A stretch of 64,000 bases of DNA from Candidatus Altimarinota bacterium (GTDB taxonomy: Bacteria > Patescibacteriota > Gracilibacteria > UBA1369). Location: assembly GCA_041752875.1 (NCBI GenBank), contig JBGSVP010000003.1, positions 122,803-186,802 on the forward strand. Reading direction: 5' to 3'. The translations under genes and the position numbers were made by a program. Positions within the stretch are counted from its first letter, which is position 1. Each line of letters starts with the position of its first letter. The notes under the pieces are model-generated. The model saw only the letters and a list, made by a program, of their open reading frames with translations. It searched no databases and was not told the DNA's origin. This document shows positions 1 through 64,000 of this stretch, piece after piece.

Positions 1-806
1 CCTGCACTTTTTAATACCGAGACTTTTGAATCATAGCTTCCACTGCTCCCCGAAATAATAGCACCCGCATGCCCCATTGTTTTTCCTTCGGGAGCGGCGC
101 GCCCGGCAATGTAAGCCACTACCGGCTTAGTGACATTGTTTTTTATATACTCCGCCGCTCGCTCCTCCGCTTCGCCACCGATCTCACCGATAAGCACAAT
201 AATTTTTGTCTCTTCATCCCGCTGAAATTTTTCCAGGGTCTCAATGTAGTTGATGCCGTTAATAAAATCTCCGCCGATACCCACAACGGTACTCTGTCCA
301 AAATTATTTTTACTAAGGTTATCCACAATCTCGTAAGTCAAAGTTCCGGACCTTGATACTATTCCGACATTTCCCCTGGTAAAGATATGCCCCGGCATAA
401 TGCCGATTTTACATTCACCGGGAGTAATGACTCCGGGGCAGTTCGGTCCGATAACGATAAGTCCTTTAGACTTTGCTTTAGCCACAATAGCCATCGTGTC
501 ACGTACAGGGATATGTTCGGTGATGATCACCAGATTCAATCCCGCATCAAGAGATTCCATCGCCGCTCCCAACGCTTTCGGTGCCGGTACAAAAATCGCG
601 GAAAAATCCGCCGGTGAAAATTTAAGAGACTCACTTACACTGTTAAATACCGGAACACCGTTCACACTTTGTCCGCCCTTACCCGGAGTAACTCCCGAGA
701 CGATTTTTGTGCCGTACTCCATCATTAAACCGGTATGGAATTTTCCTTGTTCACCGGTTATTCCCTGAACAATCACTTTGGTTTTATCGTCGACGATGAT
801 GCTCAT
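1..806 (-). CDS. sucD: Succinyl-CoA synthetase alpha subunit, first ~268 codons (gene runs off the left edge)
   Basis: My own translation of the minus strand from the ATG at 806 gives MSIIVDDKTKVIVQGITGEQGKFH...GPNCPGVITPGECKIGIMPG...SRSGTLTYE...MGHAGAIISG. This shows the CoA-binding motif and the phosphohistidine loop GHAGA. The ORF is missing from the track because it is edge-truncated. Confidence 0.9.
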   Translation of the reverse strand, partial: MSIIVDDKTKVIVQGITGEQGKFHTGLMMEYGTKIVSGVTPGKGGQSVNGVPVFNSVSESLKFSPADFSAIFVPAPKALGAAMESLDAGLNLVIITEHIPVRDTMAIVAKAKSKGLIVIGPNCPGVITPGECKIGIMPGHIFTRGNVGIVSRSGTLTYEIVDNLSKNNFGQSTVVGIGGDFINGINYIETLEKFQRDEETKIIVLIGEIGGEAEERAAEYIKNNVTKPVVAYIAGRAAPEGKTMGHAGAIISGSSGSYDSKVSVLKSA

Positions 807-821
807 TTTATTTACTAAGGA

Positions 822-1961
822 TTATTGAGCTAAGCGCGCGGATATTTCTTCAACAGCCTTCTGAAAAGAATCGAACGCATGAACATTGTTTTTGTTTAAT
901 AGTTCCAGTCCCTCTTTTTCATTGGTGCCTGTCATCCTCACTACAATAGGTATTCCGATCTCCGTTTTTTTCAGATACGATACAAGTCCTTCCGCCACTT
1001 CGTCACAGCGGGTAATTCCTCCATATATATTGATAAAGATGCCCCGCAGTCTTTTTTTTGAAAGTACGATTTTAAGAGCTTCCTCAACCATCAATGATGA
1101 AGCTCCTCCTCCCACATCGCAAAAATTAGCGGGATTAAGTCCATATTGTTTTGCCGCATCCAAAGTGGACATCACCAGCCCCGCGCCATTCCCTATTATA
1201 GCCAGGTCTCCGTCCAGCTCCACATAAGACAATCCGTGCTCATGCGCATTCTTTTCCTGTTCGGAAAATTCACGGACGGAAATGTCGATATATTCTTCGT
1301 GTCTGAATATTGCCGCGTCGTCGATAGTGATTTTTGCATCAGCGGATATCAATCTTCCTGCTGTGTCGGCGATCAAAGGATTTATTTCCGCAAGTATGCA
1401 GTCTTCACCGAAGAAAAGTGCATAAAGTTTTTTTGCCACATCAATCAGATCGTTTACATTAAATCCTTCAGTAATCTGTCTTTCCAAAGATTCACGGAAT
1501 TCTTTTTCGGGGAATGAATCTTCCGTAAAAACAGTCTTCACTAACATATTCGCATTTTTTTTTGCGACATCTTCTATATCTACACCTCCCGACTCCGAAA
1601 ATAACATCAAAGGTCTTCTGGAGAACCGGTCCACAGTAATACTCAAAAAAAGCTCCCTGTTGATATCAATTCTTTCAGCGGTCAATATCTCATCTACATG
1701 GTGTCCGTTTATGTCTTTTTTCAAAAGTTCGCTGAAATTCTTATCGAAATCATCGAGTGCGGTCTTAACTACACCGCCACTTTTTCCACGCTTTCCTCCT
1801 GCAACCTGGGCTTTTAGCAGATAGGTCCGGCCGTGGTCGTCGGCACTGTTTTTCCTGGCCCATTCTAAAGCCGCTGTCGAATCGGCGGAAACGAAACCAT
1901 CCGGAACGGCCATGCCATACCTTATGAACAAGGCTCTGCCTTCATGTTCCTTCAGGTTCAT
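822..1961 (-). CDS. sucC: Succinyl-CoA synthetase beta subunit (ATP-grasp)
   Basis: The 379-aa ORF starts MNLKEHEGRALFIRYGMAVPDG and has an ATP-grasp layout. It lies 15 nt upstream of sucD on the same strand, which is the classic sucCD order. Confidence 0.85.
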   Translation of the reverse strand: MNLKEHEGRALFIRYGMAVPDGFVSADSTAALEWARKNSADDHGRTYLLKAQVAGGKRGKSGGVVKTALDDFDKNFSELLKKDINGHHVDEILTAERIDINRELFLSITVDRFSRRPLMLFSESGGVDIEDVAKKNANMLVKTVFTEDSFPEKEFRESLERQITEGFNVNDLIDVAKKLYALFFGEDCILAEINPLIADTAGRLISADAKITIDDAAIFRHEEYIDISVREFSEQEKNAHEHGLSYVELDGDLAIIGNGAGLVMSTLDAAKQYGLNPANFCDVGGGASSLMVEEALKIVLSKKRLRGIFINIYGGITRCDEVAEGLVSYLKKTEIGIPIVVRMTGTNEKEGLELLNKNNVHAFDSFQKAVEEISARLAQ

Positions 1962-1971
1962 CTGTCTTGGA

Positions 1972-2295
1972 CTAAGCTAAATGGTTTTCAATGGATTGCT
2001 TCAACTTTTCTTCGCTCTGGAATCCCACATCTTTACCCACGGGTTGTCCGTCTTTGAAATATATCAACGTCGGAATGCCCTGAATCTCGAACATAGTACT
2101 CACAGCGGGACTTTCATCCACATTCAGTTTGCAGACCTTTACTTTTCCTTCATATGCCTTAGCCATTTTTTCGATAGCTGGAGCCATCATTTTACACGGT
2201 CCGCACCATTCGGCATAAAAATCCACAAGCACGAGGCCCTTCGATTTTGCCACCTCATTTTCGAAATTGCTGTCCGAAAGTATAACTTCACTCAT
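1972..2295 (-). CDS. trxA: Thioredoxin
   Basis: 107 aa with the WCGPCK active site and typical thioredoxin length and flanking sequence. Confidence 0.95.
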   Translation of the reverse strand: MSEVILSDSNFENEVAKSKGLVLVDFYAEWCGPCKMMAPAIEKMAKAYEGKVKVCKLNVDESPAVSTMFEIQGIPTLIYFKDGQPVGKDVGFQSEEKLKQSIENHLA

Positions 2296-2340
2296 AGGAT
2301 TTTGGAAAAATATTAATAACGTAAAAAGGATAAACTTTTT

Positions 2341-3627
2341 TTACTGTTCTGCCAAATTCAAATTACCGCGTCCGTTTCCACCTGTGTTTTTCGGCAGGAC
2401 AAGGGCTTTTTCGAATATCTTATCCAGTTCGGCACTGAACCTGTCGGTTTCAACATTCACCGACTTTGCCAGAAAAGATTTTCGTAACAGTCTAAGATAA
2501 GAAAGTCTTTTTACCGCGGTACGGTATTTGGATTTGTTGATTTCACGCCTGTCTCGCAATAATGGATTCAGGTCATACCTGAAAATAACCATGCTCTGAT
2601 TGATTTCCATAATTTTTGCCGGAAGTTTTTCTTTTGCGTCGCCCTGCTCCATTATTATTCGGAAAAAATAAAATCCGCTGTCCTGACATCCGGACAATCC
2701 GATAGCCACAATATTCTTTTCCGGAATAGCCGCAATCATCAATGCTTTCACTGTCATCTCTTTCTTTTCTCTGTTGCTAAACGCGAATCCCAGATAGAAG
2801 TTTTCATCGCCGCTTATAGAACGAAGAAGTTTCATCTTTTCCCCCATATGCACGTTACATTGAATAGCCAGATCGAAAAGCCTGGAAGGCAGATCATCAT
2901 GTAGCTTTTTGAATGTGCTGAATTGCACCGCTTTTCCACCTTTAACCTTGTTGGCCAGCTTAAGAAGAGTTGCGGGGTCGAAACCGGGTAACGCCTCATT
3001 GAGGTTATTGAGTATCCTTTCGTACATCTTCCCCATCAAAGTTTCCATAGTCTCTTTCGCGTCCTCAAAATATGTACCCAGCTTCGATATCTTTATGGTA
3101 TTTCCGTTATCCAGTGTCAGCTTGAGCACATATTCATCCTCGTCGAACTCATGACTCTTCAGAAAATCCAGGTATATGACCACGCACTCCTTTAGTTCGG
3201 GGATTATGACGATGCTTCCTTCATATATCTGAATCCGTGATTTACCTTTATTCAGTGATTTTTCGTAAGTATTGATTATCTCGGCCGCGCCGTCATATTC
3301 ACGCACAAGCATTCCCACTTTCATGAACAGGTTTTCCGCCAGAAATTCGTTTCTCACCTTCATGAAATCCTTGATGAAAGAATCGAAAAGGCTGGAGAAA
3401 CTGGAAAGCACATATTTTTCTTTTGTATAAGTAGTGAACATCAGAAGATCGTCCTTTATGAAAAGATCCTTCATATCACTAAAGAAGATGTTTTCGCCCA
3501 TATCCTGGGCCCCTTTTCCCTTCAGACGGAAAGAATTGCGGTCGATGATTATCTCACCTTCCTTTTCCATGACCACCTTTTGGAAAAAATTGATTTTCTT
3601 GTATTTAAGGCTGTAAGTAAGAGCCAT
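2341..3627 (-). CDS. Hypothetical protein (428 aa, no recognisable domain)
   Basis: A long uninterrupted ORF that fills the gap between trxA and the divergent amidase gene. I recognise no motif in it. Confidence 0.6.
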   Translation of the reverse strand: MALTYSLKYKKINFFQKVVMEKEGEIIIDRNSFRLKGKGAQDMGENIFFSDMKDLFIKDDLLMFTTYTKEKYVLSSFSSLFDSFIKDFMKVRNEFLAENLFMKVGMLVREYDGAAEIINTYEKSLNKGKSRIQIYEGSIVIIPELKECVVIYLDFLKSHEFDEDEYVLKLTLDNGNTIKISKLGTYFEDAKETMETLMGKMYERILNNLNEALPGFDPATLLKLANKVKGGKAVQFSTFKKLHDDLPSRLFDLAIQCNVHMGEKMKLLRSISGDENFYLGFAFSNREKKEMTVKALMIAAIPEKNIVAIGLSGCQDSGFYFFRIIMEQGDAKEKLPAKIMEINQSMVIFRYDLNPLLRDRREINKSKYRTAVKRLSYLRLLRKSFLAKSVNVETDRFSAELDKIFEKALVLPKNTGGNGRGNLNLAEQ

Positions 3628-3852
3628 CAGTTTTTACCGATACAATATAAAAGAGATGATTTTTTTAAGGCCCTTCGATGAAAAACCGGAAATCTCCCTG
3701 TGAACATGCATATCATACCGCTTTGGAGTTAAAAATCAACCTGAAATAACATTCAGAAACGGTCTATCCATAGGAATACAAGCCATAAAGTGATACACTA
3801 TTATAATCGGGTAGATGAAAGAAAAGAGCCCGTTTAACCACTATTCCCGCTT

Positions 3853-6800
3853 ATGAAAGAACCTCACCGCATTATTGCGCTCATCACACTGGTTTTTGCA
3901 TTTAATCTTATTACTCCTTCTGCTGGAGCACTTGCCGATGAAAATAGGCCTGAAACATATCTTCCTCAAAGTACATATTTTTCGTCCATCAAGGAGTCCC
4001 CAATACCTTATACGGCTCTTGGCGTGGAATGGCGCCAGCTTACGCCACCGGGGACGTCGGCATATATATATATACGTTTTCAGGAACAGGAAGGCTGGGG
4101 AAAATGGAAGGAAATCGAGGACGACTCTTATGAAGAGTTTCAGAGTGGGGACATGAAGTCGGCTCTTTTAAATACACAAAGATCGGCCAAGTTCCAATAT
4201 AAGGTTTATCTTGAAAGCTCCGTTCCCCACGTGACTCCTGTACTTGACCAAATTAGCTTAACTTATATAAACGCAAAATCCGGTGATATGGGTGTCGTAA
4301 ATGAAGATAAGCCCATAGTGAAGGATGTGGTGAGTGCCGCTTTGCCGGAAGAGACAGTCGTCAAAAAAGAATTGACGGCGGCAATCAGCTTTCCCCAGGA
4401 TGGTTCCACATTTATTCCGTCTGTCAGTTCATCGTTCATAGCTAAATCGTTCAAACCCGGTTCAATCAGGGTAATAAGCCGTTCCGAATGGGGTGCGGAC
4501 GAAAGTCTTAGGGTCTATACGAAAGAAAGGCCGGATCCCCAATTGGTCAAACTGGATCCCGATTTCGGTGACAAGTTCGCGAGTGAACTCAAGATAATAA
4601 AGAAAGTAGATAAGAATCAGGCAGGAGAGGACTTGACCTGGCCGATGGAATATCCGCAGAAAGTGACGAAGATAATAATTCATCACACAGCCACCGATAA
4701 CGACCTTGAAGATCCAAAACAGGCAATCAGAAACATCTATTACTGGCACGCCATAACGCGCGGCTGGGGAGATATAGGATATAACTTCATTATCGACCGG
4801 CAGGGTAACATATATGAGGGTAGGGCCGGAGGCGACGGTGTGGTCGGGTCTCACGCGGGCAAAGCGAATGTCGGCAGCATAGGAATTTCCATTATCGGTA
4901 ATTATCAGGAAAACGATATTCCTGACGCAGTGATACAATCTCTGATTAGCCTCATTAACATAAAGGCTACTTTGCATCATATAAATCCAGTAGGTGAATC
5001 AACCTTCCGCGGTGAAATACTGCCTAACATCATAGGTCATCGTGATGTGATGAACACGACCTGCCCCGGTGACAATCTTTACGACCTTTTGCCTGCTATA
5101 AGGCTACTGGCCAAAGATGGATTGAAATCGAATGTTGTAGACAAGCGCAGAGGGAAAGTACAGTCGGGTTATGATTTCCTTCCTTCGACCGTGATTCCGA
5201 TGGTTACGTTTGAGCCCGGAGGAAAACAGCGCATCAAAATTTCCCTCAAGAATACAGGTGCCGTAAAATGGGGAAAGGATACTGTCGTCGTTCTCAATTC
5301 GGGTGAATCCACACAGTCATATCTGGAATCGGATGGCATGATTCGCTCATCCGCCGCAGGTAAAGAAATAAAGTCGGGTGAAAGTGCTAACTTCGAACTG
5401 AATCTGAAAGCCGGATTTAGAGGTGGTATAAGTCATCTGGAACTTTTCCCTCTTGTTGACGGGAAGACCAAGATCGAGAAATATCTGAATGTTCCTTTTC
5501 AGGTAAAATCCCCAATCTATGAATATGAATTCATAAGCGCAAAGATAGACAAGAACATCCTTAAACGTAACGAAACGACACAGGCAAAGATCAGTCTTCG
5601 AAATAACGGCAATGTTACATGGACTCGTGAAGGCGATAACAGAATCATGATCGGTACGGAAAATCCGCGCGACCACATCTCCTCTATTCTGGAAAAACAG
5701 AGTGCAAGGCTTGCCGCGATGGATCAGCGGGAAGTGAAACCGGGAGCCACTGCCACTTTTACCGTAAAGATAAAAGCACCTTCTTCACTTGGCTCATATA
5801 GTGACGATTACGCGCCGGTGATAGAAGGCGTTACATGGCTTCCTGCAAAGAATAAGTCACTGGGAATATTCGTATACGATGTATATTGGGCCGCGACACT
5901 TCCGGGGAAAGCCATGAGCTTCGTATTACAGCCGGGTGAATCCAAAAAACTTTCTTTCGACATCCGGAACGTAGGCGGAGGCATTTGGAGCAAGGATAGC
6001 CGGGATAACCTGAATTTCGAAATAACCCGCGATAACGGATTTACCATCAAGACTCCCGTTTTGAGCAGAACTACAGTACTTCCCGGTCAGACGGTAACGG
6101 TGGAAGTACCTGTAGTGGCTCCTTCGGTGGAAGGTAACTATAGTTTTAAGATAACACCTAAGGCCGGCACAAAAAAACTGGTCGAAGAATCGATGCTCGT
6201 GGTATTGAAAGTGCCTAAGAAAGAATCCGGTTCCGTCACAAGTGATACTTCAAAAAACGTACCCGCGAACAAGGGGAATGCTTCATCTTCCATAAAAGTG
6301 GATATCGGATACAACGGAAATCCCGCGATAATCAGTGCTAGCGGATCTTTTAATCTATATGAAGGATCGAAAATGCTTGGATCGTTTGTCAGTGACGAAA
6401 AGGTTACAGTCTCTTTCGATAAAGACAGATTCGGCATAAAAGGAAATAAATCTTCATATACTACTTCCGTGCCTCCGCGTTTCAAGCCGGTCGGCGACTC
6501 CATATTGAGGATAGACGATTATAACCACAGGCCCGAATGGAATAAGAGTTACAACGATAACGAATATCGCGGCGACCTGGTCATAAACCAATATCAGAAT
6601 GCCTTGCATGTAGTAAACGAGCTTCCCATAGAGGATTATCTTAAAGGCCTTGCCGAAATATCGGCCAAAGATCCGGTAGAGAAGATTAAGGCCATAATAG
6701 TCGCGGCTAGGACATACGCGGTATTCTATACCACGGTCGCGGAAAAGTTTCCCGGAGCACCTTTCGACCTTACCGACGACCCGCAACGTTCGCAGATATA

Positions 6801-7134
6801 CCTGGGTTACGGTTTCGAAAAGCGCAATCCTACCGGCGTAAAAGCAGTGAAAGCAACGGAGAACATGGTAGTCACCTATAACGGTAAGATCGTAAAGACA
6901 CCATATTTTTCGAGCGACGACGGACGCACACGCAGCGCGGAAGAGACATGGCAATGGAAAGACACCCCTTACCTTCAGAGCGTGGATGATCCCGGATGTA
7001 AAGGTAAGACGATGAATGGACACGGTGTGGGTATGAGCGGATGCGGCTCTCTTTATCTGGCGGGAAAAGGAAAATCCTATATCGAAATACTAAAATATTT
7101 CTATAAGGGAGTGGAAGTGACAAAAAGGAAATAG
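3853..7134 (+). CDS. Secreted multidomain peptidoglycan hydrolase: N-acetylmuramoyl-L-alanine amidase (Amidase_2/PGRP type) + repeated beta-sandwich modules + C-terminal SpoIID/LytB domain
   Basis: N-terminal signal/TM segment IIALITLVFAFNLITPSAGALA. Amidase_2 block IIIHHTATDN...YYWHAITRGWGDIGYNFIIDRQGNIYEGRAGG...GHRDVMNTTCPG. Four to five repeats of the pattern PG(E/G)..(K/T)(I/L)S(L/F).(L/I)(K/R)N.G...W. SpoIID block AARTYAVFY...VVTYNGKIVKTPYFSSDDGRTRSAEETWQ. Confidence 0.85.
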   Translation: MKEPHRIIALITLVFAFNLITPSAGALADENRPETYLPQSTYFSSIKESPIPYTALGVEWRQLTPPGTSAYIYIRFQEQEGWGKWKEIEDDSYEEFQSGDMKSALLNTQRSAKFQYKVYLESSVPHVTPVLDQISLTYINAKSGDMGVVNEDKPIVKDVVSAALPEETVVKKELTAAISFPQDGSTFIPSVSSSFIAKSFKPGSIRVISRSEWGADESLRVYTKERPDPQLVKLDPDFGDKFASELKIIKKVDKNQAGEDLTWPMEYPQKVTKIIIHHTATDNDLEDPKQAIRNIYYWHAITRGWGDIGYNFIIDRQGNIYEGRAGGDGVVGSHAGKANVGSIGISIIGNYQENDIPDAVIQSLISLINIKATLHHINPVGESTFRGEILPNIIGHRDVMNTTCPGDNLYDLLPAIRLLAKDGLKSNVVDKRRGKVQSGYDFLPSTVIPMVTFEPGGKQRIKISLKNTGAVKWGKDTVVVLNSGESTQSYLESDGMIRSSAAGKEIKSGESANFELNLKAGFRGGISHLELFPLVDGKTKIEKYLNVPFQVKSPIYEYEFISAKIDKNILKRNETTQAKISLRNNGNVTWTREGDNRIMIGTENPRDHISSILEKQSARLAAMDQREVKPGATATFTVKIKAPSSLGSYSDDYAPVIEGVTWLPAKNKSLGIFVYDVYWAATLPGKAMSFVLQPGESKKLSFDIRNVGGGIWSKDSRDNLNFEITRDNGFTIKTPVLSRTTVLPGQTVTVEVPVVAPSVEGNYSFKITPKAGTKKLVEESMLVVLKVPKKESGSVTSDTSKNVPANKGNASSSIKVDIGYNGNPAIISASGSFNLYEGSKMLGSFVSDEKVTVSFDKDRFGIKGNKSSYTTSVPPRFKPVGDSILRIDDYNHRPEWNKSYNDNEYRGDLVINQYQNALHVVNELPIEDYLKGLAEISAKDPVEKIKAIIVAARTYAVFYTTVAEKFPGAPFDLTDDPQRSQIYLGYGFEKRNPTGVKAVKATENMVVTYNGKIVKTPYFSSDDGRTRSAEETWQWKDTPYLQSVDDPGCKGKTMNGHGVGMSGCGSLYLAGKGKSYIEILKYFYKGVEVTKRK

Positions 7135-7203
7135 AAAAGCGAAGGAAAAGGAATACGAGCTACTGGACTTTGCAACAAAAACAAAAATCTTAATAAAAAC
7201 AAA

Positions 7204-7518
7204 ATGTTTAAATTGATTCCCCGGGAGGAAAATACGCAAAGATCATCGGTAAAATCGAAAGACAAAAAGATGAGGCCGGAGAAGAAAGACATTTCTCCAA
7301 AAATCCGCCAAAAGAAGGATATTGAAAAAAACGGGGTCAATAAGGTGTTGAAACGTATATCCTTACAGTTGGTGAAATTCGCATCTGATAATAAAGGATA
7401 TTCTTCGAGGCAAATCTCCGATATGGTCCATGACCTTCAACAGGGGATATGTTGTCTGGAGAAAAAACGCCAGCTGATGATTTGGACCGCCAAGAGAAAA
7501 AAGAAGGCCAAGTCATAA
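7204..7518 (+). CDS. Possible small Lys/Arg-rich hypothetical protein (104 aa)
   Basis: This is the only ORF in a 450-nt gap. It is highly basic and low-complexity with no recognisable motif, so the region may be non-coding. Confidence 0.3.
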   Translation: MFKLIPREENTQRSSVKSKDKKMRPEKKDISPKIRQKKDIEKNGVNKVLKRISLQLVKFASDNKGYSSRQISDMVHDLQQGICCLEKKRQLMIWTAKRKKKAKS

Positions 7519-7586
7519 GAGTCTAAAAAATGACTGTCATATACGCACGGATGATATATAATCGCCCTGTCTTTTAACATAAACGG

Positions 7587-8246
7587 ATGTTGATACTTGG
7601 AATAGATACGGCCACATCAGAAACAGAAATAGCTTTGGTGGATAGCGTCAGCCAAAAAGTTATTTTCGCGAAATCATGGAAATCCGATCACGACGAAGCT
7701 GAACGTCTTCTGCCGCAGATTTCGGTAGCCATAGAAAAAGCGGACGGACGAAAGATAGATGCGATCTATGTAATCGAAGGCCCCGGATCTTTTACTGGCC
7801 TTCGTATCGGCGTTACAGCATCGAATATATTGGGTCTCGTATCGGGGGCAAAGCTTTACGGCATAGACACTTTCGAGTTCATGGCGGTCAAAGCGAAGTC
7901 TTCCGATAAGGATTTTGCCGTAGTTTTACGAGCCGGCGGAGATAATCTTGCGGTCAGACGTTCGGAAAAAGAAGATTACGAAATAGTTAAAGGCGAAAGC
8001 CTCGGTGAATTTCTCCGCGGTAATTACAATCGAATAAAGTTAGCGGTTACAGACATCCCTGCAAAAGAAAGAAGCAAATATATATTGCCCGCAGGCTGTG
8101 GCTGGATGGCGGACAGGCAAATGGCATCTTTTGGCGAAGCTTTGCTCCGTTTATCCTTAAAGAAGAAAGTCTCGCGAAAGATTATCAGTCCTTACTATCT
8201 GCAGCCGCCGAAGATAACGCAAAGCAGCAAACCCAAATTCGTTTAG
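7587..8246 (+). CDS. tsaB: tRNA threonylcarbamoyladenosine (t6A) biosynthesis protein TsaB (YeaZ family)
   Basis: N-terminus MLILGIDTATSETEIALVD followed by GPGSFTGLRIGV, which is the ASKHA-fold TsaB signature. 219 aa. Confidence 0.8.
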   Translation: MLILGIDTATSETEIALVDSVSQKVIFAKSWKSDHDEAERLLPQISVAIEKADGRKIDAIYVIEGPGSFTGLRIGVTASNILGLVSGAKLYGIDTFEFMAVKAKSSDKDFAVVLRAGGDNLAVRRSEKEDYEIVKGESLGEFLRGNYNRIKLAVTDIPAKERSKYILPAGCGWMADRQMASFGEALLRLSLKKKVSRKIISPYYLQPPKITQSSKPKFV

Positions 8247-8253
8247 CCCAATC

Positions 8254-8940
8254 ATGTTACATGTAGTTTCGACACCTATCGGAAATCTGGAAGATATCAC
8301 GTTCCGCGCAGTGCGTACATTAAAGGAATGCGACTATATAGCCGCAGAGGATACGCGTCACTGCCAGATACTGTTACAGAGATATGAGATAAAGAAACCC
8401 GCCATAAGTTTCCATGCTTTCAGCGACCAGCGGAAACTGGATGAGCTTGTTCGCCTGCTGGAAGAAGGAAAAGATATAGCTCTGATTTCGGACGCGGGTA
8501 CTCCCGGCATATCGGATCCGGGATATCTTTTGATAAAAGCCGCTATCGAAAAGGGTATAAAGGTTGTGCCTATACCCGGACCAGCGGCTTTTCTTACGGC
8601 ACTTTCCGCTTCGGGGCTTCCAACTCCAAGATTCCTGTACCTCGGCTTCCTTCCGCAGAAGAAAGGTCGCCACACCTTGCTGGAATCTCTAAAGGAAGAA
8701 AAAAGGACAATAGTATTCTATGAGTCGCCGCATCGTCTTCTTAAGACACTGTCGGAGCTGGATATTACCTTCGGATTACGGCCAATAGTAATTGCGCGTG
8801 AAATCACCAAGATGTTCGAAGAGTTTTTCCGCGGTACCGCGAAAGAGGCACTGGAACATTTCACTAAGAAATCGGTGAAAGGTGAATTTGTCATCATGCT
8901 TGGCCCATTGTCCAAACATGATTCCGATTCCGAAGATTGA
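8254..8940 (+). CDS. rsmI: 16S rRNA (cytidine1402-2'-O)-methyltransferase RsmI
   Basis: Contains MLHVVSTPIGNLEDITFRAV..L..CDYIAAEDTRH, SDAGTPGISDPG and YESPHRL, the tetrapyrrole-methylase-fold RsmI motifs. Confidence 0.9.
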   Translation: MLHVVSTPIGNLEDITFRAVRTLKECDYIAAEDTRHCQILLQRYEIKKPAISFHAFSDQRKLDELVRLLEEGKDIALISDAGTPGISDPGYLLIKAAIEKGIKVVPIPGPAAFLTALSASGLPTPRFLYLGFLPQKKGRHTLLESLKEEKRTIVFYESPHRLLKTLSELDITFGLRPIVIAREITKMFEEFFRGTAKEALEHFTKKSVKGEFVIMLGPLSKHDSDSED

Positions 8941-8941
8941 C

Positions 8942-10408
8942 CTATTGCTGAATTACATATTCAAGAATTCCTCTTTCCTGCGGAACCTTTACTTCAAGAA
9001 CTTGTTTAAAGTTTCCGGAAGTGCCTTCCGCTGTGATTGTTTGGGCTTCGTTTGTAGGCGGCTGGATAACTCCCAGCGCGTAAGTTCCGGTCGTTAGGAT
9101 CTGATATTCAAGATAGGGTATCCTTATCTTATTCGTTCCTACGGATGATGTTTGTGTGGAAATAAGACTATGTATCACGGAAAACTTAAAGACGGGATTT
9201 TTGATATGTTGGCCTAAGTTTGCCCACGGTGCTCCGTCAGTAAGAAAATCCTTTATCGTACCCGTTTGTTTCTGAAGGTCTGTACCTTGATTATTCATAT
9301 CGAGGAAAGTTGTCGAAGCGTTAGGCGATGTAATGCTGTTGATATCGGACTCTTTTATTATATCCGCACTGGAAGGTCTTAACATATATGTCTTTCCCGA
9401 AGTGCTGTCCTGACCGTATATCTGCCATGCCACAATTGGGTCGTCTGTTGCGGTATCCATCAAAAATCTATTATTAGAATAGCAATAATGGTTGTTGTCT
9501 TGGCATGGAGTCCTAAGTCTTAGTTCGAAAGACGATGATGGGGTGAACAATAAACGCGAAGCGCCGCTCGCATCCGTATAATACAAAGGTATGGTCACTG
9601 TTTCACCTGTCTTTATGGTTCCCCAATTGCACGGGTGATCTTCCGGCTGTACCGTTATGGGCGGTAATGAAGTAGACCCTGGGTAGGTGACTGGATATGT
9701 CCCTGGGTATGTTTCGACATTCCCATCCGCCTGCGCATGTGCCGTCCATATCAACCCGGCGAATAGGCGGTTACGGTCAGAAACAAAAGCAAACATATCA
9801 ATGTTCGGGTCATAGCTTGTGGTGGTAAGCGGTGGAGCAAGAGGGTTACAATCTTTGCCTGCTTTTCCCGTCCCCGGGGTAGGTATTGAATTGTAGCCGT
9901 TAAGTGTATCCGAACTGGATACCTGACCCTTTATGCTATATGAGGCCTTGCTGTCTCCGAGGGATTGTTGCCCCGTGGTGCCGGGATTAGTCGGGCATGC
10001 CTTTATACAGTTCTGCTGGTTAGATAGACAGATGGAGTGACTGGGTGATCCCGTGACATAGCCGGAAGTGCAGTTAAAAGTATTATAACAACAGTATTGG
10101 CAAGCTGAAGTGCTGTTAAGGTTGTTGCATGTCCTGTCCCCTTCACCCAAAACCACCTGCTGGGAGGTCGAAGTGGAGTAGCCTGTTCCCTGCTGCAGGT
10201 TTTCGTACAGTCCCTGTTCCAGTGCCCCCTCCGCGCCGTAGTAAGCTACATTGGCACTGTTCACGCTGGCGGACTGCCTTATGCTTTCCACTACTGTAAT
10301 GCTTGCGGCTGTCGCGAAAAAAACCATAACGCCCGTAATGACCAGTGCGATTACCAAGGAAACGCCTTTGGAGTATACAACAATTTTTTTCTTGGGGGAT
10401 TTTTTCAT
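8942..10408 (-). CDS. Large PilX-like type IV minor pilin / pseudopilin with Cys-rich region
   Basis: The N-terminus has a basic stretch, then G, then the hydrophobic helix VSLVIALVITGVMVFFATAAS with no Glu at +5, as in PilX-type proteins. It is the last gene of a four-gene pilin operon. A Cys-rich segment reads CNNLNSTSACQYCCYNTFNC...CLSNQQNCIKAC. Confidence 0.65.
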   Translation of the reverse strand: MKKSPKKKIVVYSKGVSLVIALVITGVMVFFATAASITVVESIRQSASVNSANVAYYGAEGALEQGLYENLQQGTGYSTSTSQQVVLGEGDRTCNNLNSTSACQYCCYNTFNCTSGYVTGSPSHSICLSNQQNCIKACPTNPGTTGQQSLGDSKASYSIKGQVSSSDTLNGYNSIPTPGTGKAGKDCNPLAPPLTTTSYDPNIDMFAFVSDRNRLFAGLIWTAHAQADGNVETYPGTYPVTYPGSTSLPPITVQPEDHPCNWGTIKTGETVTIPLYYTDASGASRLLFTPSSSFELRLRTPCQDNNHYCYSNNRFLMDTATDDPIVAWQIYGQDSTSGKTYMLRPSSADIIKESDINSITSPNASTTFLDMNNQGTDLQKQTGTIKDFLTDGAPWANLGQHIKNPVFKFSVIHSLISTQTSSVGTNKIRIPYLEYQILTTGTYALGVIQPPTNEAQTITAEGTSGNFKQVLEVKVPQERGILEYVIQQ

Positions 10409-10424
10409 GGGAAGAATTTTATTT

Positions 10425-11570
10425 TTATGTGTAGCCTAGTTTAGTACATCTGCCTGTGCCGTCGTAACTATTAACTTCGTTATAGACACGGCTTGTAACT
10501 GTCGTCTGTAATGTTATCGTCGGTACCTGTCCGGCAAAGTTAAGAAGCTCGCTTTGTGCCGGTTGCAGAGAAAGAACCACGGTGACATGTGGCTGTTGCT
10601 GGATCGCTTTGCTGATGTCGGTTTCCGCGAAGGCTTTTCTGGGGTCTTCCACGGGGGAAACATAAAAGCGCAGGGAGACGACTTTTGTCCTTAATGGAGT
10701 TAGAGGGATAAACCCCTTATATCCGCTCGTGTCATTGGCAAGAAATAAAGTCTCTTCAAGACTACCTATTCCGCTCAAACTGCAATCGAAATTAGCCGCG
10801 CAATAGAAATCGGTGGGTAAGTTCTTAGGAGAAAACCAGTCATCGTATATCCCGTCTATGGGATCTGTATCCTTACCTTCGATTTTGACTATAGCCACCG
10901 ACGAAGAAGGATTTAAATCGGGATCGTTAACTTCTTTGGTCGCTATTATGGTCTTTGTCTGTCCGCTCGGATCGATAAGGTATAGGTGATTTTTCTTATA
11001 GAAATCGACACCTGTACAGTTTGTTGTTGCTGGTGGAACAGTTGAAGTGTTACCGAATTTTACGTCACAATATGCATTTGCCATGTTTTCGACAGGGGCG
11101 GGAGTATAGATAGTGGTTCCCGCATAAGGATTCTGCCCAGTATTAATATCAAGAGTATTTTTGTTGATTATACAACAGGGGTTTATCTTGGGGTCGCTCC
11201 CGTTTGTACACAATGCCCCTAAACCGCCCAGGTTAGGGCCGCCCGTTCCCGGATAGTAGAACCTGTCCGCGTAACATCCGTAATCGGTGCCAAAATTGGA
11301 TGAAGGTCCGTTAGTAGCCTTGTTATAATATTCTTCATAATCGACGGTGTTCATCCTTATCTCACGGGAAATTCTTTCCATCATATACCTGGCATCTTCA
11401 TAAAGTGCGTTTTCCAGCGAGAGCCTTCTTTGTATCCTCATTATGTCCGTAAACACCATGGCCCCGATGGTCGTCGCAACAGTGAATATAGCCGTGGCAA
11501 TCAGTACTTCTACAAGAGTAAAAGCTTTTCTGGCGGACTTTATCCTGATTTTCTTAACCGGTAAGTTCAT
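10425..11570 (-). CDS. PilW-like type IV minor pilin (prepilin-type N-terminal cleavage/methylation domain)
   Basis: ARKA|FTLVEVLIATAIFTVATTIGAMVF is a class III signal peptide with Glu at +5. 381 aa, third gene of the operon. Confidence 0.75.
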   Translation of the reverse strand: MNLPVKKIRIKSARKAFTLVEVLIATAIFTVATTIGAMVFTDIMRIQRRLSLENALYEDARYMMERISREIRMNTVDYEEYYNKATNGPSSNFGTDYGCYADRFYYPGTGGPNLGGLGALCTNGSDPKINPCCIINKNTLDINTGQNPYAGTTIYTPAPVENMANAYCDVKFGNTSTVPPATTNCTGVDFYKKNHLYLIDPSGQTKTIIATKEVNDPDLNPSSSVAIVKIEGKDTDPIDGIYDDWFSPKNLPTDFYCAANFDCSLSGIGSLEETLFLANDTSGYKGFIPLTPLRTKVVSLRFYVSPVEDPRKAFAETDISKAIQQQPHVTVVLSLQPAQSELLNFAGQVPTITLQTTVTSRVYNEVNSYDGTGRCTKLGYT

Positions 11571-11592
11571 GTATGATTAGTGTTTGTCACCG

Positions 11593-12327
11593 TTACGGGG
11601 ATACTTTTATCTTGTTATAGTTTGTCAGTATAGAACTGATCTGTATTCTTCTGGCCAAAGACCCTTCTTTCCATTGCACAAGGCATTTGACAAGCATGGA
11701 TTCCGCACCGTCCGGAGTGATTGCCCCCATATAGTCGATGCTTACCATTCTGTAGAATAGGCTGGAACCGTTATCTGTTACCGGTGAAACAATGGAAGCA
11801 ATAGTGTTGGCGGAAACCATAAGGTCCCGGTTTGGCGAGCCATCCATGGATATATAATTGAGAAGATAATTACGGTCATTGTTCGAGACAGTTACTCCGG
11901 TCTGTATTTTAAGGGGATTAGTCGTGTTTTGTGTTAAAGTCCATCCCATATTTAAAGGATTGAGATCTATGGTGTAGTTACCTTCAGCCATAAGATTAGT
12001 GACTTCTTTACAGTCGCTGCCCGCCGGCTGTTCAGGCCTCATGTTCCAACAGTTTTCTTTGTCATAACTGAACTTGAGCCAGTTGTTGTCGCGTATGTTG
12101 CGGACGGCTTCTATTCCTTCCACCGCCAGGTTCAATGCCAGCAGATTGTTTCTGCTGAAGATATTTGATTGTGTAGAGTTTACAATCAGGTTTGTAGCCA
12201 CTCCGGATCCCAAAGCCAGTATAAAAACAGCCATCAACACTTCCAGCAGAGAGTCGCCGCGTTTATTTCGTTCCGGTCTGTGATTTTTAGTTCCGCTTTT
12301 CATGGGGAAATTTATTACGGCGTGCAA
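11593..12327 (-). CDS. PilV-like type IV minor pilin
   Basis: KRG|DSLLEVLMAVFILALGSGVATNLIV is a prepilin-like leader with Glu at +5. The gene overlaps the upstream gene by 13 nt. The start could instead be the internal Met of MKSGTK. Confidence 0.7.
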   Translation of the reverse strand: MHAVINFPMKSGTKNHRPERNKRGDSLLEVLMAVFILALGSGVATNLIVNSTQSNIFSRNNLLALNLAVEGIEAVRNIRDNNWLKFSYDKENCWNMRPEQPAGSDCKEVTNLMAEGNYTIDLNPLNMGWTLTQNTTNPLKIQTGVTVSNNDRNYLLNYISMDGSPNRDLMVSANTIASIVSPVTDNGSSLFYRMVSIDYMGAITPDGAESMLVKCLVQWKEGSLARRIQISSILTNYNKIKVSP

Positions 12328-12971
12328 GTAACATCTTCAGGTACTCCTGCGATTATGTTTATCCGGAAACATCTCTTCCTGGTCCCGGGAGAAGCTTCCG
12401 ATATGTCGAAATTAAGAAAATATGTCGAAGCGGCCAGCCCCGCATCAAAAGATGCATCCGCGAATATAGGGGAGAAAAGTATCGTCTTGGTGGTAACGGG
12501 GGTGGAATATATCATAATCGTCGGATCAAAAGAAAACCTTTCCAGAATGATGTCTTTGCCTGCTTCATAAGTTCCGATAACAGAAGAAACCGGGGCATCA
12601 TATTTACCTTCATTAGTGGAACCATGCAAATCCGCGAAAAGTATGACCTGGCTGGGATTGATTTTTGTCGGACTGGGGACGATATTGAAAAAAACTCCGA
12701 AATTTACTGGAGTCACAGCATCTATAATAGATCCATTTTTGTTGTAGTCGGTATAGTCGGTCATCGCCTTGCCCGTAACAGCGTAAGACCTTGCCAGACG
12801 CACAAGCGCCAGTGTACGTCCGTATGAATTTGTGAACATTAAAGATTTTGTTGAACTTATGGACGAATTGATTGTCGCGGCCATGAACATCACCATCAGA
12901 AACACCACTAATATTATTTCAATTAGAGTGAAGCCGCTTTTCGCATTTAATTCATTTTTTTGTTTTTGCAT
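12315..12971 (-). CDS. FimT/FimU/GspH-like type IV minor pilin
   Basis: AKSG|FTLIEIILVVFLMVMFMAAT is a canonical G/FTLIE prepilin cleavage and methylation motif. First gene of the operon. Confidence 0.8.
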   Translation of the reverse strand: MQKQKNELNAKSGFTLIEIILVVFLMVMFMAATINSSISSTKSLMFTNSYGRTLALVRLARSYAVTGKAMTDYTDYNKNGSIIDAVTPVNFGVFFNIVPSPTKINPSQVILFADLHGSTNEGKYDAPVSSVIGTYEAGKDIILERFSFDPTIMIYSTPVTTKTILFSPIFADASFDAGLAASTYFLNFDISEASPGTRKRCFRINIIAGVPEDVTCTP

Positions 12972-13035
12972 GAGTTTAACTCGATTACTATATAGATTAT
13001 ACCAGTAATCACGCCAAATATCACTTGTAATTTAT

Positions 13036-15510
13036 CTAAGCCACCACGAAGTTGACCATTCTGCCGGGTACGTATATTTCTTTAAGGACCTTGTTCCCGT
13101 CAAGAAACTTGGCCACATTATCGACCGCGCGGGCTTTAGCCAGAATGTCTTCCTTAGCCGCGTCCGCCGGTACTTCGATTTGACCACGCAGTCTTCCGTT
13201 TACCTGTACCGGCAACAAAAAGGTGTCTTCCGCCAAAAGAGCCTCATAATATTCCGGCCATTGCTGGTCAAAAACACTGAATTTTCCTCCGACATGTTCC
13301 CAAAGCTCTTCGGCCAGATGCGGAGCCAAAGGTGCTATCAAAAGTATCAGCCTGCGCCTTGATTCCTCATCTATTCCGTTCTTGTTCGCAAAATTCACGA
13401 ATTCCATCAGCGCGGAGATTGCGGTATTGAAATGGAACTTTTCGATGTCTTCGGTCACTTTCTTTACGGTCTTGTTGATAGCCTTTGTTATAGCGGTTTT
13501 GTCGGTAGTGAATTCGTTGGATTTCGCCAAAAGGTATAATTTTTCCACAAAGCGCGCTATGCCTGTGATTCCCTGGTCGTTCCAGTCTCCGCCGTCACTG
13601 AAAGGCCCCATGAACATCAGATACATCCTGAATACGTCACTTCCGTATTTCTCCACGAAAGCATCGGGACTGACCACATTTCCTTTGGATTTGGACATCT
13701 TTGCCCCGTCTTTGGTTATCATTCCCTGGTGGATAAGCCGTTTGAAAGGCTCATCGAAACCTATATGCCCGAGGTCACGCAGTACCATGGTGAAGAATCT
13801 GGCATAAAGCAGATGCATACAGGCGTGTTCGGGGCCACCCACATACATGTCCACAGGCAGCCATTTCTTCGTCAGTTCGGGGTCGAAAGGTGAATCTTTC
13901 AGATTTGCCGAAGGATAACGTAAAAAATACCAGCTGGAATCGACAAAAGTATCCATCGTGTCGACTTCTCTGGTCGCGGGGCCTCCGCAATCGGGACATT
14001 TTGTGTGAACAAAGCTCGGGACGGTATTCAAAGGGCTTTTTCCGTCGCCTTTTGGAGTGAAATCTACATCTCTCGGTAATTCGACAGGCAAATCTTCCTC
14101 CGGAACCGGAACTTCACCGCATTTTTCGCAGTAGACTATGGGAATAGGTGTTCCCCAGTATCGCTGGCGGGAAACCAGCCAGTCACGCAGTTTGTAGTTG
14201 ATGTTAAAGTCCGCATAACCTTTCTCTTTCAGATACTCCGTAATCTTCACACGGGCATCTTCCGATGTCATACCGCTGAATCCTTCCGAATTAACGAGTA
14301 CGCCATCTTCGGTAAAAGCGCCTTTTTCCAGTATTTTTGATACTTCTATTATGAGTTCGGCTTCCGCGACCTCTTTTGATTTATGGGAGCGTTCGTCATC
14401 GTGCCCGTGAGCTATCACCGGCATAATAGGCAGACCGTATTTTACGGCAAAGGCATGGTCTCGTTCATCATGGGCGGGAACGGCCATCACAGCACCTGTT
14501 CCATATGTGATCAGTACATAATCGGCAATCCAGACGGGAATAAGTTTTCCGTTTACCGGATTTATGGCATAGGCTCCGGTTTCCACACCCGTCTTGGGCC
14601 TTTCGGTCGAAGAACGGTCGATATCCGTCGCGTGACGCGCCTTTTCCATGTAATCCTTAACGTTTTCAATATGTTTATCCGAAGTTATCTTCGGAACCAT
14701 ATCATGCTCTGGCGCCAAAACAACATAAGTCGCCCCGAAAAGTGTGTCGATTCTCGTAGTAAAGACATTTACCTTGTTTCCGGTAGTATTTCCTTCGCTA
14801 TCGGCCAGTTCGAAAGTTATCTCGCTTCCTGTACTCTTCCCGATCCAGTGTCTTTGCATCAGCTTGGTCTTTTCCGGCCAGTCCAGCCCTTCGAAGTTCA
14901 GCAGCTTTTCCGCATATTTCCTGATATTGAAGAACCACTGGGTCAAATCCTTCTTTGTGACTTCGTGCTTGCATCGTTCGCAATGACCGTCTTCCACCTG
15001 TTCGTTAGCCAGCACTGTCTGACAGGATGGACACCAGTTTACGGGGGCCTTTTTCTTGTAAGCCAGACCGTTCTTATAGAGTTGAAGAAATATCCACTGT
15101 GTCCATCTGTAATATATCGGGTCGGAAGTGACGACTTCGCGGCTGAAATCGTACATCGCTCCCATTTCCGTGAGCTGTTTCCGCATATGCCCTATGTTGT
15201 CAGCGATGCTTATCGTGGGATGGACGCCATGCTTGATAGCGTAGTTCTCCGCCGGAAGACCGAAACTGTCGTAACCCTGCGGTTCGAATACATTATAACC
15301 CTTCATCCTCATATATCTGCCCCAGGAATCGGCAGGAGCAAAATTATACCAGTGCCCGATATGCAGCTTATCCCCCGAAGGATACGGAAACATCACCAGA
15401 TTGTAGTATTTGGGCTTGCTTGTGCTATCAAGGTCGGTTCTGTGAATCTGTGTTTCGGTCCATTTCTTTTGCCATTTCTTCTCGGTGGCGACGGGGTCAT
15501 ATAAAGGCAT
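13036..15510 (-). CDS. leuS: Leucyl-tRNA synthetase
   Basis: 824 aa with a HIGH-type motif (PSGDKLHIGH), KMSKS, an editing-domain insertion and zinc-finger-like CPSC...CERC. Confidence 0.95.
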   Translation of the reverse strand: MPLYDPVATEKKWQKKWTETQIHRTDLDSTSKPKYYNLVMFPYPSGDKLHIGHWYNFAPADSWGRYMRMKGYNVFEPQGYDSFGLPAENYAIKHGVHPTISIADNIGHMRKQLTEMGAMYDFSREVVTSDPIYYRWTQWIFLQLYKNGLAYKKKAPVNWCPSCQTVLANEQVEDGHCERCKHEVTKKDLTQWFFNIRKYAEKLLNFEGLDWPEKTKLMQRHWIGKSTGSEITFELADSEGNTTGNKVNVFTTRIDTLFGATYVVLAPEHDMVPKITSDKHIENVKDYMEKARHATDIDRSSTERPKTGVETGAYAINPVNGKLIPVWIADYVLITYGTGAVMAVPAHDERDHAFAVKYGLPIMPVIAHGHDDERSHKSKEVAEAELIIEVSKILEKGAFTEDGVLVNSEGFSGMTSEDARVKITEYLKEKGYADFNINYKLRDWLVSRQRYWGTPIPIVYCEKCGEVPVPEEDLPVELPRDVDFTPKGDGKSPLNTVPSFVHTKCPDCGGPATREVDTMDTFVDSSWYFLRYPSANLKDSPFDPELTKKWLPVDMYVGGPEHACMHLLYARFFTMVLRDLGHIGFDEPFKRLIHQGMITKDGAKMSKSKGNVVSPDAFVEKYGSDVFRMYLMFMGPFSDGGDWNDQGITGIARFVEKLYLLAKSNEFTTDKTAITKAINKTVKKVTEDIEKFHFNTAISALMEFVNFANKNGIDEESRRRLILLIAPLAPHLAEELWEHVGGKFSVFDQQWPEYYEALLAEDTFLLPVQVNGRLRGQIEVPADAAKEDILAKARAVDNVAKFLDGNKVLKEIYVPGRMVNFVVA

Positions 15511-15564
15511 GCTTTTTTTCTTAAGGACTGAAAAAATATAGTTCCGCGCGATGGAAAGTACAAG

Positions 15565-15593
15565 TTGACAAACGGATAAAAATGTTATATTAT
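15565..15593 (+). promoter_or_regulatory. Sigma70-like promoter for the 15647 gene
   Basis: TTGACA (15565-15570), a 17-nt spacer, then TATTAT (15588-15593), about 50 nt upstream of the ATG. Confidence 0.5.
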
Positions 15594-15646
15594 GTTACGA
15601 TAAACGGGAAAAAGACTGAAACGGAGCAAATATAACCACAAATATT

Positions 15647-16282
15647 ATGAAAAACATCACGAAAATGCTGAAACTGAATCAGAATGTAGTGATTGTTGCT
15701 ATTGGACTTTTTCTTGTCTCGTTCACCGCACTGATGTTCGTATTGAATTTCTCCGATAAGCATGATGGGAATGAACTCAAAACCACTGTTTTCGGAAGCT
15801 CATCGCCGGAACACATGGAAGAAAAAACGGTAGATATTGATTATAAGAAGTATACACACAATAGCGAAGATCCATATCTGGTATTGCGCAATGACGGAAC
15901 GATTTACCATTTAAGTGAAGGTTACAGGGCTCTGGAAGGTTTCGAGTCCGGAGAAATAGAAAACAAGCTTTTCTTCACTATGATAAAGATGGAAGATTTG
16001 GTCTCTTTCATGGCTTCGTTCGGCAAGGCTTTAGCCAGGGAACAGGAGATAGGTCTGGTAGGTCCGTACAGGCTAAAGAACAATAGCGGGCAGTACCATT
16101 ACATGGTCAGTTCAATGTACCCGATAGTCACGGAAGGCAAGGTAAGTCTGATAATAGTAACGGTAAAAAACATAAGTAAAGACCTGGACAACAAAAAAGA
16201 ATCCGGCAGTCAGCAGTCGGAAGGGAGCCAGGAAGCAAAAATATACGGTCCAAGCCAGCAGATTGCGTTCGTTAATCATTAG
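15647..16282 (+). CDS. Membrane-anchored hypothetical protein with PAS-like C-terminal domain
   Basis: N-terminal TM helix VVIVAIGLFLVSFTALMFVL. The C-terminal ~110 aa resemble a PAS fold (YLVLRNDGTIYHLSEGYRALEGF...GPYRLKNNSGQYHYM), but the assignment is weak. Confidence 0.5.
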   Translation: MKNITKMLKLNQNVVIVAIGLFLVSFTALMFVLNFSDKHDGNELKTTVFGSSSPEHMEEKTVDIDYKKYTHNSEDPYLVLRNDGTIYHLSEGYRALEGFESGEIENKLFFTMIKMEDLVSFMASFGKALAREQEIGLVGPYRLKNNSGQYHYMVSSMYPIVTEGKVSLIIVTVKNISKDLDNKKESGSQQSEGSQEAKIYGPSQQIAFVNH

Positions 16283-17280
16283 GCTTCAGGCTTTTCCAGT
16301 TTTTCGACCCTGTCTTTCAAATCCTTCACGACCTCGGCCTTTTCGTCTTTTGGCATGCCCCTTGCCGTATATTCAGGAGTGTTTGTCAGTTCCAGAAATG
16401 TAAAAGTCCACACCGTCGCCGCGAAGACATGGATAGTCCCGCTAAGATAAGCCGCAATATAAAGGAGAGTCATACCAAGTCCCAGTCCTACCGCAATACC
16501 GACCACTTCGAGACTGGCAAGAGTAAAAAAGTAAATGGAAGCGAAAATCGCCAAAGGAATCAACATTACAAATACGATCTGCATGATTATCCTTAAGCTT
16601 ATGATGGCCATGAGTATCGAAAGCATAAGCGTTTCGCTGAAATGTTTCACCACGAGTTGTGAACTTTTCGACACGGATTCTATTACTTTGGTGTCATCGA
16701 TGACGATAAAGAACTCGGTATATGTGAAAAGAAGAGTTAGAGTGATTGCCACTAATGTGAATACTATAAATACAGGGGAAAGTGTTTGTAGCGCCTCCAG
16801 TCCGAGATTACGCGCTATGGTAGATATGGTCCCCAGAATAGAAACAAGACTGAATGTCCTTACCAGCCATGAATAATCGAACATCGGAAGAAAACTCCAA
16901 AGACCGTATTTTATGCCGTCAAAAGTCTTTACTTCCTGGCCGTTCTTTTTTCGCGCTATCATTTGTATGATAGCTCCTTCGCAGATGGGCGGAATAAATA
17001 TATACAATAGGACGATGACTATACCAGCCACAATAAAAGGGATTAGTGATGAGATGTTGTCCCTGAAAGTATCCACCACTGTGGTTATTGCCATATACCC
17101 AAAACTTGTACTCCAGTTTTCGAATAGCGGAGAGCTTTTGAAAGCGTAAAACTGATATGATACATATATTATTCCCGCCAGTATGGAAAGAAGGGACGGC
17201 AGAAACGTGTACCACAGAATCATCCGCTTGTTGTTCTGCGTGAATTCCCAGGCTTCACCTATTATCTTCCGGTGTTCCAT
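16279..17280 (-). CDS. Polytopic membrane protein, function unknown
   Basis: 333 aa with at least six hydrophobic helices and a charged C-terminal tail. Its stop overlaps the stop of the convergent 15647 gene by 4 nt. Confidence 0.6.
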   Translation of the reverse strand: MEHRKIIGEAWEFTQNNKRMILWYTFLPSLLSILAGIIYVSYQFYAFKSSPLFENWSTSFGYMAITTVVDTFRDNISSLIPFIVAGIVIVLLYIFIPPICEGAIIQMIARKKNGQEVKTFDGIKYGLWSFLPMFDYSWLVRTFSLVSILGTISTIARNLGLEALQTLSPVFIVFTLVAITLTLLFTYTEFFIVIDDTKVIESVSKSSQLVVKHFSETLMLSILMAIISLRIIMQIVFVMLIPLAIFASIYFFTLASLEVVGIAVGLGLGMTLLYIAAYLSGTIHVFAATVWTFTFLELTNTPEYTARGMPKDEKAEVVKDLKDRVEKLEKPEA

Positions 17281-17389
17281 ATCGTTGATATGCTAAAATA
17301 CGGACGTGCCTTATATTAGTCCATTAATAACACCTTGCCAAGGAGCAGAATATTTGATAATCTTTACCCCGAACTTTTTACTTTTTGAA

Positions 17390-17653
17390 ATGAAGCGAGC
17401 ACAGAAAAAAACAATCATCAAATCGTACGCGGTCCACCCGAAAGACACAGGTTCCCCGCAGGTACAGGTAGCAATCCTTACGGAAAGGATCAATCAGCTT
17501 TCCAAGCATCTGGAAGAGCACAACAAAGATAACCATTCCAGAAGGGGCCTGCTCATGATGGTGGGTAAGAGAAGAAAACTTCTCAATTACCTCCGTCTGA
17601 ACGCGAAAGACGATTACGAAACTCTCCTCGGGAAACTACAATTACGCAAATAA
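17390..17653 (+). CDS. rpsO: 30S ribosomal protein S15
   Basis: [68 protein letters not shown] moved the start to the internal ATG at 17390, because the track ORF carries a 28-codon non-homologous extension. Confidence 0.9.
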
Positions 17654-17659
17654 TCATAG

Positions 17660-17686
17660 GTCGCCCGAGAGGGCGACTTATTTTTT
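17660..17686 (+). terminator. Intrinsic terminator after rpsO
   Basis: GTCGCCC-gaga-GGGCGAC hairpin followed by TTATTTTTT. Confidence 0.8.
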
Positions 17687-17822
17687 CCTCCCGATTGGAA
17701 GCATGAAGTCGCAAGTTACAGGTCAGAACGGATAGGTATTATCAGCTCCGACTTGTCACTTGGGCTCACGGCAGCCAAAAGGGGGGTAATAACAATTACC
17801 ATTAACCCCTTTATACATAAAT

Positions 17823-19958
17823 ATGGAAAAACAGACATTTAGGATGGACCTTGCCGGCAGGGAACTGAAAATCGAAACCGGTCTTTTGGCAAACCAGTCG
17901 CACGGAGCCGTAACAGTAAGCCTCGGCGAAACGGTAGTTTTCGCTAGCGCCACGATGGGAGGCGTACGTGAAGGAACGGATTTCTTCCCGTTGACGGTCG
18001 ATTATGAAGATAAGTTCTATGCCGCGGGCAAGATCAAAGGCAGCCGTTTCATCAAACGTGAGGGAAGGCCTTCGGAAAAAGCGATTTTGACGAGCCGTCT
18101 TATTGATAGGCCGGTACGTCCGCTCTTCCCGAAAGGGATGGTCAATGACGTACAGCTTATATGTACAGCTTTATCTGCGGATTTGGAGGTGGATCCGGGA
18201 ACTACGGCTCTCATTGCCGCTTCAGCCGCCCTAAGTATTTCCGGAATGCCTTTTCATGGACCGGTCGGCGCAGTCAGGGTAGGTTTGGTGAAGGATGAGG
18301 GAGGAGAAGAAAAGTTGATTATCAACCCGACATACGCACAGATCGAAAATGGACGTCTTGACCTTGTTGTCGCCGGTACAGCAGAAGCCATAACTATGGT
18401 CGAAGCGGCAGCGAACGAAGTCACTGAAGACATCATGCTGAAAGCTCTGGACATGGCCCATGAAGAGATCAAGAAAATCTGCGCTCTTCAGAAGAGCTTT
18501 ATCGAAGTCTATAAGAAACCTGAAAAAGAAGTCACTATGGTGGCCAGTTTGGATGAGGTAAAAAAGCTGGTGACCGATTCCATTACTAAAGAGATGATGG
18601 ACGGAGTGACCGGAAAGACGAAGGGTGAGGTAAAGGACAAGATCCACGCTCTGGAAGACATGTTGATAGAAAAATATAAGGAACAGATAGAAGCATGCAC
18701 ATTGACCGAAAGAAAGTTGAAAGAGTCATTGTTGTATCTACTCGAACAGAACATGCGCAACAATATCCTTGAAAAAGAACAGAGACTTGATGGCCGCGGA
18801 ATAGATGAGATAAGGCAGATAACCTGCACGGTGGGAATATTGCCAAGACCGCACGGGTCGGCTCTTTTTCAGCGCGGTGAAACACAGGCATTGAGCATCA
18901 CGACATTGGGTGCTCCGGGGGCCGCACAGATAGTCGATTCCATGGATGAAGACGAAGTGAAACGCTTTATGCACCACTACAACTTTCCTCCATATTCCGT
19001 CGGAGAAGTTAAGCCTTTAAGAGGACCTTCACGCCGCGATATAGGACATGGGGATTTGGCGGAAAGGGCACTGTTGCCGGTAATACCCGATAAGGAAAAC
19101 TTTCCTTATACCATCTGGGTCGTTTCGGAAATATTCTCCTGCAACGGTTCGAGTTCGATGGCTTCGGTTTGCGGATCGACTCTCTCTTTGATGCACGCCG
19201 GCGTTCCTATCAGAAAACCGGTTGCCGGTATCGCCATGGGACTGGTTTCCCGCGATAAGGATATCAGCAAGGGATATAAGATTCTTACGGACATTCAGGG
19301 AATGGAAGATTTTGCCGGAGACATGGATTTCAAGGTCGCCGGTACACGTGACGGTATTAATGCACTGCAGATGGATATAAAAGTAAAAGGACTCTCATTG
19401 GAGGTTTTGAAAGAGGCGCTGGAAAGGGCCAAGAATGCTCGCAATTTTCTTATCGATAAGATAGTCGAATGCATTCCCGCTCCGAACAAGGAACTTTCAA
19501 AATACGCTCCTTTGATCATGAAGATAAAGATCAATCCTGAACTTATTAAGATCGTTATTGGAAAAGGAGGAGAAACCATTCAGAAGATTACCGCCGAATG
19601 TGGTGTCGAAATGGATATAGAGCAGGACGGGTTGGTCATGATAACCGCAAAAGACCAGGTCAGCGGACAGAAAGCGGTGGACTGGGTCAATCGCCTTACT
19701 TACATACCCAACATCGGCGATGTGTTTGAAGGCAAGGTAGTACGCATCATGGACTTCGGCGCGTTCGTGGAATTCCTTCCGGGCAAAGACGGACTGGTAC
19801 ATATTTCCCAGTTGGCATTCAACCGCGTGAACAAAGTGGAAGATGTGGTCAAACTGGGTGACACCATCAAGGTAAAACTGATGGAGGTTGATGACCAGGG
19901 TCGCTACAATCTTTCACATAAGGCGACTTTGGAATATAAATCGGGGGCTAACCAATAG
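17823..19958 (+). CDS. pnp: Polyribonucleotide nucleotidyltransferase (PNPase)
   Basis: 711 aa with two RNase PH domains, then KH and S1 domains (GDVFEGKVVRIMDFGAFVEFLPGKDGLVHISQL). The rpsO-pnp gene order is conserved. Confidence 0.95.
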   Translation: MEKQTFRMDLAGRELKIETGLLANQSHGAVTVSLGETVVFASATMGGVREGTDFFPLTVDYEDKFYAAGKIKGSRFIKREGRPSEKAILTSRLIDRPVRPLFPKGMVNDVQLICTALSADLEVDPGTTALIAASAALSISGMPFHGPVGAVRVGLVKDEGGEEKLIINPTYAQIENGRLDLVVAGTAEAITMVEAAANEVTEDIMLKALDMAHEEIKKICALQKSFIEVYKKPEKEVTMVASLDEVKKLVTDSITKEMMDGVTGKTKGEVKDKIHALEDMLIEKYKEQIEACTLTERKLKESLLYLLEQNMRNNILEKEQRLDGRGIDEIRQITCTVGILPRPHGSALFQRGETQALSITTLGAPGAAQIVDSMDEDEVKRFMHHYNFPPYSVGEVKPLRGPSRRDIGHGDLAERALLPVIPDKENFPYTIWVVSEIFSCNGSSSMASVCGSTLSLMHAGVPIRKPVAGIAMGLVSRDKDISKGYKILTDIQGMEDFAGDMDFKVAGTRDGINALQMDIKVKGLSLEVLKEALERAKNARNFLIDKIVECIPAPNKELSKYAPLIMKIKINPELIKIVIGKGGETIQKITAECGVEMDIEQDGLVMITAKDQVSGQKAVDWVNRLTYIPNIGDVFEGKVVRIMDFGAFVEFLPGKDGLVHISQLAFNRVNKVEDVVKLGDTIKVKLMEVDDQGRYNLSHKATLEYKSGANQ

Positions 19959-19984
19959 ACAAAGTTTAACGATTAAAAAAAAGA

Positions 19985-20016
19985 GCGGTCCGTTTCTCAT
20001 GGGCCGCTTTTTTATT
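19985..20016 (+). terminator. Intrinsic terminator after pnp
   Basis: GCGGTCC-gtttctcat-GGGCCGC hairpin followed by TTTTTTATTT and preceded by an A-tract, so it may work in both directions. Confidence 0.7.
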
Positions 20017-20125
20017 TGTTTGATTATCTATAATAAACAAGATAGTTGTAATGGAATAACTGTTAGATTGTTAATTAGCTGCCAATATGTCATAATATAA
20101 TGATTTTGTTTTAGTAATTGCGACC

Positions 20126-21409
20126 ATGCGTATATTCAAAGGTTTGATATTCAATCCGATAACAAGAAAAAAGACGGAAATCTACAATCCGGGGTATCTG
20201 GCGGTTTCCTCTGACGGACGCATAGAAGGCTGTTATAATACAAATCCCGGCAAACGTTTTCCAAAAGCCCAGCTCATCGACCTCGGCGGAAAGGTCATAA
20301 TGCCAGGACTAATAGATACCCACGTCCACCTGCCGCAATATGCCTATGCCGGAATCGGGGTTCCTAACCTTCTTCTTTGGCTGAAAAAATACGCGTTTCC
20401 CCGCGAAACCGAATTTGCCAAGAGACAGATTGCGCGACAGGCCGCGGAAATTTTCTTCGATGACCTGATAAGGAACGGAACGACCACAGCCATGGTCTAT
20501 GGCACGATTCACCGTGAGGCCACGGATATAGCCTTCGGCGTTGCGCAGAAAAAGGGGCTTCGCGTAATCATGGGAAAGGTGATGATGGACAGGGGAGTAC
20601 CGAAAGACCTCCTGGAAAAGACACAGGATTCGCTCCGCGAAAGCGAGCTGCTGATAAAAAAATGGCACGGCAAAGATAACGGAAGACTTCTTTACGCTCT
20701 CACCCCGCGATTCGCCATCACCTGCACGTCCGCATTGATGAAAGGTGTTGCGACGCTGGCGAAAAAATACGGCGTCCACATCCAGACCCACCTTTCGGAA
20801 AACCCCGGCGAAATCGAAACGGTTTCCAAATTGTTCCCCAAAGCCAAAGATTACACCGATGTCTATGATTCATGCTCACTACTCGGCAAAAATACGGTCA
20901 TGGCTCATTGTGTACATCTGAACGGGCGGGAACGGAAAATCCTGAAAGAAACAGGGACAAAGATAGCTCACTGCCCAACCTCGAACAGATTCATGCAGAC
21001 AGGAGTCATGCCATACCGCAGATGGACCGACGAAGGCCTGACCATAGGCCTTGGAACCGATGTGGCCGGCGGATACACGCTTTCGATCTTCAACGAGATG
21101 AAAGAAGCCATCGAGACCTCGAAATCCTACAACATCCTGAACCCCGGTTCTCCGAAAAAAATCATCACGCCGGAAGAAGCATTGTACCTGGCGACACTGG
21201 GCGGAGCCAAAGCCCTGTGCCTGGATAAAGAAACAGGCAATTTTACGGCGGGAAAGGATGCGGACTTCATAATAGTCGATCCGATACCGTCGGACCCGTT
21301 TAAAGGCAAAAACCGATACGATTCCCCGACGGAGATACTTTCAAGACTTATCTACCGCGCCGGACATGAATCGGTGGATGCAGTATTCGTGCGCGGGAAA
21401 CAGCTTTAA
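20126..21409 (+). CDS. Amidohydrolase-superfamily deaminase, guanine-deaminase-like
   Basis: Contains PGLIDTHVHLPQ, HLSEN..EI, HCVHL and GTDVAGG, the metal-ligand pattern of the guanine deaminase / chlorohydrolase subgroup. Substrate is not proven. Confidence 0.65.
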   Translation: MRIFKGLIFNPITRKKTEIYNPGYLAVSSDGRIEGCYNTNPGKRFPKAQLIDLGGKVIMPGLIDTHVHLPQYAYAGIGVPNLLLWLKKYAFPRETEFAKRQIARQAAEIFFDDLIRNGTTTAMVYGTIHREATDIAFGVAQKKGLRVIMGKVMMDRGVPKDLLEKTQDSLRESELLIKKWHGKDNGRLLYALTPRFAITCTSALMKGVATLAKKYGVHIQTHLSENPGEIETVSKLFPKAKDYTDVYDSCSLLGKNTVMAHCVHLNGRERKILKETGTKIAHCPTSNRFMQTGVMPYRRWTDEGLTIGLGTDVAGGYTLSIFNEMKEAIETSKSYNILNPGSPKKIITPEEALYLATLGGAKALCLDKETGNFTAGKDADFIIVDPIPSDPFKGKNRYDSPTEILSRLIYRAGHESVDAVFVRGKQL

Positions 21410-21423
21410 ATGACCGATTACCT

Positions 21424-21981
21424 ATGATGCCTGTTACAGATTTCACCATCCCCTTCCTAACAGTCGCTTTGGCCGAACTGGGTGATAAAAGCCAAATCCT
21501 TGTTTTTCTTCTCTCATCCAAAACAAAAAAACATTTCTCGTTACTTTTGGGGGTAATGGCCGGCTTTTTTGTAGTCGACGGCCTGGCTATTCTGATAGGT
21601 TCTCGTGTCGTAGATGTCATTCCCTCTTTTTGGTTAAAGGCCGTAACGGGAACGGTATTTATAGTCCTGGGGGTACTGATGCTTACCAATAAAGAAAAGG
21701 ATGAAGGAAAAAACACTCATCTAAAGAATCCTTTAGTGACGGGTTTTACCATGATATTTATGGCGGAATGGGGGGACAAGACCCAAATCGCCAGTGCCCT
21801 TTTCGCCACAAAATACGAACCGATGGCTGTATTTGTCGCAGTGATTGCGGCATTGTTGTTACTCTCGGTTTCGGCAATCTACTTGGGAAAGATCTTTGCC
21901 GATAAGATTGATAAACGGCTTACCACAAAGATAGCCGGCGTCCTGTTTATGATAATCGGGTTATCTTCGTTCATTTATTAA
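21424..21981 (+). CDS. UPF0016 (Gdt1/TMEM165/MneA) family Ca2+/Mn2+ transporter
   Basis: Two copies of the family signature E-x-G-D-K-(S/T)-Q (ELGDKSQ and EWGDKTQ) in a six-TM, 185-aa protein. Confidence 0.8.
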   Translation: MMPVTDFTIPFLTVALAELGDKSQILVFLLSSKTKKHFSLLLGVMAGFFVVDGLAILIGSRVVDVIPSFWLKAVTGTVFIVLGVLMLTNKEKDEGKNTHLKNPLVTGFTMIFMAEWGDKTQIASALFATKYEPMAVFVAVIAALLLLSVSAIYLGKIFADKIDKRLTTKIAGVLFMIIGLSSFIY

Positions 21982-22132
21982 AAGGTGCACGGCAAAGAAG
22001 CCTTTAGCTTAACATAAAAAGCTTTTTAAGATCGCTGGTATTTGCATCTATCGGCTTTATGCACATCTACTTCAAGAAAATGCGTATTTGAGCTATAATA
22101 TAATGAAAACAATCAATTTATTCATTTTAAAA

Positions 22133-24880
22133 ATGCCTAAAAATTCAATTGAGATAAACAAGACGCATGACTGGCATACGGTGTCAGCTGATAAACTTTT
22201 CCTAATGCTCAATTCTATGTCCTCCGGTCTCACCGGCGACCAGGTGGAAAGGAGACGTGAAGAATATGGAGATAACTCATTACCCAAGCAAAAACACCCA
22301 GGGGTTGTTGTTATATTTCTGCACCAGTTCATGAGCCCGCTTATCTATATACTTTTTGCGGCCGCGGTTATTTCTATGATTATTGGCGATTTTAAAGACG
22401 CGATTTTCATCTTTGCAGTAATATTATTGAATGCGGCACTTGGTACTTTTCAAGAATGGAAAGCTGAAAAAAACGCTTCGGCATTGCAGAACATGCTGAA
22501 GACTATAACTGTAGTTAAGAGGGGAGGGCATGAGATTGAAATAGCCGCTGAAGAGCTTGTGCCTGGCGATATAGTAATGTTGGAATCAGGGAACAAGGTG
22601 CCTGCGGACATTCGCATTCTTAGTGTCAAGAACCTTCAGGCGGACGAGGCATTGCTTACGGGGGAGTCTCTTCCGGTTGGAAAGACCGATATTCTTCTTG
22701 ATAAAAGCGTTGAAATCATAGAAAGGAACAATATGCTGTTCGCGGGAACTACCATCAATAGCGGCAGATGTACGGGCATAGTTGTCGAAACAGGGATACG
22801 CACGGAGGTCGGTAAGATTGCGGCATCGGTGACGAAATCAAAGATGACCAAACCTCCACTGGTGATAAGAATGGAAAAGTTTTCCAGCAACATTAGTTAT
22901 ATAGTATTGGCATCCTGCCTGCTTCTTGCCGGTGTGGCTCTGGCCAGGGGAATCCCTTATGGCGAAGTTTTTTTTCTTGCAGTGGCCCTCGCAGTATCAG
23001 CAATCCCTGAAGGACTGCCTGTGGCTCTGACTGTCGCCCTTTCAATCGCTACTAACAGGATGGCAAAACGGAATGTGATTGTTCGCAAACTCGCAGCCGT
23101 GGAAAGCCTTGGAAGCTGTACCTGTATCGCCAGTGACAAGACGGGGACATTGACACACAACAAACAGACAGCCAAAACGATATGGTTACCTTCCCATGAA
23201 AGATTTGACCTGACGGGCGAAGGATACGAGGGAGTCGGCGAGGTACTTTTTTCAACGGGAGACAATGTTAAAGCAGAAGCGGAAAAACAGTTGCATGAGA
23301 TTGCTGTCGCTTCCGCAATATGTAATGAGGCGACACTGGAAAAAGAAGACGGAAAATGGAAGCACCATGGTGATACGGTAGATATAGCACTTCTTGCGAT
23401 GGGGTATAAGATTGGGGTCAATACACACGCTTTAAGGAATAAATACGATATAATAGGTGAAATACCTTTTGAGTCGGAAATCAGGTTCTCGGCCAAGTTC
23501 TATCATAATGGGCACGGGAATGAGGTGGCGGTCAAGGGAGCACTTGAAACAATTCTGAAACATTGTGATACCATGATGGTTGACGGGAAGCATTCACCAA
23601 TCAATATATCGGATATTGAAAAGGCAGGAGTGATGTTGGCAGAAGAGGGATTTAGGGTCATCGCGGTTGCTCACGGTAAAGTCGGCAAGAACTGGCCCGG
23701 TAGTGATATAAAAGATAAGTCCCTTGGAGAAGATGACCTTCCCCCTCTGACTTTACTCGGTCTTGTGGGAATGATAGATCCGCTTCGGGTGGAAGTTAAA
23801 GATGCTATCGAAAAGTGCCGTCAGGCGGGAATCTGTGTTGTTATGGTGACGGGAGATCATCCAGCCACTGCTCTGGCAATAGCCCGAGAACTCGGTATCG
23901 CCAATGGAGAAAATGATATAGTTACGGGGAAACGACTGGATGAAGCCGGATCATCCGATATGCCCGCATTCATTGAGGCTGTGCGCTACGGCAAGGTGTT
24001 TGCCAGGGTAACGCCACTCCAGAAAATGGAAATTGTCGGAGCGCTGATGAAACTTGGACATTTCGTAGCAGTCACAGGTGATGGAATTAATGATTCTCCA
24101 GCTTTGCGTAAAGCCAATATCGGTGTAGCAATGGGGTCGGGCACTGACGTCACCAAGGATACCGCTTCCATTATCATCACTGACGATAATTTCGTTTCAA
24201 TCGTCGCGGGGGTGGAGGAAGGTCGTCACGCCTACAACAACGTCAGAAAAGTTATATATCTTTTGATTTCCCAGGGTGCGGCGGAAATAGCCCTCTTCAC
24301 ACTTGCATTGTTTGCGGGATTGCCTATGCCATTGCTCGCGGTACAACTTCTCTGGCTAAATCTCGCCACCAATGGCATTCAGGACGTAGCTCTCGCATTC
24401 GAAGGAGGTGAAAAAGAAGTGATGAAATCTCCACCGCGAAAACCAAAGGAAAATATTTTCAACCCGCTAATGCTTAAACAGACAATTATCGCAGGCTCCA
24501 CGATGGCCACGGTCGCTTTCGTTACATGGTATATCCTCTTACGCGAAGGTTTTAGTGAATTTGAAGCCCGCAATATTCTACTCTTCATGATGGTACTAAT
24601 GGAAAATGTCCACGCCTTTAATGCTCGTTCTGAAACTGTTTCAGCCTTCAAAATACCCATACGCAACAACATACTGTTAGTTTTCGGCGTTATTGTAGCT
24701 CAATCCCTCCATGTGATTTCCACATATGTACCGTTTATGCAGGATACTCTTAAGATCGCACCGGTTTCCCTTGGGCAATGGCTCATAATGATTCCGTTTG
24801 CTCTCTCGGTGTTAGTAGCTATGGAAATCTTTAAAAAACTACGAAAAAAGGATGAACGCGCCACAATTAAATCTGCTTAG
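22133..24880 (+). CDS. P-type cation-transporting ATPase, P2 (Ca2+/Mn2+, SERCA/PMR1-like) class
   Basis: Contains TGES, the phosphorylation site DKTGTLT, PEGLP in M4, TGDHPATA and VTGDGINDSPALRKANIGVAMG. The track ORF starts at a TTG (22088). I prefer the ATG at 22133 because a TATAAT box at 22094-22099 would place the transcription start after 22103. The start remains uncertain. Confidence 0.9.
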   Translation: MPKNSIEINKTHDWHTVSADKLFLMLNSMSSGLTGDQVERRREEYGDNSLPKQKHPGVVVIFLHQFMSPLIYILFAAAVISMIIGDFKDAIFIFAVILLNAALGTFQEWKAEKNASALQNMLKTITVVKRGGHEIEIAAEELVPGDIVMLESGNKVPADIRILSVKNLQADEALLTGESLPVGKTDILLDKSVEIIERNNMLFAGTTINSGRCTGIVVETGIRTEVGKIAASVTKSKMTKPPLVIRMEKFSSNISYIVLASCLLLAGVALARGIPYGEVFFLAVALAVSAIPEGLPVALTVALSIATNRMAKRNVIVRKLAAVESLGSCTCIASDKTGTLTHNKQTAKTIWLPSHERFDLTGEGYEGVGEVLFSTGDNVKAEAEKQLHEIAVASAICNEATLEKEDGKWKHHGDTVDIALLAMGYKIGVNTHALRNKYDIIGEIPFESEIRFSAKFYHNGHGNEVAVKGALETILKHCDTMMVDGKHSPINISDIEKAGVMLAEEGFRVIAVAHGKVGKNWPGSDIKDKSLGEDDLPPLTLLGLVGMIDPLRVEVKDAIEKCRQAGICVVMVTGDHPATALAIARELGIANGENDIVTGKRLDEAGSSDMPAFIEAVRYGKVFARVTPLQKMEIVGALMKLGHFVAVTGDGINDSPALRKANIGVAMGSGTDVTKDTASIIITDDNFVSIVAGVEEGRHAYNNVRKVIYLLISQGAAEIALFTLALFAGLPMPLLAVQLLWLNLATNGIQDVALAFEGGEKEVMKSPPRKPKENIFNPLMLKQTIIAGSTMATVAFVTWYILLREGFSEFEARNILLFMMVLMENVHAFNARSETVSAFKIPIRNNILLVFGVIVAQSLHVISTYVPFMQDTLKIAPVSLGQWLIMIPFALSVLVAMEIFKKLRKKDERATIKSA

Positions 24881-24943
24881 TCCGATTTGGCATAAAATTC
24901 AAAAAAACGATATTTAAAAATATCGAATCTTGATTTTATGATT

Positions 24944-25020
24944 TGGAGCGGGTAAGGGGGCTCGAACCCCTGACCTCAACCTTGGCAAGGTTGCGCTCTA
25001 GCCAACTGAGCTACACCCGC
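24944..25020 (-). tRNA. tRNA-Gly (anticodon GCC), CCA encoded
   Basis: Hand-folded cloverleaf. Acceptor GCGGGTG/TACCCGC, D arm GCTC..GAGC, anticodon stem CAACC/GGTTG with loop TTGCCAA, T arm AGGGG-TTCGAGC-CCCCT, discriminator U, then CCA. 77 nt. Confidence 0.9.
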
Positions 25021-25037
25021 TCGAATACGGCAATAAT

Positions 25038-26375
25038 TTAACTGATAGCTTGGCTTATTTCAATATCTTTTTTGCCGGCCTCCCCGAACATCTTGCGGAT
25101 TTTACCCAGACCGGAGATGACCATGAAGCTTTCGCCGGCTATCGCGCCCGCCATTATCAGCCAGGTTTTGGCGATTGGGTCCTGGGTTGCGAAGACCATG
25201 GCAAAGAAAACGGCGGCTAAAGCAAGAGCTCCTAATTCTCTTTTCAGTAGCCAGATTTCCTTTTCCATGGCGAAGAGGGTAATCAGAATCAGGTCATATC
25301 CGTAAGAGACGGCGGCCAAAAACAACATCATCGGCATCACGAACCATAGTTCGGGGAGTATGTATTTCTTGTGTGCCAGTATTTCCAGCATTAGCGAGCT
25401 TACGATCGTTCCTCCCGCGAACAAAAGGATACCCGCCAAAAGAATGATTTTCTTTATCGATGAATATAGTTTTTTTGCTTTTTCGAAATGACCTTCGTCC
25501 AGTGACTGTTTGAAGCCCGGTAGTACCGAATACATAAGGAAAGTAGAGGCCAGACTTACGATTTGCGCGATCCTGAAAGAAACGCTGAACGAGCCGAACT
25601 GGATTCCCGTAAGAGAACTGTTTGCCAGATAATCCGGGATGAAACGGAAATAGAGGTTGTTGAATATGTTGATAATCCCGAAAGGCAGACTGGCAAGCAA
25701 AAAATTCACCATCATTTTCTTGTCGGGCCTGAAGTTCCATACGATCTTCTCTCTTACGAAATGCATGGCTAGTCCGACGGAAACCACGCTCCCGAAAAGA
25801 AAAGGCAGAAAAAGCAGAGAAAGATCAAACACGCCATTACCTGTGGTAGTGCCGCCGCTGAAATACCTTACCACCATAAACACTCCTACACACTGTATCA
25901 GTTTGCCGGCTATAAGAGAAAAAGTCGACCTTCCCATCATGTAGTTGGACTGCAACATCCCGTCACAGACCGACTTGATGTTATCGAAGAACAGCGAACC
26001 GAAATAAAGAATCGACCCGAAGATGAACATCCTGTCCGCGCCTGTTATGGACAGGACGAATATTGCGGTCACAAAGAAAGTAAGAGCGGTAACGATACGC
26101 AGTGCAAGCGCGTTGATGAAGATCTTCCCGTCGGATGGATTATCCGCCATCTTTTTGACCACATTGCCGAATATTCCCAAATTTGCCGCGGTCGAAAAGA
26201 AAAGCGTATATTCGGCAATCGCGGCATATGTCCCGTAATCATGCCCGGACAGGAATCCCGCAATCAGCTTGAGGTTAATCATCGAAAATACCAGCTGAAG
26301 CATTTTTCCTGCGTACTGCACCATCGTGGAGAAAGCTATCTTTTTGCCCAACAGGACAAGTGAAGGGGTTTGCAT
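25038..26375 (-). CDS. MOP-superfamily polysaccharide/oligosaccharide flippase (Wzx/MurJ-like)
   Basis: 445 aa with about 12-14 TM helices and the typical N-terminal segment of polysaccharide biosynthesis proteins. Assigned from topology and composition only. Confidence 0.55.
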   Translation of the reverse strand: MQTPSLVLLGKKIAFSTMVQYAGKMLQLVFSMINLKLIAGFLSGHDYGTYAAIAEYTLFFSTAANLGIFGNVVKKMADNPSDGKIFINALALRIVTALTFFVTAIFVLSITGADRMFIFGSILYFGSLFFDNIKSVCDGMLQSNYMMGRSTFSLIAGKLIQCVGVFMVVRYFSGGTTTGNGVFDLSLLFLPFLFGSVVSVGLAMHFVREKIVWNFRPDKKMMVNFLLASLPFGIINIFNNLYFRFIPDYLANSSLTGIQFGSFSVSFRIAQIVSLASTFLMYSVLPGFKQSLDEGHFEKAKKLYSSIKKIILLAGILLFAGGTIVSSLMLEILAHKKYILPELWFVMPMMLFLAAVSYGYDLILITLFAMEKEIWLLKRELGALALAAVFFAMVFATQDPIAKTWLIMAGAIAGESFMVISGLGKIRKMFGEAGKKDIEISQAIS

Positions 26376-26397
26376 ATGTATTTTGTGATTTGCATTA

Positions 26398-27318
26398 TTA
26401 TAACGATGGAGGCAATACCTCTATCATCCTCTTTTCGCCGGATTCTATCGGTTCCGCCCAGTCGTGAAGTGCATTTTGTAGAACGGACCATCTGTAGACA
26501 TAATTTTCACCCTTGCGCGTACCTACATCGTGAGTGATGACCTTTTTTCCTTCCTTGTAGCCTTTGACGACCATTGCATGATAGACCGGACCGCCGTTCT
26601 TATAGTTGGGATTCCCGATTTTCTTACCGGCAAAAGTCATTACTATAAGATGACCTTTATTAAGAGTCTTCATTATGTCTTCGTAAGACGGATTCTCCAC
26701 GATTACTGTCTTTAGACCAAGATAGTCGGCCAGTATCTCCGCGGTCTGTTCTACTGAAGTATGTTTGTAATCGCCGAAGCGCTTCTTTTCCCATTCCACA
26801 AGTTTCAGAATCTGGTCGTTGAACTGCTCCCGGGTCCAGTTATGGTCATAATAAGCGTTCGCGATAAGCAGTACGGATGCCTCTTCACAGGCTTCCTGCC
26901 AGGGATTATCCCAGTTGGAGAAAGGCGCCTGGGTGTAGAACGGGATGTCGAGGTTAAGCGAAAGAGGCAGGGGAGCGGAAGCGACTTTTTCGTCACGGGT
27001 GATTATTTCTTGTGTGACTATGTCGGCTTTTTCCTCGATAACAGAAGCCTTTTGTAAGTTTACCTTTGGCCTGGCCGATAATCCTTTCGTTGATATGCTT
27101 TTTTGTTCGACCTGTGTGTTTTTCCCTTCACTATTCGTGACACGCATATTCTCCGCCCCCAGTACATCCGCCATGGAAGACTTCGAAACGACTTCGGCCA
27201 GACTCACTGCCTTGGGTGCCGTTTCCTTAGCATTCATGATGAACCTGAAATATATGAATGTACCGAAGAAAGAGATAATCAGTACGTGAACCAGGATGAA
27301 TGTTTTTTTAGCGCTCAT
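26398..27318 (-). CDS. Secreted peptidase C39-like (YvpB-type) domain protein
   Basis: N-terminal TM/signal segment. LDIPFYTQAPFSNWDNPWQEACEEASVLLIANAY has Cys in the C39_2-type context, with downstream GHLIVM and YHAMVVKGY providing a candidate His. Confidence 0.6.
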   Translation of the reverse strand: MSAKKTFILVHVLIISFFGTFIYFRFIMNAKETAPKAVSLAEVVSKSSMADVLGAENMRVTNSEGKNTQVEQKSISTKGLSARPKVNLQKASVIEEKADIVTQEIITRDEKVASAPLPLSLNLDIPFYTQAPFSNWDNPWQEACEEASVLLIANAYYDHNWTREQFNDQILKLVEWEKKRFGDYKHTSVEQTAEILADYLGLKTVIVENPSYEDIMKTLNKGHLIVMTFAGKKIGNPNYKNGGPVYHAMVVKGYKEGKKVITHDVGTRKGENYVYRWSVLQNALHDWAEPIESGEKRMIEVLPPSL

Positions 27319-27371
27319 GATGACATTGATAATCGGAACTAATACTGCCAGTTTTTACTCCTCCCGTCCAC

Positions 27372-27404
27372 ATTCACCAGGTGAGTGGCATTCACCTGGT
27401 GAAT
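27372..27404. promoter_or_regulatory. Perfect 13-bp inverted repeat (hairpin) abutting the stop codon of the last gene of the minus-strand operon
   Basis: ATTCACCAGGTGA-gtggcat-TCACCTGGTGAAT. There is no U-tract on the minus strand, so it may be a factor-dependent terminator, an RNA-stability element or a protein-binding palindrome. Confidence 0.5.
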
Positions 27405-28508
27405 TTACCACACTCTGATTGACGGGCGGGATACGTAGTCTCTGGTTTCCGCGGCGGGATTCTGGTTTATGTAGAAAATGAAACAGTTGTTGATGGAGTC
27501 CCATCCGGCATAAGGTATAGATATCTTCCCGGAGAGATCAGTCCATTCTTCAGCGAAATCTTCCGCATTCCCTTTCCCATTGCCGGGAGTAACCGCGGTA
27601 TCGGACAGATGCTCGTTGCATAGCAGGGTACAATGGACTTTATCTATAATCATTTCTTCCGGTTCCTGGTCGGGGGCTGTTTTTGCGCGTTCATAAAGAC
27701 GGAGCGACATCTGTACCAGCATTGCGTATTCGTGGTCGGAAATCATGGCCATCCCCTGGGAAAGATATGAGTTTTTTATGAGAGCATAAAGTTCCGGCAG
27801 TTTCTTGTTTTTCTTCATCTTCGCCGGAATCGGAGGCATACAGGGACTGCCGTCCACGACGTAAACCTCGATGGATTCTTTTTTCGGTCCCCAGACGTCG
27901 CATCTGGGGTCGTGTGAGAATCCGGTTATTCCCTGTGAAAAATTCTGCCACTCGTATTTTGGGTTATGGTCAATCTTGTCCACCTTGGAAAAAAAGTTTC
28001 CCGGCGGTACCAAAAGGATAACCGGTTTATTGAAACGGTTTATACACGACAACATTTCCGGCCCGAGTTGCCGTATTTTCGTAAGAACAGGAATCATTAT
28101 GGGAATCTTTGTCTGGTATCCGTAATCTATCAGTGTGTCGACCATCAGTCCGTAGCTATTGGCGAGCTTTTGGAAAAGTTGCCGGCTTTCGGGAGGGACG
28201 GTGGATAAGAAATTGTCGATGTTTTGCGTCACGGGTTTTTTCTTGGGTGTTTTTACCGGCTTCGCTATGTGATTTTGAGCTCCCGGTTCAAAGAATTTGG
28301 CTTTTTGTGCCACATTCACCGCTAAGGCAATCGCTTCCACGATATTTTCGATCTTCTTCAGAGCGTATTCGTCGGTATCGATTTTTTCGACTATTTTCAT
28401 CAGTTTCTCTGCATGCGCATCCACGATGGCTTTGCACGGACCATATTCATATTCCTTGCTGTTCCTTATGTTTTCCAGGAAATCCCTTATGTGCTCTTTT
28501 GTAATCAT
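27405..28508 (-). CDS. Paralog 1 of uncharacterised family (367 aa)
   Basis: Shares the family blocks: N-terminal KEHIRDFLENIRNSKEYEYGPCKAIVD, FNKPVILLVPPGNFFSKVDKIDHN, VWGP...VYVVDGSPCMP, HEYAMLVQMSL and the C-terminal SRPSIRVW. Confidence 0.8.
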   Translation of the reverse strand: MITKEHIRDFLENIRNSKEYEYGPCKAIVDAHAEKLMKIVEKIDTDEYALKKIENIVEAIALAVNVAQKAKFFEPGAQNHIAKPVKTPKKKPVTQNIDNFLSTVPPESRQLFQKLANSYGLMVDTLIDYGYQTKIPIMIPVLTKIRQLGPEMLSCINRFNKPVILLVPPGNFFSKVDKIDHNPKYEWQNFSQGITGFSHDPRCDVWGPKKESIEVYVVDGSPCMPPIPAKMKKNKKLPELYALIKNSYLSQGMAMISDHEYAMLVQMSLRLYERAKTAPDQEPEEMIIDKVHCTLLCNEHLSDTAVTPGNGKGNAEDFAEEWTDLSGKISIPYAGWDSINNCFIFYINQNPAAETRDYVSRPSIRVW

Positions 28509-28526
28509 TTAGATAGATTGGATCGA

Positions 28527-29588
28527 CTATTTAAAAAATTCAGGATCAGTTTCCTCGATTGTCTGATACTCCAGGGAGTTTAAAACTAAATCGACAGCAG
28601 GCCGCACCCGTATGGCATTTTTCCCATCGGATACGTCGAGTGCCATAAATACCATTCTGCAATCCCCGTTATCCTTGTTCCTATGCCAAAAACCGAATAC
28701 GGGGCCTATTTCCTGCTGAACAGGCTTGTCGCGGTTCAAAGGAAGAAAAGTCTTTGGCCCGATAGTCCCGCTGACGTTTACGTCAATCGGATGTCCGTCT
28801 CTTATCGCCTTCATCGTCAACATCGCATATTCGTCTGGAGTCATCATCCGCAGACCTTTTCCCGCGAATTTGTTCTTTAGTATATCTATCTTCGAAATTC
28901 CAAGATCATTAGACACTCCGCACTGGTCCGGCGGCATAGATTCGGCTCCGTCCACGATACTGAAGTTGATTAGAAAACTGCTCTTCTGTTGCCAGTGTTT
29001 TGCCGCTACCTCTGTAAAAGAAGTGGACGACTGCTTAAACATTTTTTTGTTACCGTCCAGACGTTTGAACTTTTCCATCAGTTTTTCCGGCGGCGTAACT
29101 ATCACCTCCGGCTTCCCGAACCTGGATATTCGCCAGATGACTTCCGGATTAAGTTTCTTTATCGAAAAACGGATAGTACTCCAGGCAGGCATATTATTTG
29201 TATAATTGTTTGTATATCCGAATTCCTTAAGTGTTTCGATGGTGTGTTTATAACTCTCCTTCATGCTGGCCATCAACGCCTCCGTCTCTGCCGAATCGAG
29301 TGAAACGGCGGAAGCCTCTTCCCCCATCTTCGCGATGTTAGCCATGTCCGGCTCCGTCTTTTCCTGTACTTCTCTTATCCTTTCCCCAACAAATCCCAAT
29401 ATCCTTTCTATGGCTCTGATGACAGGTTTAGTATCCGTCGCCTCATCCGGCGCGAAGGTTAGATTTACCAGCTTCGAAAGAGCCTTACACATAGCTTCTC
29501 TCACTGCCGGACGCGCGTTTTTCAGTTCCTCGCTTTCGGATACGCTATGTGTGAAATCCTCGATGGATTGTTTAAAGGACTTGGTCAT
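28527..29588 (-). CDS. Paralog 2 of uncharacterised family (353 aa, most divergent member)
   Basis: FGKPEVIVTPPEKL, HWQQ...FSIVDGAESMP, DEYAMLTMKAI and the C-terminal IRVRPAVDLVL. It starts 9 nt downstream of the AAA+ gene. Confidence 0.8.
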   Translation of the reverse strand: MTKSFKQSIEDFTHSVSESEELKNARPAVREAMCKALSKLVNLTFAPDEATDTKPVIRAIERILGFVGERIREVQEKTEPDMANIAKMGEEASAVSLDSAETEALMASMKESYKHTIETLKEFGYTNNYTNNMPAWSTIRFSIKKLNPEVIWRISRFGKPEVIVTPPEKLMEKFKRLDGNKKMFKQSSTSFTEVAAKHWQQKSSFLINFSIVDGAESMPPDQCGVSNDLGISKIDILKNKFAGKGLRMMTPDEYAMLTMKAIRDGHPIDVNVSGTIGPKTFLPLNRDKPVQQEIGPVFGFWHRNKDNGDCRMVFMALDVSDGKNAIRVRPAVDLVLNSLEYQTIEETDPEFFK

Positions 29589-29597
29589 GAAAGTGTT

Positions 29598-31268
29598 CTA
29601 ATGGTTTTTAGGAGTCAGTCCGGCCGTTATCGAGGCCATCTTACTGATCAGCCCGGCATGGGCGGCGGAGATTTCAGGATTGGCTTCAGGCTTTGGCGGC
29701 AGAATCGTGGCCCCGCCTTTTGGAGTTGGTGCGCCTCCCTGGTCGGCATCATTAGCAGGTTCATCCGGTTCAGTATCATCGGCGACATGAGTCGTAGCTC
29801 CTGTCTGGGTGTCCGCGGGCGGATTGGGCGCTCCATTCTGCTCAAATACGGCAATCCCCGGCATCTCATCAGTCAGGTCGTTTATGGGAATTCCGCTCAA
29901 TACCTGGAAAATCCTACCCCTTATGTCCATCCTGATCTTTTTTTCTTTACTTTCGTCTTTTTCGTCAGCGACTTTTTCTTCCCAGAATTTTTGCTCCAGC
30001 AGATTCCTGATTCTCCACTTTACATATGTTCTCACAGGTACACGTTCGTTCTTCCTCTTGTATTCCTTCAGTTCCGGCGACAGCACGCTTGCAGGATGGT
30101 CCGGAAGTTTCATCTTCACCTCTTCACGGAACGCGTTCACATAATAGAACTCCAGCGCCAGGACAGCCGATTCCAGCATTTCATCCATTCGCGTCAAATA
30201 TGGTTTTACACCTTCCTTTTCAGCCTTTTTCACTTGCAGGATCATGAACTGGTCAAACGCCCTCTGGTTTATCTCGTTAAGAAAAACTTTCGGATCCTGA
30301 CGCAGGTCTTTCAGCACTTCGGCTTTCAGGACGGTATGCACCACCTCAAAAAAATCGGCCGCCGCATCGACTATCCTGTCGGGAATCTCCAGCAGTTCCG
30401 GCGGATAGAATCTGTGTGACCGAAGTTCCGTTCCGTTATTGACAGGTGATTCTTTTCTGTAACGGCCGGCCATCCTCTTCGAGTCGGTCCCCTGCGGAAG
30501 ACTCCCCAGCATATACGGACGCACGCGCCTTTCCTCGCGCTCGGTGGAGTCTTTGATTTCGCCCATAGACTGGCCTTCGCGATAGTTGCCGGTCGCGGCC
30601 AGAAACCACCCCGGATTTGCGGTTATGGTTGTCTCACGCCCCGGAAAATCTCCCAGATGCAACTCCGGAGCTTCGTTATACACGTTTGGATTATTCGGAC
30701 GCTCCGTCGGCTCAAGAATTACCTGCCTTTCTTCCGGCTCAAGATTGTTGATCTCATCCACATGCAACAGCCCGCCCGTCATCATGGACAAAGGCAGAGC
30801 CCCCAGCCTTCCTTTCCACGTGCCGTTGTCGCGCACATAGGCCCACAGGAACTTCTGTTGCACGTTCATACCTTTTTCGCACTGCACACGGAAATATGGG
30901 ATATTCAGCAGATATGCGAAAAACTTCAGCATACGCGATTTACCGAACCCCGGAGGCCCCAGAAACAAAGTATGGTGGCCGATGGCATAGCGCATCATCG
31001 CCGCCTGCAGAAACTCTATTTCGGCCGGACCGAAACTCAAGTCCGCGAACTGCTCCGCAGCGCCGTCGAAAACCGGAATCTTTTCTCCGTCTTCCTGCCC
31101 CGGAAACCGGTCGATCTCACCATCCCTGCGCCGTATCTTTACGCCAAGCACATTCGAATACTCCACAACGCGGTCAAGCTCCACATTAAATTCGCGTTCT
31201 ATCTTCACCGCTCCTCCGGCGAACTCCCGCACTATCTCCGTATCCCCGTTTTCCGATGGCTTAAACAT
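29598..31268 (-). CDS. AAA+ ATPase, AAA_5 / MoxR / CobS-like class, with low-complexity Pro/Ala/Thr/Asp-rich C-terminal tail
   Basis: Walker A LFLGPPGFGKSRM, Walker B GGLLHVDEINNL, and a sensor-1-like FLAATGN. The N-terminal extension before the P-loop resembles the CobS layout. The tail reads NGAPNPPADTQTGATTHVADDTEPDEPANDADQGGAPTPKGG. Confidence 0.8.
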   Translation of the reverse strand: MFKPSENGDTEIVREFAGGAVKIEREFNVELDRVVEYSNVLGVKIRRRDGEIDRFPGQEDGEKIPVFDGAAEQFADLSFGPAEIEFLQAAMMRYAIGHHTLFLGPPGFGKSRMLKFFAYLLNIPYFRVQCEKGMNVQQKFLWAYVRDNGTWKGRLGALPLSMMTGGLLHVDEINNLEPEERQVILEPTERPNNPNVYNEAPELHLGDFPGRETTITANPGWFLAATGNYREGQSMGEIKDSTEREERRVRPYMLGSLPQGTDSKRMAGRYRKESPVNNGTELRSHRFYPPELLEIPDRIVDAAADFFEVVHTVLKAEVLKDLRQDPKVFLNEINQRAFDQFMILQVKKAEKEGVKPYLTRMDEMLESAVLALEFYYVNAFREEVKMKLPDHPASVLSPELKEYKRKNERVPVRTYVKWRIRNLLEQKFWEEKVADEKDESKEKKIRMDIRGRIFQVLSGIPINDLTDEMPGIAVFEQNGAPNPPADTQTGATTHVADDTEPDEPANDADQGGAPTPKGGATILPPKPEANPEISAAHAGLISKMASITAGLTPKNH

Positions 31269-31297
31269 GTGTTTTAAAGTTAGAGTTATATTATTTA

Positions 31298-33751
31298 TTA
31301 TTCGATATGTATATCCAGTTCCCGCTCGATCTGTTCTTTGATGCGCTGTGAATAAGTGTCCGGAAAGCAGATCATCGTGCGCACCACCACATCCAGATAG
31401 CGGATAAGTCTCTCCGTGGATTTTTCTATCAGAAAATTGTTTTCCCCATAAGTCCGTGCCGGAGTGGCAATCTTGGAAGCCCCCGCGGTCTTAAGAACAA
31501 AACAGAAAGCCTTCCCATCAAGCGCCGATTGGGTCAGCCTGATCTCTTTCAACACAGCTTCCATGGCGTTTTTCGCACCCAGCTCTATCGCCATCTCATC
31601 CCATAGGTCGATCGCGAACTTACGCTTCGCGGAAGGATTATGCTTCAGTAGTCTGTCCCTTTGCGTCTTCAGCGCCGTAGCGTCCTGCACAATCGGGAAA
31701 TTGCCTCCCTGTTTGGCCGACTTGTTCAGCACCATCAGGTTATCCACAATCTTTTCGTAATCCGCCACCGGATCGTCGCCGAAACTCACCACCACCGGAA
31801 CCGGGGTTTTGCCGGAAGTTTTTTTGACATCGGGAATATCCTGCGAAAAAAGTATTTCCAGATCCAGATGTTGACGGATTTCCGCGTCGCTGTGGATCCT
31901 GCAAAGGAACAGGATAAGCTTAAGCGCCTCGCTGACCGGCATCGCCACCGTTCGCCACAAAACCGAAAGGTTTATCTTTTCGCGTTTTTCCACCTTCGTA
32001 TTCAGAAAAATCTTCCCGCTCTGCTCCAACCCCATTTCCTGACGTATCTCATCCATCACCAGTTCAGGGACATACAAGGTGTCCTGCGGCCGATCAGTCT
32101 TCTTCTTCGCTCCCTTGATTACGCTATGAATCGCTTCGCGCCAGGCAAATATCCTTTCCTGCATATCAAGATTCTCATCCAGCCAGGCTTCGGTCTCCTC
32201 CAACTCCCGCGGGGCCAGCTTAATCAGGTCTTCCACCGGCAGACTGTTTTGCGAAAACGGTTTGGGATTAGGCTTTTCATCTTTCTGCGGCATCGGCGGG
32301 GGATTGTCCTCCGATTCCTTATGCGAAGGCATGGTCGAAGGCACGGTATGCGGACGCAACTTCTCGTTAATCGCGTCCTCGATAACCTTCAGCGCCTTAT
32401 CCGGATCGCCGAGTAACATCTGCAGAATCTGGTTCAGCAGGTTTTGATTAATCTCTTCCTGCATCTCCTTAGACATCTCTTCAAAAAGTTTCTTCAGAAA
32501 ATCCCGCAGAGGGTCGGAAATTCCCTCCACCTTCACCGCCGGGCCCAGCAGGTCAAAATAGGTTTCCGGTTGTTTGGCCGTAGCTGTGCCTTCTCCTTCA
32601 GTAGGTTGTGAATCCGGCTCGTCCGACAAGCCTTCCTTAAACCCCGGAGCGCCCTCCAGAACCTCTTTCACCTTCTCCGCCTGTGCATCCGCTATCGTCT
32701 CCGGTGAAATATTGTTTTTTTCATAATCGGCCTTGTCCATCTGTTGAAAGGCGATATGGTACTGCAACTCGTAATTCAACTCCTCATCCATCGACGAAAG
32801 TTTTTGCTCCAATAGATCCTTAAGTTTTTGAGGAATCCCCGCGTATCCCGACCAGAACAGCCCGACTGCCGAAACAGCCTGATGGATAGCCTGATTCTCC
32901 CGGTCCCTGCTCACCAGCACTTTCTGATAATCCCCGGCATTAATCTTGCTTATCTCTCCATAAGCCTTCCGCGCCTTGGCCTTAACTTCAAGTTCATGCG
33001 GATTCCTTGCCGGAATACAAGCCTTGTCTTTCGCGATGAAAAGTATCTGTTCACGGTGAACTTCCAGAAGATTCTTCACTCGCGGATTGGTCAAAGGATG
33101 GATCTCCCCGAAAGCCCAAATCCGCATCGCTTCACTCTCGAACTGCGTAAAAAGAGGAGAGAATCCCGTCTTCAGAAGAATTTCCCGATCTCCGGAAATC
33201 CAGTCCTGCCTGCCGTCCGGTCCGAAATTAAAATCCACACAGTCCGTCATGTTCTCCTTAAGATCGGGATGATGAACCATAATCCTCTGGTCGTTACGGC
33301 AATCCAGCAGAGCGTTAGCCAAAGAACTGATTCCGACCATACCCCACTCCTCCTGCGAAATCCACAATTCCGAAGGCCGCCGGTCAATCACCAGATGCCC
33401 CGCCTCATGTGCCGCGTCCGCAATCAAAGAAGAAACCACCTTTTCTTTCAAAGATTTTACATCGATTTCCCCTTTGCCCGCCGCAAGCCCTCCCAAAATC
33501 TTCTTTTCCCATGTAGAAATCATCGCCTTAATCATCCCCAACCCTAAATGTATCTGTCTGGTACCTAAAGTAGCGAACATCTTTGTATCCGCAGTAAAGA
33601 CAACCTCGAATTTCCTATCCCCAAGAACCCCGACAATAGTATCAGTCATCTCCCCGGCCAAACTCTTAATATCCTCCGCAGAAAAATATTTACTAACCGC
33701 TTCAGCGGAGCATATTTTCTCCAAAACCGGATTGATATTCGGCACCTCCAT
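31298..33751 (-). CDS. Large partner protein: N-terminal HExxH (putative metallopeptidase-like) region, acidic/Pro-rich linker, C-terminal VWA-like alpha/beta region (CobT- or DUF2201-like architecture)
   Basis: AAHEAGHLVIDRRP lies at about residue 165 from the chosen start. The central linker reads SDEPDSQPTEGEG...ESEDNPPPMPQKDEKPNPKP. The C-terminal ~250 aa alternate beta and alpha segments with no clear DxSxS MIDAS motif. I moved the start to the ATG at 33751 (MEVPNINP). The track ORF adds 59 codons that would overlap the divergent gene and its promoter. Confidence 0.7.
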   Translation of the reverse strand: MEVPNINPVLEKICSAEAVSKYFSAEDIKSLAGEMTDTIVGVLGDRKFEVVFTADTKMFATLGTRQIHLGLGMIKAMISTWEKKILGGLAAGKGEIDVKSLKEKVVSSLIADAAHEAGHLVIDRRPSELWISQEEWGMVGISSLANALLDCRNDQRIMVHHPDLKENMTDCVDFNFGPDGRQDWISGDREILLKTGFSPLFTQFESEAMRIWAFGEIHPLTNPRVKNLLEVHREQILFIAKDKACIPARNPHELEVKAKARKAYGEISKINAGDYQKVLVSRDRENQAIHQAVSAVGLFWSGYAGIPQKLKDLLEQKLSSMDEELNYELQYHIAFQQMDKADYEKNNISPETIADAQAEKVKEVLEGAPGFKEGLSDEPDSQPTEGEGTATAKQPETYFDLLGPAVKVEGISDPLRDFLKKLFEEMSKEMQEEINQNLLNQILQMLLGDPDKALKVIEDAINEKLRPHTVPSTMPSHKESEDNPPPMPQKDEKPNPKPFSQNSLPVEDLIKLAPRELEETEAWLDENLDMQERIFAWREAIHSVIKGAKKKTDRPQDTLYVPELVMDEIRQEMGLEQSGKIFLNTKVEKREKINLSVLWRTVAMPVSEALKLILFLCRIHSDAEIRQHLDLEILFSQDIPDVKKTSGKTPVPVVVSFGDDPVADYEKIVDNLMVLNKSAKQGGNFPIVQDATALKTQRDRLLKHNPSAKRKFAIDLWDEMAIELGAKNAMEAVLKEIRLTQSALDGKAFCFVLKTAGASKIATPARTYGENNFLIEKSTERLIRYLDVVVRTMICFPDTYSQRIKEQIERELDIHIE

Positions 33752-33832
33752 CGTACGTTTTACATTAAGGTTGACTTGATAGCAAAATATAGCTAAATTT
33801 TCAAGCCTAAAATCCAAAAAAGATAAATTCTT
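33752..33832. promoter_or_regulatory. 81-bp divergent promoter region between the two arms of the locus
   Basis: Plus strand: TTGACT (33771-33776), a 17-nt spacer, then TAAATT (33794-33799). Minus strand: TTGAAA, a 17-nt spacer, then TATCAA, overlapping the plus-strand elements. Both leaders are short and lack a Shine-Dalgarno sequence. Confidence 0.45.
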
Positions 33833-35023
33833 ATGCCAAAAGAAACCCCGGAACCAAAGATCACACAACAGGATGTGGAAACCTTCATAGCACAGGTAAA
33901 AAACAGCAAAGAATACGACGATCCGCAATGCCGTGAGGTCATCGATGAAGTCTCGACAATTATCGGCTATTTATTTCTCGGCCCGGATATCACAGAACAC
34001 CCTGTCTATCTGGAAATTTTAGATAAACAAATCACAGCCATCGCCGCGGCAATCCAAAAAGCGCAGTACTGTTCTAAAATCGCAACCGGCGAACTCGCGC
34101 CGGAGGTCGAAGAACTGATAGGAACCTTGTCTGCCGACTACCTGAAAGCGACAGAAAACCTTGCATGGTACGGAATCCTGGAATCCGCAGAAGACGGCAA
34201 AAGATTCTACACCGCCGACTACGACGGCAGTGCCGAGCCTGATGGAAAAGGGGAAAACTTCACCGGTGAAAAGATACCAATGCCGGAATTTTCGGAAGTC
34301 ATAGGCTGGCTTACCCCCGCCAATGCCGCGCTATACCGGGAATATAAGGAAAAAGGATTGGAACCGCGGCTTCAGATGACACCACTGGCGCTTAAGCTAA
34401 GGACTTTGGCGGAAAAACTTGATGCAAAAAAGGAAGAGATCAACACCCGTGCCGGCAGTGAGCTAATCAAAAAAGACACTTTCATCTGGGATAAAAAAAT
34501 GGAAACAGGAGAAATCGATGAAAGCCAGTTGTGCTATGAACCGGAGCAGTTGGAAGCATCGGAAGACGGGAAAAGTCTGACGGTCGGAAACGGATTGACC
34601 AAGTCTGAATTGATTAACAAGTACAACGGCTGGCTGGTGCAGATAGTACCGATGAAACAGGATTTGGACGCCGATCCGGATAAGATCAGCAAAGAAATAA
34701 CGGAAGGTGGAAAAGTCAAAAAAATAGAATTATCCAATGCCGAAAAGTCAGCACTATACATGAAAGAAGCCCGCGGGCGCGGAGAATCCGGCATGGGCTA
34801 TGAGGATGATTTGATTGCACAAATGAACTCCCTAGCCGGAGATTCTCCAAAACCACTGGAAAAAGATTATTGGACTATTTTACCGGAATCGACCTTTACA
34901 AAAATAGAAATTATTGCCGTTGGCCGCTGGGACGGTGTTCGGGTCAACTTGACCATGCGCAATTCCAGCAATCAGAACTACAGTCTTCGCTGTCGTCGTT
35001 CGGCGAGGGTTTTAAGAGCTTGA
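33833..35023 (+). CDS. Paralog 3 of uncharacterised family (396 aa, long subtype; mosaic)
   Basis: The N-terminal ~78 aa are nearly identical to paralog 5, and the rest is nearly identical to paralog 4. C-terminus LRCRRSARVLRA. Confidence 0.85.
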   Translation: MPKETPEPKITQQDVETFIAQVKNSKEYDDPQCREVIDEVSTIIGYLFLGPDITEHPVYLEILDKQITAIAAAIQKAQYCSKIATGELAPEVEELIGTLSADYLKATENLAWYGILESAEDGKRFYTADYDGSAEPDGKGENFTGEKIPMPEFSEVIGWLTPANAALYREYKEKGLEPRLQMTPLALKLRTLAEKLDAKKEEINTRAGSELIKKDTFIWDKKMETGEIDESQLCYEPEQLEASEDGKSLTVGNGLTKSELINKYNGWLVQIVPMKQDLDADPDKISKEITEGGKVKKIELSNAEKSALYMKEARGRGESGMGYEDDLIAQMNSLAGDSPKPLEKDYWTILPESTFTKIEIIAVGRWDGVRVNLTMRNSSNQNYSLRCRRSARVLRA

Positions 35024-35035
35024 TCTTTGATTGTT
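34074..35035 (+). repeat. Direct repeat copy A (~0.96 kb) of the paralog 3/4 body
   Basis: Aligns by eye with 36668-37626 at a constant offset of about 2.59 kb. There is one 3-nt indel and scattered substitutions, and the last ~120 nt are more diverged. Confidence 0.85.
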
Positions 35036-35145
35036 GATCCTTTCATTGATTATTAATCTTTGATTTTCTCACTAAACACCAGTTTGGCAAAAAGGTTTTC
35101 AGTCGCTCGCATGCTCGGCGGATGGTTGAAAAGCCTGCCATGATT

Positions 35146-36267
35146 TTATGTGATAAAATCCAAATAATTCTCCCGGTTAATCACTTCATAACTACTTCCC
35201 GGATAATTATCAGTCCAGTCCTTGGGGGCTTTCACCTGTTCATTTCTCCACTTGAATTCATAGCCGAAAAGCTTTCCGTCTCTTTCTTCAATCAAATCAA
35301 TCTCTTTTTGGCTGTAGGTCCTCCAGAAATAGGAATTTGCACTGTGTTTTAGATACTCATTCCTTTTTAAGCGTTCGATTAGCATGAAGTTCTCAAAAAG
35401 TTGACCCTGGTCGTTGCGTTCGTCGAATTTATTGAAATTCGCAATTAAGGCATTGCGAACACCTAAATCATAAAAGAAATACTTCGACATCTTGCTGACT
35501 TCATTGCGTAAGTTTCTTGAGAATCCGGATAAAGGGAAAATCACAAAAGATTTTTGCAGCAAATCCAGATAATATAGTGTCGTTTTGACATCAATACCCA
35601 GTTGCCTGCCTAATTCATGGGCGGAAACCTGTGAGCCGATTTGGAAAGCCAGTAGTTTCAATAACTTTATTATGACATCTGATCGCTTAATACGATCAAA
35701 TTCCAATATATCCTTGATTAGATAGGAGTTGGAGATATTTTCGATAATATCGCGTTTTTCTACATTTAACGCGGAAGTGATAACTTCAGGGTAGGAACCG
35801 TAAATCAGATATTCTTCCAGTTTTGTTTTTAATTCGGATTTAGCCATCTTTGATGATAATTCCAGCTGTGAAATCGGAAACAGTTTGATAACTTTTTTTC
35901 TGCCTGTTAAAGATTCATCCGTTTGATTTGCCAACTCAAATGCCGAAGACCCGGTTGCGATAAAAATCCTGTCCGGATGCCGGTCGGCCATAAGCTTCAA
36001 GGCATTACCGATATTGGGAATCTTCTGGGCTTCATCAATTATTATCATTTGATAATTCCCGACATGATTATCGGTCGAATCATAAGTGCAGGCGGAAATA
36101 TTCCTGGCAAGTTCAAGATTATCTCCCGTATCAAAACGATAGCTAAGTTTGGTGCCTTCAAGAAAATTCTTGATTAATGTGGTTTTGCCAACTTGTCTTG
36201 GTCCATAAATAATCAATACTTTACCCGCTCTGATTATATCGTTCAAATCGTAGATTCTTTTTAACAT
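35146..36267 (-). CDS. AAA_14 / DUF4143-type ATP-binding protein
   Basis: Contains VLIIYGPRQVGKTTL (Walker A) and MIIIDEAQK (Walker B). The C-terminal region is typical of DUF4143 proteins (YFWRT...EIDLI). It is on the opposite strand to its neighbours and sits between the two repeat copies. Confidence 0.8.
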   Translation of the reverse strand: MLKRIYDLNDIIRAGKVLIIYGPRQVGKTTLIKNFLEGTKLSYRFDTGDNLELARNISACTYDSTDNHVGNYQMIIIDEAQKIPNIGNALKLMADRHPDRIFIATGSSAFELANQTDESLTGRKKVIKLFPISQLELSSKMAKSELKTKLEEYLIYGSYPEVITSALNVEKRDIIENISNSYLIKDILEFDRIKRSDVIIKLLKLLAFQIGSQVSAHELGRQLGIDVKTTLYYLDLLQKSFVIFPLSGFSRNLRNEVSKMSKYFFYDLGVRNALIANFNKFDERNDQGQLFENFMLIERLKRNEYLKHSANSYFWRTYSQKEIDLIEERDGKLFGYEFKWRNEQVKAPKDWTDNYPGSSYEVINRENYLDFIT

Positions 36268-36287
36268 TGGAATCAGATTAATTACCT

Positions 36288-36366
36288 ATAATATAGCCCA
36301 ACTCCACATATTTAGTCAAATTTGTGGAGTTGAAATCCATGAATTTAGTGGAAATTGTGGAGTTGA
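36288..36366. promoter_or_regulatory. Promoter of the DUF4143 ATPase gene overlapped by three copies of the motif AACTCCACA(A)
   Basis: On the minus strand: TTGACT (36319-36314), an 18-nt spacer, then TATATT (36295-36290). TGTGGAGTTGA occurs at 36323-36333 and 36356-36366 (33-nt spacing), with the inverted copy AACTCCACA at 36300-36308. Confidence 0.45.
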
Positions 36367-36377
36367 TGATGGTTGCA

Positions 36378-36406
36378 TTGACAAAAAGGGAAATATTTCA
36401 CATATT
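36378..36406 (+). promoter_or_regulatory. Sigma70-like promoter for paralogs 4-7
   Basis: TTGACA (36378-36383), a 17-nt spacer, then CATATT (36401-36406). The ATG at 36427 gives a leader of about 14 nt with no Shine-Dalgarno sequence. Confidence 0.45.
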
Positions 36407-36426
36407 AGCCCCCTATATTTTTCCCC

Positions 36427-37614
36427 ATGCCCAAAGCCCCCCCGGAACAGAAACTAACAAAACAGGACGTCGAAAACTTCCTCCGCCAAGTGGAAGACAG
36501 CAGAGAGTACGAAGATCCGCAGTGCAGGGAGACAATCGATAAGATTTCCCAGCAGATCAAATCATATATTTCCTCACAGGGAGACCTGGAAAACACAATA
36601 GGCCTATCGCTGATCGGGAAAAAGATAGATGAAATCGCCACGGCAATCCTCAAAGCAAAGTACGGTCCTAAAATCGCAACCGGCGAACTTGCGCCGGATG
36701 TCGTAGAGCTGATAGGAACCTTGTCTGCCGACTACCTGAAAGCGACAGAAAACCTTGCATGGTACGGAATCCTGGAATCCGCGGAAGACGGCAAAAGATT
36801 CTACACCGCCGACTACGACGGCAGTTCCGAGCTTGATGGAAAAGGGGAAAACTTCACCGGCAAAAAGATAACCATACCGGAATTTTCGGAGGTCATCGGC
36901 TGGCTGACCCCCGCCAATGCCGCCCTATACCGTGAATACAAGGAAAAAGGATTGGAACCGCGGCTTCAGCTCACTCCGCTCGCCCTTAAGCTAAGGACTT
37001 TGGCTGGAAAACTTGATGCAAAAAAGGCAGAGATAAATGCCCGTGCCGGCAGTGAGCTAATCAAAAAAGACACTTTCATCTGGGATAAAAAGGAAACAGG
37101 AGAAATCGATGAAAGCCAGTTGTGCTATGAACCGGAGCAGTTTGAAGCATCGGAAGACGGGAAAAGCCTGACGGTCGGAAACGGATTGACCAAGTCTGAA
37201 TTGATTAACAAGTACAACGGCTGGCTGGTGCAGATAGTACCGATGAAACAGGATTTGGACGCCGATCCGGATAAGATCAGCAAAGAAATAACGAAAGATG
37301 GCAAGGCCAAAAAAATAGAATTAATCAATGCGGAAAAGTCAGCACTATACATGAAAGAAGCCCGCGGGCGCGGAGAATCCGGCATGGGCTATGAGGATGA
37401 TTTGATTGCACAAATGAACTCCCTAGCCGGAGCCCCTCCCAAACCACTGGAAAAAGATTATTGGACTATTTTACCGGAATCGACCTTTACAAAAAAAGAA
37501 ATTGTTGCCGGTGGTTTCTGGTGCGATGATCGGGTCGACTTGGGCGGGGGCGGTTCCAGCAGTCAGTTCCGCAATCTTCGCTGTCGTCGTTCGGTTCGGC
37601 TTTTAAGACCTTGA
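36427..37614 (+). CDS. Paralog 4 of uncharacterised family (395 aa, long subtype)
   Basis: MPKAPPEQKLTKQDVENFLRQVEDSREYEDPQCRETIDKIS. The body is nearly identical to paralog 3. C-terminus LRCRRSVRLLRP. Confidence 0.85.
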   Translation: MPKAPPEQKLTKQDVENFLRQVEDSREYEDPQCRETIDKISQQIKSYISSQGDLENTIGLSLIGKKIDEIATAILKAKYGPKIATGELAPDVVELIGTLSADYLKATENLAWYGILESAEDGKRFYTADYDGSSELDGKGENFTGKKITIPEFSEVIGWLTPANAALYREYKEKGLEPRLQLTPLALKLRTLAGKLDAKKAEINARAGSELIKKDTFIWDKKETGEIDESQLCYEPEQFEASEDGKSLTVGNGLTKSELINKYNGWLVQIVPMKQDLDADPDKISKEITKDGKAKKIELINAEKSALYMKEARGRGESGMGYEDDLIAQMNSLAGAPPKPLEKDYWTILPESTFTKKEIVAGGFWCDDRVDLGGGGSSSQFRNLRCRRSVRLLRP

Positions 37615-37626
37615 TCTTTAATTCTT
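36668..37626 (+). repeat. Direct repeat copy B of the paralog 3/4 body
   Basis: See copy A (34074-35035). Confidence 0.85.
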
Positions 37627-37650
37627 GAATATTTTTTTGATACCTACCCC

Positions 37651-38550
37651 ATGCCAAAAGAAACCCCGGAACAACAACTCACAAAACAGGATGTGGAAAC
37701 CTTCATAGCACAGGTAAAAAACAGCACAGAATACGAAGATTTAGAATGCCGTGCGGTTATAGATGAAATCTCGACGCATATCCATAACTTACTTGTCGGA
37801 CCGGACATCATAGAACACCCGGTCTGTCTGGAAATTTTAGATAAAAAAATCAACGCCATCGCCGCGGCAATCCAAAAAGCGCACGAAAAAATGAACCAGC
37901 CCGAATTACCAGAACTGCTTTCACAAAGCTACGACGAAATGGCCGAAGTCCTTAAATATTTTGGTTTCGGCCATCCATTTATACTTAAAACATGGGTAAT
38001 GGAAGCTGTAAAGGCACTTCCTCTACATATGGTGGAAACGGTAAGGAAATTCGAAAAGCCGACCATAATCATCAGCCCGGCATGCGGCTTTGGAGCGAAA
38101 ATAGGAACCATAAAAACAAGTTATCCGCATTGCATCAACTGCTCCCCATCCCATGACCATGAACTTTGGGGTCAGAATCCGACTAAAAAGATAGTAAGCA
38201 TCGTAGACGGGATTGAATCCATGCCAGGCCTTGCCTACATCAAAAACAATATGACGATCGACTCAAAAATAGACAGATACAAAGAGGAATATAGAAAACA
38301 TCATCTGGAAATGATGGACATAAACGAGGCCGCAATGCTGGTGATGAAATCCCTGAAGACAGGAGAATACATAGACGATTCCTCACTCAACGGCACCGAA
38401 ACGTACTATAGTATGCATGGCTCCAACTTCACGCCCAATGTCCACTGGGAATCCGTTAACCAGAACTTCGATTTCAATACATACCACTTTTACGGAGCCA
38501 TGAGCCACAAAGTCCGCTGCCGCCCCTCGTTGAAACTATTGGAATATTAA
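37651..38550 (+). CDS. Paralog 5 of uncharacterised family (299 aa)
   Basis: MPKETPEQQLTKQDVETFIAQVKNSTEYEDLECRAVIDEIS, FEKPTIIISP, LWGQ...VSIVDGIESMP, AAMLVMKSL and the C-terminal VRCRPSLKLLEY. Confidence 0.85.
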   Translation: MPKETPEQQLTKQDVETFIAQVKNSTEYEDLECRAVIDEISTHIHNLLVGPDIIEHPVCLEILDKKINAIAAAIQKAHEKMNQPELPELLSQSYDEMAEVLKYFGFGHPFILKTWVMEAVKALPLHMVETVRKFEKPTIIISPACGFGAKIGTIKTSYPHCINCSPSHDHELWGQNPTKKIVSIVDGIESMPGLAYIKNNMTIDSKIDRYKEEYRKHHLEMMDINEAAMLVMKSLKTGEYIDDSSLNGTETYYSMHGSNFTPNVHWESVNQNFDFNTYHFYGAMSHKVRCRPSLKLLEY

Positions 38551-38556
38551 ACACCC

Positions 38557-39531
38557 ATGCCAGAAAAAATCACAAAACAGGACCTGGAAAACTTCCTGGA
38601 TCAGGTAAAAAACAGCGAAGAGTACGAAAATCCGGAATTCGCCAAGGTTATCGATGATTTCGCAATTGAAATCAGAAGTCATCTGATAATCCAGGGCGTT
38701 CTGGATAGTAATCATCAATTGGATAACTTTGTAATCAAAAAGATCGACCGGGTGATAGACGCCATCGGCACGGCAATAACTATCGCGGCTGCCGACCATA
38801 AAGAATTCCCTTTTCTAAACGATGAAAAACTGAAAGAAATGGTCATGGGCTACCCCGAATCCATCATCACCGCCAAAGAAATAGACCCGAAAGCGGAAAT
38901 CAAACCGGTAAAAGAAGTCCTGGCGAGAATCAAAAACCTTGGCCCCGACATTCTTCGGGAAATCGCCAAATTCCAAAGACCGACACTGCTCGTAACCCCC
39001 AAAAACAGCTTCCTGGAAAAGAAAGAGAACATGGATCACCATAAGAGATATGTGGACGAAAAAGGAAAAGGCCAGGCGGATACATGGCATATGGAAAAAG
39101 AAGACAGCCCATATTTAGAGGTCAGCACCTCGGATTCAACATTGATCAGCATTGTAGAAGGGGCGGCAAGATTGAAACATCGACCCGATATTATTCCGTG
39201 CGAGTCCCAACTTGAAGAGAGAAAAAAGGCATTTATAAATCATTACATAGAGAAAAAAATTCTTTTGATCAGTGTCCACGAGTACGCGGTACTGATGCAA
39301 CGTTCACTCAGGGAATACAGACGGCACGGAAATGATAAAGGCAAAATCCTGGATTATTTCGAAAATGAAAAAGACACAGTCACATGTCTGGGCGACAGAC
39401 ATTTGAAAAAAACGACCAGAATCCCCGTCGCTTTCTTCGCCGCACGCAAAGTATCCTTCTCCGCCTACGGCCCGGATTTCACCATCGATAACTTCTGCGC
39501 CCGTCCTTCGCACCCTTTAATGTTATATTAA
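38557..39531 (+). CDS. Paralog 6 of uncharacterised family (324 aa)
   Basis: MPEKITKQDLENFLDQVKNSEEYENPEFAKVID, FQRPTLLVTPKNSF, ISIVEGAARL, HEYAVLMQRSL and the C-terminal CARPSHPLMLY. Confidence 0.85.
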   Translation: MPEKITKQDLENFLDQVKNSEEYENPEFAKVIDDFAIEIRSHLIIQGVLDSNHQLDNFVIKKIDRVIDAIGTAITIAAADHKEFPFLNDEKLKEMVMGYPESIITAKEIDPKAEIKPVKEVLARIKNLGPDILREIAKFQRPTLLVTPKNSFLEKKENMDHHKRYVDEKGKGQADTWHMEKEDSPYLEVSTSDSTLISIVEGAARLKHRPDIIPCESQLEERKKAFINHYIEKKILLISVHEYAVLMQRSLREYRRHGNDKGKILDYFENEKDTVTCLGDRHLKKTTRIPVAFFAARKVSFSAYGPDFTIDNFCARPSHPLMLY

Positions 39532-39539
39532 ACTGCCCC

Positions 39540-40451
39540 ATGCCCGAACAACTCACAAAACAGGACCTGGAAAACTTCCTGAAACAGGTAAATGAAAGCG
39601 AAGAATCCGACGACACCGAATGCAGGGAAGTCATAGACAAAGCGGCATCAAAAATCAGAGCGTGCATCCTATTTTTGGCAGACACCATAGAAGATAAGAC
39701 CGTAATCCATGAAATCGAAGGCTACATAGACGCCATCGCCGACGCGGTTAAAAAAGCCCAAGAAAAGCTGAATCCGCCTAAATTGATTGAAAGTCTTTCG
39801 AAAAGTTTCGACGAGATGGCCGATTCATACGAAGACTTCGGCTTCGGCAAGCTCGACCCTGAAATAAAAATCTGGACGATGGCTAATATACAATATCTTA
39901 GTGCCACCAAATTGGAAACAATAAACAGCTTCGGAAAACCGACCATCATAATCACCCCCCCGGGAAGTTTTAAGTCAAAAGTAGACGCCATAGACCACAA
40001 CAAGCAGATAGAACATCAATGCTGGACCTACTGTGATCCTTCCCCAAGCGATCCATTATGGGGTGGCGAACAGACCTGGTTGGAAGTCAGCGTTGTAGAT
40101 GGCATTGAAGCAATGCCGGAACCGACCTTTATAAAGGATAATTTTACTGTCGGCGATAGAATGAAAATATACGAAAATGAATTTAAAAAACAAAAGTTAA
40201 ACCTAATGGGATTACATGCAGGCGCGATGTTAATGATGAAATCGCTAAAAAATGGCATGCCGGTTGATGATCTACTTAAAGCCAATACAGCGACATATTA
40301 TAAGACAAAAGGATTAACATATTTTAGTAGAATACCATCCATATTATGGCACTCAAAGAATAGTCATGTAACTTTCAGCATGCAATCTGCAAAGACCTAC
40401 GGCTGCTCCCATCTACGTTGCAGACCATCATTGACGCTACTTAGCCATTAA
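39540..40451 (+). CDS. Paralog 7 of uncharacterised family (303 aa)
   Basis: MPEQLTKQDLENFLKQVNESEESDDTECREVIDK, FGKPTIIITPPGSFKSKVDAIDHN, LWGG...VSVVDGIEAMP, GAMLMMKSL and the C-terminal LRCRPSLTLLSH. Confidence 0.85.
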   Translation: MPEQLTKQDLENFLKQVNESEESDDTECREVIDKAASKIRACILFLADTIEDKTVIHEIEGYIDAIADAVKKAQEKLNPPKLIESLSKSFDEMADSYEDFGFGKLDPEIKIWTMANIQYLSATKLETINSFGKPTIIITPPGSFKSKVDAIDHNKQIEHQCWTYCDPSPSDPLWGGEQTWLEVSVVDGIEAMPEPTFIKDNFTVGDRMKIYENEFKKQKLNLMGLHAGAMLMMKSLKNGMPVDDLLKANTATYYKTKGLTYFSRIPSILWHSKNSHVTFSMQSAKTYGCSHLRCRPSLTLLSH

Positions 40452-40545
40452 TCACTCACTGGCCCCCCCGTAAGCCGCCAGCGCAACGGCCCGCCAAGCC
40501 ACCAGCGCAGCGCCGTGGCGCCCCCCACCCCCCCATCGCCATAGA

Positions 40546-40674
40546 TCCAAAAGTGTCAAATTTCTTATTTTAGCCCGTCGGCAAGCAAAAAAAACAGGAG
40601 CCGTACGAGTGGTACGGTGAGTGTTTTTTTATGCGCAGTCCGGCGCGCTAAAATAAAAATTTCACACTTTTGGA
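40546..40674. repeat. 129-bp unit with ~28-bp terminal inverted repeats enclosing the terminator
   Basis: The left arm TCCAAAAGTGTCAAATTTCTTATTTTAGC (40546-40574) matches the reverse complement of 40647-40674 with one mismatch and one indel. The unit ends 4 nt from the 3' end of tRNA-Phe. Confidence 0.6.
40601..40630. terminator. Bidirectional intrinsic-type terminator shared by the paralog operon (+) and tRNA-Phe (-)
   Basis: CCGTAC-gagtg-GTACGG with TTTTTTT downstream (40624-40630) and AAAAAAAA upstream (40591-40598). Both U-tracts sit 6 nt from the stem, so efficiency is uncertain. Confidence 0.5.
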
Positions 40675-40678
40675 CTTT

Positions 40679-40753
40679 TGGTGCCAGGGGGCAGGATCGA
40701 ACTGCCGACGCAAGGATTTTCAGTCCTTCGCTCTACCACTGAGCTACCCCGGC
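40679..40753 (-). tRNA. tRNA-Phe (anticodon GAA), CCA encoded
   Basis: Hand-folded cloverleaf. Acceptor GCCGGGG/CCCTGGC with one G-U pair, D arm GCTC-AGTGGTA-GAGC, anticodon stem AAGGA/TCCTT with loop CTGAAAA, T arm GGCAG-TTCGATC-CTGCC, discriminator A, then CCA. 75 nt. Confidence 0.9.
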
Positions 40754-40835
40754 AAGCATCCAAGAGCACGCAGAGCTTACAATAACGGTTTACAAATTTC
40801 AATGCCCGCCGCAACAAAAAGTTAAAGCATTGGGC

Positions 40836-40865
40836 TTGACAATGGATATATTTATTTGGTATAAT
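40836..40865 (+). promoter_or_regulatory. Near-consensus sigma70 promoter with extended -10
   Basis: TTGACA (40836-40841), an 18-nt spacer ending in TGG, then TATAAT (40860-40865), i.e. TGnTATAAT. This is the best promoter match in the window, and no protein gene lies downstream of it. Confidence 0.7.
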
Positions 40866-40871
40866 ATTATG

Positions 40872-41463
40872 AAACGCTAAGAAAAGACATGTTCTTCCGC
40901 CCCTCCACCCGCTCTTTGTCATCACAGGAAAACTTATCCTTAGGGAGAAAGCTGTTAGAGGCCTTGAGTATTGAATCCGCCATTCATGCTTAAATTCTTT
41001 GGCAGCTTCCTCCCTAAGCTTAAGGGTTTGAACTGTCTCCTTTTTATCCCCCAGATCTAAAGAAGACACCGCTTATTTCCGCTTGATGGGCTTGGAGGTC
41101 AGGCATACGAAATATTCGGAATGAACTTAACCTGCATCTGTCGTCTTCTCCTGGACTATGCCAAGCATATCTCCTGGTCATGACTTATGGGATGCTTTCG
41201 TTAAGGTCGAAAGACTTCTATGGAAATTTTAATCTTTTTCCACGGCGTTCATTGTCCACTCCCTTTGCTTAGGGAGTCCATGATCTTTCACAACTAGTCA
41301 GCCATAAACTTGGGAGAAAGCCGTTAAAGGCCTTTGGTATTATTTCTACACCCTATAATACCCGAATCCTTTGCCGGCTTCCTCCCTAAGTTTCTGTGCT
41401 TTAAGTCTGTATCTCTATGATCCGTGAGTCCCCCAGGTTCACGGCACATCTGTTCTTTTCGTT
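40872..41463 (+). ncRNA. Candidate large (~590 nt) structured non-coding RNA, family unassigned
   Basis: There is no plus-strand ORF of 60 aa or more between the promoter and 41494. Two homologous long helices are present: 40939-40954 pairs with 41003-41018, and 41308-41323 pairs with 41375-41391. They carry a compensatory change, AGCTG/CAGCT in the first versus AGCCG/CGGCT in the second. Further hairpins lie at 41258-41277 (ACTCCCT/AGGGAGT) and around 41196-41214 (CTTTCG/CGAAAG). A possible terminator hairpin CCGTGA..TCACGG (41422-41444) is followed by a U-rich tract. The 3' end is uncertain. Confidence 0.5.
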
Positions 41464-41699
41464 CGGTGGGTAAAAAGGCCGGGCTGTAAATGAATGGAAA
41501 TAGACCTCGTTTTCCGACTATGGTGTTTTTTCGGTCTTGGACTTCGGTTCATCTTCGTCAGACATTGTAAATCGGCAAATGAAAGTGATTCTGTCTTATG
41601 GCAGCAATGTCATGATTCGTGGCGCTATTCTGGAAACCAATCTTTCCGGGATGCTTATTGTCTTACAGGTTTATCGTATGGTTTCTTGGGGGGGATTTT

Positions 41700-42614
41700 T
41701 TATATCTCTTTCCCGTTCGGATAAATTATCCTGTCCACAAAGACGCGCGGATCCGGATATTCCTTAAGCAGACGGTAGATGTTTTCGACGGTTATGTTGC
41801 CGGAAGATATGATTCCGCTTAAGAATTTTTCGTCCACCGCTTCCATTATATGTTCTGCCATTTTTTCGTGTACGCCGGAGGAAATCATCTCTATCCGTTT
41901 TTTCTCGCGCGCTTCTTCGAAAGGGTCTTTTCGGTTGGGGTCTTGTGACATCTTTACCGCCTCCCTGTGGGTTTCATGGATCATTTCCCGTTTTTCCTTC
42001 GGTACTATTAGTCTTAGGTTGGCGGGGATTTTGGCATCATCATCCGTAAGGTCGGCATAAAGGTTTTCGGCGAACTTATTTTTAAGGAAATCTACGCCTC
42101 CACTTTCGCACATGGTGGCTATGATAGCCGCTGTCCTTGTCTTTTTTGCGCAATAAAGCGAATGTAGTTCCGGATAGTTTATGATCATGCAGTCGCTCTC
42201 GATTTCTTCGTCCAGTTCATGGATATCCTCATCCAGATTTTGACAGTGGGGCGTTATGAATTCGTCTTCCCCGTCTCCGTAGATAAAATCGTACATAGTC
42301 GGCAACAGATAAGCCAGCGGCCTGTAATCCTTAATAATCTGTTCAACCCCCTCCGTGTCGCGCAGATATTCCAGAAACCTCTTTTCCAAAGCCTCACACG
42401 TTTTTGGGCGGACGTTTTTCCTGTTTTTCATCGCCGCCACAGCCTTGTCAGGTAATTTAACGCCCCCCGATTTGAGCGCTTCTTTGAGAAGATTCGAAAG
42501 TTTATCCGGCAAACCGAATTCACGGGCAAGCCTTTTCGCGGTAATCCTGTCGGATTCGTCCATCAGCTCTTCTATTTTGGCTATTTTATCCGAAGAATCT
42601 ATCCTTTCGGTCAT
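41700..42614 (-). CDS. Hypothetical protein (304 aa, acidic, helical)
   Basis: A long ORF with coding-like composition and no recognisable motif. Confidence 0.6.
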   Translation of the reverse strand: MTERIDSSDKIAKIEELMDESDRITAKRLAREFGLPDKLSNLLKEALKSGGVKLPDKAVAAMKNRKNVRPKTCEALEKRFLEYLRDTEGVEQIIKDYRPLAYLLPTMYDFIYGDGEDEFITPHCQNLDEDIHELDEEIESDCMIINYPELHSLYCAKKTRTAAIIATMCESGGVDFLKNKFAENLYADLTDDDAKIPANLRLIVPKEKREMIHETHREAVKMSQDPNRKDPFEEAREKKRIEMISSGVHEKMAEHIMEAVDEKFLSGIISSGNITVENIYRLLKEYPDPRVFVDRIIYPNGKEI

Positions 42615-42688
42615 CGTTGTTTGGATTTAGTGACTAACCGTATTTCAGGATTATTATATCATTTTTTGTCGATTCTGTCTCTTGTGGC

Positions 42689-43210
42689 CTAGAAATTGCC
42701 CGCGCAAAGCCTTTTGTCCCAGATTCCGGCTTCGTTGTCTTGAGCCTCCTGTTGGTCTTTCAGAAATTTTTCACGCTCCTTGTAAGGCTTGTATTCGGGA
42801 TTAGATTCCTTGGCCAGCCCGTCCTTAAGCAGATCCGCATTCAGCATAGACCCATCCGCGAGGGTGACATAACGCAACAGCCTTCCATAGATGTCCTTAT
42901 CTCCCATCTTATCGTCCTTCGTGAGCGTTACGTTAAGGCTCTTGCCGAAATATCTCTCCGCCGCCAGTCTTTTTGCTTCCTCATCGAAACACTGGGCAGA
43001 TCCGTCCACTCCTGTAGTTTCGGGCGCGTCCACGCCAATCAGCTGAACTCTTTTCAGCTTGCCCCCCTCCATAACAATCAGACTGTCCGGGTCAGTCATG
43101 TGGACAATATAGGTCCTACCGTTCAATAAAGGAAAAACAATGAACTGATAAAGTGAGTATACGATCAGCACCAGTACCGCTAAAGTAAAAAAAGGTCTTA
43201 AGATTCTCAT
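42689..43210 (-). CDS. Membrane-anchored thermonuclease (Staphylococcal nuclease, SNase fold)
   Basis: N-terminal TM helix. Contains VQLIGVDAPE, DIYGRLLRYV, LN..LLKDGLA and a C-terminal GIWD, the SNase signature blocks. Confidence 0.8.
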   Translation of the reverse strand: MRILRPFFTLAVLVLIVYSLYQFIVFPLLNGRTYIVHMTDPDSLIVMEGGKLKRVQLIGVDAPETTGVDGSAQCFDEEAKRLAAERYFGKSLNVTLTKDDKMGDKDIYGRLLRYVTLADGSMLNADLLKDGLAKESNPEYKPYKEREKFLKDQQEAQDNEAGIWDKRLCAGNF

Positions 43211-43331
43211 ACATAATTAAATGACGGGCGCTAAATATAAACCACAAACGCAAGATTTGGCAAGTAAAAGCACCCACAATTAAAAGCCCCCTTACCGGGA
43301 AATATGTTTAAACTCACCCGACAAAGTTGAA

Positions 43332-43907
43332 TCAGACATTTTTCATCAGGAACTCCGTATTCCAGACCTCCGCGCCCAGCTTTCTCAATTCTTTCATCGT
43401 CGGTTCGCGGTTGAGTTCGTTAATCGGTTTTACGGCATCGGCCGGGATCCATACCTTGAAGCCCTCTTTAAGCAGGTTCACGACATCCATCTCTATTCCG
43501 TAATCCAGGGCAACGCCGTAGATTATCAGATTTTGCCGTTTCAAGCTTTTCAGCAAAGCCAAAGAATGTCTGTTACTCAAAAGATTGAACCCGGTCGTTT
43601 CCAGATGGATCGAAGGAAAAGTATTAAGCAGACACCCATAATTTATTTTATGATTGATATTGGGAATCAGCACTGCGCCTTTGATTTCGGTCTCCGGAAT
43701 TTTGTCATATCCGGTCAGCCCGGGAACGCAGTATTTTTCACCGGTTTCCACTGAAGAGATTAGTGGAATCCCTCTGGAAAGGGCGCATATCGTGAGCTTT
43801 TTCAGGTTCGGCCGGATTTCGGCGGCATCCTTGATAAACTTGAGCCCCTTGCTATTGAAGAATTCATGTTGAGTATTGATATCCAGGAATATGCAGTCTT
43901 CGATCAT
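43332..43907 (-). CDS. Isochorismatase-like (cysteine hydrolase fold) protein, possibly lacking the catalytic Cys
   Basis: The N-terminal IFLDINTQHEFF matches the D-x-Q-x-x-F block. LIIYGVALDYGIEMDV matches the G-x-x-T-D-x-C-V block but has Gly where the nucleophile Cys normally sits. Its start overlaps the lon stop by 4 nt. Confidence 0.5.
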   Translation of the reverse strand: MIEDCIFLDINTQHEFFNSKGLKFIKDAAEIRPNLKKLTICALSRGIPLISSVETGEKYCVPGLTGYDKIPETEIKGAVLIPNINHKINYGCLLNTFPSIHLETTGFNLLSNRHSLALLKSLKRQNLIIYGVALDYGIEMDVVNLLKEGFKVWIPADAVKPINELNREPTMKELRKLGAEVWNTEFLMKNV

Positions 43908-46387
43908 TTCTTTTTGATTTGTAATATTTTGGTGACGATTTTCTTGTTAGATTTCTTCTTTGACGGCTTTTTAACGTTGGAATGTGAAGAAGAATGTCCG
44001 CTCCCGGGTATGAGCGCAAGTTTAATTGCATCTTCGACAGTATTGGCGAACTTGATGTTAAGGTTAGCCAACATATGCTTCGGAATATCGAGCAGATCTT
44101 TCCTGTTCCTCTCCGGAATGATGATATTCTTTATCTGCACACGCTTTGCCGCCAGAAGTTTTTCTTTAAGTCCTCCTATCGGCAAAACTCTGCCCGTAAG
44201 AGTTATTTCGCCCGTCATAGCGGTATCGTGTCTGATTTTTTGGCCCGTGAGAAGTGAAATCAGCGCGGTACAGATTGTTATTCCGGCTGAAGGTCCGTCT
44301 TTTGGCGTCGCTCCTTCGGGGACATGTATATGAATGTCGGACTTTTCGAAGATTTTTTCGTCGATATGAAGTTTTTCGGCATTGCTCCTTATGTAACTCA
44401 ATGCCGCGCGTGCCGATTCCTGCATCACATCACCAAGACTGCCGGTCAGAATAAGGTTTTTCGATCCTTTCATCTTAGTCGCTTCTATAAATATGATATC
44501 GCCGCCGCTCGGAGTCCATGCCAATCCTGTCGCCACTCCGACCGTATCTTCCCTTTGTGCCGCTTCAAAAGTATATTTCTCCACCCCCAGATATTTGAAG
44601 ATGTCCGCCTTGCTGATGACATCTATCTCCTTCTTTTCTTCGATAAATTCCTTGGCAACCTTTCGGCACACGGTCGCAATCTGCCTTTCCAAATCGCGAA
44701 GTCCCGCTTCACCGGTATAGTATTGGACTATGTGGATGATGGCTTCGTCCGTAAATTTGAGAGGTCTCTTTGCAAGTCCGTTAAGTTCGATTTCCTTCGG
44801 CAACAGATAACGTTTCGCAATCTGAAGTTTTTCTTCTTCGGTATAACCGGCCAGTTCGATAATCTCCATCCTGTCCAGCAGGGCCGGAGGAATCGGATCC
44901 AGAAAGTTTGCGGTCAGAATGAAGAATACTTTGGAAAGATCGAAAGGCACATCCAGATAATGATCCGTAAAAGCATTGTTCTGTTCGGGGTCCAGAACTT
45001 CCAGCAGTGCCGAAGCCGGATCCCCCTGAAAATCTTTTCCCATCTTGTCTATTTCATCGAGCATAAAAACCGGATCATCGAAACCGGCCCGCTTGATGCT
45101 CTGTATGATGCGTCCCGGCATAGCTCCCACATAAGTACGCCTGTGCCCGCGAATATCGGCTTCGTCGCGTATACCGCCCAGTGAAGTATGAATAAAGGCC
45201 CGTCCCATCGCCCGCGCTATCGATTTACCTAGTGAAGTCTTTCCGACCCCGGGCGGCCCGACAAAACAAAGTATCGTGGCCCCGCACCTCTTTTTCAACT
45301 GGCAGATTGCCAGATATTCCAGGATGCGCTCCTTAATCTTCTCCAGCCCGTAATGGTCTTCATCGAGTATCTTCCTTGCTTTTTTCACTTCCACCTTGCC
45401 GGGACTGCTTTTGCCCCACGGCATTTCGCACAACCACTCTATATATGTACGCGCCACGGCATACTCCGGTGAAATCTGGAATATCTTTTTCAACCTCTCC
45501 AGTTCGTTGTTGGCTATCTTTTCCACTTCGGCAGGCATCTTCGCGCTCTTAATCTTCTGGGCCAGTTCTTTGGTTTCCTGTTCGTCGTTCATCCCTCCCA
45601 TTCCTCCGAAATCGTTGGAGTCTTCTCCCAGCTCTTTTTTGATGGCCTTCAGCTCCTGTTTCAAAAGAAAATTTCTTTCGCTCTTATTCATCTCTTTGGA
45701 TATGTCCGTGCGAATTTTTTTCCTGATTTTCAGAAGCTGTATCTCTTTCATCAGATATTCCGCAATCTTCGTCAGTCTGACATTGTGGTCTATCAGTGAC
45801 AGCAGTTCCTGTTTTTTTTGAATATCCAGAGTAAGGAACGAACAAGCCAAATCCTCGATCTGGTCTATTTCCGTGACATTTTCCAGTCCCGCAAAAAGTT
45901 CCGGCGGCAAAGTCTTTCCTTGTTCCGAAGCTTCCTTAATCAGCGATACTATTTCCTGTGCCTTCGACTGCAGATTAACATCTTCGTCAGGTGCGCTCTT
46001 TACCGGTATGACTTTCGCAATCATAAACGGCTTCTCCTGTAAGAATTTTTCCGGATTGATTCTGCTGATTCCTTCGACAAGCACCATCGCGTCCGTACCG
46101 GTGCTTCCCTTAATGATCTGCAATATGTAGGCGCTTGTTCCCACATCATAAAGGTTATCCGTAGGAGGGGCGGGCTTGGAATGATCTCTCTGCGTTAACA
46201 ACCCAATCAGCTCCTGTTCCTGGTTGGCTTTTTCAACCGCCGCCAGTAGTTCCGGACTATGAATAAAAACCGTCACGACCATAGTCGGAAATATCACCAG
46301 GTCCTTTATCGGGATGACTACTATTTCTTTTGGAAGCTTATATTCCTTCTCCTGCCTGGAATCATTATCTGTAATATTCAGTGCCAT
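43904..46387 (-). CDS. lon: ATP-dependent Lon protease
   Basis: Lon N-terminal domain, Walker A GPPGVGKTS, Walker B FMLDEIDK, and a protease domain with PKDGPSAGI (catalytic Ser). I moved the start to the ATG at 46387 (MALNITDN), because the 31-codon extension in the track has no homology-like features. Confidence 0.95.
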   Translation of the reverse strand: MALNITDNDSRQEKEYKLPKEIVVIPIKDLVIFPTMVVTVFIHSPELLAAVEKANQEQELIGLLTQRDHSKPAPPTDNLYDVGTSAYILQIIKGSTGTDAMVLVEGISRINPEKFLQEKPFMIAKVIPVKSAPDEDVNLQSKAQEIVSLIKEASEQGKTLPPELFAGLENVTEIDQIEDLACSFLTLDIQKKQELLSLIDHNVRLTKIAEYLMKEIQLLKIRKKIRTDISKEMNKSERNFLLKQELKAIKKELGEDSNDFGGMGGMNDEQETKELAQKIKSAKMPAEVEKIANNELERLKKIFQISPEYAVARTYIEWLCEMPWGKSSPGKVEVKKARKILDEDHYGLEKIKERILEYLAICQLKKRCGATILCFVGPPGVGKTSLGKSIARAMGRAFIHTSLGGIRDEADIRGHRRTYVGAMPGRIIQSIKRAGFDDPVFMLDEIDKMGKDFQGDPASALLEVLDPEQNNAFTDHYLDVPFDLSKVFFILTANFLDPIPPALLDRMEIIELAGYTEEEKLQIAKRYLLPKEIELNGLAKRPLKFTDEAIIHIVQYYTGEAGLRDLERQIATVCRKVAKEFIEEKKEIDVISKADIFKYLGVEKYTFEAAQREDTVGVATGLAWTPSGGDIIFIEATKMKGSKNLILTGSLGDVMQESARAALSYIRSNAEKLHIDEKIFEKSDIHIHVPEGATPKDGPSAGITICTALISLLTGQKIRHDTAMTGEITLTGRVLPIGGLKEKLLAAKRVQIKNIIIPERNRKDLLDIPKHMLANLNIKFANTVEDAIKLALIPGSGHSSSHSNVKKPSKKKSNKKIVTKILQIKKK

Positions 46388-46575
46388 GCTGTGGAATATG
46401 AAATAAATATATCTGTACATGATAGCAAAAAAACGGCTTTTAATCCATGAACAAGGCCGTGAAATGAAGCTCAATTCCAAAAGATATATTGCCGAAATGG
46501 AAATATTGTTTTATAATTACATAGAAGTGACAAAAATAAGCAAAAATCCAATAAAAAACATCATAAAAACCCACA

Positions 46576-47061
46576 ATGAAAAAATTCCTCAAAGAAAAGA
46601 CCGCAAAAGACATAATGACCACAGATGTATATAGTGTCCGTGTCAATTCGCCGGTCAAAGAAATAATCAAGAAATTCCTGAACAAGAATGTTATGAGTTT
46701 GCCGGTAATCGACAACGAAGATAAAGTCGCAGGCATCATTACGGAAAGAGATATAACGATAAGGTTGGAAGATATCGAAATGCCCGCAAGCATAAACATT
46801 CTTGGCAGTGTGATCTATCTTGATAACATGGATTCCTTTAACGAGACCCTTAAGAAAAAACTGGGGCAATTGGCCGCGGATATAATGACCACCCCTCCTT
46901 TGACTCTGAACATGAACGCTAATGTGCACGAAATCCTGGAGTTCATGGAAAAAAATTCAATCTATAGGGTTCCCATTGTCGACGATTCTGAAAAACTTGT
47001 CGGAATCGTAACGAATACCGACATCATCAAAGAGCTTATAAAGGAAGGAAAAAAGTTGTAA
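46576..47061 (+). CDS. CBS-domain pair protein
   Basis: 161 aa with two CBS repeats (IMTTDVYSV...SLPVIDNEDKVAGIITERDI and IMTTPPLTL...YRVPIVDDSEKLVGIVTNTDI). Confidence 0.85.
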   Translation: MKKFLKEKTAKDIMTTDVYSVRVNSPVKEIIKKFLNKNVMSLPVIDNEDKVAGIITERDITIRLEDIEMPASINILGSVIYLDNMDSFNETLKKKLGQLAADIMTTPPLTLNMNANVHEILEFMEKNSIYRVPIVDDSEKLVGIVTNTDIIKELIKEGKKL

Positions 47062-47194
47062 TTAAAGAATAAACCGAACTTAAGTCCAAGGAACTTGCAT
47101 ATAAACAGTACCCGGTAAATTGAAGCCGTGTGCTTTTTGTGCTAACATTAAATGATTTAAACAATAAAAACCAAAAAATCTAACAAAAACAAAT

Positions 47195-48235
47195 ATGAAA
47201 TTACCCGAACTTATCGACTACGTAAACAACGACGATGACGCGAATAACGAAGCGTCGAAAAACACCGAAGGCGCGGATAACGTGACCGAATCGGTAAAAA
47301 ATGACGAACCTCTGACTGCCGGCGTAGAATCAGCGGCAGCCCCTTCTCTAAGCTATGTGGCCGTGGAAGAGGAGGAATCCGAAGATGTATCAGATAATCA
47401 TGTCGTGGAAAAGGAAAAACATGCTACACCGGTTCATGAATGCCATGAGGAAGACGGAACGGTCACCGGTGGAACAAAGATAAAAGTGATCACTGCTTTA
47501 CTTATAGTCGGTTTTGCCACGTTCATAGCTTACTGGGTCCAACAGCCCGGAGAATACAAGGCGCAGGTCTTGAGTGATACGATGGAAAGGGTATCCACAA
47601 GCGAAGTGGTAGCTACGGAAAAAGTGGCTGCAAATACGCCCGCCGGCGAAACACAGGAAATCAGCATGATAGATTTCTCTTTCAGTCCGGCTTACGTGAG
47701 CGTGGCCAAGGGAACCACGGTCGTATGGACAAACAAAGACATCACCGACCACAATGTGACGATGGATGCTCTAGCCATATCCACACCCACTCTTGCTCCC
47801 GGAAACAGTTTTTCCTATAAGTTCGAAAGTGACGGATCATTCGATTACATGGACGTTCTCCATCCTGACATGAAAGGACAAATCATTGTAGGAACAGGCG
47901 TTTCGGAAACAGCCTCTTTTGATAAAGAAGCCTTAGCCCGGATGGAAGAGATTCCCGCGCTCGAACCTGAATTAACTGCTCCTGTAACACCGGAGCCGGA
48001 ACTCCTTTCGGCTAATGTTCCCGACGCGACGGCTTCCATATCCGCAGCAAAAGATCTCAAAAACCTGGCCGCCGCCGAATCGGAAACAGATGATCTTCAT
48101 GCTTCGGCCACGGATGACGAAATCCTTGCAAAAGGCAAACTCGCCAAGTCCGGACCGGAAGACATCTTTTACGCCTTTGCTCTGGGAATCATTCTGTATC
48201 TGAACAGAAGAAAAATATTGTATAGGGCAAACTAA
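47195..48235 (+). CDS. Membrane/surface protein with cupredoxin-like domain and C-terminal sorting-signal-like tail
   Basis: Acidic N-terminus and TM helix ITALLIVGFATFIAYWV. Cupredoxin_1-like block FSFSPAYVSVAKGTTVVWTNKD.TDHNVT...FDYMDVLHPDMKGQIIVG. The C-terminus is LAKSGPED, then the hydrophobic IFYAFALGIILYL, then NRRK. Confidence 0.65.
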   Translation: MKLPELIDYVNNDDDANNEASKNTEGADNVTESVKNDEPLTAGVESAAAPSLSYVAVEEEESEDVSDNHVVEKEKHATPVHECHEEDGTVTGGTKIKVITALLIVGFATFIAYWVQQPGEYKAQVLSDTMERVSTSEVVATEKVAANTPAGETQEISMIDFSFSPAYVSVAKGTTVVWTNKDITDHNVTMDALAISTPTLAPGNSFSYKFESDGSFDYMDVLHPDMKGQIIVGTGVSETASFDKEALARMEEIPALEPELTAPVTPEPELLSANVPDATASISAAKDLKNLAAAESETDDLHASATDDEILAKGKLAKSGPEDIFYAFALGIILYLNRRKILYRAN

Positions 48236-48276
48236 TGGTTTAAACTGCGGGTGGATAAAGCTTTTTCTTCCCGCGA

Positions 48277-49134
48277 ATGGAATACTTGAGCCGCCTAATC
48301 GCCGAACTGATCATATTCATCGGCAGGCAAACCCACAGTTTCTGGGAAAACCTGCAGATACTGAACTTTTCTTTGCCGCAGATAATGTTGGATATCGCTC
48401 TGGTTGCGGTGGTCTTCTATTTCATTTTTTCCCAGCTTAAAGGCAGTCGTACAGTACATATACTAACCGGCTTAAGCATTCTGGCGGCGGCGTATTTTAT
48501 AAGTAAACTGCTTCAGCTTGTAACATTCGGCTGGATGCTGGAGAAGTTTTTCACGGTAGTCCTTGTAGCCATACCTGTCATCTTTCAGCAGGAGCTCCGA
48601 AGCGGACTGGAAAGACTTGGACATACAAAGCCTTTTCTTAAACAGCAGGCAAAAGAGATTGATACCATGATTAATGATCTGGTGGAATCCAGTTACATAC
48701 TGGCCAAAAAGAGGGAAGGAGCTCTTATTGCCATCGAACAGACTGTTCCGTTAAAAGAATTCATCGACACGGGAAAGCAACTTAACGCGCAGGTCTCCAA
48801 GGAAATAATCCAGAGCATCTTCAATCACCAGGCGCCGTTACATGACGGGGCGGTAATAATCCGCCGCAACCTGATTGCTGCCGCATCCTGTGTTCTTCCC
48901 CATACCGCGACAGCGGGAGAGATGGGAAACGGTACGGGCGGAACAAGACATAAAGCGGCGCTCGGCCTTAGCGAATCCACCGACGCTCTGATAATCGTGG
49001 TGTCGGAGGAAAGGGGAATAGTATCGTTCGCGAACAAGGGCAACATTGAAAGAAACATATTGCCTGCGCGACTCCATTCTTTGTTAATGCACAGTCTTAA
49101 GACCCAGAAACATAAAGTAAAACCGGTAGCATGA
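48277..49134 (+). CDS. cdaA: Diadenylate cyclase CdaA (DisA_N/DAC domain, three N-terminal TM helices)
   Basis: Contains GALIAIE, LHDGAVII and GTRHKAALGLSESTDALIIVVSEERG, the DAC motifs. Confidence 0.9.
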   Translation: MEYLSRLIAELIIFIGRQTHSFWENLQILNFSLPQIMLDIALVAVVFYFIFSQLKGSRTVHILTGLSILAAAYFISKLLQLVTFGWMLEKFFTVVLVAIPVIFQQELRSGLERLGHTKPFLKQQAKEIDTMINDLVESSYILAKKREGALIAIEQTVPLKEFIDTGKQLNAQVSKEIIQSIFNHQAPLHDGAVIIRRNLIAAASCVLPHTATAGEMGNGTGGTRHKAALGLSESTDALIIVVSEERGIVSFANKGNIERNILPARLHSLLMHSLKTQKHKVKPVA

Positions 49135-50324
49135 TAAAACCTCTGCAAAACCTGCATCTTAAAGTCCTGTCGCTTCTGGCGGCGGTAGTTTTGTGGATGT
49201 TTGTTGTCGGTATAGAGAATGTGGCCTACAAGTTTCCCGAAAACCTTGATATACGGCTGATAAATACGGGGAGTGACATCAGTGTGGCCATGAAGATTCC
49301 GCAAGTCGGTATTTACATTAAACAGGACAAGGAACTTATTTCCACCCTTACGAAAAACGATTTCGATGTCTATGTGGATCTGGCCGGTCTGGGAGCCGGA
49401 GATTATACCCTTCCTGTGACCGTAAACGCCAAAAGCCCGCAAGTTCGCGTGATGAAAATCGATCCATCGGCAATCAGGGTAAAGCTTGCTCCTTCCGGGG
49501 AAAAGCAAATAAAAGTGGAGGGAACCATAGTCGGCAAGCCGGCAACGGGATTTGAAGTCAAAGAACTTTCTTACGAATTCGAAAAAGTTCGCATCCTGGG
49601 GGCGCAGAAATATCTGGATGTCATAGATAAGGTACAGGCAAAAATAATTCTGACCGGTAATGAGACCGAAGACGCCAGTCAGACAGTGAAATTGCTTCTG
49701 CCGGATGAATATTCGGATTACGCGGATAGCATAACCATAGTGCCGGAGCAGATACTGATAAATGTCGAAATAGTATCCAAACAATCGCAAAAGAAGGTGC
49801 CGGTCGTGCTTCAGCTGGCAAATGCCGACAACCTTGATGCCTGGGGCAAGAGAATAAAGCTTGTGCCGGCAACCGTGGAGATTTCCGGCGACGAAAAGGT
49901 GATAAAAGGAATCACTTCTCTTCAGACGGAGCCCGTCGATGTATCGAAACTTGGAACTAATGCCTCGTCGTTCAGCGCTGGATTGGTCATTCCGCAGGGG
50001 ATTAAGACATCAGGGAATGTTACTGAAGTCGGGGTTCAGGTTAAAGAGGAGTCCGTGGAAAGAAAAACAGTTCGTGCACCGGTAAATCTGATAGGCACAA
50101 ACCCCGCATTCAACATAAACAGGATTACTCCGGAAACGGTAGAGGTGATAGTCTCCGGTGCGGCATCGTTAATCAACGGTCTTAAACCGGAAGACATTTC
50201 CATAAACATAGACCTCGCCAAACTTACGAATGCCGGTCCGGTAATATATTCACAGAGCGATATCGTCGTCCCGCAGGGGATTTCCGTATTGTCTTCCTCG
50301 CCGCGGCAGATTACGTTAGAATAA
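49131..50324 (+). CDS. cdaR: CdaR / YbbR-domain regulator of CdaA
   Basis: ATGA start/stop overlap with cdaA. N-terminal TM helix followed by four YbbR-like repeats (pattern V.V.....P.G..V....P..V.V.G). Confidence 0.8.
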   Translation: MIKPLQNLHLKVLSLLAAVVLWMFVVGIENVAYKFPENLDIRLINTGSDISVAMKIPQVGIYIKQDKELISTLTKNDFDVYVDLAGLGAGDYTLPVTVNAKSPQVRVMKIDPSAIRVKLAPSGEKQIKVEGTIVGKPATGFEVKELSYEFEKVRILGAQKYLDVIDKVQAKIILTGNETEDASQTVKLLLPDEYSDYADSITIVPEQILINVEIVSKQSQKKVPVVLQLANADNLDAWGKRIKLVPATVEISGDEKVIKGITSLQTEPVDVSKLGTNASSFSAGLVIPQGIKTSGNVTEVGVQVKEESVERKTVRAPVNLIGTNPAFNINRITPETVEVIVSGAASLINGLKPEDISINIDLAKLTNAGPVIYSQSDIVVPQGISVLSSSPRQITLE

Positions 50325-50348
50325 CCCCCGCTTTTTAAAGAAATATCT

Positions 50349-51440
50349 ATGATGAAAATAGGAATAGTAGGCTTACCCAACGTAGGCAAGTCCACATTGT
50401 TTAACGCATTGACCAGATCTAAAGGAGCAAAAGCCGCCAATTATCCGTTCTGCACCATCGATCCGAACGTGGGCGTAGTGGAAGTTCCGGATCCCCGCAT
50501 CAAAATGCTGAAAGATGTCGTGAAGACAGATAAGGTCATACCCGCGATAGTTGAATTTTATGACATCGCAGGCCTCGTTAAAGGCGCCAGCGAAGGTGAA
50601 GGGCTCGGTAACCAGTTTCTTGCCCATATCCGCGAATGCGACGCCATAGCGCAGGTCGTACGCGTCTTTGCCGACAAGAATGTCATCCACGTCCACGACG
50701 ATGTTGATCCAAAAAGGGATGTGGACATAATCGAAACGGAATTGATCATGGCCGACTACCAGACCGTGCAGAAGCGTGCCGCAAAAGCCAGAAATGAAGC
50801 CAAGTCCGGCGACAAGGATAAGGTCCGCTATGCCGGCATCGTAGATAAAGTGGAAAAATACCTCGCCGAAGGTAAAAAAATCATCGACTGTGATTTTACT
50901 CCCGAAGAGAAAGCGGAACTTCAGGATCTGCATCTGCTTACCGCCAAACCGTTCCTATACATCGCCAACGTCCATGAGAACGAGGTAAAAGATATCAATA
51001 TGTCTGAACTCCACGCACAGCTCGGACTAAGCCCCGAAAAGGTCGTGATTCCTATTTCCGCCAAGATAGAGGAGGAAATCGGCGAATTGAGTGATGAAGA
51101 GGCTAGTGTGTTTCTTGCCGAACTCGGTCTCAAGGAGACGGGACTGAATGCCCTCATACATGCCGCGTACAAGACACTCGGACTTATGACGTACTTTACA
51201 GCCGGGCCCAAAGAAGTTCATGCCTGGACTATTCACAAAGGAGACACCGCTCCCAAAGCCGCCGGTGTAATCCATACCGACTTCGAAAAAGGTTTCATCC
51301 GCGGCGAAGTGATGAACTGGGAAGACCTTGTGAAATACGGAAGCGAAGCCGCGGTCCGTGAAAATGGCCAGATGCGCACCGAAGGCAAAGAATACATAGT
51401 GCGTGACGGCGACGTGATGCATTTCTTCTTCAGTCCGTAA
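50349..51440 (+). CDS. ychF: Ribosome-binding ATPase YchF (Obg-like)
   Basis: Contains [39 protein letters not shown] and a TGS-like C-terminus ([13 protein letters not shown]). Confidence 0.95.
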
Positions 51441-51450
51441 TCGAAAATAA

Positions 51451-52905
51451 TCAGCCTTCGCTAAGTTTTTTTAGCAGTTGTTTCTGATAATCCACGGGCG
51501 CGGTTATTGTCCCCGCGACAAGCACCAGACGATATGGGTTAGGGAAAGCGACAAGTCCGTTTGTGATATCTTCAGGCAGTATGTTTCCTGCAAAAACACG
51601 GTCCCTCTTTTTGTTGAGTTCCGGATCTATAAAGTCGAAATCACGAAGGTGGGAATACTTCGCCGCGAATTCCTCCGGAAGAGCTATCGGACAATGGGGA
51701 CTGTAAACCTCCAGAAGAGGTAGCTCGGCCAGCCTTTCTGTCCTGAAACCCATATAATTGATGTCCTTTATGAACTCATAGACTGATTCCGCTTTGTCCG
51801 GATTCATCCATTTTTTGCGCGGATCAATCTTTTCGTCGAATATGGTAATCTTCGGAACTTCTGTGGAAAGACTGTCCGTGGCCGATTCCAGCGGGAATAT
51901 CTGGCCGAACATGAACCTTGTGCTACTATCCATCTTAGCCAGCCCTTTCATTATTTCCATAGTCGGCATGATGTCACGCAGACGGTCAAAAGCCAGATTC
52001 ATGTAGAGACTGTCGCAGGTGTTAGGTAATCTTCCCGTCTTCGAAACGAATCTCATCATGAAATCATCGGGCGACTCGCATAAATCTGCCTGCACTCCAC
52101 GCATTCTGGCGTTAACGGCCTTGTCGACGAATCCCTTGGCTATATCCAGAGCTATAATGTCATGATCGATCTTCTTGGTCTTTTTGGATAGATAATCGCC
52201 GATAATCTCCTGAAGCTTCTTAAAGCTGAAATTACTGCTCTTGTTAGGTTCTTTTGAACGCAGGTTGGCGATGAAAGAGGAATTGTTACGCAAATCGCGA
52301 AGTGTTCTGCTTATTTCCGCGTTACCCGCAGCCATCTCCACGCAAACCAGTGGATTTGGCGGAGTCCCGATAGCGTTTTGCCTGTAGACCAGATTGTCGA
52401 GGTTCTCGATAGGGATATCATGCATTATCGCCAATATCCTTTCGTCAATCTTTCCGCATTTATAGGCATCCCGCTGGGAAGTTCGCCTGTACCATTCTTC
52501 AATCGTGGCTATGTCTCCAAGCTGGCCCTTGTTTTGCATCCAGTAAAGTTCCTGGATAAAAGACCCGTGGAACAAGGTGTCCCGATATTCCCTTTGCGGT
52601 TCCATCGTATCGATTAGATCGGGTGTATCGATGATTATGTTGTTGCGGGATTTCAACAGTTTCTTTACCTCTTTGATATAAGCCGGAGGTTTTATATTAA
52701 GGATTTTTTCCTCATCCTCTGATTTTTCGGATTCGTTAAAATTACCGTTGCCGTTGGATAGTGCAATTTGCCTTCTGGCCTCTTCAATGAGCGAATCAAT
52801 ATGGGGCCCGCTTTTTGGAGGCTCGCTGATCATTTTCTTCTCTTCAGCGGCGTAACCTTCCGCTTCCTGATCTTCCTGTTCCGATTTGTCTTTTTCTAAA
52901 GCCAT
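51451..52905 (-). CDS. Hypothetical protein (484 aa) with acidic N-terminus; weak resemblance to class I SAM-methyltransferase motifs
   Basis: CVEMAAGNAEISRTL and IIALDIAKGFVDKA loosely resemble methyltransferase motifs I and II. The resemblance is not convincing. Confidence 0.5.
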   Translation of the reverse strand: MALEKDKSEQEDQEAEGYAAEEKKMISEPPKSGPHIDSLIEEARRQIALSNGNGNFNESEKSEDEEKILNIKPPAYIKEVKKLLKSRNNIIIDTPDLIDTMEPQREYRDTLFHGSFIQELYWMQNKGQLGDIATIEEWYRRTSQRDAYKCGKIDERILAIMHDIPIENLDNLVYRQNAIGTPPNPLVCVEMAAGNAEISRTLRDLRNNSSFIANLRSKEPNKSSNFSFKKLQEIIGDYLSKKTKKIDHDIIALDIAKGFVDKAVNARMRGVQADLCESPDDFMMRFVSKTGRLPNTCDSLYMNLAFDRLRDIMPTMEIMKGLAKMDSSTRFMFGQIFPLESATDSLSTEVPKITIFDEKIDPRKKWMNPDKAESVYEFIKDINYMGFRTERLAELPLLEVYSPHCPIALPEEFAAKYSHLRDFDFIDPELNKKRDRVFAGNILPEDITNGLVAFPNPYRLVLVAGTITAPVDYQKQLLKKLSEG

Positions 52906-52997
52906 TTTCCTTCAATACTTATATGAAAACGATTAGGCCAAATTAGGCACCTTACTTTAATCACAAATGTGGTTATAGTCAAGCGATTATCGGCGTA

Positions 52998-55385
52998 TCA
53001 GGAGCGCCTTCTGTAGCCGACATATTCGTATGTAAGATAAGCAAAAATCATCAAAATCAAAACTGTAACGATAGCCCAGTTAAAATTGATACTGAAGAAA
53101 TAAACTTCAGCCATCATCGTCAGAAGCGCGAAAAAGTTTAAAAGATAGGTAAGGATCCAGAAAGTCCTCGTCTCGCGGAGTTCCGGAAAACTTAGCGGAG
53201 TAAGGCTTTTCAGAAAGAACACCATCGCGAAAAGCATAAATACCCCCATATAAAGAAAAGCCGAAGATATCAAAGGATGATCGTCCGAGGAGAGATGTTC
53301 CATTATATAAGCCAAAACGAAAGGGTGCATAGCCCACACAGAGAAAGTCAGGATTATCCCCAGTGCTAAAATCGCTTTTCTGTGCCAAAAAAGCCGTTCC
53401 ACTTTCTTTACGCCGTCAATCTGCTCCAGGTTTTCGAAAAGCTCCGAAACCTGATTGAAAGTATTCATCGAGACATGAAGTTTACAGATGAAGTGGTTGG
53501 AAAAGAAACTCATATAGGCCTGCGTCTTGATGATGTTGATCTTAAATGTTGAAAGTATCTTCAATATCTTCTCCAGCTGACCGACCGCGTCTTTACTTAT
53601 TACGCGGATGGTAACCATAGTCCCGTTATCCGGCAGTTTTCGCAAAATATTGCGGTCCAGGAAATTGAAAGCACCCAAGGTAACTCGCTCCTGGTCATAG
53701 ATATGGCTAAGCACATCAATAGGCTTGATACTTCCCTCGCCGATTCCCGCCAGAATGTCGTCGAAAGAATTAATCTTTTCGTTCAGATTCAGAAATTCCT
53801 TAATCTTCTTCGCCGGCAAATCTTTGAAAAGCCCCAGCCCGGCCCTGTCCATCTCTTTCTGCAAAAGATTTTTTCCGGTTCGGATCTTATCCTGCTGTGA
53901 GATCCTGCGGAAATATTCGCGGATGCGGTTCCGTGCGATATTCGTTTTCACGAAACCCAGCCAAGCCCTTTCCGGACCTTTGTCGAAATCGGATACGATT
54001 ATCCTCACGATATCGCCGTTCTGAAGTTCATGCGCCATCGGGAGAATATCACCGTTCACGTCGGCCTTCAGGGCACGGTCGCCGATATCCGAATGTATCT
54101 CGTAGGCAAAGTCGATACAGGTAGCCCCCGCAGGCAGATCTATGGATTCGCCCGTCGGAGTAAATACGAAGATGCGGTCATGGAATATGTCGTGCTTCAG
54201 ATCCTCCACGAAATTACCGTCGTAGTCCTCCTCTTTCTGCATCTCGATAATCTTATTCGCCCAATCAGACCGGGAGTCTTCTTCAAGAATGCTCTTCACG
54301 TTTTTCCTGGTTCCATAGAAATAGTGCGCCGCGATGCCATATTCCGCCTCTATATGCATCTGGTTCGTCCGAATCTGGACTTCCGTGGTATACCCGTTAA
54401 TACCGAAAACGGTCGTATGCAAACTCTGGTATCCGTTGACCTTGGGCATGGCGATGTAATCCTTGAACTTGCCTGTCTTCGGCTTAAATGCCGAGTGGAT
54501 AAGGCCAAGAGCCTTGTAACAGTCGTCCTTGTCGTTCACCAGTACGCGCAAAGCGATGAAGTTGTCGAACTCTTCCAGCCTGCGTTGCTGAAGCGCGATC
54601 TTTTTGTAGATACTGAAAATGTTTTTCTGCCGCCCGATTACTTTCGCAGTAATACCGTCTTTTCTAAGCTCCTCCTTCACCTTTTCGATTGTATCATCAA
54701 GAATAGGCTGGTTCTTTAGCCTTACGTTAAGTATCCGCTCCGAAAGACTTTTGAATTCGTCCGGAAACAGATATTTCAGACAAAGATCCTCCAGTTCCGA
54801 CCGGATCTCTTCGATACCCAGCAGGTTGGCGATCGGCACAAAAATCTCCAAAGTCTCACTGGCGATACGCGTACGCTTTTCCGGCGCCTCTATGAAGTTC
54901 AGTGTCCGCATGTTGTGAAGACGGTCGGCCAGCTTGATAAGGATGATACGCGGATCCTGCGCGGTATGGATAAACAGCTTCTTCAGGGAATCCACCTGCC
55001 TCTGCGCCATGTTGTTCTGATAATGCACCTTGGAAAGCTTCGTAACTCCCTCAACTAAAAACGAGACCCTTTTTCCGAACCTGGTCTCGATTTCTTCTAT
55101 CGTCTTTTCAGTATCCTCCGGTACATCATGCAGAATCGCCGCGATAAGTGTGTCTTCATCCGCGTGCAGACCGGCAAGAATCATAGCCGTCTCCAGCGGA
55201 TGCGATATATAGGGTTTGTTCTCCCGACGCATCTGCCCGCGGTGGGCCGCCGCCGCAAAAACGAAAGCCTTGGAAAGTTTTTCGTCGTTTAAAGTGGGTA
55301 GATAACGCTTCACCTCCTTAATAAGAGGATTGGCATCGATACCGAAGTCACCGAGTTCCTTAATGAGCTCTTCCGAAGGACTCAT
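52998..55385 (-). CDS. Bifunctional (p)ppGpp synthetase/hydrolase Rel/SpoT homologue with extra C-terminal membrane domain
   Basis: HD hydrolase domain (HPLETAMILAGL...ILHDVPEDT), synthetase domain (YQSLHTTV), TGS and ACT-like regions, then about 130 aa containing four hydrophobic helices. Confidence 0.9.
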   Translation of the reverse strand: MSPSEELIKELGDFGIDANPLIKEVKRYLPTLNDEKLSKAFVFAAAAHRGQMRRENKPYISHPLETAMILAGLHADEDTLIAAILHDVPEDTEKTIEEIETRFGKRVSFLVEGVTKLSKVHYQNNMAQRQVDSLKKLFIHTAQDPRIILIKLADRLHNMRTLNFIEAPEKRTRIASETLEIFVPIANLLGIEEIRSELEDLCLKYLFPDEFKSLSERILNVRLKNQPILDDTIEKVKEELRKDGITAKVIGRQKNIFSIYKKIALQQRRLEEFDNFIALRVLVNDKDDCYKALGLIHSAFKPKTGKFKDYIAMPKVNGYQSLHTTVFGINGYTTEVQIRTNQMHIEAEYGIAAHYFYGTRKNVKSILEEDSRSDWANKIIEMQKEEDYDGNFVEDLKHDIFHDRIFVFTPTGESIDLPAGATCIDFAYEIHSDIGDRALKADVNGDILPMAHELQNGDIVRIIVSDFDKGPERAWLGFVKTNIARNRIREYFRRISQQDKIRTGKNLLQKEMDRAGLGLFKDLPAKKIKEFLNLNEKINSFDDILAGIGEGSIKPIDVLSHIYDQERVTLGAFNFLDRNILRKLPDNGTMVTIRVISKDAVGQLEKILKILSTFKINIIKTQAYMSFFSNHFICKLHVSMNTFNQVSELFENLEQIDGVKKVERLFWHRKAILALGIILTFSVWAMHPFVLAYIMEHLSSDDHPLISSAFLYMGVFMLFAMVFFLKSLTPLSFPELRETRTFWILTYLLNFFALLTMMAEVYFFSINFNWAIVTVLILMIFAYLTYEYVGYRRRS

Positions 55386-55455
55386 AGATAAGGTTGCAGA
55401 TTAGTGTAAATTATGGCATATACATACAGTACAGTCAAATTTTTCCGACCCTAAA

Positions 55456-56694
55456 ATGAAGAAAAAGGTTCTGGTAGGCATGTCCGGCGGAATCGACTCG
55501 TCGGTAACGGCTTGCCTACTGCAAAAACAGGGATATGAAGTAGTGGGAGTCCACATGCGTTTCTGGTCCGAAAAAGACATCGAAGACAAGATCCGCCGCG
55601 AAAACCGCTGCTGCTCCATAGAAAGCTGGGAACTAGCCGCCGAAATCGCCAAAAAGATCGGAATCGAATTCCACGTTCTGGACGTGGAAAAGGAATTCAA
55701 AGAAACCATCGTCGATTACTACCTAACAGACATCAAAAACGGCAACACTCCCAACCCCTGCATAGAATGTAATCGCAGAATAAAGTTCGGAGCGTTCCTG
55801 GAACTGATGGAAAGGATGGGCGCGGATTACGTGGCGACGGGACACTATGTACGCAGGGTGGAAAGGCAAATAGCGGAAGATTGCGCACCCGCGGACAAAA
55901 GCGCGGACGGGGAAGATGGCAATACCCGCGGCAAAAGTAAAACAAAATACGAACTTTGGACAGCCGCGGATAAAGCCAAAGACCAAAGCTACTTTTTATA
56001 CACGCTAACACAGGAAAAACTAGCCCACACCCTATTCCCGCTTGGAGAATACACAAAACCGGAAGTAAGAAAGATGGCCGCTGAATTCGGCATAGACTTC
56101 ATCAACAAAAAAAAGGAAAGCCAGGACATCTGCTTCATCCCGGAAGAAACACCAGGCCCGTTTTTGCAAAGAAACCTGGACAAGAGCGCCTTCGAACCGG
56201 GCCCGATAATGAGCGTGGACGGAGTCAGGCTGGGGATGCACAGGGGGTTACCGCTATACACCATCGGCCAGCGCAAAGGTATAGGATTGGGCGGCATAAA
56301 AGGCGATGCCGAAGGCGAGCCGTGGTACGTGACAGGAGCCGATGTCGCAAACAACACACTGATAGTAGGGAAGGAAAAGGATCTGTATAAGAAAAGCGTA
56401 AGGTTGAAAGAGGTCACGTTCATAGACGAACCGATAGAAGGCGATTTGGAGGTGAAGATACGGTATAGGTCGGTGGCATGTGCGGCGAAACTGCAACTGG
56501 ATTTGGAAAATAGTCAAAATAGTTTTGGAGTAGGTCTGCCCGGGCAGACCGGAGATTCGTTCGGTGCGTCTCTTAAAGCACAGACCGGCATCCTGGAATT
56601 CGCCAACCCTCAAAGGGCCGTCACGGCAGGGCAATCGGCGGTTTTTTATAGAGGAGAACAGGTGATTGGAGGGGGAGTGATGGAGTCAGAGTAA
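55456..56694 (+). CDS. mnmA: tRNA-specific 2-thiouridylase MnmA
   Basis: PP-loop VLVGMSGGIDSSV, CSIE/NPCIECN cysteines, KDQSYFLY and QSAVFY. Two apparent low-complexity insertions (ADKSADGEDGNTRGKSKTK and NSQNSFGVGLPGQTGDSFGASL). Confidence 0.9.
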   Translation: MKKKVLVGMSGGIDSSVTACLLQKQGYEVVGVHMRFWSEKDIEDKIRRENRCCSIESWELAAEIAKKIGIEFHVLDVEKEFKETIVDYYLTDIKNGNTPNPCIECNRRIKFGAFLELMERMGADYVATGHYVRRVERQIAEDCAPADKSADGEDGNTRGKSKTKYELWTAADKAKDQSYFLYTLTQEKLAHTLFPLGEYTKPEVRKMAAEFGIDFINKKKESQDICFIPEETPGPFLQRNLDKSAFEPGPIMSVDGVRLGMHRGLPLYTIGQRKGIGLGGIKGDAEGEPWYVTGADVANNTLIVGKEKDLYKKSVRLKEVTFIDEPIEGDLEVKIRYRSVACAAKLQLDLENSQNSFGVGLPGQTGDSFGASLKAQTGILEFANPQRAVTAGQSAVFYRGEQVIGGGVMESE

Positions 56695-56716
56695 ACAAAT
56701 CAGATAATGCTTAGCC

Positions 56717-57994
56717 TTAAGGCAAACTTTCACACGCTTCACCATCTCCATCAGAGTCAAATTTATGAATATCAGTGCCCTTTTCTGTCATACATTTATC
56801 ATACACAGCCTGAGCATCAGCATGCGTTTTAAAGTCAGTGCAATTATATTTGTTACTGTCACAAGTATAACTGCTTATATCTATCGTACTGCTTTGATTT
56901 TCTTCTAATTCAACTGTTTCTGTGCCTTCCGCGCACGCGTTGTCTCCCCATAATCCTTTTTTGTTTTTCCGGGCATCCAGTTCTGCTTGCTGAAATTCTT
57001 TTTGATATTTATAGGGAATATCGTAAGTGTATTCATGACCATACCCTTCCTCAATCATCATTTTATTGAAATTCGTACCATCTTTTAGGTATACATAACG
57101 AAGCAAACGGTTGTATTTGTCTTTATCGCCTTGAGTTTCGTCTTTTACTAGATTAACACTGGCTCCTGTAAGGACTTCTTTGGCTTTATTAGAAGCTTCT
57201 TTACCAAAACATTGAACAGGCTTTCTTGGATCAACTGTTTCAGGTGTGTCCAGACCAATCAGACGGACTGTTATAGTTTGGCCGTCCATATTCACGCTTA
57301 TTGTGTCGCCATCTATTACTTTTACAACATTATAAAATTTTGTTGCGACATCTGTCGGCGTGCTGGTAGAAAATGGCAATTCACTACTTTCAGCTATTAT
57401 CATGGCCCTGTATATATTCTCACTGATAGCCGCGCGTTTCATTTCATCATTAACTCCATATATATTTCCGCTTTCCTCCAGTAAACCTTTTTCTTTTGCT
57501 GCCGTTATGTAAGGCGCATACCAGTGATTATTATCTACATCACTAAATGACTGGGTATCAATGCTTGCCGGCGTGATGTAACCCTGCGAATTGACAAGCA
57601 TTTTAATCGCCTCAACTTTATTTACTGTTTTTGCAGGCTTAAAAGTTCCGTCCGGGTAGCCGCCGACCCACCCTTTTTCTTTCGCATAACAAACGTAAGG
57701 CGCAAACCATTCTTCTTTTACATCAGGAAAGCAATTTTTATAACCTTGGTCGAGAGTTGGTTTTACATTTTTACCACCTGCAAGTATTTTTAACAGTTCG
57801 GCGCGGTTTAATGTGTTGTTAGGCTTGAAAGTACCATCGGGATAACCGGAAATTACACCATTATCATATAAATATTGAATAGCTGTCTGGTTTTTATTAT
57901 GACTTATGTCACTTAGCTCATTGCCAAATGTTTTTGGAATTAACAAAAAAGAGAATATCCAAAAAATACTAAGAATTTTTATTGTTTTTTTCAT
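56717..57994 (-). CDS. Surface-anchored nuclease: signal peptide + three SLH repeats + SNase domain + C-terminal Excalibur Ca-binding motif
   Basis: SLH repeats (ISGYPDGTFKPNNTLNRAELLKIL, VGGYPDGTFKPAKTVNKVEAIKML, plus a third). SNase blocks VRLIGLDTPE, DKYNRLLRYV and KKGLW. Excalibur-like DSDGDGEACE. Confidence 0.8.
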   Translation of the reverse strand: MKKTIKILSIFWIFSFLLIPKTFGNELSDISHNKNQTAIQYLYDNGVISGYPDGTFKPNNTLNRAELLKILAGGKNVKPTLDQGYKNCFPDVKEEWFAPYVCYAKEKGWVGGYPDGTFKPAKTVNKVEAIKMLVNSQGYITPASIDTQSFSDVDNNHWYAPYITAAKEKGLLEESGNIYGVNDEMKRAAISENIYRAMIIAESSELPFSTSTPTDVATKFYNVVKVIDGDTISVNMDGQTITVRLIGLDTPETVDPRKPVQCFGKEASNKAKEVLTGASVNLVKDETQGDKDKYNRLLRYVYLKDGTNFNKMMIEEGYGHEYTYDIPYKYQKEFQQAELDARKNKKGLWGDNACAEGTETVELEENQSSTIDISSYTCDSNKYNCTDFKTHADAQAVYDKCMTEKGTDIHKFDSDGDGEACESLP

Positions 57995-58077
57995 GATTAT
58001 TGATATCTATATTTGGAAATAATCTAAGCAATCAGGTGGTTAAATCAGTTTTTTATTTCCTCTTTACTATTTACAAT

Positions 58078-58794
58078 TTATTCTTCAAGTTTACTCAATC
58101 TTTTAATTTGCCAATCTCCGTGCCATTCTTTTTCGCCCTTTTTACCTTCTGACCCATCATTTGGATCATCTAAGTATTCGACCTGAAACTGTTTAATGCC
58201 GTTAGACAAGGTTCTGTCTCCTGTATATCTAATTTTTCTGCCGGACAGAACATAAGTCTGTCCAATACTAATTTCTGGGAGTTCCTGCACTCTTTCTGAA
58301 ACCATTTCTGTCGGCAGCCTTGTCTTGGCATCTTCTTCGATTACATTCCCTTGGTGTTTTTTACAATAACCATCAGGCACCTTTTGTCCTTTGAATGGCA
58401 CTACAAATTCTTGAAGAATAAAAGCTACATACTTCTTCTTGTATTCTTTGGCATCCATCGTGCCAACAGTTGGGCAATAAATATTATCCCCGTGCCTTAT
58501 TATCCAGTGTTGAGCTCCAGCAACTTTATCTTTGCCCAATAAAATCCAAATGTGGGGATATGTATAATCTAAGGTTTCCTCTTGTCCAGCAGGGACTGTT
58601 ACTTCTTGCGCCCCTGGAATTGATCTTAAATCAAAAGACGAAACTTCTTGATTGGGAAACAGTTCATGACCATCATAACCCAACATATCAAGACAGGTTT
58701 GCCCACAATCAAAATTACTATTTTGTAGTTTTTGTTTAATCCTTAATTCTTCTTCGGAATGTAATGCTTCGTTAAGTTCTTTTGGAGTTTCCAT
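58078..58794 (-). CDS. Hypothetical protein; possible papain-fold Cys/His peptidase N-domain
   Basis: NFDCGQTCLDMLGY provides a candidate Cys and AQHWIIRHGDNIYCP a candidate His. This is a weak call based on motifs alone. Confidence 0.45.
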   Translation of the reverse strand: METPKELNEALHSEEELRIKQKLQNSNFDCGQTCLDMLGYDGHELFPNQEVSSFDLRSIPGAQEVTVPAGQEETLDYTYPHIWILLGKDKVAGAQHWIIRHGDNIYCPTVGTMDAKEYKKKYVAFILQEFVVPFKGQKVPDGYCKKHQGNVIEEDAKTRLPTEMVSERVQELPEISIGQTYVLSGRKIRYTGDRTLSNGIKQFQVEYLDDPNDGSEGKKGEKEWHGDWQIKRLSKLEE

Positions 58795-59060
58795 AATAAA
58801 TTGTAAATAAAGTATAAATTATAAAAATCTTTCTATTTCATATAACTGGTTATTATACGAAGTATCTTAATATTAACATAGTAATAGTTACAACACTTAT
58901 GTTGTTTGTTCAATGCAATTTTAGGGCTTAAGCAAGCCATAAATTGAGTTATACTCCCCCGCACTTTCCCCTCCCGCGCCACTCCAAAACAGCGACATCA
59001 TGGCTTGTTTTTGCTATATTTAGTACCTACAACATAAAGACATTCTTAACAAAACACCCC

Positions 59061-60161
59061 ATGCCAAACCACCACGAAACGCAGTGTGCCGCCCCCAGCG
59101 CGACACTAACCGACGAAAGACTTTTCTCCCTCTGTCGGATGTACGGAACGCAGGCGCTTGAAGCCCGCAGGAAATTTCTTGGGCTTTTGCCGGAGGTTAA
59201 TAGGCGGCGTTTGTATGAGAAGAAAGGGTTTAGTTCGATTTTTGTTTTTGCTTTTCGGTTGGCTGGAGTGAGTGAGGAGCAGGTGCGCAGGGTTTTGAAT
59301 CTGGAAAGGCGGTTCAGGGATAAGCCGATGTTGCAGTCTTTGCTTATCAACGGGGAGGTCAGCATGAACAAACTTGTGCATGTCGCGGCAATCGCTACGC
59401 CGGAAAATCAGGAGGAGCTTGCGGATAAACTTAAACTTCTGCCGAAAAGCGCGATTGAGACGCTGGCGAGGGACGTCCGGCGGGAGAGGGATGAGGCGGC
59501 GGGTGGAGTCCTCAAATGTCATTCCCGTGAAAATGGGAACCCAGAGAGTCTTCTTACTGGCTCCCCAATCGGTTCGGAGATGACAACAGAGTCGGGGATG
59601 ACTGCAGGTGCGGCCGAAATGATAAGCGGGAATTCAAGTGTGACCGATAACCTTGATGCCATCCAGAAGCCACTATTCGACTGTAAATCTGTTCCCGGGA
59701 ACACGCAAACGTCATCTATCGACCTTGATGTCAAATTGATGGCAACGCTGGACGCCGAAGTTAAATCGCGTCTGATGGAGCTCTCGCAAAAAGGCATCGA
59801 CATCAATGACCTTATTATTGAGATGCTGAAGAACCGCGAGGTCGAAATCGCCCGGACCAAAGAGCAGATATCCACAGATGTAGCCGCAACCACCGCAACA
59901 AAGGCTTCGCGCAACATCCACGCTCGTGTGATAAGAGTATTGCGCCGGGAATACGGTAAAAAATGTTCAATTCCAAACTGCCCGCACGACGCGAAAACTA
60001 TTCACCACACTCAACGTTTCGCGGTCAGTCGTGCGCACGACCCGCACTTCCTGGCTCCGCTTTGTCATGAACACCACCTGCTTGCCCACGCGGCGGACAC
60101 ACGGTTCTGGGAAAGACGCCGTGGCGTGACATATGGAATAAGCAATTCTTTTCCCATATAA
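59061..60161 (+). CDS. HNH endonuclease-domain protein (DUF222-like N-terminal region)
   Basis: The C-terminal CSIPNCPHDAKTIHHTQRFAVSRAHDPHFLAPLCHEHHLLAH is an HNH/His-Me finger pattern. I moved the start to the ATG at 59061. Confidence 0.7.
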   Translation: MPNHHETQCAAPSATLTDERLFSLCRMYGTQALEARRKFLGLLPEVNRRRLYEKKGFSSIFVFAFRLAGVSEEQVRRVLNLERRFRDKPMLQSLLINGEVSMNKLVHVAAIATPENQEELADKLKLLPKSAIETLARDVRRERDEAAGGVLKCHSRENGNPESLLTGSPIGSEMTTESGMTAGAAEMISGNSSVTDNLDAIQKPLFDCKSVPGNTQTSSIDLDVKLMATLDAEVKSRLMELSQKGIDINDLIIEMLKNREVEIARTKEQISTDVAATTATKASRNIHARVIRVLRREYGKKCSIPNCPHDAKTIHHTQRFAVSRAHDPHFLAPLCHEHHLLAHAADTRFWERRRGVTYGISNSFPI

Positions 60162-60366
60162 CCTTTCTCATGAGTCATAGGTACCTTCCCCCTGCCTCCC
60201 CAGCGCCATCACATGATTTCGCCGATTGTCTCTATGCCTAGCTTTAGATATACGACTTTACCGATATCCCTAAGATATTTCATCGCTTCATTGCTTAAGA
60301 CGACACTTCCTCCGGTCGCTATGCTTTCTTGGGATCGGGAAACACCTCGATCGAAGGTCGTACCCT

Positions 60367-61005
60367 TTAAGTTTCTCTATCTTTACGCGAATACGAATAC
60401 ATGCTTTCCAGTTCATCCCACCTCGAAGGAGTATTACTAAGAATAGAAAAAGTATGATTATCGACTTTAATGTTATCAACACAGACTTTCATCAATTCCA
60501 GAAACTCATCATTCGTCAATTTCATATACTCATCAGCAGTCATCGTCCGATTTCCATTAAACGAATCTGGCGCCGTATCCTTTTGCTCTTCCTTCAGACC
60601 GTACGCGCCACAGATTACATTTCGGGTGTGTTTTTTTACGTCATCCTGCAATTTTTCCATCTCACGTTCTTCTTTGCTCTTCGCCAGAAATTTATTGAAC
60701 ACCGCTTCCGAGCCCGGAGTCAGCTCAAATTCATTTTTCTCTTTTCTGTTAAACAAAGTCTTCTTATCTTTGCCATCCAGAAAACAGGCGACAGGAGTAT
60801 GATTAAACGTCAGCTGGTATTTTGGCCCAAACTTATCTTTGACGCGGACCACAAACAATTTGGGAGCCTTTCTTCCATTCTTTTCACGAGCATCGGCCCA
60901 TAACAGAAAATCCAGAATGGGCACAAGACTCAAATCAATTATCGTCTTCTGTTTCTCGAGCAGTTTCGGATGCGCATTTTCCTCATGATTAAGTGATTCA
61001 CGCAT
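60367..61005 (-). CDS. Hypothetical protein (212 aa)
   Basis: ORF with coding-like composition and no recognisable motif. Confidence 0.5.
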   Translation of the reverse strand: MRESLNHEENAHPKLLEKQKTIIDLSLVPILDFLLWADAREKNGRKAPKLFVVRVKDKFGPKYQLTFNHTPVACFLDGKDKKTLFNRKEKNEFELTPGSEAVFNKFLAKSKEEREMEKLQDDVKKHTRNVICGAYGLKEEQKDTAPDSFNGNRTMTADEYMKLTNDEFLELMKVCVDNIKVDNHTFSILSNTPSRWDELESMYSYSRKDRET

Positions 61006-61216
61006 AGTAGTAACGATTTAAAAATAATTATTTACAAGAGTGTACTTTACTGCATTTTGCTATTTTGTCAACATCTGCCCCCGAAATTATTGACAAAAGT
61101 CGGTGGTGCGTTCGAATCGTTCTTTTCGCCGCTACTGCCGTCTCATTTGTTATCCAAGCCAAAAATATGTTATAATAACAAGAATATATATAAAACACCC
61201 TTAAACAAAAACCAAA

Positions 61217-62578
61217 ATGAAAAAAATAAAAAAAGCGAAAAATATCAAAAACGATAATAGGAATAAGAGCATAGAGAAGGCCAGGGAAGATCTTATGATG
61301 AAAAAATATCTTCTGATTGGTGCAGTGGCCGTTACTATGGCAGTCGGTGTACTGTTTAGTCTGACGGCCTTGAGAGGTGATAACGAAACTACTACGGCGA
61401 GCGTATTGATTAATAATTCCCGTAGAGTAGCTGCCGTTAATCAACAGACAGCGGAGACAGATTTCGAAAGATGCGGAAAATTTAAAGATGTGACTCCGGC
61501 CATGAGTTCCTGTGCGTTGACCCGTGCCATGCGCGACCGGAACATCTTCTCCGGCGACGCAAACGGTAATTTTAGACCGAACGATCCCGTTTCCAGAGCG
61601 GAATTTGCAAAGATCATCAGTATCGCTCTGTACGGGCTGAACATAAAGGTGGAAGATTCAAATGGAGTGCGTGGTGAAAATATGGGATTCCGTGATCTTA
61701 GGGGCAACCACTGGGCGTTTCCGTACATCAAGATCGCCAAACTGAAGAAGCTCATCGGCGGTTATCCGGATGGCACCTTTGGGATGGACAAGCTGGTAAC
61801 GCGCGCCGAATTCGCGAAGATGCTCTATTCGCAAATATCCGACATATCCAAAAAAATTGCCGAAGCTACGGCTTTTGTGAAAGGAAACTGGCGCGATCCA
61901 TATACGACACTGGGATTCAAAGAGGGCCAGTGGTATACGGATTATCTGATGATGCTGATTTATGCGGATTCGAAAGGTAAATTTCTGCAGGAGTGCAGCG
62001 ATAAAGGCAAAATCTGCCCCGAAAGACCGATTACCAGAATAGAAATCGCCGCGGCTTTGATAAGCCTGAATACGACCTATGATCTGCCCGTTGGTTTCGG
62101 GAAGGACGACAAACAGGTGACCGGCGAAATCAGCAAAGATAACTGTGCCAGAATCAGAAGACTCTCCAACATCACAGGCATTTTGCAGGACCTTGGTATC
62201 AATAAAGATGTCGTTACCAGATGCTCCAATTCACCTTTTGGAAAAGATACAGATGAAACTATGGATCTTCATCCTGTAGCGCCAAAGCTTCCCGGTGACA
62301 TAACCGAAGAAATAACTTTAGCTAATTGCGAAAAAATTCGCGCTCTCTCCAACATGACTGAGACATTACAAAATCTTGGCATATCCACAGGAATAATCAG
62401 AAAATGCGCGCAAACATACATTGATAAATGGAATCCTTCCGCAATAAGCAGCAGTGTTTCATACAACAACTGCCAGAAAATCCGTGACCTTAATAACATG
62501 ACAGCTACACTGCAGAATCTCGGCATCGAAATTTCTATCATGAATAGATGCGCTACAGCCTATCCTGACATGTGGTAG
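61217..62578 (+). CDS. SLH-domain surface protein with three C-terminal Cys-bracketed repeats
   Basis: SLH repeats (FSGDANGNFRPNDPVSRAEFAKII and IGGYPDGTFGMDKLVTRAEFAKML). Three repeats of about 45 aa follow the pattern NC.KIR.LSNMT.TLQNLGI......RC. The true start is probably the ATG at 61295 (MMKKYLLIGAVAV signal peptide). Confidence 0.75.
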   Translation: MKKIKKAKNIKNDNRNKSIEKAREDLMMKKYLLIGAVAVTMAVGVLFSLTALRGDNETTTASVLINNSRRVAAVNQQTAETDFERCGKFKDVTPAMSSCALTRAMRDRNIFSGDANGNFRPNDPVSRAEFAKIISIALYGLNIKVEDSNGVRGENMGFRDLRGNHWAFPYIKIAKLKKLIGGYPDGTFGMDKLVTRAEFAKMLYSQISDISKKIAEATAFVKGNWRDPYTTLGFKEGQWYTDYLMMLIYADSKGKFLQECSDKGKICPERPITRIEIAAALISLNTTYDLPVGFGKDDKQVTGEISKDNCARIRRLSNITGILQDLGINKDVVTRCSNSPFGKDTDETMDLHPVAPKLPGDITEEITLANCEKIRALSNMTETLQNLGISTGIIRKCAQTYIDKWNPSAISSSVSYNNCQKIRDLNNMTATLQNLGIEISIMNRCATAYPDMW

Positions 62579-62605
62579 GAGAGAAACTCGTGACGTCGAA
62601 CAGAT

Positions 62606-64000
62606 ATGAAAAAATCGAAAAAAATATCGTTCCATCCTTTTTTGCTGATATTACTCCTGCCGTTCGCGTATAATCCGATCTTTGGCGCGAACCCGAGTGA
62701 AATCCCCAAGACAGCTTTCTTCCTTATGTTTCTGGCAGTCATGACTATTTTCAGCCTTTTCAGGGATTGCGGGCAGAAAATCGGGGAGTTAAGGTTCAAC
62801 AAAAAGATTTTGATTTTCACATCCCTGTTCGTGTTTTCAGCGCTGGTTTCGACGTTTTTTTCGGTTTCTCCGCAGGAAAGTCTTTTCGGCCAGTATTTCG
62901 ATATAAAAGGTCTTCTTCCTCTTCTAACCTGGATACTTTTCTTCGTCTACGCTTTGATGTACTCGCAGGAAAGTGAGGATAAGAGAGGTCTTTTGTTTGG
63001 AATTGAGCTGATTGGCCTTGTCTGTGCCGCATATGCCGTTTCACAGCGACTTACTACCGATTACAGCAGTGTATTCGGTGCAGGTCAGCTTTTTGGCGGA
63101 AGAGTCTATTCTTTCTTCTCCAATCCCAACGATTTCGGCGAATATCTTATTTTTCCGTTCTTTGCCGCTTTAATAAATCTGGTCAGAAACAGGAAGAATA
63201 AGATCATGTATCTGCATATCGCTTCTTTAGCTCTTATTTCGATTGCTCTTCTGCTGTCGGTCAATCGCGGATCCATTCTGGCGATAGTCGTGGGGCTTGT
63301 CGTCTATTTTTTCCTTAAGACAAAAGACCGGAAAGCCAGGATGATAGGTGGATTGGCGGTCCTTGGTGTTATTATCTTCGGGCTGATAGTCTTTTTGACC
63401 AGTGAACGTTCGTTATTGTCCAGATTCGTGCTTTGGGCTGGGTCTCTCCGGCTGTTTCTTGAAAGTCCTTTGATTGGCTTCGGTCCATCGAGTTTCCCCA
63501 CAGTAATCCAGCATGTGCTTTCTCCGGAAATCTACAACTACGAGCAGATGTTGGCTTTGCCCAACCATCCTCACAACGAGACACTGTCTCTGCTGGTAAG
63601 CCAGGGATTGTTAGGTGTAGCCGTGGCCGGTACGTTCCTTTTCTATATTCTAAGTAATGGGATAAAGAAGGCGCTTAAGGAAAACGATAATGTTCTGCAT
63701 TACGCAATCATCACATTAGTCGCGACACTTGTGACTGCGCAATTTACATATCTCCAGATTACACATATCGCGTATGTAATCGTTTCTATCGCTTTGGTTT
63801 GCGTAATTTCGTTGAAGCAGGAGGTATCATCTTTCTATAGACATACAGTCCGACTGAACTGGGTCAGATTACCTCTGGGCTTGGCGATAATCTTTTTGAT
63901 GTCTTATTGCTCTGTGCAGATTGCCGTCACAGACCATCTTTTGGGTAAAGCCATGGGGATGTCATTTTCCTCCCAGCACAAGTCGGCGAAAGAATTCGAC
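62606..64000 (+). CDS. O-antigen ligase / Wzy_C-family polytopic membrane protein (3' end beyond window)
   Basis: My own translation of the frame starting at ATG 62606 is open to the window edge (465 codons). It gives MKKSKKISFHPFLLILLLPFAY...SVNRGSILAIVVG...PLIGFGPSSF...LPNHPHNETLSLLVSQGLLG, which are Wzy_C/O-antigen-ligase hallmarks. The ORF is missing from the track because it is edge-truncated. Confidence 0.75.
   Translation, partial: MKKSKKISFHPFLLILLLPFAYNPIFGANPSEIPKTAFFLMFLAVMTIFSLFRDCGQKIGELRFNKKILIFTSLFVFSALVSTFFSVSPQESLFGQYFDIKGLLPLLTWILFFVYALMYSQESEDKRGLLFGIELIGLVCAAYAVSQRLTTDYSSVFGAGQLFGGRVYSFFSNPNDFGEYLIFPFFAALINLVRNRKNKIMYLHIASLALISIALLLSVNRGSILAIVVGLVVYFFLKTKDRKARMIGGLAVLGVIIFGLIVFLTSERSLLSRFVLWAGSLRLFLESPLIGFGPSSFPTVIQHVLSPEIYNYEQMLALPNHPHNETLSLLVSQGLLGVAVAGTFLFYILSNGIKKALKENDNVLHYAIITLVATLVTAQFTYLQITHIAYVIVSIALVCVISLKQEVSSFYRHTVRLNWVRLPLGLAIIFLMSYCSVQIAVTDHLLGKAMGMSFSSQHKSAKEFD

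Follow-up and report, generated by a model that had tools for sequence, protein, structure and literature searches.

A MoxR-class ATPase and an HExxH-VWA partner flanked by seven unfused paralogs, whose family is hypervariable in related CPR genomes

Why would a bacterium of the CPR/Patescibacteria encode seven members of one protein family on both sides of a MoxR-class ATPase and its partner? The question is raised by a locus within a 64-kb stretch of DNA (the window), the features of which are collected in Table 1. A sequence-only reading had proposed that the paralogs may be clients, effectors or diversified sensors of the ATPase/VWA pair. The locus probably encodes a cytoplasmic three-part system composed of the MoxR-class ATPase, the HExxH-VWA partner and seven stand-alone proteins of a variable family (P1 to P7), and sequence comparison identifies this family as a hypervariable target of diversity-generating retroelements (DGRs), which are mutagenic, in the genomes of related, ultra-small CPR bacteria. 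Among the proposed roles, that of diversified sensors fits best, given that the relatives are verified DGR targets and that P3 and P4 carry an adenine footprint.

Table 1. Coordinates of the locus and its flanks (positions in the window; (.), no strand assigned)
Feature	Position	Strand	Basis
tRNA-Gly	24944-25020		
Perfect 13-bp inverted repeat, 7-nt loop	27372-27384 / 27392-27404	(.)	Sequence read and inverted self-match
P1, 367 aa, stand-alone variable-protein family member	27405-28508	(-)	
P2, 353 aa	28527-29588	(-)	Family HMM, E=6e-69
MoxR-class AAA+ ATPase, 556 aa	29598-31268	(-)	Pfam AAA_5, 6e-8
817-aa HExxH/VWA-fold partner	31298-33751	(-)	Orthologs and AlphaFold2 model
VWA-fold domain of the 817-aa protein, residues ~590-817	31298-31984	(-)	Foldseek
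HEAGH codons of the 817-aa protein, residues 115-119	33395-33409	(-)	Alignments
Divergent intergenic region, 817-aa gene / P3, 81 nt	33752-33832	(.)	
P3, 396 aa	33833-35023	(+)	
VR-like segment of P3, codons 358-396, end LRCRRS	34904-35020	(+)	P3/P4 differences and L014 template
Possible avd relic, ~27 last codons, ending RMLGGWLKSLP-stop	35057-35140	(+)	HMM and tblastn
AAA_14+DUF4143 ATPase gene, 373 aa	35146-36267	(-)	Pfam 1e-36 and 2e-25; PADLOC PDC-S01 1e-141
P4, 395 aa	36427-37614	(+)	
VR-like segment of P4, codons 357-395	37495-37611	(+)	
P5, 299 aa	37651-38550	(+)	
P6, 324 aa	38557-39531	(+)	
P7, 303 aa, AlphaFold2-modelled paralog	39540-40451	(+)	
Terminator-like hairpin, between plus arm and tRNA-Phe	40600-40618	(.)	Both strands matched
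tRNA-Phe	40679-40753		

Much of the layout described earlier was borne out. The gene coordinates give gaps of 29, 9 and 18 nt within the minus-strand operon, a perfect 13-bp palindrome adjoins the P1 stop codon at the end of that operon, and the plus arm is followed by a terminator-like hairpin beside tRNA-Phe. The supposed shared promoter region has the expected length of 81 nt, but a scan of it returned weak promoter-like matches only, without excess over shuffled sequence. The plus-strand genes P3 to P7 had been regarded as one operon, a view that is contradicted by the minus-strand AAA_14/DUF4143 gene, overlooked in the sequence-only reading, which separates P3 from P4. Both tRNA genes that were said to bracket the locus are present, but two unrelated genes separate tRNA-Gly from it.

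The ATPase belongs to the MoxR class, as judged from its Pfam AAA_5 match (33.2 bits, cut-off 22) and from its best matches among PDB sequences, CbbQ and NorQ (5c3c, 6l1q, 9qh4). It carries the two motifs noted before, GPPGFGKS as Walker A and LLHVDEIN, of which LLHVDE is Walker B; the low-complexity tail at its end takes the place of the paralog-type domain or DUF4256 of orthologs. Its 817-aa partner begins with a zincin-like region that contains the HExxH motif, continues with a long stretch that is helical or disordered and finishes with a VWA fold. Five orthologs (37-56% identity) each adjoin an AAA_5 gene, and HEAGH is invariant in all six members of this family, followed about 30 residues further on by a DCRNDxRIM block. 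Although the AlphaFold2 model is of low confidence (pLDDT 59), its C-terminus has the fold of a VWA domain, with the NorD VWA of NorQD complexes on top of the Foldseek matches (9qhe_G, E=2.6e-4; 9qh6_G) and further matches to Ssl1/p44, C2a and TEM8/CMG2. The earlier description as HExxH/VWA-like thus stands for the fold and the motif. The domain is devoid of a MIDAS site, DxSxS being replaced by an invariant LSVLWRT in the alignments of the six family members, and it is the HExxH motif that makes the protein a putative metallopeptidase; a peptidase-family search gave no match.

The family HMM matches exactly seven stop-to-stop open reading frames in the window, with E values from 1e-45 to 1e-88. 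As stated before, these proteins show no sign of signal peptides or transmembrane helices: their N-termini are all polar and no stretch of 19 residues reaches a Kyte-Doolittle value of 1.6. The shared blocks F.KPT.I.TPP, W..hS(I/V)VDG.E.MP and EYAMLhM.SL and the C-terminal block were likewise recovered in the alignments. In each paralog, about 80 N-terminal residues form a helical module that is joined by a helical linker to an alpha/beta domain, whose last ~40 residues, with the end LRxRPSxxL, correspond to the variable region. In the AlphaFold2 model of P7 (pLDDT 94.3, pTM 0.82), residues 1-130 form a helical N-terminal half, which precedes the alpha/beta C-terminal domain. The N-module is common to the paralogs and exchanged among them. 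Its identity among P3 to P7 is 38-71%, against 16-40% over the remainder, the P3/P4 pair excepted. The paralogs are mosaic; P3, which together with P4 forms a separate subfamily with large inserts, has an N-module nearest to that of P5 (71%) and a remainder nearest to that of P4 (88%).

The paralogs had been considered unplaceable, and indeed they matched nothing in Pfam, NCBIfam, PHROG, PADLOC or PDB sequences, nor did Foldseek with the P7 model detect a significant match of the variable domain to C-type lectins or any other fold; yet they are homologous to DGR-target domains of related CPR genomes. An exhaustive HMM search with the family profile retrieved 290 representatives with E<=1e-3, of which 154 reach E<=1e-10. 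Among the 34 long members, eight contain AAA_5 and six DUF4256. Two of the fused ATPases, P0028 (51% identity) and L001 (41%), are orthologous to that of the window and carry the paralog-type domain at their C-terminus, and inspection of another sequence (P0021), rather than Pfam, indicated a transglutaminase-type Cys-His-Asp protein joined to the paralog domain. In all fusions the match begins at profile position ~79-85, which means that the N-module is absent from them. Gene order is conserved as well: in Ca. Abawacabacteria (L004), an 817-aa homolog is followed by a paralog, a small gene and the ATPase. In a sister system, a Transglut_core+VWA protein occupies the position of the VWA partner, so that two unrelated peptidase-type folds fill one slot. 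The repeated fusions and the conserved order in relatives support the suggested link between paralogs and ATPase/VWA pairs; two loci (L014 and L015) have family members without a nearby ATPase.

The paralog-type domain of three related loci closes with ~40 codons that are a DGR variable region (VR) and have a matching template repeat (TR). At the L008 locus, an AAA_5-paralog fusion carries the VR at its 3' end, the TR follows 330 nt downstream and 20 of the 25 mismatches are at TR adenines. The corresponding counts are 18/21 for another AAA_5 fusion (L009), adjoined by Avd and RVT_1 (3e-8), and 22/26 for a stand-alone protein of the P3/P4 type (L014) with RVT_1 and bAvd; a reverse transcriptase with Avd is therefore present in two of the three VR/TR loci. 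A further fusion (P0022) adjoins bAvd and RVT_1. The window paralogs nearest to these targets are P6, P3/P4 and P1. P6 shares a subfamily with the VR-bearing domain of the L008 fusion (34% identity, E=2e-43), and P1 is nearest to the domains at the C-termini of two AAA_5 fusions, P0022 (37% identity) and L007. The verified cassettes adjoin the transglutaminase-VWA/AAA_5-fusion subtype or a stand-alone protein, and none of them adjoins the zincin-VWA subtype of the window.

Comparison of P3 and P4, which are 88% identical outside the N-terminal module, revealed the footprint of past adenine-directed mutagenesis. Of 29 differences within the last 44 codons, 27 fall at position 1 or 2 (13/14/2 over codon positions 1/2/3). 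The distribution is 31/23/41 for the first 80 codons (Fisher p=2.5e-4 against the tail) and 9/8/29 for the 271 codons in the middle (p=8e-7). Over a gapless 102 nt, adenines of the L014 template coincide with 21 of 27 variable but only 12 of 75 constant P3/P4 sites (p=1.3e-8). The footprint is seen for this pair only, the other five paralogs being without a close copy for comparison. Neither a reverse transcriptase nor a complete avd nor a template repeat occurs in the window, and JGI metagenomes, scanned with an exact pattern, yielded no template either, which leaves ongoing diversification in this genome unproven. A short segment that starts 34 nt past the P3 stop is suggestive of an avd relic. 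It was the best of 1768 window fragments (E=0.007) with an HMM built from two CPR bAvd proteins, and tblastn gave E values of 0.011-0.04.

Taken together, the paralogs are probably interchangeable hypervariable sensors or adaptors that serve a MoxR/VWA-peptidase machine. For docking, coupling, peptidase activity and biological role we infer the following scheme. The N-module would dock each paralog on the ATPase/VWA machine, and in fused relatives covalent attachment to either the AAA_5 ATPase or the VWA partner would take its place. A ligand, probably an invader or host-cell protein, would be bound by the variable domain, and the MoxR hexamer, through ATP-driven remodelling, could couple this event to the peptidase-type domain on its VWA partner, a putative effector or processing enzyme. 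Seven paralogs would then provide seven specificities.

It is also conceivable, if rather unlikely, that the pair acts as a chaperone that helps the hypervariable proteins to fold or assemble, either by buffering mutations of the variable region that are destabilising or by loading the proteins into a complex, while no signal is transduced from them. CbbQ/O and NorQ/D, the best matches of both window proteins, are remodelling chaperones, and a variable domain fused to the ATPase fits this possibility as well as it fits a sensor; a fused client would nevertheless be an unusual arrangement for a chaperone, and neither the constant presence of a peptidase-type domain (HExxH or transglutaminase) on the VWA partner nor the conserved docking-type N-module on stand-alone paralogs is explained. 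It is improbable that DGRs played no part here, the window family being merely kin to DGR targets, with P3/P4 tails that differ through ordinary diversifying selection after recent gene conversion homogenised the middle only. The lack of RT and TR in the window, the divergence of the N-terminal 80 codons and the mosaic paralogs, which clearly attest to recombination, would agree with such a history. It is opposed by the bias of the tail towards codon positions 1 and 2, when 41 of 95 N-terminal differences are at position 3, by the coincidence of variable sites with adenines of an independent, verified template and by the Avd-like relic behind P3. Very improbable is a chance adjacency, in which self-sufficient variable ligand binders (e.g. 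for host attachment) happen to be grouped in a variable region next to a MoxR/VWA pair with which they have nothing to do. The stand-alone members without an ATPase within 5-10 kb, and the DUF4143 gene, mosaic paralogs and flanking tRNA genes that suggest a plastic region, are in its favour, but it is countered by repeated independent fusions to two AAA_5 lineages and a transglutaminase-type protein and by a paralog inside the orthologous operon of another genus-level lineage. Surface attachment is unlikely because no protein has a signal peptide or transmembrane helix.

How does the preferred reading, that of diversified sensors, relate to known systems? NorQ/NorD and CbbQ/CbbO, likewise encoded by adjacent genes, provide the best ATPase sequence and VWA-domain fold matches. 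In these pairs, a MIDAS site grips one dedicated client (NO reductase or Rubisco), whereas the window pair is devoid of MIDAS, has an HExxH region on the VWA partner and is accompanied by a multigene family that is diversified. Predicted metallopeptidase and VWA-like proteins encoded beside MoxR ATPases are also known as DUF2201_N/DUF2201 in Pfam. They resemble the 817-aa protein in domain order, with a VWA-like domain behind the HExxH region, and in the adjacent AAA_5 gene. The window protein is twice as long, however, and none of the six members of its family matched the DUF2201_N/DUF2201 models when scanned against Pfam, even at E<=10, which gives membership no support.

The suggestion of a new multi-component system did not hold, since AAA-fused DGR targets and MoxR-vWA systems with DGR-diversified sensors are already described. 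According to a later account of that work, AAA-ATPase-fused targets are the commonest DGR target architecture of CPR (PMC10907252, citing Paul 2017), and they share with the window the variable domain, the type of host and a VR at the extreme C-terminus; the domains of the L008 and L009 AAA_5 fusions are homologous to P6 and P3/P4. The 'UVR4'/Midasin-AAA class (Wu et al., 2018, PMC5758913) is probably another such case and may have the same type of VR. The window differs in that its variable domain is unfused and spread over seven proteins, each of which has an N-terminal module of its own, its ATPase ends in a low-complexity tail and RT and TR are missing within 64 kb. VMAP/MoxR-vWA ternary conflict systems, with DGR-diversified FGS (C-type lectin) domains (Kaur et al., 2020, PMC7159879; Dore et al., 2024, PMC10907252), combine, as the locus does, a MoxR-type ATPase and a vWA protein with a DGR-type ligand-binding domain that is hypervariable and a domain of peptidase type, all components being cytoplasmic. 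Unlike them, the window has neither a VMAP protein nor an FGE-sulfatase/CLec Pfam match, its type of variable domain resides on separate proteins or the ATPase rather than on the vWA protein, which carries the peptidase-type domain instead and has a vWA domain without MIDAS, and the host is a CPR bacterium instead of a multicellular cyanobacterium or proteobacterium. The locus probably represents a variant of known diversified-sensor systems, with the variable domains on separate proteins around the ATPase/VWA machine.

The AAA_14+DUF4143 gene is at most a candidate component of the system, but DUF4143 genes recur beside family members elsewhere (the P0022 contig and L015).

The locus combines a MoxR-class ATPase, an 817-aa VWA-fold partner with an HExxH motif and seven cytoplasmic members (P1-P7) of a protein family that is targeted by diversity-generating retroelements (DGRs). 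In the minus-strand operon, the gene order, the gaps of 29, 9 and 18 nt and the closing 13-bp palindrome that were described in the sequence-only reading are confirmed by the ORF list and the sequence, and an intergenic stretch of 81 nt separates the two arms. The plus arm had been read as a continuous series from P3 to P7 followed by a hairpin and tRNA-Phe. The paralogs and both terminal elements are in place, but a minus-strand gene for a 373-aa AAA_14+DUF4143 ATPase had been missed, so that the plus arm does not form one transcription unit. This gene matches the PADLOC candidate PDC-S01 at 1e-141.

Coordinates of the locus features in the window
Feature	Position	Strand	Source or remark
Perfect 13-bp inverted repeat	27372-27404		end of minus-strand operon
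P1	27405-28508	-	ORF list
P2	28527-29588	-	ORF list
ATPase, 556 aa	29598-31268	-	ORF list
817-aa protein	31298-33751	-	ORF list
P3	33833-35023	+	ORF list
AAA_14+DUF4143 ATPase gene, 373 aa	35146-36267	-	between P3 and P4
P4	36427-37614	+	ORF list
P5	37651-38550	+	ORF list
P6	38557-39531	+	ORF list
P7	39540-40451	+	ORF list
Hairpin	40600-40618		3' of plus arm
tRNA-Phe	40679-40753		after hairpin

No hydrophobic stretch or signal-like N-terminus was found in any protein of the locus, in line with the earlier statement that the paralogs lack signal peptides and TM helices. Pfam scans of all ten locus proteins revealed no VMAP or effector-associated domain, and the core proteins (paralogs, ATPase and 817-aa protein) matched none of the PADLOC anti-phage models, the intervening DUF4143 gene alone doing so. 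The surrounding genes encode LeuRS, PNPase, pseudopilins, Lon and RelA/SpoT, as on a CPR/Patescibacteria chromosome. A prophage or integrative island was considered and rejected because neither an integrase nor a phage gene is present, the surroundings are housekeeping and the GC content is that of the flanks except at 30-34 kb. Over the ATPase and 817-aa genes (window 30001-34000) it reaches 0.48-0.51, compared to 0.43-0.47 in the paralogs and flanks.

In the sequence-only reading the shared blocks of the paralogs could not be placed in any characterised family, and this still holds: Pfam, NCBIfam, PHROGs, PADLOC and a PDB profile search gave no match, and Foldseek gave no significant one. 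A family HMM run over the window found exactly seven members and none elsewhere, and a word-indexed search of 5.8 billion proteins with the paralogs returned the window's own proteins alone. The HMM search of other proteomes that the sequence-only reading had proposed, carried out exhaustively, unveiled 290 family representatives at E<=1e-3 (154 at E<=1e-10), several of them fused or adjacent to AAA_5/VWA genes. AAA_5 is present in eight, and DUF4256 in six, of the 34 members that exceed 400 aa. Two orthologs of the window ATPase, P0028 (744 aa) and the 649-aa ATPase of locus L001, bear a paralog-type domain at the place of its low-complexity tail. A second AAA_5 lineage with a C-terminal paralog domain is represented by P0022, P0024 and P0037 and by loci L007-L009. 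In P0021 the paralog domain is joined to what by eye, without Pfam confirmation, reads as a transglutaminase-type Cys-His-Asp protein, and in L004 (Ca. Abawacabacteria RBG_16_42_10) the gene order is 817-homolog, paralog, small gene, ATPase. Fusion and gene order show that the family is evolutionarily coupled to AAA_5/VWA pairs.

Several relatives are accompanied by DGR components. On the 288-kb contig of L008, the last 116 nt of an AAA_5-paralog fusion match a non-coding copy 330 nt downstream, and 20 of the 25 mismatches fall on adenines of this copy. The corresponding values are 18 of 21 in L009, where an Avd accessory gene and a reverse transcriptase gene (RVT_1, 3e-8) follow directly, and 22 of 26 in L014 (GCA_014729275.1), where the template follows a stand-alone protein of the P3/P4 subfamily and RVT_1 and bAvd are also present. 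The repeats of L008, L009 and L014 are textbook pairs of a variable region (VR) and a template repeat (TR). A bAvd gene and RVT_1 also adjoin the P0022 fusion. The VR encodes the C-terminal signature of the family, which ends in LRxRPSVxV; the window paralogs nearest to the verified targets are P6 (34% identity, 2e-43), P3/P4 and P1. In L009 an in-frame TAA (12614-12616) lies within the fusion gene, about 85 nt upstream of the VR; this target is possibly a pseudogene or a variant within the population, though TR, Avd and RT adjoin it.

Within the window, P3 and P4 share 88% protein identity once the N-module (~80 residues at the start of stand-alone paralogs) is set aside, and their central ~840 nt are near-identical. 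Differences at codon positions 1/2/3 number 31/23/41 in the 80 N-terminal codons (42 nonsynonymous and 13 synonymous codons), 9/8/29 in the 271 codons of the middle (19 and 23) and 13/14/2 in the 44 codons of the tail (19 and 2). The tail pattern departs from that of the N-terminal region (Fisher, p=2.5e-4) and from that of the middle (p=8e-7). The translated L014 template, LVSNGNWNNNHVNLNYNNANNQNNNLRCRRSVKV, aligns gaplessly with P3 (IIAVGRWDGVRVNLTMRNSSNQNYSLRCRRSARV) and P4 (IVAGGFWCDDRVDLGGGGSSSQFRNLRCRRSVRL). Over a 102-nt stretch, adenines of this template occupy 21 of the 27 sites at which P3 and P4 differ and 12 of the 75 constant sites (p=1.3e-8), an indirect test since the template is heterologous, taken from L014 and not from the same genome. 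At the sequence level, these comparisons show that P3 and P4 carry an adenine-mutagenesis footprint, and the two tails look as two VRs written from one AAY-rich template should.

No template repeat was detected in the 64-kb window by a pattern search or by sensitive blastn with all seven 3' ends, and a pattern scan of the JGI metagenomes did not find the predicted template. Likewise, phmmer and tblastn revealed no RT-like ORF, RT match or complete avd in the window. An Avd-like fragment of 27 codons (35057-35140, plus strand) lies 34 nt after the P3 stop and ends in RMLGGWLKSLP and a stop codon. It resembles the C-terminus of the L009 and L014 Avd proteins (E=0.007, best of 1768 stop-to-stop fragments of the window) and, judged by this resemblance, may be what is left of a lost DGR cassette. 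It is possible that a cassette beside P3 was lost at the place of the present DUF4143 gene, or that the active element lies elsewhere in the genome.

The N-module distinguishes the stand-alone proteins from the fusions, in all of which the match starts at profile position ~79-85 and the first ~80 residues are absent. Among P3-P7 no other part is as well conserved (38-71% identity, compared to 16-40% for the rest, the P3/P4 pair apart). The N-module of P3 (33833-34080) is 71% identical to that of P5 (37651-37900) and 48% to that of P4 (36427-36680), whereas over its remainder P3 matches P4 at 88% and P5 at 16% identity; these mosaic identities indicate that modules have been recombined or shuffled among paralogs. 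From its distribution we infer that the N-module would act as a docking element standing in for the covalent linkage of the fusions. In the 794-aa protein P0009 (L003 116-2500), three paralog domains stand in tandem and the N-module is found on the first copy alone.

The earlier assignment of the ATPase to the MoxR/CobS class of AAA+ proteins is upheld by Pfam AAA_5, which it matches at 33.2 bits (curated cut-off 22), and by CbbQ and NorQ, which are the nearest solved sequences. Both Walker A (GPPGFGKS) and Walker B (LLHVDE) read as intact. Its partner, the 817-aa protein, has five orthologs (37-56% identity), each adjoined by an AAA_5 gene, and when the family profile was used to search for homologs again, no members were added. 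Pfam scans, NCBIfam and the PDB profile search gave no match. The AlphaFold model has an overall pLDDT of 59, with values of 60-88 in residues 590-817, where strands alternate with helices. Foldseek assigned these C-terminal ~230 residues to the VWA fold, with the NorD VWA of NorQD complexes as best match (E=2.6e-4), followed by Ssl1/p44, complement C2a and TEM8/CMG2, all at probability 1.00. No Pfam VWA match was obtained, and the family lacks the MIDAS (DxSxS ... T ... D), an invariant L-S-V-L-W-R-T following the first strand in 6/6 members. The proposed VWA-like partner is retained as to its fold, on a model of low overall confidence.

The 817-aa protein's N-terminal region carries an invariant DAAHE(A/G)GHxVI in a predicted long helix (98-121) after three strands, and a second invariant block, DCRNDxRIM. 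No peptidase family was matched in Pfam or PDB, the best hit being DUF4344 at E=0.14 with one member; motif and predicted structure suggest that the region is zincin-like. In L008 and L009, the large protein encoded upstream of the fusion gene combines Transglut_core with a VWA domain of complete MIDAS (D-L-S-G-S). A peptidase-type domain joined to VWA is therefore constant in both subtypes. The two partner families share no detectable sequence similarity (hhalign probability 0.2).

The P7 model, built with 60 homologs, reaches a pLDDT of 94.3. Its N-terminal half is helical and is followed by an alpha/beta domain, in which the VR corresponds to the final three strands. In PDB and BFVD, Foldseek found no match at E<0.1. 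Human C-type lectins appear only at E~1-3 with a target-normalised TM of ~0.4, and the solved DGR variable proteins Mtd, TvpA and AvpA are missing from the top 50 matches. Neither Lectin_C nor FGE-sulfatase of Pfam was matched in 60 family members. The VR-bearing domain may have a very divergent C-type lectin fold or be another scaffold.

The paralogs probably serve as interchangeable ligand-binding sensors or adaptors that would dock through the N-module, and ligand binding would be coupled to the peptidase-type domain by ATP-driven remodelling. Such a mechanism would follow, by analogy, the logic suggested for those MoxR-vWA systems whose sensors are diversified by DGRs (PMC7159879, PMC10907252). 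The main rival explanation is that the ATPase/VWA pair may instead act as a chaperone of the hypervariable proteins. The sensor or adaptor mechanism could be taken further, to a reading that we consider improbable: the VR domain would be a third DGR scaffold, neither C-type lectin nor Ig, and the locus a programmable protein-targeting machine, in which a library of swappable adaptors, diversified by retroelements and docking via the common N-module, serves a MoxR AAA+ motor and its VWA-peptidase partner. If true, an ultra-small symbiotic bacterium would in effect possess adaptive recognition at the protein level.

To our knowledge, DGR targets of CPR bacteria are numerous and most have neither a recognisable domain nor a proposed function. 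The present locus ties one such family to a defined MoxR ATPase with a VWA/peptidase partner, through fusion and gene order. The commonest architecture of CPR targets is reported to be the AAA-ATPase fusion (PMC10907252, citing Paul 2017), and Wu et al. (PMC5758913) list a VR class from the CPR whose fold is unknown and which sits on AAA proteins of Midasin type. MoxR-vWA-DGR systems were reported from cyanobacteria and proteobacteria (PMC7159879). Unlike the AAA-fused targets, the window family is unfused, present in seven copies and provided with a common module predicted to be of docking type; unlike the MoxR-vWA-DGR systems, its VWA partner lacks the MIDAS and bears HExxH, a VMAP component is missing and the host belongs to the CPR. 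These features of form, partner and host, together with the unplaced fold of the VR domain, are new here. The unfused form with its separable, predicted docking module offers a concrete, testable sensor-motor-peptidase architecture, and the MoxR-vWA-DGR theme known from multicellular bacteria is extended to organisms with ~0.5 Mb genomes. A high-confidence model of the VR-bearing domain, unplaced by current fold searches, is supplied as well.

Further genes recur near the relatives. A small gene of 114-153 aa, without Pfam match, lies directly upstream of the ATPase gene in every ortholog locus (L001 3005-3349, L002 2751-3203, L004 9510-9971 and two more contigs); it is placed after the VWA-partner gene or, in L004, after the paralog gene. 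The window has no copy, the gap between ATPase and 817-aa gene being 29 nt. In P0015, P0017 and a 682-aa ATPase (JGI contig of P0005), DUF4256 either follows the paralog domain in a fusion or is attached to the orthologous AAA_5 ATPase. It is a candidate for an alternative output or sensor domain; the window lacks it, and a literature text search found no paper on it. DUF4143 genes adjoin family members at two further places (L015 11272-11943 and the JGI contig of P0022), a recurrence that may stem from a variable or defence-island setting or point to a real link. A PP2C-like motif read by eye in a 1311-aa protein of L001 was dropped, as Pfam did not confirm it. In L008, a HAMP+SpoIIE (PP2C-type) phosphatase gene (5869-7443) lies directly upstream of the transglutaminase-VWA gene, and an AbiEi/AbiEii toxin-antitoxin pair (13227-14524) follows the template repeat.

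Follow-up and report, generated by a model that had tools for sequence, protein, structure and literature searches.

The question raised by this locus is what the best-matching promoter of the region transcribes when no long reading frame follows it. A scan of both strands of the window, by which we mean the whole 64-kb stretch of DNA analysed here, identified only one promoter with a 12/12 score, which in addition carries the TG extension, while the runner-up reaches 11/12 at position 15565. An earlier note on this DNA had singled out the same element (TTGACA, 18 nt, extended -10) as the best promoter in the window, and it is indeed the unique perfect match on either strand. At the same relative position, ten homologues (L002, L004, L005, L006, L007, L012, L013, L014, L016 and L017) have a TTGACA or TTGACT -35 element and a TGn-extended -10 element. 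As had been noted, the plus strand of 40836-41463 has no ORF reaching 60 aa, the longest found being of 34 aa, and the minus-strand ORF at 40662-41069 does overlap the tRNA-Phe gene at 40679-40753. Stop codons occur in all three frames (7-41 per frame). Conserved translation of a small ORF had been named as an outcome that would refute a structured RNA; when ORFs were compared across the homologues, none was kept in frame and extent, the longest ones differing in position and frame under both code 11 and code 25.

The earlier description of the RNA as about 590 nt long, ending at 41463, has to be revised, because the conserved RNA reaches about 41703, so that this end was about 240 nt short and the gene spans about 830 nt, from 40872 to about 41703 (Table 1). 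The transcript region could be aligned in full length with eight homologues. Transcription, ends and abundance of the RNA are inferred from the sequence, in the absence of expression data. A terminal hairpin followed by a U-run closes most homologues; the window copy is without this conserved terminal hairpin and terminator, the missing hairpin was not found elsewhere in the window, and no alternative terminator was found past 41703 (z = 0.29). Given that the window copy is also the most divergent one (about 60% identity to the others, with 88.6% of the consensus pairs formed), it could be partly decayed. The MFE z-score of the region is -6.6 for the plus strand and -5.5 for the minus strand. 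A generic test for a structured ncRNA gene, which asks for promoter and terminator, conservation across lineages and compensatory changes, was met, with the terminators being seen in the homologues. The central proposal of the earlier note, namely a large structured RNA that lacks ORFs, has its own promoter and lies beside tRNA-Phe, agrees with the homologues, the covariation and the Rfam searches described below.

The search for related intergenic regions in other MAGs that had been suggested returned about 22 distinct homologues, conserved and with covariation, in MAGs and metagenomes of Gracilibacteria, Peribacteria and Peregrinibacteria, and as far as sampled the RNA family is restricted to CPR bacteria of these types. 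Two independent routes led to the homologues, one by RNA sequence patterns and the other by the neighbouring SNase protein. By the second route, the RNA was present on every contig having DNA downstream of the SNase gene, with ten full-length matches (seven distinct loci) at E = 6e-83 to 1.9e-33 and one partial match only (L030, E = 1.5e-4). The usual gene order, which is nearly always kept, consists of a divergent tRNA-Phe, the RNA and a convergent gene encoding an SNase-like nuclease, the neighbours recorded at the RNA loci being tRNA-Phe, SNase and Lon. The tRNA-Phe neighbour was also found in L002, L004, L006, L012, L017, L018, L019 and L022-L025, and part of a tRNA sequence can be read where the contigs of L020, L028 and L030 end. 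A tblastn match to SNase adjoins the RNA in 11 loci, and the gene downstream of the RNA is convergent in the window, in these 11 loci and in the contigs derived from the SNase search. An orphan gene lies between the RNA and the SNase-like gene only in the window. Homologues of the adjacent 304-aa protein were sought as synteny anchors, with the protein itself as the only hit. The RNA is shared by lineages with Lon proteins of only 67% identity.

The module pattern marks a single locus per genome in a scan of 185,579 species genomes, and no further copies of the module or unit were found within the 64-kb window. A dispersed repeat of the MITE or REP type was rejected on the basis of this single locus, the lack of extra copies in the window and the conserved gene order. 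When plasmid and phage collections were searched with the region by BLAST, no match was obtained, and pattern scans of viral contigs gave none either. Three candidate loci were set aside: the Clostridiales locus L001 is an unrelated GC-rich hairpin without further similarity and without a match to our covariance model R1; the Clostridiales locus L003, picked up by the module pattern, does not match R1 either; and L010, with a DnaQ-like ORF ahead of the RNA core and a repeated contig end, was taken for a probable chimeric or partial assembly and used as a partial sequence only.

Table 1. Position of the inferred RNA, its structural elements and its conserved neighbours in the window.
Feature	Position	Strand	Description
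tRNA-Phe(GAA)	40679..40753	-	conserved divergent neighbour; context, outside the RNA
Sigma-70 promoter	40836..40865	+	-35 TTGACA (40836-40841), 18-nt spacer, extended -10 TGGTATAAT (TG 40857-58, TATAAT 40860-65)
Inferred ncRNA transcript	40872..41703	+	5' end from the promoter; 3' end is the last base alignable with homologues (..CUUGGGGGGGAUUUUUU)
5' leader	40872..40932	+	start AAACGCUAAGAAAAGACAU similar to L016; UUGAAAA linker motif degenerate in the window copy (alignment)
Unit 1 module hairpin M1	40933..41024	+	5' arm CUUAGGGAGAAAGCUG.., 3' arm ..CAGCUUCCUCCCUAAG
Unit 1 P1, 5' strand	41007..41036	+	3' arm plus GGGUUUGAAC segment; partner 41250-41279
Unit 1 hairpins H2 and H3	41034..41122	+	loops UCCCCCAGA (H2) and GGGC.. 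(H3); covariance model R1
Unit 1 P1, 3' strand	41250..41279	+	includes tail GCUUAGGGAGUCC
Unit 2	41305..41703	+	best-conserved unit; nhmmer match 41306-41703, E = 4e-80
Unit 2 module hairpin M2	41310..41388	+	5' arm UUGGGAGAAAGCCG.., 3' arm ..CGGCUUCCUCCCUA
Unit 2 hairpin H2	41416..41448	+	stem covaries (8/13 pairs); loop near-invariant
Unit 2 helix H3	41449..41498	+	loop GGGUAAAAAG; 12/15 pairs covary
Unit 2 helices H4 and H5	41506..41583	+	long arm with UUCG-type hairpin cap; 13/18 pairs covary
Unit 2 hairpin H6/H7	41589..41623	+	UCUG...CAG.AAUG; 6/6 pairs covary
Unit 2 hairpin H8	41626..41653	+	GGAAACCAAU..UUUCC; 7/9 pairs covary
Unit 2 P1, 3' strand	41666..41695	+	tail CUUGGGGGGGA (41685-41695) pairs with UCCUCCCUAAG (41380-41390)
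SNase-like nuclease gene	42689..43210	-	conserved convergent neighbour; context; Pfam PF00565, E = 4e-19

The RNA is composed of tandem homologous units of about 400 nt, from one to three in number among the homologues and two in the window copy. An nhmmer profile of unit 2 matched unit 1 at E = 1.6e-22, and R1 matches both units of the window, reaching 38 bits (E = 4e-7, full model length) on H2 and H3 of unit 1, while in unit 2 of the window copy 78 of the 88 consensus pairs form. In most homologues a YUUGAAAAY motif is found before each unit and after the last one. Each unit is made up of a long hairpin (the module) and a core with six or more covarying helices that is closed by a long-range helix, P1. 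The two modules of about 80 nt described in the earlier note are real hairpins, located at 40933-41024 and 41308-41390, but they represent only the 5' hairpins of the ~400-nt homologous units. M1 corresponds to the inverted repeat I1 (39-nt arms, 72% complementary), appears in the MFE fold and is homologous to M2, the direct-repeat arms of the two being 78-87% identical. Allowing up to one mismatch, the motif GGGAGAAAGCYG occurs five times in the window, four times as arms of M1 and M2 and once, at 62712, in an unrelated context; 0.55 occurrences are expected by chance, and five were reached in none of 100 shuffled sequences. Compensatory change between the modules, also claimed before, is genuine (GCTG/CAGC in one, GCCG/CGGC in the other), 10 of the 13 pairs of the M2 upper stem are changed on both sides among the homologues, and the sixfold recurrence of GGGAG and CTCCC was borne out by a count of three each.

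Within the core, H2 carries a near-invariant loop, GUCCCCCAGGU (loop UCCCCCAGG at 41429-41437). The terminator-like hairpin previously placed at 41422-41444 does exist as this H2, but it is a conserved element internal to the RNA and was not called by the terminator scan, so that it was rejected as a terminator. H8 was listed as terminator-like by a scan of the consensus, yet it is internal to the RNA as well.

The proposed structure was evaluated by counting compensatory changes. In 21 distinct sequences, 95.2% of the cells of the alignment pair and 62 of the 88 pairs are changed on both sides, as compared with 35.2 ± 3.1 in shuffled controls (0/500 reach the observed value) and 18-26 in slid controls; this count is not an R-scape-type significance test. 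With 16 sequences the result was similar, with 95.0% of the cells pairing and 54/88 pairs changed on both sides; here the shuffled controls gave 27.6 ± 3.2 (0/500) and the slid ones 13-22. The sample is small, comprising these 21 distinct sequences, and about half of the sequences were gathered by exact patterns, which makes some columns invariant by construction. Regarding the strand, G-U pairs are conserved at 161-171 (21/21 sequences), at 377-407 (all sequences having the column) and at 192-227 (20/21), and since the opposite strand would give A-C mismatches at these places, the RNA is assigned to the plus strand. An RNA from the minus strand was rejected, given that the promoters and terminators are oppositely directed, that the G-U pairs would break and that the mismatched C pairs with G in P1. 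The minus-strand reading had arisen from the A-C mismatch of the module stem, which would be G-U on that strand.

P1 is formed by the pyrimidine-rich 3' arm of the hairpin together with the next ~18 nt, and by the purine-rich tail UUUAGGGAGGA located ~330 nt downstream together with the preceding ~18 nt. Because P1 and the lower stem of the hairpin use the same nucleotides of the 3' arm, they are mutually exclusive. The P1a portion is paired to 98.9% across 19 sequences, P1 contains four covarying pairs, and it was chosen by RNAalifold itself on the 21-sequence alignment. The duplexes calculated with RNAduplex amount to -28.6 kcal/mol in unit 1, which includes the exact 10-nt complement CTCCCTAAGC/GCTTAGGGAG (repeat I5), and to -27.4 kcal/mol in unit 2. 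When arms and tails of 21 units were combined, cognate duplexes averaged -28.8 kcal/mol and non-cognate ones -21.0 kcal/mol (0/20000 permutations), a difference also seen for the inner part of P1 alone (-12.1 versus -6.8 kcal/mol, 0/20000). The C of the conserved A-C mismatch of the hairpin forms a G-C pair in P1.

With each state forced in turn, P1 and the lower stem differ by 0.1-9 kcal/mol, P1 being favoured in 10 and the lower stem in 7 of 18 sequences, and the window copy prefers P1a to the lower stem by 4.1 kcal/mol; the two states are predicted by the energy model to be nearly isoenergetic. The evidence for the switch is inferential, coming from a pair of alternative helices that covary and from nearest-neighbour energies, and because the lower stem shows only one or two compensatory events, it may be a mere folding intermediate or non-functional. 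A further contact concerns two adjacent core hairpins, whose near-invariant loops, usually CCCCC and GGG, covary as a loop-loop contact, and we propose that in unit 2 C41432-41434 kiss G41468-41470. At the loop pair 165-204, 19 sequences have CG and one has UA; L028 has CCUCC/GGA, and the unit-1 copies of L005, L024, L012 and L022 have CCGCC/GGC.

To determine whether the RNA belongs to a known family, as the earlier note had recommended, cmscan was run with all 4227 models of Rfam 15 on 40500-41900 of the window at E <= 10 and on nine homologous loci at E <= 1. Only tRNA and sub-threshold miRNA-precursor models were matched, that is, no known family matched the RNA. Models of miRNA precursors match any long hairpin. 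The resemblance to ROOL and GOLLD pointed out before holds for size class and tRNA adjacency, but not for homology, since neither ROOL (RF03087) nor GOLLD (RF01998) gave a match at these thresholds, even at E <= 10 in the window, and for GOLLD viral contigs and phage records were likewise without a match. OLE, HEARO, raiA, T-large and other large Rfam ncRNAs had no covariance-model match, and group I and II introns and self-cleaving ribozymes had none at permissive thresholds. The absence of RNase P RNA, tmRNA, 6S and SRP signatures, likewise anticipated, was upheld by Rfam and by ARAGORN, which reported only tRNAs in the window and in all loci. The lack of any Rfam 15 match therefore indicates that the RNA is not ROOL, GOLLD, OLE, HEARO, RNase P RNA, tmRNA, 6S or SRP. 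A riboswitch or T-box leader was excluded because the downstream gene is convergent, leaving no co-directional target, and because no Rfam riboswitch or T-box model matched. Within the open-access and bioRxiv literature, no paper describing this RNA was found, nor any on structured RNA in Gracilibacteria, on large noncoding RNA in the candidate phyla radiation, or combining Patescibacteria with ROOL or GOLLD.

Taking these data together, our preferred explanation, to which we give a probability of roughly 0.6, is that the plus strand from 40872 to about 41703 constitutes a gene of its own, encoding a large and highly structured modular ncRNA with bistable units, for which a trans-acting scaffold or sequestering role is likeliest. 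Each unit would be an autonomously folding, bistable domain: during transcription the lower stem of the hairpin would form first, and the tail would then displace it by toehold strand exchange starting at the inner P1, which would close the core and release the UUGAAAA linker along with the purine-rich 5' arm. It is conceivable, with low certainty and without any partner identified, that the RNA acts as an abundant trans-acting scaffold or sequestering RNA and not as a cis-regulator, a proposal that draws on analogy and on the lack of any co-directional gene downstream; the conserved loops and junctions would then bind protein or another RNA, and the copy number of units would tune the number of binding domains. 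A bolder version, which we consider doubtful, is an RNA machine essential to Gracilibacteria-type CPR bacteria, whose bistable units, triggered by a ligand or protein, drive RNA assembly, catalysis or ribosome regulation; if true, it would be a functional class without precedent, beyond another orphan ornate RNA.

Among the alternatives, the primary transcript could be a precursor that is cut at the UUGAAAA linkers into functional unit RNAs of ~400 nt, as in tRNA and rRNA operons or ToxI repeats. The motif flanking the units in most homologues, the closure of each unit by its own P1 and the variable number of units fit this idea, which nevertheless remains unlikely in our estimation, since no ribozyme or known processing motif was detected with Rfam, the window copy has only a degenerate linker motif and there is no evidence of cleavage. 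Such a precursor is compatible with the main explanation, not exclusive of it. ROOL and GOLLD are reported to form homo-oligomeric complexes (PMC12286853), and an RNA-only homo-oligomer could also be envisaged here, in which intermolecular swaps would arise because purine strands (5' arms and tails) outnumber the pyrimidine 3' arms. Size class and tRNA adjacency as in those RNAs, one 3' arm per unit with two near-isoenergetic partners, and conserved loops available for kissing contacts speak for it, but neither ROOL nor GOLLD is homologous to the RNA, and a contact of adjacent hairpins within one molecule accounts for the loop-loop covariation, so that we regard it as quite unlikely.

A role in translation appears improbable. 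It would rely on the GGGAG/GGAGG arms and tails mimicking Shine-Dalgarno sequences and on the apical loop GACCCACCUCCUCAU mimicking the 16S 3' end, with titration of 30S subunits or mRNAs depending on the state of the unit. GGAG or GGAGG is indeed found in the tail UUUAGGGAGGA and in the 5' arm AUAGGGAG, one purine element per unit is single-stranded in each state, and an apical loop with CCCACCUCCUC or CCCACCUCUUC occurs in 10 of the 19 homologues with an aligned M2 apex; however, the window copy as well as L005, L012, L014, L017, L022, L024 and L026 lack this anti-SD-like loop, its pairing with the tail is not conserved across homologues, helices with purine-rich and pyrimidine-rich strands yield such likenesses by chance, and no 16S rRNA of these organisms was compared. 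There is similarly little to suggest that the family has already been described outside Rfam 15 and the searchable literature: coverage was confined to open-access papers and bioRxiv, but neither the window nor the nine loci matched any Rfam 15 model and no paper describing the RNA emerged. Hardly credible, finally, is the idea that the locus encodes no functional RNA and is instead a pseudogene undergoing decay, a repeat of the MITE kind or two genes for small hydrophobic peptides (ORFs 40971-41060 and 41334-41420). Palindromic modules can look like MITE ends, and these two ORFs of 28-29 aa share an FLPK motif, but the RNA is present in one copy per genome, it is conserved across lineages as distant as the Lon comparison indicates, and compensatory changes are pervasive. 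The same ORFs were rejected as type I toxins, given that they begin at non-equivalent TTG codons, that FLPK is merely the translation of the conserved 3' arm and that no ORF is kept in frame or extent. Unless the alignments are artefactual, this idea is refuted by the covariation.

Large structured bacterial RNAs are rare, with only a handful of known classes (OLE, GOLLD, ROOL, HEARO and raiA). Each of these classes brought unexpected biology or structure, the latest being RNA-only nanocages. Without a catalogued match and conserved in tiny uncultured bacteria, the RNA described here looks, judging from comparative sequence data, like a new class of large bacterial RNA, distinguished by strong covariation and by an unusual architecture of tandem 400-nt domains, each with conserved competing helices. 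Small genomes are typical of the Gracilibacteria-type lineage; under that premise, it is improbable that the cell could do without some 1 kb of non-coding sequence that follows the best promoter of a 64-kb stretch. The RNA biology of CPR bacteria is almost unexplored, and the RNA offers a concrete testable object there, while a new Rfam family would improve the annotation of these genomes.

In several respects the RNA recalls known systems. Like ROOL and GOLLD, it is a bacterial ncRNA of 0.5-1 kb with many covarying helices, its own promoter, an unknown function and a position often next to a tRNA; it differs from them in its hosts (Gracilibacteria-type CPR bacteria instead of Firmicutes, phages and others), in having no match in viral contigs and in its one to three tandem homologous units with hairpin/P1 exchange, a feature not known to have been described for either. 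It shares with OLE, HEARO and raiA a large, structured and lineage-restricted nature and discovery through comparative genomics, but it has no Rfam match, and neither OLE protein genes nor an IscB gene is found nearby. As in riboswitches and tandem aptamers, a multi-helix core is closed by a P1 whose strand has a competitor, and tandem domains are possible; here, however, the competitor lies upstream, within a long hairpin, there is no expression platform (terminator or SD/AUG) or co-directional downstream gene, and the 330-nt core far exceeds known aptamers. The strong promoter, the variable number of repeated modules, the non-coding nature and, by inference, abundance and action in trans resemble 6S and sRNAs of the CsrB/RsmZ type, whereas the module is a ~400-nt domain with tertiary contacts instead of a short GGA hairpin as in CsrB/RsmZ, and the partner protein is unknown. 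In E. coli SRP RNA a 5' hairpin is displaced co-transcriptionally by a later strand. The replacement of an early local hairpin by a long-range helix via strand displacement would be alike in both RNAs, which are otherwise unrelated, and since both states of the new RNA are conserved and near-isoenergetic, the exchange may here be reversible instead of proceeding in one direction only as a step of folding.

No credible gene is found in the ~950 nt that separate tRNA-Phe(GAA) from a minus-strand ORF of 304 aa. The promoter that the earlier note had placed here scores 12/12 with a TG extension and, when the whole window was scanned on both strands, was indeed the only perfect hexamer pair; the runner-up promoter-like site, at 15565 (+) (TTGACA, 17 nt, TATTAT, 11/12), closely precedes ORF 15647-16282. 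A -35 element TTGACA or TTGACT and a TGn-extended -10 element were found at the equivalent relative position in all homologues having 5' sequence, and most homologues close with a long conserved hairpin and a U-run after it. The window RNA is alignable from ~40872 to 41703 (..CUUGGGGGGGAUUUUUU), and among the homologous loci conservation runs ~240 nt beyond 41463, where the RNA had been supposed to end. Among the homologues compared, every frame contains at least seven stop codons and no ORF is kept in frame or extent, the longest ORFs differing whether code 11 or code 25 is used. The locus is non-coding, and the RNA is an independent, ORF-free gene, the transcription of which is inferred from sequence only.

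Features of the locus and number of units in the window and its homologues
Feature	Position	Strand	Remarks
tRNA-Phe(GAA)	40679-40753	minus	
Promoter	40836-40865	plus	TTGACA, 18 nt, TGGTATAAT
Module hairpin, first	40933-41024	plus	
Module hairpin, second	41308-41390	plus	
304-aa ORF	41700-42614	minus	
SNase-like protein gene	42689-43210	minus	Pfam PF00565
One unit	L017 2390-2960		
One unit	L028 4141-4900	minus	
Two units			window and most other homologues
Three units	L004 3630-5000		
Reduced single unit	L030 3968-4600	minus	only a unit-1-type module, H2, H3, then a plain terminator

An exact pattern, GGGAGAAAGCYG-N40-70-CRGCTTCCTCCC, scanned in a single genome for each of 185,579 species, matched four MAGs labelled Gracilibacteria (L002, L006), Peribacteria (L004) and Peregrinibacteria (L005); in L002, L004 and L006 the match adjoins a divergent tRNA-Phe and lies downstream of a TTGACA promoter. 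Two Clostridiales MAG matches (L001, L003) were discarded, given that neither matches the covariance model and L001 is, on inspection, an unrelated GC-rich hairpin. A second pattern, drawn from the part past 41463, yielded 11 metagenome contigs. Because collecting sequences by pattern forces invariance, the neighboring gene encoding an SNase-like protein was also used for sampling. This protein has 19 homologues (35-54% identity), and contigs were obtained for nine of them; wherever DNA downstream of the SNase gene was retrieved, the RNA lies directly past that gene, on the other strand, with tRNA-Phe beyond it. Full-length RNA matches found by this route had nhmmer E values of 6e-83 to 1.9e-33, L030 being a reduced variant. 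The kept gene order is tRNA-Phe (left-pointing), RNA (right-pointing), SNase (left-pointing), sometimes NUDIX or isochorismatase, and Lon. Members of the RNA family come from Gracilibacteria-, Peribacteria- and Peregrinibacteria-type bacteria. Since Lon and SNase of the window are 67% and 50% identical to those of the Gracilibacteria MAG L002, the source of the window is a fairly distant relative inside this group.

Some features of the surroundings deserve mention. The block of SNase, NUDIX or isochorismatase, and Lon adjoins the RNA across the group (window 42689-46480; L002, L008, L018-L025), and from their hydrophobic N-terminal segment (MRILRP..LYQ..) the SNase homologues look membrane-anchored or exported. 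Upstream of tRNA-Phe there are three tandem paralogous ORFs (37651-40451, plus strand; 299, 324 and 303 aa), all beginning MPE..TKQDLENFL.., for which neither a Pfam match nor a tblastn counterpart in the 16 pattern-derived loci (L001-L017), RNA-bearing ones included, was found. The third is followed by an unusually G+C-rich stretch (..GCGCCCCCCACCCCCCC..) and then, just before tRNA-Phe, by a bidirectional terminator-like hairpin, GCCGTACGAGTGGTACGGT, with A-/T-run flanks; the two features cover 40452-40560 and 40600-40618. Contig L010 (Ga0255232_1017845, 1-400, minus strand) holds only the 3' two-thirds of one unit, beginning inside hairpin H2; the unit comes directly after a DnaQ-like exonuclease ORF, with a LuxR-type regulator upstream, and the contig end repeats 23 nt. 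The assembly is probably broken or chimeric here.

The RNA consists of tandem homologous units of ~400 nt each. A unit-2 profile matched window 41306-41703 (E = 4e-80) and, across its full length, 40941-41282 (E = 1.6e-22), with no third match anywhere in the window, and a covariance model of two core hairpins matched both units (84 and 38 bits). In most homologues a YUUGAAAAY motif, degenerate in the window, stands ahead of every unit and again after the last; this linker, possibly a site of processing or binding, often has GA(C/U)(A/U) ahead (e.g. L002 1410-1420, 2222-2230; L016 ext 435-445). At its apex the homologues' terminal hairpin is conserved (UUGGUCA...UUUUGACCCUCAGUCCUCAAG), and in L014 and L017 it resembles a module. 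The window carries a divergent copy of two units that lacks this hairpin; an orphan gene adjoins the RNA there, and no substitute terminator was found. This gene, the 304-aa ORF, occupies the position of the terminal hairpin/terminator of all homologous loci, where the SNase gene comes directly afterwards. It matched only itself among 5.8 billion proteins and has no Pfam domain, and it is apparently a lineage-specific insertion by which the RNA lost its 3' module.

The two hairpin modules with shared arms described in the earlier note were recovered, as were the compensatory change from GCTG/CAGC to GCCG/CGGC between them and the six GGGAG/CTCCC elements, and the hairpin described there as terminator-like proved to be the internal helix H2. 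Both strands fold much more stably than their shuffles (plus, z = -6.6; minus, z = -5.5), so that folding energy alone cannot tell the strand. An RNAalifold consensus of 16 unit-2 sequences predicted 88 pairs, with 95.0% of cells being standard pairs and 54 of the 88 pairs changing on both sides (column shuffles, 27.6 ± 3.2, 0/500; partners slid by 1-3 columns, 13-22). When the alignment was enlarged to 21 distinct sequences, seven of them from the pattern-independent route, these values were 95.2% and 62 of 88 (shuffles, 35.2 ± 3.1, 0/500; slid partners, 18-26). Three G-U pairs persist, two of them in every sequence in which the columns exist and the third in 20 of the 21 sequences. As each would turn into A-C on the opposite strand, the plus strand is the RNA strand. 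Of the 88 pairs the window copy has 78, the second-lowest fraction of the set, only the partial L010 being lower.

In the H2 stem eight of 13 pairs covary, and the loop, GUCCCCCAGGU, hardly varies at all. Cs three to five of this loop covary with the GGG in the loop of the neighboring H3: almost every unit-2 copy has C-G, L028 has U-A (CCUCC with GGA), and the unit-1 copies of L005, L024, L012 and L022 have G-C (CCGCC with GGC). These covariation events are few, and support a putative kissing interaction between H2 and H3.

The tail of the unit, UUUAGGGAGGA (for the window copy CUUGGGGGGGA, 41685-41695), imitates the module hairpin's 5' arm and is complementary to its 3' arm (UCCUCCCUAAG, 41380-41390). 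The resulting helix P1a (98.9% paired, four covarying pairs) was chosen by RNAalifold over the hairpin lower stem in the 21-sequence alignment, the two being mutually exclusive, and the hairpin keeps a conserved A-C mismatch because its C pairs with G in P1a. P1 extends inward as P1b, which joins ~18 nt past the 3' arm with ~18 nt ahead of the tail through covarying partners (e.g. GGGAUUGG/CCAAUCCC, GGGUUGAGC/GCUCAACCC and GGGUUUAGG/CCUAAACCC). Across 21 units, cognate P1 duplexes averaged -28.8 kcal/mol versus -21.0 for non-cognate ones, and P1b alone -12.1 versus -6.8 (0/20000 permutations each). Forced-state energies differ by 0.1-9 kcal/mol, favoring P1a in 10 of 18 sequences and the lower stem in seven; the window prefers P1a by 4.1 kcal/mol. 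On these modeled energies we read P1 and the hairpin as a bistable element or, at the least, as a programmed co-transcriptional strand exchange, with P1b as starting toehold.

Searches against Rfam 15 gave only tRNA matches, both over the window at gathering thresholds and over 40500-41900 at E <= 10; the RNA belongs to no Rfam 15 family, and no description of it was found in the full-text literature searched. A dispersed repeat was rejected, as were a phage- or plasmid-borne element, which it is not in the collections searched, and a cis-leader, since the gene that follows is convergent. The family of large bacterial ncRNA is real and, to the best of our judgement, undescribed; it is modular and structured, with covarying helices, a closing helix competing with a hairpin and the inferred loop-loop contact.

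Regarding its working, each unit would fold autonomously; the lower stem of the hairpin would form first and then be exchanged for P1, or both would equilibrate, exposing the 5' arm or else the tail and linker. A trans-acting role, as a scaffold or sequestering RNA present in abundance whose valency depends on the number of units, is speculative. Ranked below it, but not excluded, are cleavage into single-unit RNAs, oligomers made of RNA only, and mimicry of ribosomes or SD sequences.

In part of the homologues the apical loop of the second module contains CACCUCCU, the usual 3' end of 16S rRNA; a loop of this kind is absent from the window and ~8 other homologues. It is GACCCACCUCCUCAU in nine homologues and CCCACCUCUUC in L002, and is located at A4 columns ~50-90 (e.g. 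L002 1880-1900, L016 2580-2600).
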